Positions 1-40,225 of a DNA stretch of 40,225 nt are shown here, one piece after another. A program made the translations under genes and the position numbers. The notes below the pieces were generated by a model. The model was not told the DNA's origin. It searched no databases and saw only the letters and a program-made list of their open reading frames with translations. The DNA lies in contig ML978132.1 in NCBI GenBank assembly GCA_010015805.1, forward strand, positions 868,001 through 908,225, in the 5' to 3' direction. How positions within the stretch are numbered: the stretch's first letter is position 1; every line of letters begins with the position of its first letter. This DNA is from Rhizodiscina lignyota (lineage: Eukaryota).

Positions 1-990
1 CGAGATGAGGCGACGCACACTTGACCGGAGTTGCGCAGGAAGCCGTCGGCGGTGTGGAAAACGGCGTTGGTCATGTCAGCGTCCTCAAAGATCAGCGCAG
101 GTGACTTGCCGCCGAGCTCGAGAGTGACCTTCTTCATGTTGGATTTCGTAGCAGCTTGCTGCACAGCACGCCCAGACGGGGCGGAGCCAGTGAAGGCGAT
201 CTTGGAGATCTGCATGTGCGAGGCGAGCATGGCACCGACGGGACCGGCACCAGCGACAATGTTGATGACACCTGGTGGGAAGCCAGCTTCCTTGATGTAT
301 TCACCGTAGGCAGCGAGGCCGAGAGGTGACTTCTCAGAAGACTTGAGAATGAAGACGTTTCCTGTGGCCATGGCGGGTGCCATCTTCCAGGCAGCCAGGG
401 TGTGAGAGCCGTTCCAGGCGCAGATACCGGCGCATACACCTGCATAGGATGTTAATATCTGGTTGCCAGTGGAAAGTGGAGGCGTGAGAAAGCTCACCAA
501 AAGGCTCATACTGAACAAGCTTATAGTATCCATCCTCATCTGGGGGATAGCTCTCGCCTGCAACCTTGCCTGCGTAGCCAGCATAGTAACGCCACAACGC
601 AGCAGGCCCCAGCACCATCCTCTTCGCAACCGTTATCGGCTGGCCCATGGCAATGCTCTCCAACTTGGCAAGCTTCTCAGCGTTCGCCTCGAGTAGGTCT
701 GCCAGCTTGTTCATGCACTTGGCCCGCTTGTGGCCGGCCAACTGGCGCCATGCTGGATACGCGGCCTTCGCAGCGTCAACTGCCCTGTCAATGTCGGCCT
801 CGCTGGCCACTTGGACCTTGTCTGTCACGAGCGACTCATCCGTTGGGTTGTAGATGGCGACAGTCTCACCGGAGGAGGAGTTGCAGTACTGTAAAGACCA
901 ATTGTCAACTCCTTGATGGCCAGAATGAGGGGTAGTGGGGAGCTGTCAAGTTACCTCGCCATTGATGAACAAACGGGTTTCGTACGACAT
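1..990 (-). CDS. Aldehyde dehydrogenase (NAD(P)+-dependent), 3' end beyond window edge; exons 990-955, 888-498, 439-<1
   Basis: Spliced product MSYETRLFINGE|YCNSSSGETVAIYNPTDE...YEPFG|VCAGICAWN...LKSSEKSP...FTGS...VTLELGGKSP...RNSGQVC contains the ALDH catalytic Glu (ELGGK) and Cys (GQVC). GT-AG introns at 954-889 and 497-440 restore the frame. Confidence 0.95.
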
Positions 991-2251
991 GTTTGCGGCT
1001 GTCTAATTCTATGTGATCAATTGCTCGGCGCTGTTGGAGGTCAATTGGTCTATGTGAGAACTTTTCTCCAGCGAACAAGGGAGATGACATATTGGGCTGC
1101 CTTATATGCGGGGAGCTGTGGCATTTGGCTTGCCAGCTCGGTGAGAGCAGCTCAACCCCGCATATCTCCGGCTTACAACCTTCCGGATTTTAGGAGGGAT
1201 CGGTAATTCAAGGTCAGCGGCCGCTTGACTGTACATATCGATGGAGCTGCTTCACCTTTGCTGCTGCGACTTTTCGGAGCACAACCATTCGTCTATGAGC
1301 ACTCTGAGAGAAGAGACGAAGTCTTAAGCCCGTCTTGACCCTTTAACGCCCTGAGCTGCCAGGCCTATGACGCGTGACATCACGCGTCTGGCCGGAAAAA
1401 CACTTTAGCCGGCCGACGCGTTCTCTCCCTCGCTTCCGCTCCGCTAGCCTCAGCAGTGGAGTAGTCCACGAACAGTCCACAGGACAGGCTCCACTCTTCA
1501 TGTCGTGCTTACCTACATTATCTCAACTTCCACAGCAATATTACAAATCGTCCAGATGATAGTCTGCATGTGGAGCATTCAGGAACGAGATCAGCTCCAA
1601 CGTCTGGCATGAGACGCGTCCCATCACTGGCCCGGAGAATGTGGAGTTCGTGTCGAAACGAGTCTATACTTCATCTCGTAATCGCTCCATCATGCAATCC
1701 TGACAGTGCGGCCGATGGGCACATTGCAAACTGAGTTTCGACATCGCTTCAGCCTGTCAACCTCAGAAGAGCGTCTCGAAGAGCACGTCTGGAGAATTGG
1801 ACAACACCAGGAAGAACAGATTTCTCAGAAAGCCTTTCGAAATTTATCGATCTTGGCTTGTGATGTCTGCCTCTATACGAAGGACAACAAGTTGCTATTG
1901 TGGTCTTCAGTACGGAGCACTCCTTATTCCACGTGATTGAACTCCTGACGGAGGGTTTTCTGTTTCGAATTTTCAATCAACACGAGCCAGCACGCCAGAG
2001 CTCAGTCCAAGCGACACCAAACCAGGCGATTGCTGGACTTGCGTGCTGAACGGCTGCTCTTTCACTCTCTCCGTGGCTAGAAAACATACGGCCGAGAACT
2101 ATTCGCTGGAGACAACTTGAGGAAATAGCATTGCATCAGTTCTATTTACAAAACCTGGAAGCTTTTAGTCTGCGACATTGGTCGTGAAATTTTTTACATC
2201 AGGCTGAAGATCTCGAACAGGACAAAGCCTGCCCGCAACGGCTGAGCCACA

Positions 2252-3784
2252 TCAGTACTGATACCTGAAATCCCTCTTCTCCCGATCAGTAATGTCCAAC
2301 AGCTCCTCGCTCAGCACATGATCCGTATGATCATATCGGCCTTCTGCAACAGCCCGCTCCTTGGCACGATTCTGGAGCACGCAAATTCCTGCATACGAAG
2401 CGGCAAGCGGAATCGCTATCGCAGCACAGCACATCAGCGTGATGTATCCGTTTTCGTACGCAGCGTGGAAAAAGAATGGCCCGATGACCGTCCCGATCGA
2501 GTATGCGGCAAACGCCATCATGTTGTTTGTCACTTTCTTCGAATGTCCGGAAGTGTTCTGCGCCGGCAGACTGGCGCTGAGCGTATACGCGCCCCAGAAG
2601 CAGTATGCGAGGTAGTACGCAGCTAAACGGCCATGTTTGAGATGTGTTGGGAGTTTCCAGATCAATGCCGTGCCCATGAGAGGGACCAAGCAAGTAATCG
2701 CCATTGTCAAGCATCGGATGTTCTTGGCCTGGACACCTACGATTGCGCAGATTACCGCACTGGAAGTTTGCATGGCGCCAGTCGGCATTCCGAGGAGGAC
2801 GGATTGCAGTGGGCCGTATCCAAGTCCATTGACGATAAGCGAGGCAAACGTGGTCAAGCCCCCAGTAAACGAGGCGATGAGAACTTGATACAGGAACAGT
2901 ACCCAACTCTTGGGATCTAGCAAAGCTTCTCTGACCTGGTACCACTTGATCCGCTTGTTTTCAATTCCGGTCTGGTTGCTCTGAATGCGGTGGATTGCAA
3001 CGTACTTTTCCTTATCCGAGAGGATGCGCCAAGTCGCTGGATTGGCTGGAAGCAGGAAGAATGTCCAGAAGCCCCAGAGAACTGTAATCCCGCCCATAGT
3101 GATGAAGAGCAGCCGCCATGAAGCGATTGATGCGTCTTTTCCGCCCACACCAATCCCGTAGCTGATCGGACCGACAATCAGAGAAGCCAGAGCAGCCAGG
3201 TATATCGAAATACGAAGGGGTTGCTCCGCTTGAGTGTACATCATGACACAGTACACCTGGCAGGACGGAAATATTGGCGATTCGGCAAAGCCAAGCAAAA
3301 ATCGTAGCGCCATGATTGTTGGGAAATTCTGCGCTGCTCCAAGCAACATTGTGAACGCGCCCCATAATACAATCATCGTCGGCACCAGCAGATTCAATTT
3401 GAGTCGCTGCACCAAATACGCCGCAGGCACCTCGCCACAGAAAATTCCGATTGCAACGATTGCTCCAATCCAGCTGAGTCCGTTGCTGTTGATGTGCAGA
3501 TCCTTTGTCATGCCGTACAGCGCCGCATTTGATACCACAATCTTGTCGACAGCGGAGATCATGCCTGTGAAGAACAGTACGGGCATTAAGTGCAGATCGA
3601 TTTTGCGCCGCACCGCGCGAGCCTCCGCTTCGGTGTACGAGTACGCGTGGGTTGTGAGGACATGCGCAGATAAATCCAGAAAACGTTCATCTTCGATTTG
3701 TTTTTCAATAACATTGTCGTCGTTAGTTTGCGAGACGACGAGCTCGATGTTCTCACGATCGTTGATGGCTTTGCTTTCAGCCAT
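2252..3784 (-). CDS. MFS transporter, anion:cation symporter (allantoate permease/Dal5-like) family, intronless
   Basis: 510 aa with many hydrophobic segments; motifs RRKIDLHLMP, LRFLLGFAESPIFP, YTQAEQPLR, IKWYQVREALLDPK, NTSGHSKK and C-terminal DITDREKRDFRYQY. Confidence 0.92.
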   Translation of the reverse strand: MAESKAINDRENIELVVSQTNDDNVIEKQIEDERFLDLSAHVLTTHAYSYTEAEARAVRRKIDLHLMPVLFFTGMISAVDKIVVSNAALYGMTKDLHINSNGLSWIGAIVAIGIFCGEVPAAYLVQRLKLNLLVPTMIVLWGAFTMLLGAAQNFPTIMALRFLLGFAESPIFPSCQVYCVMMYTQAEQPLRISIYLAALASLIVGPISYGIGVGGKDASIASWRLLFITMGGITVLWGFWTFFLLPANPATWRILSDKEKYVAIHRIQSNQTGIENKRIKWYQVREALLDPKSWVLFLYQVLIASFTGGLTTFASLIVNGLGYGPLQSVLLGMPTGAMQTSSAVICAIVGVQAKNIRCLTMAITCLVPLMGTALIWKLPTHLKHGRLAAYYLAYCFWGAYTLSASLPAQNTSGHSKKVTNNMMAFAAYSIGTVIGPFFFHAAYENGYITLMCCAAIAIPLAASYAGICVLQNRAKERAVAEGRYDHTDHVLSEELLDITDREKRDFRYQY

Positions 3785-4259
3785 GTCGGAGCAGTTGAGG
3801 CCAATTCTTGTTCCAAGTCTCGCTCGTCTGCCACAAGCCTGGCTCCGTCAGATTTTCAAATATAAGCTGGGCAGAAAACATATTTCGAATCTTTTGATCG
3901 ACGCTTGCTGTCGGGGTTGTGCATTCGTTGGATCTAACTCCCCGCGTGTGGGGTGCAGCGGATCCTGCGCTTCCGCCAATCACAAATGAGCATCATCATC
4001 AACAGCCAATCACGTACGAGCCGTGGGAAACTGATTCTATCACAGCCCAAGGATGGATGAAAGCGAGTGACAGCGTTTCGAAAAGACGAACCGGCGCGAA
4101 TACCGAAGACGAATAAAGAAAATGCTCACTAAACAGGAGTCAGTCACTCACTGACTTAGGGAAGAATTCTCTTTCGGCGCATTTGAAGAAAGAGTTGAGC
4201 GTCAGACCACAGCTGTCATAGGCACTCTCTTGGTGATCCGGAGCTTGTTTCAAACCAGT

Positions 4260-6071
4260 TCATCTCTCTCCCATGGTACTAAAGTCCATTGGAAATTGCC
4301 AAGGAAATTCCGAGTTCATAAATCCATCCCAGTTGAATGCGCTAGGATCGAATTGACTGTAGTCGAACGCCGGAGGTAGAACCTGGGAGTGAGCCTCTGA
4401 GGCATGCGGCATACCGTCTCCATTGGGGACGCTCGGCTGAAGGGAGCTATTCGACACTGTCGAGTTTGAAACATCGGTATCGGAAGAGTGGTTGCTGCGG
4501 CCAAGAGCCTCTGCAGCCTCCAACTTGCTTCTCTGGCACATCCTCACAAGATTCTCGGCCATAGAGATGACCTTCTGCATTGTTGGTGTCTGGAAGCATT
4601 GTTCGATTCTCCGTAGTGCACCCATGATCCATTCTATGTGCGACAGACTCTCATGTGTATCCATTGACAGCAGCATGCACAGGAATTGAAAGGGTACGTG
4701 CACAACGTGCCACCACGGCTGACCGTCTTCCGCTAGACGCAGTGCTGCCTCCAAGCCCGGCCGGCCCAGCTCGATTATCAGCGAAAGAGTCGGACGAGGG
4801 ATGACCGCCGTTGTCAAGCGCATGAAACGATATACGCAGAATGCATGACAGGATTTATGCAGCTGAATAACATCGTGCACGTCTGTCGGAAGGCGACTGA
4901 TCTCGCCAAGTAGTGCTGTCAACTCTTCCATGGACTTGCGCTCTGCCACGTTGCACATTTGTAACCCTATGCGATATATTGAGACGAGCAGTGGCGTGTA
5001 GTCGTTCGAGTCGTTGGAGGATAGCGGCGGAGGACACGGGATTGAGACGAATGATCTACTGGAGGGAGAAGGGTCGTATTCATTGCAGATCCAAGTGTTG
5101 AGAAGTCGAGCGACCCAGTGCAGCTTCGCGTGGAGGCTTGCTTTGTGTGGGTCGTCACATTTGAGTGCGATCGAGCTTCTACAGCTACCCGCATCACCCT
5201 CTATCGCTGAGATGGACGAATGAGTTGCAATCCAAGTAGAGTGTGGATCGACAGCCATGCGAAGATACAAGACTTGGAGAATCCAGGCACTTGCAATGTC
5301 GTGCGAAACTGGTGATGTTGAATCCACAGGAGTCCAGCTCTCCAACATACTCTTTGCGAGCTCGACGATTTCCGGCTCCGTTCCTAAGGCTTCGGTACCG
5401 GAGAACAGCGAGCCAAGTGCTACGACACCGCAGAGAACAGTATCATATTCGGTCGAGGATCCATTCCATCGAGTGTGTAACTGTTGTCGAAAGCGTATCG
5501 GATCGATGATTGAGTAGACGGGATGGATCTTTGTGAAGTATACAGAGGAGTACTTCTGGACCTCCACCTGCGAAGTCAGGCTTGTAATGGATCGATCGAA
5601 GGCCGTTCTTCTCAGACCAAGGTTCCACGAGTCACCGAGCGTCGAATAGTACGGTTTCTTGCTTAACTGGTTTGCGAGGCGTTTTATGAAGTTCGACCCG
5701 CTGGGAACGATGATCGGACGACGTTTTATCTGGACGTGGTTCTGCACAGGAGCAGGTTCCGAAGGCATCCATGGACCAATGGAGCTCTCGACGGTGGTAC
5801 TCCCGCTTGGATTAGCCTCTGATGGTGCTGCGGGAGGAGTAATCTGCTTGACATTGGGAGAGTTTTCAGGCGGAGTAATGTGGTTCGAGGGATGAACGCT
5901 CTTTCGAGAAGGGGTGAAGACACATTCGTACTCGTATCTCAGACACGAGTAGCATGGCTCTCGCCCGATGCATTTGCGCTTCTGCTTCCGACACGCGTCG
6001 CAGGCCTGTCTCGATTTCCGCCGCCCGATCGTCCCCTGCTGTCTGTTTCTCGTCGGTTGCTCTGTTGCCAT
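4260..6071 (-). CDS. Zn(II)2Cys6 transcription factor with fungal-specific TF middle domain
   Basis: ACDACRKQKRKCIGREPCYSCLRYEYEC six-Cys cluster; YFTKIHPVYSIID middle-region motif. First ATG close to the cluster is at 6071 (MATEQP). Confidence 0.92.
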   Translation of the reverse strand: MATEQPTRNRQQGTIGRRKSRQACDACRKQKRKCIGREPCYSCLRYEYECVFTPSRKSVHPSNHITPPENSPNVKQITPPAAPSEANPSGSTTVESSIGPWMPSEPAPVQNHVQIKRRPIIVPSGSNFIKRLANQLSKKPYYSTLGDSWNLGLRRTAFDRSITSLTSQVEVQKYSSVYFTKIHPVYSIIDPIRFRQQLHTRWNGSSTEYDTVLCGVVALGSLFSGTEALGTEPEIVELAKSMLESWTPVDSTSPVSHDIASAWILQVLYLRMAVDPHSTWIATHSSISAIEGDAGSCRSSIALKCDDPHKASLHAKLHWVARLLNTWICNEYDPSPSSRSFVSIPCPPPLSSNDSNDYTPLLVSIYRIGLQMCNVAERKSMEELTALLGEISRLPTDVHDVIQLHKSCHAFCVYRFMRLTTAVIPRPTLSLIIELGRPGLEAALRLAEDGQPWWHVVHVPFQFLCMLLSMDTHESLSHIEWIMGALRRIEQCFQTPTMQKVISMAENLVRMCQRSKLEAAEALGRSNHSSDTDVSNSTVSNSSLQPSVPNGDGMPHASEAHSQVLPPAFDYSQFDPSAFNWDGFMNSEFPWQFPMDFSTMGER

Positions 6072-6336
6072 GGTGAATTGCGATCTGCTTTGGTCGTTCC
6101 AAGCCCCTATCCACGGTACGCTGCAAACGATCAAGCTGCGGTTGCACTCCTTCGCTTGCTTTTGTTCAACAAATTCAATTTGGCCGGTACACAGAAGACA
6201 ATTCAGAGAAGATGCAAATGGCACTCTCAAACTCGAACAGCATCAAGCATGGAAGCCACAGAAGCATTGTGGACGTTCGAATTGCCAGAGGCGTCGAATT
6301 GGTTTTTGAGGGATGAACGGGACCAACGGTAGACAA

Positions 6337-6376
6337 TCGGGATGGTCGGGATGGTCGGGATGGTCGGAGTATCGGG
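6337..6376 (+). repeat. 9-bp tandem repeat (TCGGGATGG)x3 plus degenerate copies in the divergent TF/MFS intergenic region
   Basis: Units start at 6337, 6346 and 6355, followed by TCGGAGTA (6364) and TCGGG (6372). Confidence 0.85.
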
Positions 6377-6914
6377 CACTGTGGTTGAGGTTAGTCAGCA
6401 GCGACTACACTTTGGGAGAACAGTAGCCCAGTCCCCTAGTTATCGTTCCCCATTTTACGACAGCGGTTCACTAAACAAGCACAGTTCCCTCATTCTCTAT
6501 GCTCTATCTATGCTCTATAATAGCAGTCGGCCAAAACTCGGGAGTTCGGCGCCAACACGGTCTGAAGATACTCCTTGTCCACGTGAAATGTCGCCGCCCT
6601 AAACGGCAAAGCGGAGCATCGCGGCCGCTTTAAGGACGACCTGTGTTCCTCGCCCGCATCTACCTTAATACCTCTGTATTGCTTCATATTCGAATTTCCG
6701 AGCGCTAATAGTGGATATGTAACGTATGCGTATAGCTGTGATAGAGTGCCGAATGATCCAAGGCAAGTTCTGTGCGTCTTGCACAAGTGGCCATATCTAA
6801 GAATGGCTTCGCTCAATTATATATTTAGTTCTTTCGATAGTATATCAATGCATCTCAGTTGTGTGTGCGTGCATTCAATGCATCTTTGAAACCATCTTTC
6901 TCATCTTTATAAAC

Positions 6915-8564
6915 ATGTCTTTACAATCTCTCTATCAATATCGGAAGCTACAAAAACTTGTTCGGGAACAGCTGCAGTCGACCGATCGTAATGCCATCAC
7001 TGCTTCTGACAATGCGAATGCGCAGAAAGATGAGCTCTCCAAGGAGTCGGATCTGGAAAAGCAAACAGACATTCCAACGTTACCGGCTCCACTTCCAAAC
7101 AGTACTTCTATTTCCTCATCTGACGCTACCGGCGAACCCACCTTCATCATTGTTCAATTCGACGGACCAGACGACGAAATGAATCCCCAAAACTGGTCCT
7201 TGACGAAGAAAATTTGCACCACACTTCTCGCACTTTCGTCCGGTATTGCAGGTGCTTGGGCATCCGGCAATGACTCTACCATCATACCACAAGCCAAAGA
7301 AGCCTTTGGGGTGAGCGACGTTACCGAGTCTCTCTCCACCGGCCTCTACTTGGTTGCTTTTGGCTTGGGAGCTTTGTTCAGCGGACCATTTTCGGAGACC
7401 ATTGGCAGAAACCCAGTATACATCATTACGTTGGTGCTGTTTGGGATCTGTATCATGATCGCTGGTCTTGCACCAAATATTGGAGTTCAACTGGCTTTCC
7501 GCTTTCTCGCTGGGTGGTTCGGCTGCACAGCAATCACAATCTTTGCGGGCAGCGTCGCTGACCTCTGGCCTCCAACCCAACGAGTCTTGGTGCTCTCCCT
7601 GACGTGTGGTCTCAACTTTTGCGCAGTCTTTATCTCTCCAGTCGTCGGCGCCTTCATCGGTCAGAGCAGTGCTAGCTGGAGATGGACGGAATGGATCTCT
7701 CTCATAATAACTGGCGCCTCGACAGCCTCCATCTTCTTCTTCGCCCCCGAAACATATGGACCCCAGATTTTGTCATGGAAAGCTGCCATTCTGCGCAAGG
7801 AGACGAGAAACACTCACTTCCGCTCGAATCATGAGTTGAAACTAGAACCGTTGTCGCGCCGCTTGTATCGCAGCACATGGAGGCCATTCGACATGCTCGT
7901 ACACGAACTGTCCATCGTCCTTTTTACAATTTACTTGTCAGTGTTGTATATTGTCGCGTTCACATTCCTCACCGGATACACTTATATCTTCGGAGACATC
8001 TACCACATGTCGCAAGGTGCAGTTGGGCTCTGCTTCCTCAGCCTTGTCGTTGGTATCATCGTGGCCGGCGCAATTTCGGTTCCCCTGCACTTCCACTACA
8101 ACCACAATCTGCGCATCGCCAAATCAAAGGGACAATCACACCTCCCAGCAGAAGACCGACTCTGGTTTGCCATCATCACCGCACCCTGCCTTCCCATTGC
8201 CTTATTTTGGATGGCGTGGACCTTATACCATTCGATAAGCTTCTGGAGCAGTCTCGTTGCGAGTTCCTTGGTCGGAATTGCCTTTCTTGGCATCTTCATC
8301 GCATCGTATCTGTATATGATTGACACGTTCGATTCGTTTGCTGGAAGCGCACTCGCTATTGGTGCTGTTATTAGATACGTGGCTGCTGGGGCGATGATTC
8401 CGGTTTCGATTCCGATGTATGAGAACTTGGGCGTACACTGGACTCTGACGCTGCTGGGCTGCATCAGTCTCATTCTAACTCCGGTGCCGTTCGTAATGTG
8501 GAAGTTTGGATACGCTATCAGGAAGAGGAGTAGAGCAGCCAGCAAGAAGGCTCTCGTTGAATAG
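6915..8564 (+). CDS. MFS drug:H+ antiporter (DHA1 family), intronless
   Basis: FDGPDDEMNPQNWSLTKK, GPFSETIGRNPVY, FRFLAGWFG, WRWTEW, PETYGP, AEDRL and YMIDTFDSFAGSALA motifs. Likely ATG at 6915. Confidence 0.93.
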   Translation: MSLQSLYQYRKLQKLVREQLQSTDRNAITASDNANAQKDELSKESDLEKQTDIPTLPAPLPNSTSISSSDATGEPTFIIVQFDGPDDEMNPQNWSLTKKICTTLLALSSGIAGAWASGNDSTIIPQAKEAFGVSDVTESLSTGLYLVAFGLGALFSGPFSETIGRNPVYIITLVLFGICIMIAGLAPNIGVQLAFRFLAGWFGCTAITIFAGSVADLWPPTQRVLVLSLTCGLNFCAVFISPVVGAFIGQSSASWRWTEWISLIITGASTASIFFFAPETYGPQILSWKAAILRKETRNTHFRSNHELKLEPLSRRLYRSTWRPFDMLVHELSIVLFTIYLSVLYIVAFTFLTGYTYIFGDIYHMSQGAVGLCFLSLVVGIIVAGAISVPLHFHYNHNLRIAKSKGQSHLPAEDRLWFAIITAPCLPIALFWMAWTLYHSISFWSSLVASSLVGIAFLGIFIASYLYMIDTFDSFAGSALAIGAVIRYVAAGAMIPVSIPMYENLGVHWTLTLLGCISLILTPVPFVMWKFGYAIRKRSRAASKKALVE

Positions 8565-9013
8565 AGTGAGCAAGGTTCCCGGGGAAAACCTGCGTGAATC
8601 TTTGATGTTGCTCAATCTGTTGAAGAAGATTCGAGAAGGTCTGGAGAGTTGTCGGAAGAGAGGAAATAGTAGGTAGAGAGGACAAAATTGCATAGCTCAT
8701 TCGTTCCTTAGTTATTCAGGTTGTGGCACCATGTTTGTGTTCCCAATCGAACGGTCGCCCCCACATTTCTTCACCTTCTATGTGTTTGGTATCGATCATT
8801 GCACTGTATATGGAAGGTGGTGCATGAAAGGTGATAACTGTGTTAAGGGGTGTTGCTTGTGATTGGAATCTTGAAGTTGACGCCTCACTTGACCAAACTC
8901 GGACTCCTCCAAACGATACAGGCACACTAACACTACCCAGCGCACATCTCTTATAAAATGCGGAGAACCCCATTACTACAAACACCTCCATTTCCAGCTC
9001 AGAAATTTACAAC

Positions 9014-9586
9014 ATGACGTTCACAAAACGAATCTTCGGTCGCAGGGAGTTTTGGAATCGAGCCAATCCTCTCCAGTTCCCAACTGATTGTCGAGTCGAG
9101 GGCATCTCCATCATGTGGAACAGATCTTCAGCAGCCGAAGTGGAAATCGACAAAAGCCTGGTACGCGAGAAACTGGAAGAAGTGCGGGAGATTACGTTGG
9201 GCGGAGAGTGTTATCAATGCGGCAAGGTTTACTACGTGAACACCGGATTTCTCAGAAGCGGAAACGATGAGCTTACCGAAGCAATCAGGATGGCCAAGAT
9301 CCACGCAATTTGGAGAAATCCGGGTAGCCTAAATCCGAATGACGTTCTTTTCGTAATCTGCTGGCACCATGGACAAACGGACCGCAATGAATTCGGCAAG
9401 AAGTGGTGGGGAGAGCTATTCAGACCGTGGAACTTCAAACCGCCTGTTCTGTTCTCTGACTTTGACGAAGGAGGCTTCCACGATGTTGTGACAGGAATGG
9501 AGATGACATCGCAGACTGAGAACTTTCGATTGGGGATCGAATCAGACCGAGAGTGCGGTTGGAAACCGATATTGCCAAAGGAGTGA
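9014..9586 (+). CDS. Hypothetical protein, 190 aa
   Basis: Intact ORF between two convergent/tandem genes; ACAACATG start context; TATAAAA at about 8952. No family recognised. Confidence 0.6.
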   Translation: MTFTKRIFGRREFWNRANPLQFPTDCRVEGISIMWNRSSAAEVEIDKSLVREKLEEVREITLGGECYQCGKVYYVNTGFLRSGNDELTEAIRMAKIHAIWRNPGSLNPNDVLFVICWHHGQTDRNEFGKKWWGELFRPWNFKPPVLFSDFDEGGFHDVVTGMEMTSQTENFRLGIESDRECGWKPILPKE

Positions 9587-9931
9587 AGGCGGCAAAGCCT
9601 GGAACTTTGACATGCCGGATCGCTCCCAGAATCGAATTTCGGTGGCCTTTTCTGACTGCTCATGACTCTACAATGCTAGCACGCGTCATTTCTCGTTTTG
9701 GTGAGAGGGCGTCAAAGCGTTACGGCGCCACTACCATATAGCGAAGAAGCAACGACTAATCGGGTATATGTGCCTGCTCAACTTTAATGCTAGCACACAC
9801 AATGCATATTCTGTCATTACTTATGCCATGTCACAGTTCACAACTTGCGCGAGGGTTGTTGCGATTGGCCACATCGTCTGTCGCGTGTTGATGACACTGC
9901 GCGTATCTGCTCCTCCAAATAATACTGCCGC

Positions 9932-12046
9932 TCACACCAGACCAGGACCTTCAAATGCGGTGAGATCCATATCACCCAGTTCTCCCCCAAAGAAGGGCTC
10001 AGCACCAAAGCCGATGCTGCTGCTGTATTGCAGTGCTTCCCAGTACTCTGACTTTTTGATGCTCCCATTGAGGACAGGGCACATTGAACCATGCTGCCGC
10101 TGTTGACTTGCAGCCTGGGAGTCTCGCTTAGCAGCTGATACAGATTCATCATACTCTTCCCGCAGTATTTTCAACACAGACTTGAACAGAAAGAAATGAT
10201 CTGGTGCGGCTCTATCTCCATCAACATCCCCCGCAACCTTGCTTGTGGTGGTGAGTTCTTGCATGCGGTAGCATATGCTCTCAATGATCATGCCAAAGCG
10301 AGCTTCTTTCCTCGCATCCTCGTCGTCCCACTGTGGTGCGGAAGGAATGCGGAAGCAGAGCGTTGACATGATCTTTACTGCATTGATCAGCTGCGCCCAC
10401 TCGACGAATGACATGTTGAGGTATTCGGATAGATGGAAAGACAGAAGAGTGTCAAAGTACGCTCTTGTCGCCTTGAAGCATCGTGATAATAGTGTGAGAC
10501 GCAGTGTCTGGGTATCTGCGGGTGAGGTACTCAGACGATCCGGGGGGAAGTCTTCGGAAAGGGCAATAGCATTGATTTGCATTTCAGCATAGTGTCTGGC
10601 CAGCTGCCAAGATGCTGGGGCAATATGTCAGCAACTCCGCACATGGAATATCCTGGCGTTGATTACGAACATGTTTGTTGTGTTTCCGGATCAATGTATT
10701 CAAGAACTGAAATCAATTCTTTGTGCATGGAGTCGCCGGCGCAAAACGCCGAGAACTGATCGAACTGATGATCTCGGATACTCATATCGGCGTGCTCAAC
10801 TGATTGCTGAAGCATCACATATGCACTGATCTGTTGGCCCACACCATAATCGGCCCCCGAAAAGTATGACCACTCATTTCTACATTTAGCGGCCCACTTG
10901 GAGTATGGGAGATTGTTTGCTCGGCGAAAACACACTGCGATGCTTTCACATTCAATCAGCGTTGGCTGGAAGATGGTTACAGCTATGGACTCACGCGGAA
11001 GAGAGATAGTAACACCCAAGATATGCTGCCTGTGTCATCCGAATGAAGCTGGCCTTGTCTTGATCAACTGTTGCAGAGGCAAGTTCACGGGGGTTTGGAG
11101 ATTCGTTGAAGTGGAGGTCGATAATCATAGAAATAGCGATCTGCAGTACCTGAAAGATTTGTCGACTGTGAGGTCTCAAGTGCATTGGATACCTTCAATG
11201 CAAGAATTTAGCATATAAGCGTGCAAGAAAAGGGGCCTAAGCAATCCGGAGCAGCTCACCAGGCAATCTGGACAAGAATGCCTTGAATAAGGTCCAAGCT
11301 CTTCTCCCCGTTGGTGACCGCTCTCTCAGCCAGCACACGGAGAAATTCGGCATGGAGGTGAACATTTAGGGTCACTTCATGCAACGTCATGGCTGAGAGG
11401 ATGCCGAGGAGGAGGAACGGATGATCTTGTTTCATCTGCTGCACAGTCCAGCCTTGAGGGAGAGGGACAAACGGGAAGTAACTGCGGAGTCGCTCATACT
11501 TGCGCAAGTACCGTTCCACATCAGAAGGCTCTAGCGACTGTGGAATGTGGGATCCGAGATTGGGCTTATCCGAGCGCGGACTGGTAGAGGAAACTGTCCC
11601 AGATTGGGACCCAGAACCTGAATCGGATGGCACATTCCCTCGAAACAGTCGAAGAACAACGTTTCGGTGGAACCAATCCAAGCTATTCACTACCTCGGCG
11701 GAGGCCCTCGAAGCGCTTGAGTCGACAGTATCACCCTTCTGTGTGGGCTGTTCGTGGTCCGATGGATGTTCTGCCCCTGTGGAAGAAAGTTCGCGTCGCC
11801 GCCTCTGAGCATACGGTGTCCGCCTTTGCTTAGAGGCACTTGCATATGTACAGGTATGGCCTGTTACAGAGCAACTGGTTCGAATTCAGCCAATGAAGAG
11901 GAAGCAGAGTCAGCATCGAACCTCCGGCACGTAGGAGATTGTTCGCTTGGGAGGCAGCGAGCCTTTCGAGCACGGCAGCGATCGCACGCACGAGAGATAC
12001 GTGGAGCAGGACAGGTCGACGATATAGAGGAGTTGACAGAGCTCAT
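9932..12046 (-). CDS. Zn(II)2Cys6 transcription factor, about 5 exons
   Basis: Removing intron 11921-11875 gives ACDRCRARKARCLPSEQSPTCRSCSVTGHTC. Middle-region motifs FPFVPLP...HPFLLLGIL...GEKSLDLIQGILVQIAWYPMH join across intron 11259-11193. Two more GT-AG introns near 10990-10945 and 10665-10615 link the remaining ORF pieces. The 3' end is less certain. Confidence 0.88.
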
Positions 12047-12452
12047 GATTGTCTCGATTTCCGCGCTGCGGAAGAAAGTTGAGAGAGACGATGTGACGTC
12101 TTTGAGGCCGGCGTTGATGATGACTTTGGCCGACCAGATCGGAAGGAAAGTTTTGACGACCTCCGAAGAGGCGGAAGGGAATGTTTAGCGGCTGTCTCCC
12201 GACTCTGCAGGAACGCAACGCCGCCGGAAGAGCATGAATTGCACAACAATCGCCTCACGAGTATCAAGTAATCTGAGATATCTCTCACACTTGATGATCC
12301 GAGTATCGTGGCGATCAGCCTCGGTCGTTTGATGTATATATACGTCCTCAAATATGGCGTCTCATCTCCACATCCGTGCTAACATTTTATCGTAAGTCGA
12401 CCATTTTAATCTCTTCAATATTAAGTCCTTTCTTTGGGCCATAAGGTCCACT

Positions 12453-13211
12453 ATGGCCTCTTCAATTCTCCCAACGAAGGTCATTGCGGGCGTGACAGTC
12501 GTCGATACGCCCTTGGTCCGCGCCGCTCAGGAATACGCCCGCGCACACGGCGATGACATGACTTTCAATCACGTCATGCGTTCTTGGCTCTTCGGCGTCA
12601 TCATCTATCACAAACTGAGAGCTAAAGACGCTTTCCCATCTGTCGATCTGGAGGTTCATGCCTTGAGCGCGATCTTGCATGATCTTGGTTGGGATACTAC
12701 GGGAGAGCTCATTTCCAACGACAAGCGCTTCGAGGTCGACGGAGCGATTGCAGCTAAGAATTGGATCAAAGAGAGGCAAGAAAATGGAATGGCGAAAGAC
12801 TGGGATGAGCACAAATTGCAGCTCGTTTGGGATGCTATTGCTCTTCACACCACTCCCTCAATTGCAGCATACAAACAGGCAGAGGTTTCTCTCTGCGGTC
12901 TGGGAATCGTTACCGACTTTCAAGGCCCCTACTCTGATCCTACGCAGATGACAACTTGGGATGAATTCAATGCAGTGAAGGCAGAATTTCCGCGGCTCGA
13001 TCTGGCTGGCGGGATTCGGAAGATGATGTGTGGCTTTTGCAAGACAAAGCCCCAGACAACATACGGTTCGAATCTCTTTGCCGTCCTGCTAGAGGATCTA
13101 GCTAACCTTGGTGCAGACACCTTTATGATGGCTTTTGGGAGGAAGCATGTTGAAGGCTACAAGACGGATGGAAATCTTTCTATCGATATAATGGACAACT
13201 GTATCGAATGA
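12453..13211 (+). CDS. HD-domain metalloprotein, cyanamide hydratase-like family; probable in-frame intron 13066-13116
   Basis: FNHVMRSWLFG, AILHDLG, KRFEVDGAIAA and VWDAIALHT motifs. Candidate intron GTTCGA...GCTAAC...TGCAG. Confidence 0.82.
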   Translation: MASSILPTKVIAGVTVVDTPLVRAAQEYARAHGDDMTFNHVMRSWLFGVIIYHKLRAKDAFPSVDLEVHALSAILHDLGWDTTGELISNDKRFEVDGAIAAKNWIKERQENGMAKDWDEHKLQLVWDAIALHTTPSIAAYKQAEVSLCGLGIVTDFQGPYSDPTQMTTWDEFNAVKAEFPRLDLAGGIRKMMCGFCKTKPQTTYGSNLFAVLLEDLANLGADTFMMAFGRKHVEGYKTDGNLSIDIMDNCIE

Positions 13212-13390
13212 TGGAGCATGTGCACATTCTTGGCTCATGTTTGGAAATATTTTCTAGCATTGCAACGAGGCTCCCTGATCCATTGAAAAATAGAAAGTTC
13301 AGAACCAAATTCCTGCCAATTCGTTGCAATCGATGTGTGACTCATACCTTCATGACAACAGTCATTTAGTTGACAGGAACGTTGCCCCTA

Positions 13391-14045
13391 ATGAATTGTG
13401 GCATTGCAGGTAATTATCTCATATCACACTTCACTGCTTTTTCAAAGTTCAGGACGTCTCGCACGCTTAACGAGTCAACGGCGTGTTAGAGCTTCACATG
13501 TTGACATACAATCTAGGTTCAGCAACTCGAAGCTAGCGAAATCAGTTGCATCCAACGTCTCGAACTTCACACGCCTATCCATCGATGATATAATTGCGAC
13601 TCGTCACGGAATATACGGCGCCGACTGCCCTGCAGATCCTGATGTATACCAGGATTACCAGGAGGAGGCAGACGACATCTTCATGGACAGCTTCCGGAGT
13701 CATCTTATCAACAAGCAAGACGTTGTACTTGACAGGGCATTCTATGACAAGAACGACAGAGACAAGTGCAAAAGGATGGTAGAAGAGACCGAAGCGCGAT
13801 GGGTGCTTGTGTATTTGATGGCTGAGAAGGAGGTGCTCTGGCAGAGAATCTGTGAGAGGAGCCAGGCAGAGAAGATCGCGGACTCGGCGTTGAATATAAG
13901 TCGACAACTATTCGAGATATATTGGGTGGCGTTTCAGGCGCCTGTTGGTGAGGGTGAGTTGATACTGGACGTGGAGACTGGACAAGATAAGGCGACCAGG
14001 CCTCCTCGAGTATGTGAGCATGGCCATTGCGATCACAGCTATTGA
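13391..14045 (+). pseudogene. P-loop nucleotide kinase-like (AAA_33-type ATP/GTP-binding) gene with frameshifted Walker A
   Basis: Exon 1 MNCGIAG (13391-13409), intron 13410-13516, then GT TCA GCA ACT CGA AGC TAG (premature stop). The shifted frame gives LAKS...FTRLSID...DVVLDRAFY...RWVLVYL...LWQRI...FQAPVGEGE, typical of this family. Confidence 0.7.
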
Positions 14046-14368
14046 ATTCCAAAGAGTGAAGGAATGCCCAAAATTGCCTCATTAAAAGCATGAATCTTGG
14101 AGATGCGGAGTTCGGGGGTAATTTCCTATTTGGGAACACCAAACGTACAGTTCCGCAGGCCACATCATCGGGCAGAGTAATGGAATTTTGATGGCCATTA
14201 TACCCTCTCGCTACTCTCTCAAAACGCAGAACAATCCGCTAATCACGACATCTGGATCTTTGCGCGCCACAAAAGCTGAATAGAGATATTGGAGGAATGA
14301 ATGCCTGGATCTTTCTACTTCAAGGAGAAGCGGCCAATGTCTGATAAGACTCTCAATTGCTCAAAGCA

Positions 14369-16192
14369 TTACAGCAGTTCAAGCTCCTTATATTCTCCGG
14401 CAGTCACCTTATCGCACCTCTCCCGAAACGCAGCCGCACTACCACTATACCGCGCAATATACCGCTTCTGTTTGCCGTCAACGTTCGAGTTCACTCCCGT
14501 CATCCACGAGTCAACCTTGCTCGACAATGTGCCTTTTCCAATGTCGATCACATACTGCGTCCACTCTTCGACCGCATCATCTGTAGGCGCGAACTTGGTC
14601 AGTTCGTGCTCTTTCATGTACCGCAGCAAGTCCGTAATCCATCCGACGCCGTATTCGATACTACGAGGCAAATTCCCAAGAAGCACGTGTGGGCCCACAA
14701 TCATGGCCATGTTGGGGAAATGGTTCACGGTTATTCCGAGAAACGTTTGCGGCCCATCCGACCAGTGCTGCTTCAGCTGAAGTCCACCCTGACCACGAAT
14801 ATCGATCCTGTCAAAGCTCCCAGTGATGGCATCAAATCCTGTCGCGTATATAATCAGGTCAAACTCCAGCTCCTTCTCGCTCGTCCGAATTCCCTTTTCT
14901 GTGATCCGCACAATCGGCGTCTCCTGCAAGTCCACCAGCTCAACGTTGGGTTGATTGTACACTTCAAAGTACTTTGTCTCCAGTGGGACACGCCGTGTAC
15001 CAAAGCCGTGGTCCTTTGGTATCAGCTTCTCTGCGACAGTCTGATCTTTCACGCGCTGTCGAATCTTCTTTGCAACAAACCTGCTAATCTCCGCATTCGC
15101 TTTCTCGTCCTTCAGTGTATCCGCGAAGCTGCCAAGCCACAGTCCAAATCCTGGGCTGGCATATCGCTGCTCATAAAAGGCTTCGCGTTCCTCGGGACTC
15201 ACATCGAATGTGTTCCGCAAGTCTGGAGTGTGAAGGAAGCAGGAGAACGTGTTTTGGCACTTCTCGAATATATCAGGATATGTCGTCTTGATCTGTGCCA
15301 TCTCGTCGGAGGTGATGGGCCGGTTGTGTAGTGGGACGGACCAGTTCGGCCGGCGTTGAAAGACATGCAAATGCTGAGCAGTCTTTGCGACTTCTTGGAT
15401 TGTCTGGATTCCAGTTGCACCAGTGCCGATGACAGCGACTCTCTTCCCTTCGAAACTTCTTGGGCCGTCCTTTGGCCATCTGGCAGTGTGGAATGATTGG
15501 CCTTTGAAACTGCTCAAGCCTTCATATCGGGGCAATGTCGGTGTCGACAGGGGTCCAATAGCAGTGACCAGGAAACGAGCGGAGAAGCTAACTTCAGATT
15601 CCAGGAAGACGTTCCAGCATCTAGCGTTGTTGTCGTAATGAGCGGCGGTCACTTTACTGTGGAACTGGACATCGCGCCGGAGATCGAATCGGTCTGCGAC
15701 ATGTTGGACGTATCGAAGCGTCTCTGGTTGACCAGCGAAATGTTCCGTCCACGTCCAGTGATCCAGAAGGTCTTTATCAAAAGAATAACAATATGAATAG
15801 CTTTCGGAGTCGAATCGAGCACCTGGGTAGCGGTTCCAGTACCTACAACGTGGTCAGCTCGATGCAGCACAATGCAAAACCATGATCGACAATGAAGCAG
15901 CCACTGACTGAGAACAATGATCTCGTTTGCAAGTTCTGCGTCGCAGCTCATTATTGCAGCTTCCAAAGTTAGCCGGCGAAGGGTTGAAGACTTACCAAGT
16001 TCCTCCAACATCTGACCCGGCTTCGAAAACCTTTACTTTCATTCCCAATTGACGAAGTCTGTGAAGTTGATACAGACCAGATATGCCTGCTCCAATGACA
16101 ATGGCATCGAAATCCAAACCATCGTTTGAGGACTGATGCTGGATATGGCCATTGAGTCTATTTTGCACGACCTCGGTCTGCAATGCAGCCAT
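14369..16192 (-). CDS. Type I Baeyer-Villiger monooxygenase (cyclohexanone/phenylacetone monooxygenase-like); exons 16192-15996 and 15842-14369
   Basis: IGAGISG (FAD), [18 protein letters not shown] across intron 15995-15843, BVMO fingerprint [19 protein letters not shown] (NADPH) and YATGFD. Confidence 0.95.
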
Positions 16193-16919
16193 GTTTGATT
16201 TGATAGAAGGAAAAAGAAGAGAATTAGATGGTTCAAATATGCTACTTAAACAACTGAAGAATTAAATAGATGCGAGAGAACCATTCATTAGATTTGTCGC
16301 AATGGATATCTCACCATAATGCTCTGATGTTGCTTCCAAAAAGGGGTGCGGGGAATATCCTAACCTCGCAACCGCGGACTACATTTATTGACCGGGCGAC
16401 ATATCATGCGATCGAAGAGAGTTCGAGCTCTGCCCTAGTTACGAGTTCTGCTCGCCTCAGAAAACGACAAGTGGAGGTTTCGTTGCCCTTAGCAAAGTGA
16501 ATTTCTTGCATGATTTCTTTTGACTCACGCCTGCAGAATCGACTTTATTGACCGACCCGCTTGAAGGCCACTTTTGAGGCTGTGTAACTGGAGAAGTCAC
16601 GTTACGTTACGTTGCACCGTCTGATGCCCGCTTCAACCCAGCTAGCTCAATTCGTACATAATGACTTCAAGTCTTCAGTCAATCTCAGAGGCACACGCCT
16701 CCAGTCATCTGTACAGAAGCCAAAGAAGACACATATGTCCGTCTCTATTGAAACATTTCCTTGAACGCTAAAGGTTGATTTACAAGCGAGCATCATCAAT
16801 ATAAACATCCTTTCTGTGCCATATAGAGCCTCGATACAGTATCATTTCAATCCCACATATTTCAAGCCTTTGCGCATCCTTTCTTCCCCAAAGTCTCCAT
16901 CAACGGAGATATCTTCACC

Positions 16920-17790
16920 ATGAGCCTACAGGATAAAGTTATCGTCATCACTGGCGGAGCGCAAAGCATAGGGCTCGAGACATGCAAAGTGCTCGTGGAA
17001 AGAGGAGCCCGCGTCTCAATTGGTGACATTGATGTAGCCGCTATCCAAACTGCTACGAAGCATTTCGACGACAGTGGACTGAATGATCGAGTTCGCTTCA
17101 CCAGAGTCGATATTGGCAATAAAGACGAGGTTGAGTCCTGGATCAGAGATACTGTAAGCTGGGCAGGAAAACTGGATGGTGCGGCGAATATTGCAGCCAT
17201 CAACGGGCCGTTCGAAGGCTGTTTACTCAGGGAGACGCCTGACGAGCTGTTTCACAGGATTTTGCGTGTCAACATAATTGTAAGTACTCACGCAGGACAA
17301 GAAACAATGCCTGATCTCTGCTGAAGTACATTTCACAGGGAACTTTCTACTGTATGCGTGCCGAGCTGAACAATATGAAAGATGGTGGGAGCATTGTCTG
17401 TGTCTCAAGTGTGCAAGGTGTTGTTGGATGGCCGACGTCCAGCACGTACTCGATGACCAAACATGGCCTCATTGGAATGGTTCGCAGTGCTGCAAAGGAG
17501 GAGGGTCATAGGAATATTCGGATAAATGCTGTGGCACCGTAAGCTTCTCTTCTCTTACCTGGTCCCCCGGTGGGTGCGGTTGTGTGAACTCAAGGCTCAC
17601 TAACACGATCCAAAGAGGTGCAATTGACACGCGTATGGTCAATCCGCGGGACAAAAACAACATTGATACGCCAATTCACCGCATTGGTAGTCCGAGGGAA
17701 GTTGCGAATCTGATTGCATTTTTGCTGAGTGATGAAGTAGGCTTCATTACAGGAGCGACATATACAATCGATGGTGGAAAGACTTGCTGA
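16920..17790 (+). CDS. Classical short-chain dehydrogenase/reductase; exons 16920-17279, 17339-17538, 17616-17790
   Basis: [20 protein letters not shown], catalytic [17 protein letters not shown] and [12 protein letters not shown]. Introns 17280-17338 and 17539-17615 keep the frame. Confidence 0.93.
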
Positions 17791-18084
17791 ATGATCATAA
17801 AGCTCAATGATGTCTTGTGAGCAGTTCTTGTCTGGTTGCTGAGTTGTTCGGATACATAGACAGTGGAAGTCGAATGGTAGCTGCTGCAAATGTCCAAAAG
17901 CGATGTGATTTCCGAGATCGACACTTTGCTCTATACGACCGCCGAGAACAAAGCTCGTGACATTCGACCGAAGGCAAGTGCCTTGTAGACCTGGAAACTT
18001 GTTGAAACCCTGATTCCGATTATACTGTTGTCTGTTTCTGTTCAAACTTCTCGAAGTCCTTTCCGCTGAGCCATTGCGGAGACA

Positions 18085-18837
18085 TCACCTCGTGCCAAAA
18101 GTCTTCAGGTCATAAGTTCCGCCCTTCTCCAAAGCTCTCTGGTACGCCGGCCTCGCATAGACTCGATCGACCCACGCTTGGACCTTTGGATACTTCTTGC
18201 CGTCAAAGTAGCCTCTCTGAGTCGCCATGTCCATGCACCAACTCATGTTGAAGTCTGCCAGGCCCATCGACGAGCCAGCAAACCATGGTTTCGTTTCGCT
18301 GAGGACGTCCTCCATCACTTGAAATGACGGCTGCATGTCGTTCTTCCAGTAATTGACGATTGGGTTGACCATTAGTCGTAGCAAGTGACGAATCCCAAAT
18401 GGCATCATAGCAGGAATGATATCAAACAGCAGTGCCGATATAATTTTAACAGATAGTGTGTTGTGCGCAAGAACGTCGAGATATTTGGCTCGCTTCTCGT
18501 CTTCAGGCTCTGCATCCCAGATTCGGTTCGCATACGTCTCGTTTACAAATTCCATGATGAGGATGCTCTCAGCCAAAACGCCAGGGTACTGATTAAGCTG
18601 ATACACCTTGGGACCACGGCCATCATTCTCTTCGACAGTCATAATTGGGGATTTTCCGATAGGGAAGACAGCTTGAAGATCCGGATTCGGCCCGTACCGT
18701 CGTTTGTAGAGCACGAGGTTGTACTTGAATCCATCTTTGTAGCGATGCGATTCGACAATTTCCTCAAGAGCCCAGAGCACGCGCATGGATTGCGACGAGG
18801 CAAGGTGGTGCAGAGTGGGCACGGAAGGTTGCTCCAT
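18085..18837 (-). CDS. Glutathione S-transferase (fungal Gtt1-like)
   Basis: LHHLASSQSMRVLWALEE, PIGKSP, LAES, WFAG...GLADFNM and RPAYQRALEKG motifs. Confidence 0.9.
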   Translation of the reverse strand: MEQPSVPTLHHLASSQSMRVLWALEEIVESHRYKDGFKYNLVLYKRRYGPNPDLQAVFPIGKSPIMTVEENDGRGPKVYQLNQYPGVLAESILIMEFVNETYANRIWDAEPEDEKRAKYLDVLAHNTLSVKIISALLFDIIPAMMPFGIRHLLRLMVNPIVNYWKNDMQPSFQVMEDVLSETKPWFAGSSMGLADFNMSWCMDMATQRGYFDGKKYPKVQAWVDRVYARPAYQRALEKGGTYDLKTFGTR

Positions 18838-20054
18838 TGATGATGATTGATCCGATCGTTTCTTCCGTCGATCTGAATAGCAAAGACGGTCCTGTAAGCT
18901 TCAGCAATCGCGATATATGTAAAGATGAGAGCCATGATGAATTTGGCTCTTAAGATGCTCCTCAGCCCTCTTCCGTCGGAGAGACACCGTCATCAAGTAA
19001 CCCCCAAGTCATCGGCCAAGGGCATGCCAATTCTCTCCGGGGACTTGGCGGGTTCATTCTTTCTTCCGCCTGTCAGCCCTCTTGACAGTCATACGATGCG
19101 GTAGTCTCCAGGATACTCAACCACAGCTAAGATTGGTGTCTCTCATGCCGAGTGGAGATTACGGCCTCCTTAGCCGCAGATTGATTGAAGTCTTCATGTC
19201 CGGCTTTACTTCGGCACAGCCTCGGTTCAATGGGAATATGAGAGGGAGAAGGATTTTCGCCAATTGGTTTTTGGAGAGAATTCCCATCAACTGCAAGTAT
19301 CTTGTTTCGAAAATTTAACACCAATTAGATCGACTTTGCTTGCATATCACGGCTTCTGATGCGCATGATCCTGTTTTCAAGTCGATCCGGGTTGTGCTTC
19401 CGCGTGAGGCGCCTGCGATGTGGACTGAGACAAGTACAGAACAGACGACCTGCACGTAATCCAGCGCTTCACGAGTTTTGAAAAAGGTGAACGACGAATC
19501 GTGGAGAGAAGTGTAGGAACAGATACTCCACGGGCTCTATACGGTCTGATTGTCTTGCTCTCTCTCTTGCACCTTCACCTGGCCCTCTCGCAGCGACGAC
19601 GAAGACTGCGAAACATTCCACTTCAGGACCATGACGATGATAATAGTCAGGACGACCTCCAGTCGCATATCGGCCTACTGAATCTTTCTTGCAGGTAACG
19701 AAGCAGCAGCGGCTTTGGTGATGCTCACTCAGTTTGTCTCGACTCAGAAATGGAATCCAACAGCGTATATTACGGAGCGAATCGTCTGAGCAAATATCGG
19801 TGCAATATCTGTGGTAGGCACATTTCTTGTTCCTTCCAACTGGCTCTTTACATGTTTCATTCAGCACGTTACTCGAGTGATGGGAATTCAGAACGCTCCT
19901 TCTCGTTCCAGCAATGTCGACGGAAAGAGACAAATGCCTTCAGAAAGTTGGCTTTGCTCATCATCTTCAGTGCCTTTCTCTCTCACAGTCAATAAACATC
20001 TCTACACAACTCGTTGAATCATTCTTTCAAGACATTTCAGAACACTCCGACAAA

Positions 20055-21371
20055 ATGAATGAACAACTCAGACACCACACCGCAAACGTCCTCAGCCAAT
20101 GCATCTACCTTCCGGAGCCCACTCTGAAGGAGGAGACCATCCCAAGCCAAATCGGAAAAGTCCATATCATCACTGGCGGCGATACAGGCTATGGCTTCGA
20201 GTTGGTGAAGATGTTGTACAACAAAGGCGCAACAGTCTACCTCCTGGGCCGGGACGAGGATCATTTCGAGGACACACGCGAAACTGTATACGCAGATTGC
20301 CCGGATTTGCGCGGCAACATCGAGTTTATCCAATGCGATCTTGCGAATCTCAGGACCGTGAAATCTGCGGCAACTGAGTTTCTGCGGCGCGAGGAGCGAC
20401 TGGATGTGCTTGTCAACAATGCCCCTGTCATGCGTCCGCCAGCCGGAATCGAGTCGGTACAAGGCTACGATCTGCAAATGGCGCACACCCTCGGGCAGTT
20501 CATACTGACAAAGCTCCTTCTTCCGCTGATTCAAAAGACTGCAACAATCTCGAATCCAGGCTCCGTTCGTGTGATATGGGCCAGCAGCATCGCCGTCGAC
20601 CTTGAATCGCCCAAGGGGGGGATTGAATGGGACCCAGAAACCGATGCTCCCAAGAAGATGGGCAGAGACTACAACTATGTGCAAGCGAAAGTTGGCAATG
20701 TCTTTCTCGGGATGGAGCTTGCCAGACGATTCCGCGATCACGGCATTGTCAGCAGGACCTTCAACCCAGGAAACATACAAAGCGAGCTGTACAACATGAC
20801 AGTGATGGAAGACGCTCTTACAAGGAACCTGCTGCTCTACTCTACGATCAACGGCGCATATACGGCACTGTATGCGGGTTGGGAAGACATTGAAGGTGAT
20901 TCGTATGCGGCATACGTAATTCCATGGGGAAGAGAAGGTCGTTGCCGTCCTGACCTCGTGGATGCGGTGAAGATGAAGGAGGATGGTGGCACTGGAGGCG
21001 CAGTGGCATTCTGGGACTGGTGTGAGCGGCAGACAAAGGAGTTCTGGTCTCAGCGACCGACAAAGAAGGTCTCCTTTGACACTGAGACCCTTGAACGCGA
21101 CCGCATATACTACGACAAGGCCACAACACAACTCTGTGACCATCTTCAGTCAGAAGGGACTATTGTGACGGCCCGGAAATCATGCAAGGAACGGCTGGCA
21201 GGCAAGCAACAGCGCAAGAAGATTGTCAACAAGGCACGGAAGACAATCAAGGAACAACGCAAGCAGGTCGCTGGCGAAGCATGTGAGACAGATAAGGAAG
21301 AACGTAGGCGATACCGAAAGGAGTTGAAACGCGAACTGGCCAAACTTGCCAAAATGACCAAGAGAAAGTGA
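20055..21371 (+). CDS. Retinol-dehydrogenase/WWOX-like SDR with a long basic C-terminal extension
   Basis: GKVHIITGGDTGYGFE, CDLANL, RLDVLVNNA, RVIWASS, YVQAK, NPGNIQSEL, GAYTALYAG, YVIPWGR and FWDWCE. Start chosen at 20055 (AAAATG); the ORF is open from 19914. Confidence 0.85.
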   Translation: MNEQLRHHTANVLSQCIYLPEPTLKEETIPSQIGKVHIITGGDTGYGFELVKMLYNKGATVYLLGRDEDHFEDTRETVYADCPDLRGNIEFIQCDLANLRTVKSAATEFLRREERLDVLVNNAPVMRPPAGIESVQGYDLQMAHTLGQFILTKLLLPLIQKTATISNPGSVRVIWASSIAVDLESPKGGIEWDPETDAPKKMGRDYNYVQAKVGNVFLGMELARRFRDHGIVSRTFNPGNIQSELYNMTVMEDALTRNLLLYSTINGAYTALYAGWEDIEGDSYAAYVIPWGREGRCRPDLVDAVKMKEDGGTGGAVAFWDWCERQTKEFWSQRPTKKVSFDTETLERDRIYYDKATTQLCDHLQSEGTIVTARKSCKERLAGKQQRKKIVNKARKTIKEQRKQVAGEACETDKEERRRYRKELKRELAKLAKMTKRK

Positions 21372-21499
21372 GGGAAACAAGGCTGGACAATTATTGGTAC
21401 CGGGAAAGATTGTCCGCAACAGATTGTACAGTAAGCTGAGTATACTATTGACTCGCGGCATTGCCGGTAAACACAATGATCATCCGTTCATATACTCAA

Positions 21500-23668
21500 T
21501 TACGCTTCGTTACTCAGAGTCATGCCGAACAACTCTCCGCTCCAACCACAGCCCGCACCGCCAATCTGCTTTAACGGCGCCTCAATAGCCATGGGCGCAT
21601 AGTGGTAGTAATCACCGTTAATGCCCATCCTGGTGATGAATTCCTGCTTCGCAGAAGTGTCGCCAATCGGCAGCGCACCCGAAACTGCTGCAAATGTTTG
21701 GTTCCCCTGTCCGATGATGCTGAGTTTGAGCGATTTGCCAAGAGGCAGAGAAGAGTTTAGGCGGTAGTAGTTGCCGGAAGCAAAGAGCGTGATATTTGGA
21801 GTAAGCATGAGCGAGGAGTCGCCGCCTGCGAGTACAACCGTGTTTGTGGGATCTTCCAGCTTGTTGATTTTGAGGGAGAGCGTCAGAGTATAATTTCGGC
21901 CTTTGGAGGACAGTGGCGTGGTGAATGAACAGGAAGGCGATATCTCAATGCCGCCCTCACTACCTCGAGAACACGATGTTTTTGCATCGTAGCCATTTCC
22001 AGAGACGTCTTTGACTGCCGATTTTCCTTTTGCGCCATACCCATTACCCGAAGAGATGGCGTACTTGACGATTGTCGAGGACTTTGAAGCAATTGCGCGA
22101 TCCAGATTCTGCGCTGGAATCGCTGGGTGAAGCTTTGAAAAGGTAGACCAAAACTCGGATTCCATGAGGTTGCCACCCCATTGCTTGTCGGCCAATGCGG
22201 GAATGCCCTCACGCCAGGCGTAGTATGCTTCCGAGTAGACCGAAGCGTTTGCGCCATAGTCATTCCAGAGAGCCGCAACTTCTCCCAACACCAGTGGGTT
22301 TGATCGTGAGGGGTTGTCCGTCTTGTTGTTCATGTTGAAGATGTACGGATACCAAAGTTCGTCCCCTCCGTATGGGCTGCCGTGGAATGTGCGGGTGAGA
22401 TTGACGGATTGCGGGTAACTTCCAGACCATTTGTTGACGACGTAGAAAGCATCATCAGAGTTCAGGACAGAGTAGCCGTTCAAGATGTAGTCATAGTACG
22501 GGTCGTCGTCGAAGAACTCCCAGTGCTGGACGCTGACGTTGTGATAAATGTTTGTGTAATTCTTCTTTGGAGGGAACGTGCCCCAGATTCGGATATACTT
22601 GCCAGACGTCGCACCGATATAGCCAGACATGGCGTTGACGAACCTGTTGTAGTCGTCTGCAGGGCCAGTGTACTCGTCCGCTCCGATCGAGACTGTCTTT
22701 GTGTGAAACCACGGTAAGAACGTTCCCCAGATGAGTTCCATCGTTGGTATTGTCTCCGGTTGAGAGATGTTTAGCAAACTCAGATCTGGCTCAAGTCCGA
22801 GCTCTGGCTTCCATTGCACGATGACGAGTGCATGACCGGGTGCTTCGATCTCAGGGATAATGGTAACACCACGAGCAGCGCATTCTGATTGGACTTGATC
22901 GAACTGCTCACGCGTGTAAGACTCGTTCTTGTGCTTGTTCAAGCCTGCTACTGCCGGAGAATCAGACCAAAGTCGGAATCGTGCGTAGAGTTCCAGGGAT
23001 TCCTCTCGCGTGTAGTTCGCGTTGTTGAAGAGATTGTCGGAGAGATGCACGTGGAATGTGTTCTGTTTGAAGAACGACATGTACGAGCATATCTCGATCA
23101 AAAACTCTGGAGGGTAGAAATGACGCCCTCCGTCCAGCATCATTCCTCTTGTGCCCCATCCAGGAGAATCGACGGCAGAGCCATATGGAAGATGACCATC
23201 AGAGAGAACTAACTGTTGCAAAATAGTACGCGTTCCCCACCATGCACCAAGTGGACTGGCTCCTGTTATCGTGATCCCAGACGAGGATACAGAAAGTGAA
23301 TATCCTTCTGATGTTTCTTGTCCTGCAGCATCGAGGTAGTCTCCGGCGTCACCAATGGTCAAGAAGATTGCATCGGAAGAACCTTTCTCGCCCTTGGAAA
23401 CTTTGATTTTGCTGTGAAGTGCAGCTCCGAGGTCTGATGCAAATGTCGTCGCAAAGTCTTCCAGTGTTGGAGGAATCAATGTCTGACCGCGATCGTCTGT
23501 TGCCGAGGCGTACTTGGAGTCCACTACGATTGACTTGACATCTGCTAGCGAGAAATCTCCATACCCTGATTCTGTGAATGGGACAGTGGGAATTCCAACA
23601 AGACGAGCAGTCACAAGAACAGACTGAAGCAGAAGAAATAACGTTGCCGTCCCCCAAAAATTGAACAT
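21500..23668 (-). CDS. Secreted GH20 beta-N-acetylhexosaminidase, intronless
   Basis: Signal-like MFNFWGTATLFLLLQSVLVTA; EGYSL, RGMMLDGGRHFYP, FHVHLSDN, PEIEAPGH, catalytic IGADEY and LWND. Confidence 0.93.
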   Translation of the reverse strand: MFNFWGTATLFLLLQSVLVTARLVGIPTVPFTESGYGDFSLADVKSIVVDSKYASATDDRGQTLIPPTLEDFATTFASDLGAALHSKIKVSKGEKGSSDAIFLTIGDAGDYLDAAGQETSEGYSLSVSSSGITITGASPLGAWWGTRTILQQLVLSDGHLPYGSAVDSPGWGTRGMMLDGGRHFYPPEFLIEICSYMSFFKQNTFHVHLSDNLFNNANYTREESLELYARFRLWSDSPAVAGLNKHKNESYTREQFDQVQSECAARGVTIIPEIEAPGHALVIVQWKPELGLEPDLSLLNISQPETIPTMELIWGTFLPWFHTKTVSIGADEYTGPADDYNRFVNAMSGYIGATSGKYIRIWGTFPPKKNYTNIYHNVSVQHWEFFDDDPYYDYILNGYSVLNSDDAFYVVNKWSGSYPQSVNLTRTFHGSPYGGDELWYPYIFNMNNKTDNPSRSNPLVLGEVAALWNDYGANASVYSEAYYAWREGIPALADKQWGGNLMESEFWSTFSKLHPAIPAQNLDRAIASKSSTIVKYAISSGNGYGAKGKSAVKDVSGNGYDAKTSCSRGSEGGIEISPSCSFTTPLSSKGRNYTLTLSLKINKLEDPTNTVVLAGGDSSLMLTPNITLFASGNYYRLNSSLPLGKSLKLSIIGQGNQTFAAVSGALPIGDTSAKQEFITRMGINGDYYHYAPMAIEAPLKQIGGAGCGWSGELFGMTLSNEA

Positions 23669-24541
23669 GGCGAAAGCTGTATAGTATCGCATGCGCAGAC
23701 AATTAGGATAACGAAAAGCTGTCAATTACCTTGAGCCATTCAGGTCTACGATGGAAATCAGGCGGAGCTCGATTTATGTGAGTGAGTTGATGCAGAGCTT
23801 GAACATGCGGCACCGAACCGGATCGACGCCTTGCGGCAGGACAAAGTTGATAGCATGTGTGGCTGCAGATACAGAAGCATGATGCCACATGGCGGAGCCT
23901 ATTTTGATAGCAAATGTAACGCTATGGCAGCAAAGCAGAGTTGTGCTGCTGAAGATTTTCGCATCCCGACATCCGCTGGAGAGGAGGTACGAGTACTTTG
24001 TCGAGAACGCCGTGGGTCAACTGATAGCAACGTCCCAGCACAGCGTTCCCATATTGCCGACATGATATGCCCCACTTGCTGAAGGTAAAATAGAGCAGAG
24101 CGCTGCGAAAGAGGACCCAGAGGCTGGTCAGTTGCAGAAAGCAGAAAGATCGTCATGGTGGAGCGACTTCGGAGGAAAACATGCCGATTTACCTAGCAGG
24201 CTTGCCCAATCGGTGCTAGCGCGGTTCTCCTCGTTCTTTGAAATATCACCAGCCGAACCTTCTCTCCGCAGCGTTCACCTCCAATGCAACTTTATATCAT
24301 CCTGCCTGCTACTCTCCTGGAGTGAATGCTACACCACCTGCGTCAGTGCGTGGTATCATCATGCTGCTCTGTAGATCTCTGGCTGTCTTTGTCCATCAAT
24401 TTCCCGGAATGCCGCACAACGCAGGCGGCTAATATCTCTTTCATCTTCAAGCACAACTATGAAATCCCAAGGTAAGCGGAGGAGATTGTGCTGAGGGTGT
24501 TACCACAGCTTCTTTCATCTGTCTCGTTGCTAGCTGCAAAG

Positions 24542-26509
24542 ATGAGGTTTCTTCTGAATTACGTTTTTCCATTTCTGCTATCTTCACAGTTCGTGCTGTC
24601 GTCCCCAACATCTACTCAATCTGCATCATCTCCATCGTTCACTTACAATAGCAAAACTTTTCTCCTCAATGGCTCCCCATATCAGATCATTGGCGGCCAA
24701 ATGGATCCACAGCGAATACCGCCCCAATATTGGCGCGACCGCCTCACGAAAGCCCGCGCAATGGGACTGAACACCATCTTCTCTTATGTCTTCTGGAATT
24801 TGCTCGAGCCTGTCCAGGGCACGTGGACGAGCGCCGAACCTGCCAATGACATTGCAGAGTACTTTCGCATCGCGCAGGAGGTGGGGCTGCACGTCGTTTT
24901 GCGACCCGGACCATATATCTGTGGAGAGAGAGAATGGGGTGGTTTTCCAGCGTGGCTTGCTGATGTTCCCGGAATGGTTGTTCGGAGCTACAACGAGCCC
25001 TTTCTCGCAGCTTCGAAGAGTTACATCGAGCGTTTGGCGAACGACATTCGGGATCTGCAGATTACTCGTGGCGGCCCAATTCTCATGATTCAGGTCGAGA
25101 ATGAGTATGGTTCTTTCGGCGACGAACACAACTACACCTCTGCTCTTCGAGATATGCTGCGCGAGAACTTTGAAGGCATGACGCTATACACGAATGACGG
25201 CGGCGTGGATTGGACTCTTGAAGGCGGTGAAGTCCACACTGTGCTTGCCGAAATTGACGGAGATCCGACAAGCGGGTTCAAATCGCGTGAATTGTACATT
25301 AATGATACCACCGAACTTGGCCCGCTGCTCGACGGAGAATACTACACGTGGGCACCCGATCAATGGGGCTCGTACAACCCACACAATACGACAGTTGGAA
25401 ATCCAGCGGACGTCGAGCAGTTTGTGAAAGATTTGGATTATGTTCTTGGAAATCAATCTGCAAGCATTAGTCTATACATGTTCCACGGTGGCACAAATTT
25501 TGGTTTCGGAAACGGTGCTCTGTGGCAGAATCGCACGACCGCATTCACAACGAGCTACGATTACGGTTCGCCGCTAGATGAGAGTGGAAGGACCAACGAC
25601 CTCTACTCGACTCTGAGGAGTACCATTCAGAAGTTTGTTCCCAAAGGCAGCATCCCTGATGTGCCTGCCAATCTTCCACGCAGTACAATACCGGTGTTCT
25701 CCCTGACTCCCACAGCATCATTGTTCGACAATCTCGGTCATGCAGTATCTGGACAGTCGCCGCTCACGATGGAAGCTCTAAAGCAGTCATATGGTTACAC
25801 GCTCTACGTTCACACAGCCGGGTCAAGTACCTCCGGCGTCGTCCATCCAGGCGATCGCGCACGCGATAGAGTTATTGTGTACAAGAACAACGTTCGCCAA
25901 GGCATCATCGACAGCCAATACCAGCATCCGCTCAATATCAGTGTCTCTTTGAAAAAGGGCGACAAGTTGCAATTACTGGTGGAAAATCTTGGGAGAGTCG
26001 ACTACTATTCACGAGGGAATCCATACCGGAACTACCTCCAGGACCCTTACAAAGGCATTCTGGGAGATGTGACTATCGGAGAGGAGGTATTGAAAGGGTG
26101 GGAGATGTATCCATTGTCGCTAGACGATGTGTCGTTTGCTCCAAAGGCGTCACAGTACGGCGCGAAAGTCAAAGCCGACGATCCTCCGGTGTTCTATCAC
26201 GGCTCGTTTACCGTCGCTAAGCCCAAGAACAGTAATCCAGCGGTATTGGATACGTATCTGTCAGTTCCGACGGGACTGAAAGGAAACGTATGGGTCAATG
26301 GCTTCAATCTCGGACGATTCTGGTTTGTGGGACCACAACAATCGCTATACCTTCCTGGTACGATCATCAAGCCTGGCCAGCAAAATGATGTCGTTGTTTT
26401 GGAGTTGGAGCCTGGGATTCGCAGTGGTAGTGAGAATATGGTGGCCAATGGAATGGCTGAGCGAGCATGGGGAAACAATCCGGACATGGATTGTGAGAAC
26501 TGTGTCTGA
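24542..26509 (+). CDS. Secreted GH35 beta-galactosidase (GLB1/bacterial-like architecture), intronless
   Basis: Signal-like N-terminus; RPGPYICGEREWGGFPAWL, GGPILMIQVENEYG, YMFHGGTNFG, TSYDYGSPLDE, LLVENLGR and NGFNLGRFW...GPQQSLYLP. Confidence 0.95.
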   Translation: MRFLLNYVFPFLLSSQFVLSSPTSTQSASSPSFTYNSKTFLLNGSPYQIIGGQMDPQRIPPQYWRDRLTKARAMGLNTIFSYVFWNLLEPVQGTWTSAEPANDIAEYFRIAQEVGLHVVLRPGPYICGEREWGGFPAWLADVPGMVVRSYNEPFLAASKSYIERLANDIRDLQITRGGPILMIQVENEYGSFGDEHNYTSALRDMLRENFEGMTLYTNDGGVDWTLEGGEVHTVLAEIDGDPTSGFKSRELYINDTTELGPLLDGEYYTWAPDQWGSYNPHNTTVGNPADVEQFVKDLDYVLGNQSASISLYMFHGGTNFGFGNGALWQNRTTAFTTSYDYGSPLDESGRTNDLYSTLRSTIQKFVPKGSIPDVPANLPRSTIPVFSLTPTASLFDNLGHAVSGQSPLTMEALKQSYGYTLYVHTAGSSTSGVVHPGDRARDRVIVYKNNVRQGIIDSQYQHPLNISVSLKKGDKLQLLVENLGRVDYYSRGNPYRNYLQDPYKGILGDVTIGEEVLKGWEMYPLSLDDVSFAPKASQYGAKVKADDPPVFYHGSFTVAKPKNSNPAVLDTYLSVPTGLKGNVWVNGFNLGRFWFVGPQQSLYLPGTIIKPGQQNDVVVLELEPGIRSGSENMVANGMAERAWGNNPDMDCENCV

Positions 26510-26631
26510 AACAAAAACAGAGTCCATACGTGCGTAGAGAGGGTATTTGGTATTTTACAGTTGAATCTCGAAACATGCTTCATCTTGGCCCGCAAAACCA
26601 CATGGCATGCCGTTTTCGATGCAGTTGAAAA

Positions 26632-28153
26632 TCAACTCCAAAGCTTCGGCCCTCCGCTCCTCAACTTCTGGAACACTGCATTCGGGTCGTACTTTTTTGA
26701 GATTTCCCTCATTTGATCCATATTTCGGGGCTCCCAACTGGCAAATGCATCTTGCGTTTCGTTCGCATTGTTGATGTACAAGTACTTGTGAGACTTTCCC
26801 TCGGCCTCCGCTACCCGCTTCATCTCGTCGCTGATCATCTCTGTCCAACGCATGACGCGCTCATCGTCTTTTGCGTGCTTCCAAGTGGACCATTGCATCA
26901 TTCCGACAATGTCTTCTTTGAGATTGTCGATTGCCCATGGTCCATCACGGTTCTTTTCGAACGCAGCGACTGTCATGACATTTGCAAATATATGGAATTC
27001 ACCGCCTTCGATATCTGAAAGATGCTCTTGTGCTGAAGACTGGTAGAGCTCGAAGAGACGTTGGAGCAGCTTCGTATCTTTGTATATTGTCGATGTCGAG
27101 ACGTACCGTCTATTAGCTTGTTAGTGATCAGGCGTGGACGACAGCGAAAATGGCTGTCCAAAATGTTGCTCACCGGAAGCCATATGGGGCAACCATGAAG
27201 CTGAATTTCACGACGCCCGGCCAGCTACTCTTTTTGAAGGTACTATTGACCATCGGGAGAGCATTGAAATGTCGAAATACCGGTGGTGGTTCGTCCGAGT
27301 CGTGAGGCCCATCATAAAAGAGACTTGCCATAACCATTCCTTTAGCTGGACTCATGAGCATGACGCCGACATGCGGGCTATTGCCCTCCTCTGTGGTGAA
27401 CGAATCGAGCGCATCGAAAGCCGCACCGAAGCTCGTGGGAGCGAAAATATGAGCGCCTGCCCAGATGTTCTGCCTCGCAAATGTCTTCAAGTCCAGGCGC
27501 GTGACGATGCCAAAGTTGCAGATACCCCCTTTCAGCGCCCAAAACAGGTCTGGATGAGATTTCGCGGTGACGTCGAGAATTTTGCTGTCCGCAGTGACAA
27601 CCTGGAAGCTCACGATTGTATTGGCCGCGAATCCAAAACGATTCCAGTATGGGCTGAGTCCTCCACCGAGCAGAAGACCTCCGAGTCCTGGAGTGGCCTG
27701 ATTGCCTGCTCCGTCATCAGCGTCGCACTAACCAGCTTGCACAGTTCACTGACCAGCAGCAATTGTGGTTCCTTTCTCTTCCAGGAAATCATATATCTCT
27801 GTGAGTGTAATTCCAATATTGGTCCGTAGGACCGTTCCGCCTTCACTACCGGTCTCGATCAATTCCAAGCCCTTCAGGTTGGAAGTAGATATCACGACTC
27901 CTCCATCACTGTTCGACGCCCATCCACGATTCGCATTATGCCCTCCTCCTTTAATGCTGAATGATATCTGATGCTCGACAAGTTGTTCCAAACCTTTGGC
28001 CAGCTCTTCAGCAGAGTTTGGTATGAAGACGGCGCCAGGTTTCAAGAAGACAGTGTCGGTCCAGTATTTGGATGCGCCTTGGTATTCTGACGAGTCGGGA
28101 AGGAATGTCGATTGAGGCAGCGTTGCCGCGAAGGTGTTAATGCTTGAAGTCAT
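26632..28153 (-). CDS. FAD-linked oxidoreductase (VAO/BBE-type FAD_binding_4), 3 exons
   Basis: FSIKGGGHN covalent-FAD His motif; spliced AAGNQATPGLGGLLLGGGLS; PDLFWALKGGICNFGIVT; C-terminal YLYINNA...KKYDPNAVFQ. Introns near 27753-27706 and 27174-27110. Confidence 0.9.
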
Positions 28154-30067
28154 CGTTTATGTCGAGGTTTGAGGTGAGGTCGATTTCGAGGGAGGAATGC
28201 GGGGAGGGTCGGGCAATATGTATCTGGTATGGGCGACTTGTGCATCGCGCGCCTACTCAATAGCAAATGTAATCATGCCAATGGTTCTGTGAGCTGAATA
28301 TGAATGATGAAGCAGCCGCAGCTTAATCCGTGTTCTGCCGGCTTATAATTGCTCCACTGTCAGCAAAATTTCCGTCAGCAAAGCGGAATGAAAATGAGAT
28401 GTCCAGTAGACTGAAGATTCAAAGAAACAACTGGAGTCGCGAAATCAGAACAGGGTTAACTGTCCGGAGATGGTTCCAATACGCGTGCGAAGTACGCGTC
28501 GTTCGAGTTGCATGTAAGACGTATGATCATATCAGGGCAGAATGGAGCCAAGATTCCAATTGGGATACAGTCTTACTGAATTCAGCATATACCGGGACTG
28601 AATGGATTATGCATAATTCAAGTGGCAAGGTATGAGCTTGGAAGTGTCGGTGATGACCTGAAGAATACTAAGGGCCTGAGATAGTCTCGGTATCTTCGTC
28701 GGCATCATTTTCGGCATAGAAAGCGGACAGCGAGACAAGACATTGAGCGGTCAATACTAGATTTCCGTCGGAGAAGCACGTTTCGTATGGTAGTGATGTC
28801 GGCAGATGAGATTGATCCAGCAGGATGAAGACGCGCTTGTCATGGTCGACATCAAAGATTACAGATCACCGCAAGAAGAGATTGACGCTGATACGATAAG
28901 ATTGATAAGATCAACACAACGGACTTTTCGGCCTTTCACGATTATCCGCTCCGACGACACTTTCATCCCTGCGTCGTCATGATGGCGAGGTTGGCATGCA
29001 TTTCGAGACGACCCTCATCCACATTACATTTTCACGATGTTCTGATTCGTGGACATGTCCGACGATGCCGAAGCCCGAGAACAGGTACACAAGGCAGTGA
29101 AGACAGTTCCCATGATGCAAGTCCGAGTCGTGTGATGCATGGAAACGACGATCTTCTCGTCCCCCGCCTGAACTCGGTATAGCGATGGGCGATGTCCCAA
29201 CTCCGAGCCCTTTCAATCTGTTCAAGTGATGTTTGTTTGGAATGAAGCTAACATACGCTAGATGCCTCTCACGTGGCAATACTTTGCGTTCATCCTGTGC
29301 AAGACATTTCATTGCACTTTACGCAGACCAATGCCGAGTACGTTCTCGCATCGAAGCATGGGCGATGCTGTCATGTTTAAATTGCCAAGATATTCGGGCT
29401 ACGGGAATAGGCTGCAAACAACCACAACCAGGAGATCCCATGGATTATGCGTGGAGGTTGGGCCAATCGGCTTGAAGCACGCCCGTGGAGCAGGAGTGGG
29501 CAACTTGTTCCTGAAAGATGGACAGATTCCCTCGCCATTCGTTCTGCAAGGGTCCGTTGCATCATGGCTACGTGCCTAATCAGGTCACCGGATGTACCAT
29601 CTGAACCTAACGTGTTCTCCACAAGCTACCCTCCACAAGCCATCTCATCCCAGGATCATCCTCAATCCACGCCGTTTCTTTCAATGAGCCACGGACAGCA
29701 TGCGAGTTCGCGTGGATTCCCTGGAAGCGGCTTCTCATGCCTTCTAAGCGGGGCAATCGCCCGGCGAACAGGTGCCGACTGAAGTACTTACGAAGCAGAT
29801 CGGCACGCGGGGAAGATTAACCACGCATCGTATACTCTCGAAATGTTACGTGCAGATGACACGTTGGAATGCTGAACTACTCGTTCAAGACCCTGATCTT
29901 CAAGCTCTCTGATGGACAGCATGGTTCTTGGCTCACGATGCAATACCAGAAGTTCCGTAGTTATTAGCACCCTGAAGCTTGGCTCTAATGTTTGGTAAGT
30001 ATAATGCAAGGCTCCTTGTACACCATCGTCTTGTTTCGCTTCAGGTACCTTTCAATCCATTCTCAGT

Positions 30068-31597
30068 ATGTCTCATCATCTTCGATATCTTTTGTTTACG
30101 CTCAGCGCATCGTACGCTGTAGTGTACAGCAACCCGAACAATGATACTGGAAAATTGCCAGGGATGGGATGGAATTCATGGAATGCGTACAATTGTAACG
30201 TGACAGAAGACGACATCCTGACAGCCGCGAAGTCAATCGTCGACCTTGGGCTCAAAGACCTCGGTTACAATACCGTGACAATCGACGACTGCTGGTCCAT
30301 GAAAGACGGACGAGACAATGCAACAGGAAGACTCCGACCGAATATGACGAAATTTCCGGATGGTATCTCGGGCGTTGCGGACAAGGTTCACGCAATGGGT
30401 TTGAAATTTGGCATCTACTCTACTGCTGGCAACATGACTTGCGGAGGATATCCTGCGAGTTTGGAGCATGAGGAGATTGACGCTGAGACTTTTGCGGACT
30501 GGGGCGTGGATTTTCTGAAATACGACAATTGCAATGTTCCGAAAGAGTGGGAAGATGTCTGTCAATACTGTTTGCCCGATGAGCTTCAGTCTGACGTAAA
30601 GTTTCAGCCGAATGGGACTTGTGAGTCAATTCAGAAGCTTTCATTATAAATGGCTAATCTGTGATAAAGGTAATAAAAACACATATCCTCAGCCGTATGT
30701 GTCGTGCCACGCCCACAGCTAGCTTCTAATGAGGCTGCATCTCCTGAATCCGAGTGCTGACAAGCTCTGTGTAGTGAATTCCCCCCACTCTGTCCGCAAA
30801 GCTTTGATTACACGACTTCGAAAACATTTGAGCGGGCAAAACGAATGCGCGATGCCATCGACAGCACGAATCGCACGATTCTGCTCAATCTTTGCTTCTG
30901 GGGTTACGCAGACGTTCAATCATGGGGCTCACAAGTCGCAACATCGTGGAGGTCAAGTGATGATATCCAACGTACGACACGACTCGTTACTGTTTCGACA
31001 TGATTTGCTAACGGCATCGCAGAAAATTGGCCTCGCGTCGCTGCGCTGCTGAATTTCAACGCCTTCCATCTCAGCAATACCGACTTTAACGGTCATTCCG
31101 ATGCCGATATGCTCGAAGTCGGCAACAATCTCACCATCGCGGAAGCCCGGTCGCATTTCGCATTCTGGGCAGCAATGAAGTCGCCTCTGTTCATTGGCAC
31201 GGACTTGACGAAGCTCTCCTCATCGAATGTCAGCATTCTGAAGAATCCCTACCTTGTCGCGTTCAATCAGGATCCAGAGTACGGTAAACCCGCAACGCCG
31301 TACAAGTGGGGATTCAATCCCGATTGGACGTTTGATCAGTATCATCCCGCCGAGTACTGGGCTGGCCCGAGCAGCAATGGAACGCTGGTGCTGATTCTGA
31401 ATCCGAGAAATGATACTACTGTCATGAAGACGGCAGACTTTTCAGAAATCCCTGGCCTCGACAGTAAGAGCCCGTACGGCGTTACGGATGTTTGGACGGG
31501 AGAGGATCGCGGATGTCATAAGGGATCGTACACTGCGGATGTTGGAGTACATGATACAATGGCCATATTGCTGCAGAATCGGTGTGATAATTACTGA
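30068..31597 (+). CDS. Secreted GH27 alpha-galactosidase; exons 30068-30620, 30670-30694, 30775-30971, 31023-31597
   Basis: [58 protein letters not shown] and AFNQDP. Three GT-AG introns give one continuous frame. Confidence 0.93.
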
Positions 31598-32236
31598 TGT
31601 TAATCGCTTGTCATGCCGCTCGCTTCTTCAATACTTTGCAAATTTCTCACGGCTGCCATCTCCGCTGCATTGACAGCTATGAGATGATGTCGGAAGTAAT
31701 GTCACGCTCCGCCGGCTTGCAAATGTCAAAGTTAGTCCAATGCTCCTCTTACGCCGAGCTGTTTATTCCACGTTGCCTTGTGACTTGTCGAAAGGAGACA
31801 TTCGATATTGGGGCGGTGATAATTCAGCAAAGGCCAAAAGAGACAATGAGGCACTGTCAAGCGAATCGGGTCCAAAGCTCGGAGAATTAAAAATCAGCGA
31901 GTATTCTAAACAGGGCTCTCGGCCCTCTCCACTTCCTCCAAACCCATATTACTCTCTTAAGAGGGCTCTCGGCCCTCTTGTTAGATATAGGGGGTGCTAT
32001 GCTAACCGGCTTAGCTTGCAATCTCTAAGGAGGACGATTCTATATATATCTAGCCTTAGAAGGTGCCTTATTCGCGCCTTTAGCAGCTTTAATTAATGTA
32101 ATAATAAGCCTTATAAACGTATATCTCAATCTATGGCTCGGATTCGGGTTAGGGCTTAGGCGCGCGGCGGGCCTAAATAGGGGGAAAAAAAGAGCGGGAC
32201 GGCGAGCGGCGGGTACTACTCAAGCATTCTACTCTA

Positions 32237-32388
32237 GAACGCGTCGCCTTCCCGCAACTTGCCCCATTTCACCCCCTTATTGATACCTAGGAACGCGTCG
32301 CCTTCCCAATTTCACCCGCCTACCCCCTATGTTACGCGCACGGATCGCGTCGTGATTTACTGCCCTCTAGGAACCCGTCGCGAATTCC
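32237..32388 (+). repeat. Dispersed direct repeat GAACGCGTCGCCTTCCC (32237, 32291) plus a variant at 32371
   Basis: 17-bp exact match twice; third copy reads GAACCCGTCGCG. Confidence 0.8.
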
Positions 32389-32530
32389 TCTCCCCCTGAA
32401 TCTGGGCTTGTATAGCCTGTACGCTGCGCGCCCGTCCGCACTTAATAATAACTACTTTAACTACTATCATACTATTAATCTAATCGTACTAATCTCTTTT
32501 TTAATCTCTCTCGCGCTTACTCGCTCGCTC

Positions 32531-32531
32531 G

Positions 32532-32577
<46 letters not shown>
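32531..32577 (+). repeat. (CT)n microsatellite
   Basis: Nearly perfect CT dinucleotide run. Confidence 0.95.
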
Positions 32578-32578
<1 letters not shown>

Positions 32579-32659
32579 AGCTTATTATCTCTTAAGAATA
32601 ATATTTTAAGCCCTCGTCGATAAAACTAAGCTATCCAGCCGCTAGGACTCTCTTACGAG

Positions 32660-33056
32660 CGCAGACTAAGACTAGAGGCTTACTATATTAGGGCTGTATC
32701 TAGACTAAACTAAGCGCGTTATTATCTGTACAGAGTGTAAGTACGCGCTTAAGCCGTCCGCTAAGGCCGTGTCTAAGCACCTTTAGGAGAAGTACTAAGT
32801 GCCTACCGAAGCCCGCCGCGGCCTTAATACCTTTATTAACTTACTAAACCTACTACATCCTAATAAGCTTAGTCTCCGGCCTAACGGCTCTATACTATAC
32901 CCGTACCTTACCGTCCAATCTAGCGCGGCTTGTAAGTACTACTAGTACTAGTCTACTAGCCTTAACCTCGTACGGCGCTACCTAGCGAAAGGGTACGGTC
33001 GAAAGGGCAGCCGTAAGACCTAGCTTCGTAATAACCTCTATACTAGTCTAAGCCTA
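32660..33056 (+). pseudogene. Truncated, RIP-mutated DUF3505/OrsD-like zinc-finger fragment (type found at the N-terminus of TLH-like proteins)
   Basis: Reads LGLYLD*TKRVIICTECKYALKPSAKAVSKHL*EKY*VP...RPNGSILYPYLTVQSSAACKYY*Y*STSLNLVRRYLAKGYG. CxxC...H...H pattern with RIP-type H>Y and C>Y changes; similarity ends near 33056. Confidence 0.75.
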
Positions 33057-33752
33057 ACTCGTACCATACGACCGGTTTAAGTCGAACTGATTTAAGCCTG
33101 CTAACAAATTTAGCGCCGGTAGGATAAGGAGGGGGTCGGACTGATTTAGGGTTTAGAGTCGAACCCGATTTGCGAGAAAGTAGCAAAGTAGTGCCTAGGG
33201 GCGGGTTTTAAGCGTATAGAAATATAGTCCTAGCCGCGCCCGACCCGGCCATGCAGTCAGAACTATTAGGGTCACGGTGCGTTGTTGCGTTGTGGCCGTG
33301 GTCCGCGGTGTGCAGGAGTTTTCGTGTTCGCGGTCACGTGATCCGAGCAGGATTGGCAGTTCAGCGCAGTACGCAGCGAGCAAAACAAGTCGCGGTCGGA
33401 CGCAGCAGGCAGGTAGGATAGTAGGTAGTATATTACAGTTAAAGGCGGGTAAGCTGTAGTTAAATATAGTAGGTTAATAGGGTAGTACGCGCCTGTTTCC
33501 ACAGTACGAAAGTAGTTTCGTAGTCACGTATTTTAAGTAGGGCGGGCGGGCGGGTATGCGCGCGTAGCGCGGCTAGGGGCTAAAGCGTCGAAGCTACGAA
33601 ATAAGAAAAGGGGGAGAAGATTAGGGATTTAAGTAGATAATAAGACGTATTATTGAGTTCAGAAGGCCATTTAATAGTTGCCCTAGTTATTAGTTAAGGA
33701 AGAACCTATAGTAGAACTAAGGAGGGAGGGAGATTAAAAGATTAGGGGAGAG

Positions 33753-36700
33753 ATAGCAGGTTTCAGCGATTATTTCGAGTATTTACCGTAGTACAAGGCG
33801 ATTATTTACAGGAGGTGCAGGTACGCTATTATTAGGAGTAGTATAGGTTTACATTTAAGCTAGAAGCATAAGAGCGAGTTGACGGTAGACGCGCGTAGGG
33901 CGATTGTAGTAGAGGCGAGTAGTATCGCGGTAGAAGACATCGTAGTTACACGTGAGGAGGTCTAGTATCTAGAGCCTACGTTAGCGCTATTAGCTAGTTT
34001 GTAGTTATAGGACGATAGTTATTAGTACGACGAGTACAAACACATACGCTGCACGCGGGAGGATATATAGAAGTATTATAGGTAAGAGTACAAGTAGGCG
34101 AATAGGCGCGGCCGCGGTAGGGCGATAAGGTTAGCTATTATAAAGGCGCGAGAGCACGAGATATAGACGGCAGGCGTGTATTACTAGCAGTTTTTCAGGA
34201 TAGGAGGGTAGTAGCGGTTGTTTAAGGTAACGGCGAGGCTAGGGGGTAAGGGTAAGGGTAAGGGAGATAAAGGAGAAAGTACAGTTAATAGGGATAAGCA
34301 GATACAGCGCGTTATAAGGCAGTAGATAGAGAGGGTTTTTATGTTAGCAGATAAGCGGTTAAAGCAAGAGGCTAAGGAGGAGAGGGCGATAGTCTAGGCT
34401 AACACGAATAGATACGTACTATAGACGTAGTTAAGGAGGGCGGGATAGGCGAGGCATTTAGAGGGGTTTAACCGTAGGTAGTTAGTTAAGATAGCGGAGA
34501 TACTAGTAGATAGAGATAAGAGCGACAGCGATAGTAATAGTAGTAGTAGTAACGATAGCAGCGATAATAGTAGTAGCGAAAGCAGTAACAGCGAAAGTAA
34601 TAGCGAAAGTAATAGCGAAAGTAGTAGTATAATAGATGTAAGAAGAGAGTAGGAGTTAGTTAGGGTGTATAATATAGTACAAATAGTTATTTAGGAGGCG
34701 TAAAAGGCAGCATAGCTAGAAGTTATAGGTTTTACAGCCGCATATTATATAAATAGGAGAGAGACAGGCGAGATATCGAATAAGAAGCTATTAAACACGA
34801 GGTAGTAGGGCAAGACGATCGAGAGGTACGCCGAGGTTTAGTATAAGGTAGTTTGTTATATTTAGAGGACGTAGGGTTTACTAAAGGCGATAAAAGGGGG
34901 GAGGGGGAGGAGGAGTAGTAGGAGTAGTAGTAGTAGCGACAGTAATAGCGGGTTAGGGGACGCGTCGACAGGGCTAGTAGAAGAGGATTTAGAGGAAGAT
35001 TTAGAAAGGGATTCGGGGTTAGATAAGGAGATGCGTATAGAGATCGAAAGGGCTAGGTAAGAGGGAAGAAGGTAAGAAGGGAGGGATAGGAGAGAAGAGG
35101 CAGAAAATAGTATTAAGTAGAAAAGACCGCCGTATAGATTGACTAGCAGACAGATTAGAGTATTAATACAGGTTAGACAGGCTATTAGGCGTGAAGAGGA
35201 GTAGGGTAAGAAGGTATAGGGGCGGGGGTAAGAGTAGAAGTAAGAGTAGGAGTAAGGAGAGGAAGAGAGGGGAGGAGATAAAGAAGATAGTAAGGTAGAA
35301 GCGGCGATATTAGAGTTTTTGATCGCATTGTTAGACCACGACGTGCAGGACGACGCATATACAAACGGCATCGTTAGTAGATTGGCGGTTTTAGGGTTAG
35401 ATAAGGATTGCGCGTAGAAAGGGCCGTCTAGGGCGATACAAGCATTGTTAGCAGTCGTTACAGTCGCTAGGATATTAGTTTTATACTACGTAAAGTTAAT
35501 AAGGGAAGTAGTAATTAAAGAGATAAGGGAAGAGCAAGGTTTTAGCTAGGTAGAGGCATTAAAGAAGGCGCCGACCCATTTCTAGTTAGCATAGGAGATA
35601 GTATACAGGTTTATAACGTTAACCGCATTTAGTAGCAAGCTAACGCCGATAAATTAGGTTTTAATGTTAAGGATGTACGGGTTAAAGGTATATTATAGCA
35701 TGGCGGCAGACGGAGTAGTAGATTAGGTTGGCGATAGGTTGTTATACGGCTACATTAGTTTTAGCATACCGGATTTACAGGCAATAATCTATAGGTTAGT
35801 ATACGCGTTATAGTTAAGGTTTAAGAGGAGGTTGTTATTATTACATGTTAACGACGAGGGCTAGCCTAATAGCGCGGATACGACAACGCGGTTACTACTA
35901 GTAAAGATAGACTAGATAGTAGATAATATAGTAGAGATAAGGGTTAGGTAGAGTTTCGTAGACGACAGGCGGAATAGAGAGGCGTTTAGCGGCGTTAATA
36001 GTAGTAAGTAGATAGTAGACAGAGTTATAGGAGAGTAGTAGTTACGCGAGGAGTTTGTCGATACTAAGGCTACGTACGATATAATCCGTAGAAGCTAGTA
36101 GTAGTAGTAGTAGCGGCGGTAGCAGAATAGTAGCGATCCGGTTATGTAGAAGAAAGATAGGATCTAGTAGTATAAGAAGGATTTAGACGCGTATAGGCAG
36201 GATTTATTGGTATTAATATATATAATAGGAGGACAGCTAGCTAGGGGCATAGAGATCGTTATAGTATGGTATAAGAACAGCGCGGACGGCGCGGGCAGAG
36301 GCATTTTCGTGGAGGACGGGATGGTGGTGTACGTGGTGCGGTACCACAAGGGCGTGGGGTTCAGCGGCAGGGAGAAGGTGATCCACCGGTATTTGCCACA
36401 CGAGGTCGGGTCGTTGTTGTTGTACGATTTGTGGTTGGTGAGGCCGTTTTGGGACAGGTTGGAGAGTGTTTCCACCGTCGCATCGACGGCGGCGGCGGCA
36501 GCGGCGGCGGCAGAGGTCGAAGGAGATGGCAGCGGCAATATCGCCGGCAACAACAGTAGAAATATCGCTAGTAGTAGTAGAAGCGGCCGCAGCCCGTTTT
36601 TGTAGGAGCCAAAGCTAGAACAGGCGTAGCAGGGCCTAAAGATAAGAGGGAGAAGACAGTAAGGAGGAGGAGGAGGAGGAGAAGAAAGGGATAATAGAGA

Positions 36701-39452
36701 GGACAGACAGCAGCCGCCGTCGATGAAGACGGTGTATTGGGACACGGACAGGGTCAGAAAGGCGATCCAGAAGGCCAGCATGACATATTTAGGGGTGAGG
36801 ATAAACATTATGTGTTGGAGGCACAGCAGCAAGGCGATTTACAGGCGGTATATCAATGACAAGGCCATCATCCAAGCCATCACGAGAGGAGATGAGGACG
36901 GTGGGCAGCAGGGAGAGGACGAGGGGGGGGAGGGGCAGTATGTCAACGGGTTTAATTAGAGAGAGGTCGGATTCCATTTACAGATAGGCTATAACGCGTA
37001 GATAGGGGAGGGCATATATAGTAAGGGCGTCGATAAGTCGCTATTCTATACTATAGCGCAGTAGGTCATGTTTCGGAAGGTTAGTAAGGAGTAGCATAAG
37101 TTTTTAATGTTCGAATCGGCGTTACAGGAGCCGGCTAAGCAGGGTTTAGTAGCGGCCTATAGGAGGCAGTAGGCGGAGGAAGAAGAGTTTAGGAGGTAGG
37201 TAGCAATACGGAAGACAGACATAAGGAAGCAGTTGCGGAAGTTGGTCGGGCCAGACGCAGAGTTCAGAGGGTTGCAGGAGCCGGCGATCAAGGCGATTAT
37301 GCAGCAGAGAAGCCCGGTGGTGGCGATCATGGCGACGGGAGAGGGCAAGAGTTTGTTATTCATGTTGCCGGCGTTTTGTTCCACGGGCATGACGGTGGTG
37401 GTGGTGCCGTTGATCATGTTGAGGCAGGACATGGCGGCCAGATGCAAGGCGGCGGGGATAGAGTACGTAGAGTAGAGTAGCGTAAGGCCGTACGAGTAGG
37501 CGTTAATCGTATTTATAACGCTAGAGTTAGCGGTAGGCGTAGCGTTTAGCCAGTTTTTAAACAGGCAGAGGGTAATAGGCCGGTTAGATCGAGTAGTAAT
37601 TGACGAGTGCTATATAGTATTAGATTTGAGCGAGGGGGGCGGGTAGAGGAGTCGGGTTTTACGGTTAAGGGAGTTAATTAGGGTAGAGACATAGATAGTA
37701 TTTTTAACAGTAACATTACCGCTAGCGGACGAGCTAGAGTTTAAAAGATTAATAGGGTTCGGCGGTAGTAATAGTAAGAAGAGAGGCGGCGGTAGCGGTA
37801 GTAGTAGTAGAGAGAGCAATAGTAGTAGTAATAGAGAGAGTAGTAGTAGTAGCAAAAGAGAGAGTATAGAGAGAGAGGGAGAGGGAGAGGGAGAGGAAGA
37901 GGGAGAGTATTAGTTTAGGGCGCCGACTATAAAGAAGAATATTAAATACCAGGTAATTTTTCATAGCTAGGCGGAAGAGGAGGAGACGGTAGTTAGATTA
38001 GTAGAGGAGAAGAGGGCGTAGTATGCGATACTAGGCTAGATTATAGTGTATTACGATATAGTCAAGAAGACGGAGAGGTTAGTAAAGGTTTTAGGGTATA
38101 AGTATTTCTATAGAGTAGTAGGTAGTAAAGAAGAAAAGGCGAAGTTGTTACAGGTGTTGAAAGAAGGCACGGAGCAGGTTTTCACGGCGACAAACGCGTT
38201 GGGATTGGGGGTTGATGCGCCGACGATTAGGGTGGTCATACACGTGGGCAGGGTGAGGAAGTTGAGGAGTTTCGTGCAGGAGAGCGGCAGGGCGGGCAGG
38301 GACAGGAGGGCGTGCGAGTCGATCGTGTTACAGGCGGTTAAGGTCGATTAGAGGACGGGTAAGGTCATATAGGAGGATAGGAGCTAGTAGGGGATAGAGG
38401 ATAATATGATAGAGTTTATAGATTCGTAGGGTAATAGCTAGTATAGGAGGGTAGTATTAGACAGGGTAATAGACGGTAGGAGGGACAGAGAGGGGTGTAA
38501 AGAGGAAGAGGAGGCGTATAACGTGTATTACGGGAGGCGATTACAAGAGGGAGAAGGGTAGTTATAAGGGGAGGGATTGTAGTAGCAGACGGGATTGTAG
38601 TAGGTAGAGGGATTATAGTAGTAGGAGGGATTATAGCAGGCGGAGGGATTGTAGCAGGCGGAATTGTAGTAGGTAGAATTGTAGCAGGTGTACATATATA
38701 GCTAGAGTAGGCAGAGTAAGGGGAGAGGGAAAAAGAGGGTTATTAATAAGAATAGCGATAATAGTAGGGATAGAAGTAGGGACGAGAGGGAAAGGCAAGA
38801 GTTAAGGATAGAGTTTAATAGGGAGATAATAAGGCGTAGGGCTAGAGTAAAGGGCGAGAGGGTATTATAATAAGAACAGATAATTATAGAGTAGAGGTTA
38901 GAGGATATATTAGAGGAGTAGTACGCGGGTTGTGCATATTGTTATGTAATAGGCGATAGAGTATATATAGGGCACGAGTTCGAGGAGTGTTTAAGGGTGG
39001 GAAGCGAGGTCGACGCAGAGATGTTCAAAGAGGTGGTCAGGGAGGTTAAGGAGGGCGTCGAGTGGCAGAGGTTTGCGGGTTGTTGGGGTTGCGGGGTGCC
39101 ACAGGGGGTTTGCAGGACGTGGGAGTTGAACGAGGCGAACGGCAGGTGGAAGTGGCGAAGGCAAGGGGTTTTCCAGTGCCAGCATAGGAAAGGAGTGTTG
39201 ATCGAGGCGGTGGTGGCGTTGTGGTACGTGAAAGGGGAGGAGTTTAAGGGGTAGGTAAGAGGGGAGAGGGGGTAGAAGCAGGAGTTTTTTAATAATAAAG
39301 GTAGGAGGGGTAAGGATGTGGATGTTGAGGTTGGCAATGACGACGATTTGGGGGGGTTCAAGAGGTCGTTGGTCAAGTGGTTGGGGTTCAAGGAGATGGT
39401 GGGCGGGTTCGAGAGCAACAACGCGTGCAAGGTGTTGATTCGATTCGGGTAG
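33753..39452 (+). pseudogene. Telomere-linked RecQ-like helicase (TLH) pseudogene, ancestral ORF about 1899 aa: DUF3505-like Zn finger, central domain, RecQ helicase, Cys-rich C-terminus
   Basis: All surviving + ORFs (36207, 36723, 37233, 38046, 38997) and the inferred start ATA(<ATG) at 33753 share one frame. Motifs: FRGLQEPAI, ATGEGKS (I), VVVVPLIML (Ia), IDEC[Y<H] (II), LT[V<A]TL (III), ATNALGLGVD (V), QESGRAGRD (VI) and CWGCGVPQGVC. Probable stop TAG at 39450-39452. Confidence 0.9.
38571..38690 (+). repeat. Coding minisatellite of 18/15-bp units (de-RIPped: EGLQQQ/EGLQQA/ELQQV)
   Basis: About 7 units of GAGGGATTGTAGYAGGYG-like sequence, in frame within the TLH relic. Confidence 0.75.
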
Positions 39453-39560
39453 CGGCGTTTGTTTATTTATTAATTGTCAGATTGAGCGGGCGAATTTAAG
39501 GCGATTCTAGGGCAGTTTTCGAGCATGAATTCAAGACAGCGCTAGTTGCGTAGGGAGTGT

Positions 39561-39842
39561 CGGCGGTAGGAGAGAAGGGGGCGATCCGATAGGTATTTGC
39601 CGCGCGAGGTGGGCGAGTTGTTATAGTACGATTTGAGGTTGGTAAGGCCGTTTATAGGGTTTAAGTTAGAGGAGGTTTTTACGGCGATCGCGTCAACGGA
39701 TTTAGATAGTAGCAGTAGGATTAGTAGTAGTAGGGACAGTAGTAGCAGGAGAGGTAATTAGTATAACCGTAACCGCCCCCGTTTTTAAATAGTTAGGACG
39801 ATTTGAGGTTAGTAAGGCCGTTTATAGGGTTTAAGTTAGAGG
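39561..39842 (+). repeat. Diverged duplicate of TLH internal segment 36361-36490, with a second 45-bp local duplicate (39628-39672 vs 39798-39842)
   Basis: GGTATTTGCCGCGCGAGGTGGGCGAGTTGTTATAGTACGATTTGAGGTTGGTAAGGCCGTTT aligns to GGTATTTGCCACACGAGGTCGGGTCGTTGTTGTTGTACGATTTGTGGTTGGTGAGGCCGTTT. The 45-bp pair differs by one G/A transition. Confidence 0.85.
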
Positions 39843-39958
39843 GGCAAGTTTAGAGATGTTTTAGGGTAGTTTTCGAGGCGATTTCAGAGTGGTTTTCAAG
39901 TGGGAATTCTAGTAGGGTTAGGGAGTAGTTTTTCAGGCGAAATCAAAGAGTAAAGGCG

Positions 39959-40105
39959 AGGGTTAGGGACAGTAGTTAACAGTAAGGGTTAGGGATAGTA
40001 GTTAACGATAAGGGTTAGGGACAGTAGTTGACGGTAAGGGTTAGAGACAGTAGTTAACGATAAGGGTTAGGGACAGTAGTTAATAGTAAGGGTTAGGGAC
40101 AGTAG
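39959..40105 (+). repeat. 26-bp tandem array containing telomeric GGGTTAGGG (about 5.6 copies)
   Basis: Units start at 39959, 39985, 40011, 40037, 40063 and 40089; consensus AGGGTTAGGGACAGTAGTTRACRRTA. Confidence 0.95.
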
Positions 40106-40202
40106 GTAGTATAGGGGAGTTTAAAGAGGGAGACGAGAGTAAGAAAGTAGTAGTAGTAGAGGCCCGAACGGAGCAAGGCAGGGTGCGCGGCGTCCCCGCG
40201 CG

Positions 40203-40225
40203 GTTTGTTTGTTTGTTTGTTTGTT
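40203..40225 (+). repeat. (GTTT)n microsatellite running to the window edge
   Basis: GTTT repeated to the last base. Confidence 0.95.

Follow-up and report, generated by a model that had tools for sequence, protein, structure and literature searches.

Analysis of a 40,225-base stretch of DNA, hereafter the window, suggests that a telomere-linked helicase (TLH) unit of about 7 kb, with a defined left terminus at 33054-33057, has been joined to codon 152 of an older unit, that the two units are stacked, and that short motif copies near the terminus are putative binding sites for the element's own protein. We regard this account as reasonably probable. The original prediction had taken the same place for the insertion of one TLH-type element into another; to judge from the sequences, the arrangement is probably stacking at a chromosome end and not nested insertion, which is the less likely of the two.

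The window is fungal, and its positions 1-31,600 hold ordinary genes, including an alpha-galactosidase gene on the + strand that ends near 31,570. Before 32000 the ratio TA/AT is 0.2-0.9 and (CA+TG)/(AC+GT) is 1.0-2.1, whereas from about 32000 to the window end at 40,225, islands excepted, the values are 1.3-6.3 and 0.16-0.7, respectively. We recognized repeat-induced point mutation (RIP) by an excess of TpA, a depletion of CpA/TpG and differences from other copies that are transitions only. This signature is found from about 32000 onward and covers both sides of the junction without a break; 1,017 of the 1,020 places that are changed relative to other copies in run X1 are transitions. Both units, the older unit (unit A) and the TLH unit, are RIP-dead. 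Un-mutated islands, one of them at about 33230-33420, break up the RIP stretch. The composition changes across 33056, from C 0.269 and G 0.204 at 32640-33056 to C 0.110 and G 0.315 at 33420-36240. The contrast noted earlier between a C/T-rich left side and a G/A-rich right side is therefore real, but the bias of the left side is milder than had been implied. The excess of G over C to the right of the junction is present in the un-mutated islands too, so it is native to the element and we rejected the idea that it is a product of RIP.

The left piece is a RIP-inactivated gene fragment (32601-33056, + strand) that was identified by phmmer, tblastn and Pfam OrsD as codons 1-152 of a member of a family with an OrsD zinc finger and a tyrosine-recombinase-like domain. 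It carries 10 in-frame stops. Its start is taken to be the ATA at 32601, a mutated ATG, because residue 4 of the query pairs with residue 4 of the best match. The HMMER query for this side was 32601-33179 with stops read as X, and it retrieved 321 proteins at E<=1e-3. The top five matches end at query residues 150-153 (33050-33059), and the proteins themselves extend to 439-592 aa. In tblastn alignments of seven homologues, five stop exactly at 33056 and the other two at 33050 and 33071, and no other part of the seven matches the window. Since the homologues stop matching at 33056 yet continue ...LSLQSWTQNG where the window goes ACTCGT, the left piece represents the first 152 codons of a truncated gene. 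The closest phmmer matches include no un-mutated allele from the same species, and a word-based protein search with the RIP-mutated fragment gave no match.

Pfam OrsD matches the frame of the left gene in two stretches (E 6.1e-13; best at about 32706-32985), and this domain and the OrsD domain of the TLH ORF share one frame and are only 27% alike over 37 residues. The left-gene family and the TLH proteins have the N-terminal module alone in common (24% over 249 residues, E 2e-8). In five of the 150 family members listed, however, a profile search recognizes the TLH middle domain; four of them are the long proteins P0145, P0117, P0098 and P0207 (956-1,231 aa), at E 1e-38 to 2e-26, and none of the five has a helicase. 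The left-gene family is thus a sister family of the TLH proteins that lacks the helicase but combines OrsD with this middle domain, and the left piece, which had been described as part of a TLH-type element, belongs there. In one metagenome locus (L008), a full sister-family gene lies 5 kb upstream of a TLH gene.

Upstream of the left gene, unit A has features of its own. A tentative terminal leader, TATATCTCAATCTATGG, lies at 32122-32142 (+ strand); by eye, it resembles the very start of L003 (CCCTATCAATCTATGGG) and the leader of the sister-family unit in L008 (CTCTATCAGC). The RIP signature sets in about 100 nt to its left. An iterated motif, GAACSCGTCGCS, follows on the + strand at 32237, 32291 and 32371 (span 32237-32382; 54 and 80 nt from start to start), with a degenerate copy near 32344. 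With one mismatch allowed there are four matches in the window against an expectation of 0.63, three of them upstream of the left gene; 2 of 100 shuffles reach four.

The frame of 32601 reads coherently, as originally predicted, through ...RNNLYTSLSL to 33056, and ACTCGTACCATACGACCGG comes next. The TLH terminal word CTAAC starts at 33054 and the last matching codon of the left gene, a Leu codon, is the CTA at 33054-33056, so the join falls within 33053-33057 (unstranded) with an overlap of 3 nt. The predicted junction at 33056/33057 is thus correct to within 3 nt. Overlaps at the join are similarly small in the relatives L019 and L032 (0-1 nt by eye); taken at sequence level, they do not point to long homology. 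No likeness of the junction region to sequence elsewhere emerged: when 33057-33230 was aligned locally, with transitions tolerated, to the tail, the left region and the promoter, the result was no better than with shuffles, and a search for purine/pyrimidine words from the junction in the rest of the window gave one match, which is at chance level. Searches of 80 metagenome loci by blastn with the window flanks gave no match to the junction region, and tail coding sequence alone was matched.

The TLH unit begins with a leader, CTAACTCGTACCATACGACCGGTTTAA (33054-33080, + strand), the tip of which is like the telomere C-strand, with CTAAC at 33054. The leader matches those of relatives, for example CTAATTACTATGCCACGAAC in L058 and CTAACTACAATCCCACGAAG in L012. 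Three direct motif copies follow on the + strand: GTCGAACTGATTT at 33081-33093, 27 nt after the terminus; GTCGGACTGATTT at 33135-33147, 54 nt after copy 1; and GTCGAACCCGATTT at 33158-33171, 23 nt after copy 2. The pattern GTCGRACN{1,3}GATTT occurs three times in the 40,225 bases, always on the + strand, against an expectation of 0.01, and none of 100 shuffles reaches three, which bears out the three copies first noticed at 33081, 33135 and 33158. The core GTCGRAC alone is not enriched (10 in the window, 9.2 expected). In most relatives an inverted copy of the motif precedes copy 1, but none is recognizable in the window. CTAAC and the three copies together form a discrete boundary on the centromere side with short repeats and telomere-like words, as is characteristic of TLH units.

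A TTAGGG at about 33146 had also been pointed out within this cluster. The copy exists, but the window has 25 such words where 14.5 are expected, and from 32149 onward the + strand alone accounts for 21, so that this copy is not special by itself, and it is no conserved part of the structure. When the clusters of relatives were compared by eye, TTAGGG was found inside the cluster just in L032, L039 and perhaps L056, and we rejected it as a component.

An upstream (promoter/5') region of about 580 nt occupies 33172-33752 on the + strand. Within it, CGGTGCGTTGTTGCGTTG resembles ACCGTTGCGTTGCG in L002 and L003. In a MAFFT alignment of the window upstream region with four relatives the motif copies were out of register, and this alignment is excluded from the argument. 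The ORF is a TLH pseudogene (33753-39452, + strand; 1,899 codons, aligned to the intact proteins P0001 and P0002) and its start, 699 bp from the start of the unit, is an ATG that now reads ATA. There are 105 internal stops, all TAG or TAA, and no frameshifts. The translation is still 44-48% identical, despite RIP, to P0002 (1,737 aa) and P0001 (1,817 aa). Pfam places OrsD at about 33792-34094, which confirms the divergent second DUF3505-like domain predicted downstream of the junction, and a RecQ-type helicase (DEAD and Helicase_C) at 37332-38303; all three Pfam domains are on the + strand in one frame, as in the long ORF of TLH units. Between them, at about 35292-37100, is a tyrosine-recombinase-like domain (+ strand), identified from relatives, and a Cys-rich C-terminus lies at 38928-39095 (+ strand). 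The tail (39453-40225, + strand) contains internal TLH coding fragments (39584-39653 and 39794-39842), six 26-nt tandem repeats (39933-40131, + strand) that all include GGGTTAGGG or a variant of it, and a final (GTTT)n run where the window ends. There is no true (TTAGGG)n telomere array in the window, which runs to 40225.

Relatives of the unit were sought by a scan of metagenome contigs, which gave 80 TLH loci, 41 of which include the N-terminus. In 24 of these 41, the contig begins just 312-844 bp before the ATG, a range that includes the 699 bp of the window; these contig starts are the behaviour of an assembler at a repeat boundary. In nine of the 41, a true (TTAGGG)n array in the same orientation lies downstream of the ORF and closes the contig. 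The upstream region of the relatives has a recurrent design. The terminal word is CTA(A/T/C)C, which reads CCCTAAC or CCTAACC in some loci; a short conserved leader follows, and after it a motif of 11-14 nt, of which an inverted pair precedes two more direct copies. An 11-mer (<=1 mismatch) recurs at least three times upstream in 29 of 40 loci, compared with 7 of 40 coding controls and 31 of 800 shuffles. In eight loci (L012, L019, L028, L029, L048, L058, L073 and L032) the first direct copy lies 27-33 nt from the terminus and the next steps are 54-55 and 22-25 nt, a geometry that the window spacing of 27, 54 and 23 nt fits. Six further loci have spacings of 61-64 and 23-24 nt, or of 55 and 23 nt. 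The sequence of the motif differs in each of the eight loci that share the geometry and is lineage-specific, and the distance of the cluster from the downstream ATG varies rather little. Fourteen of 19 loci have no copy of the motif beyond the terminal cluster. Four have a single extra copy, which is about chance, and in L003 the inverse motif forms an array in the tail. On the right side the motif is absent in 18 of 19.

The relatives also show that the terminus is a fixed point. L028 and L029 are 100% identical over 771 bp from CTACCCATTATT (which starts CTACCC), and their flanks to the left are unrelated. L029 and L048 (79% identical) have the same first base, although the alignment of L028 with L048 extends 9 nt further left. 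L002 and L003 both begin at CTATCAATC, the flank of L003 being just 2 nt. Because the same terminus adjoins unrelated flanks, we suggest that it has been used again and again. This check for a common start with different flanks had been proposed with the original prediction and was passed in the metagenomic relatives, so the claim of a discrete element with its left end at the junction holds: related units begin at the same base. In L019 and L032 a truncated TLH coding sequence lies directly to the left of the terminus. As far as sequence goes, their topology is that of the window, namely the 5' part of an older ORF and then a whole unit.

The domain between OrsD and DEAD has no Pfam match even at E up to 10, and PF00589 in particular does not match it. 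Profile searches of PDB sequences and PHROGs with the TLH middle domain returned no recombinase, and among the 120 listed of 679 proteins with this domain, none is named a recombinase or carries PF00589. In an alignment of 28 intact sequences, however, R75, K110, R252, H293 and Y302 are invariant, with the H and the Y nine residues apart. The contexts invariant in the 28 sequences are P-A-R-G-x-E for an R, Y-H-K for the K, I-H-R-Y for an H-R, W-R-H for an R, G-H for an H and I-Y-G/A-R for the Y. The canonical HxxR box reads x-x-W-R in the relatives, so that its first His is not conserved. The window copy has recognizable boxes (box I, ARG, 36228-36254; YHK, 36339; HRY, 36378; WRH, 36813; IY, 37005), and its GH box is mutated to GY at 36978. 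AlphaFold models of the middle domain have pLDDT values of 75.7 and 70.7. The best Foldseek rows are XerH, Cre and Xer, which are weak matches (E 0.39-3), with none at E<=0.001, and the neighbours in the ESM Atlas are Phage_integrase, NDC10_II, Integrase_2 and DUF3435 clusters (scores 0.81-0.84, which are leads only). On these models, the middle domain is predicted to have the fold of a tyrosine recombinase catalytic domain.

The original prediction had proposed that the motif could be a set of recombinase-binding sites. This has circumstantial support: the geometry is conserved, the sequence is not, and a domain with a predicted recombinase fold is present in the element's own protein. The sites are thus putative. 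The sequences suggest that TLH-type elements carry their own DNA-joining enzyme together with likely docking sites for it. The site geometry across lineages and the predicted recombinase fold of the TLH domain appear to be new. A 2024 preprint on Fusarium TLH genes names the 'TLH domain' but gives it no function. In a search of openly readable literature, judged mostly by titles and abstract openings, we found no paper that connects TLH or RecQ to tyrosine recombinases or to Cryptons; matches to 'Crypton-H' were class labels only and were discarded as a TLH link. Nor did the DUF3505 literature, as sampled, yield a link to a tyrosine recombinase.

The junction is of the known near-boundary type of TLH regions, for which Magnaporthe oryzae is the described case. 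In region I of its TLH ends the helicase gene points to the telomere, and short helicase-associated repeats, some with GGGTTAGGG, lie up- and downstream (Rehmeyer et al. 2006, PMC1635262). As described there, the 'near' boundary is discrete: the ends cease to agree from the first or the second C of CCTAACC..., a word that recurs in the window as C|CTAAC; HAR-D contains a 23-bp imperfect palindrome, like the inverted pair in the metagenomic relatives; and terminal truncation is frequent, also inside the TLH ORF (PMC1635262). There are also differences. The boundary repeat of M. oryzae is a tandem array (HAR-C, 14 nt), whereas the window has three spaced copies (27/54/23), and the M. oryzae boundary adjoins unique DNA, whereas the TLH copy of the window is RIP-dead and adjoins a truncated sister element (PMC1635262). 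In its account of the repeats, that paper names no recombinase domain and treats them as possible sites for telomere proteins or silencing (PMC1635262).

The Y' elements of Saccharomyces cerevisiae are described as subtelomeric units of 5-6 kb that encode a helicase, may occur as tandem copies beside the telomere and are amplified when telomerase fails (PMC1635262, PMC4522978). The TLH unit, compared by description only, resembles them as a subtelomeric helicase-encoding unit. Crypton DNA transposons are eukaryotic elements that have a single ORF with a tyrosine recombinase and a DNA-binding domain, and no long terminal repeats. The likeness to the TLH unit, again one of description only, is the presence of a recombinase and a DNA-binding domain in one ORF; the difference is that PF00589 does not match the TLH domain. 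Cryptons are not known to have a helicase or to be tied to telomeres. Of the two defined ends of a Crypton-type element, the left end is defined in the window, and the relatives run into telomere arrays. Compared with tyrosine recombinases of the Xer/Cre/lambda type, the TLH domain is without the conserved first His of HxxR and forms part of one protein with a RecQ helicase and a C2H2-type domain, and no second partner site was seen.

We used run X1 to obtain an indication of copy number. There are 1,063 contigs on 32590-39900, with depths of 1,100-1,500 for the main contigs and 72-138 for the minor ones. The left fragment has a summed depth of 1,400-1,600, which is like that of single main TLH contigs and far above that of the minor contigs; it is thus also multi-copy and may travel with TLH as one block. 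In the bin after the left fragment the depth steps to 4,900, and 12 contigs overlap 33192 compared with three at 32662. This may indicate a higher copy number to the right of the junction than to the left, although depth summed over variant contigs is a poor measure. Run X1 has only 0.70 of the sampled words of 30500-35500. Among the 8 of 1,066 pieces and the 6 of 53 loose ends listed, none crosses 33057, and no pile-up of contig starts or ends was reported for this run, in which assembly contigs stop at branch points.

Taken together, the data are best accounted for by the following series of events. The TLH unit itself consists of the CTAAC tip, three direct motif copies of 13-14 nt, an upstream region of about 580 nt, one long ORF for an OrsD zinc finger, a tyrosine-recombinase-fold domain and a RecQ helicase, and a tail of TTAGGG-bearing repeats directed towards the telomere. 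The older unit A would have sat at a chromosome end, as suggested by relatives of the same layout, which run into telomeres and sit on truncated units. That end would then have been lost as far back as the ORF of the older unit, and the TLH unit, with its own telomere side, would have been joined on by its terminus; RIP afterwards riddled both. Candidate routes for the joining are a reaction of the element's protein, end-joining of a linear form and break-induced replication. The motif copies may be sites for the recombinase-like domain or for the zinc finger of the element's protein, and may mark, and perhaps process, the terminus. That they bind the element's own protein is suggested by their fixed geometry, their lineage-specific sequence, their position at the tip and the recombinase-fold domain in the same ORF.

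The nested arrangement put forward originally would require a two-ended mobile TLH unit that entered the older ORF by integration of a circle or by cut-and-paste by the recombinase, with the rest of the ORF past 40225. A sharp join at the canonical terminus with only 3 nt of overlap would be expected of such an event, the element encodes a domain of the appropriate predicted fold, and the window has no terminal telomere array, with non-telomeric sequence following the TTAGGG-bearing repeats. The remainder of the left gene, however, is nowhere in the window, and some relatives of the same topology end in telomere arrays (9/41) or sit on truncated TLH sequence (L019 and L032). The former pass directly into (TTAGGG)n, so that no space remains for the downstream half of a target. 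Neither a defined right end nor a target-site duplication was seen, and the motif is missing from the right side in 18 of the 19 loci. Nested insertion was therefore not borne out, and we consider it distinctly unlikely. An assembly chimera, in which two repeated families have been wrongly joined, is highly improbable. Both sides are indeed repeated in run X1, and that run lacks part of the sampled words (0.70 of those of 30500-35500 are present), but the 3 nt common to the two sides at the join are too little to mislead an assembler, and a random mis-join would not fall exactly on the canonical terminus of independent relatives.

The arrangement could also be a single old junction within a larger subtelomeric block, the left fragment and TLH having spread together by homologous recombination or break-induced replication. 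The motif cluster would then be a promoter, an insulator or a silencing element (like HAR-CDEF or X elements), and the recombinase-like domain would have no role in the spread. Consistent with this, run X1 has several copies of the left fragment, with depths in the range of the main TLH contigs, the RIP signature is unbroken across both sides and the position of the cluster upstream of the ATG is fairly constant. Additionally, the helicase-associated repeats of M. oryzae are read, where they are described, as possible telomere-protein or silencing elements, and its region II is common to some ends (PMC1635262). On the other hand, the same terminus adjoins unrelated flanks in the relatives, and a site for a host factor would not be expected to vary by lineage while the 54/23 spacing stays; the 12 contigs at 33192 against three at 32662 also hint at additional copies of the right side. 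A common block is thus possible but rather unlikely, and the stacking of a TLH unit onto a truncated older unit is the account that we prefer.

A wider reading can be offered tentatively, and we would at present sooner doubt than accept it. TLH 'genes' may be the single ORFs of widespread mobile elements of chromosome ends, with a C2H2-type DNA-binding domain (OrsD), an active tyrosine recombinase and a RecQ helicase, the recombinase joining the CTAAC(CC) tip to broken or eroded ends. It would recognize lineage-specific sites of fixed geometry at the left tip, where an inverted pair is followed by copies at 54 and 23 nt. The tip would be a minimal inverted telomere seed, and a broken end would be capped with the telomere side of the element. 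The helicase-less sister family would use the same tip design. TLH would then not be host telomere-maintenance genes that are merely sited in subtelomeres.

Taken by itself, the window yields an exact map of two stacked units, both of them dead. More generally, helicase units of the TLH and Y' type cap chromosome ends in many fungi and have so far been read as passive subtelomeric repeats spread by homologous recombination. A reused, defined terminus, lineage-specific sites of fixed geometry and an unannotated domain with a predicted recombinase fold and invariant residues of catalytic type in the same ORF suggest a joining reaction encoded by the element. With the site geometry and the fold combined, TLH units resemble chromosome-end elements that bear a recombinase. 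If true, this would bear on the healing of broken chromosome ends, on the uniformity of subtelomeres within asexual lineages and on why truncated units pile up at chromosome ends.

Ordinary genes give way to the repeat zone after an FAD-binding oxidase gene (- strand) and an alpha-galactosidase gene (Melibiase_2 + Melibiase_C, + strand), both within 27100-31600. Further right, AGGGCTCTCGGCCCTCT occurs twice within 31913-32010 with a spacing of 49 nt, and there is a CTAACC at 32003, where the RIP signature sets in. Going by the sequence, the pair and the CTAACC may be the scar of an even earlier junction, between unique DNA and a first unit. At 32662 all three of the covering contigs assembled from sequencing run X1 carry T (summed depth 980), whereas the window has C, so at this position the run does not reproduce the window's sequence exactly.

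The tail of the window's telomere-linked helicase (TLH) unit contains two internal TLH coding fragments, at 39584-39653 and 39794-39842, which lie 3' of the TLH stop codon. They correspond to the RYLPREVGELL..YDL..VRPF stretch, are 84% like 36388-36449 and, from their sequence, look like scars from earlier truncations. Beyond them, six tandem 26-nt repeats (39933-40131), each with GGGTTAGGG or a variant of it, are oriented as they would be at a right chromosome end. These repeats recall HAR-F, a helicase-associated repeat of the M. oryzae TLH region. After them come GC-rich sequence without RIP mutations and (GTTT)n, with no telomere array between the repeats and the window end.

Among the metagenome loci holding TLH relatives, the tail of the TLH unit in L003 has a tandem array (6160-6250) of the 14-nt unit AAATCAGGAAGAAT, which is the inverse of the left-end motif of the same unit, CTTACTGATTT; L003 is alone among 19 loci in having motif copies on the right side. 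At five loci that form one group among the TLH relatives (L061, L064, L066, L067 and L069), the three spaced motif copies are replaced by arrays of 6-13 copies of CCCATAACCCA, a word similar to a telomere C-strand variant. These arrays lie 50-300 nt before the ATG and their spacing is mostly 14-15 nt, with some longer gaps. At L008, a TLH gene (8178-12914) is preceded on the same strand, 5 kb upstream, by a complete gene (507-3311) from the helicase-less sister family, which combines OrsD with a recombinase-like domain. This sister-family gene comes with a CTATCAG leader of its own and a repeated CTTG(T/A)TCAAACTTCCCC.

Finally, the RIP-riddled TLH pseudogene of the window contains un-mutated islands at 36250-36600, 36700-36950, 37200-37450, 38140-38340 and 38980-39450. 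Comparison of RIP indices with motif coordinates in the window places these islands on the best-conserved protein motifs: box I/K/HRY and box II of the recombinase-like domain, helicase motifs I and V-VI, and the C-terminal Cys cluster. This overlap might arise from a mosaic consensus in the assembly or, alternatively, the islands might be gene-conversion patches for which intact copies were the donors.
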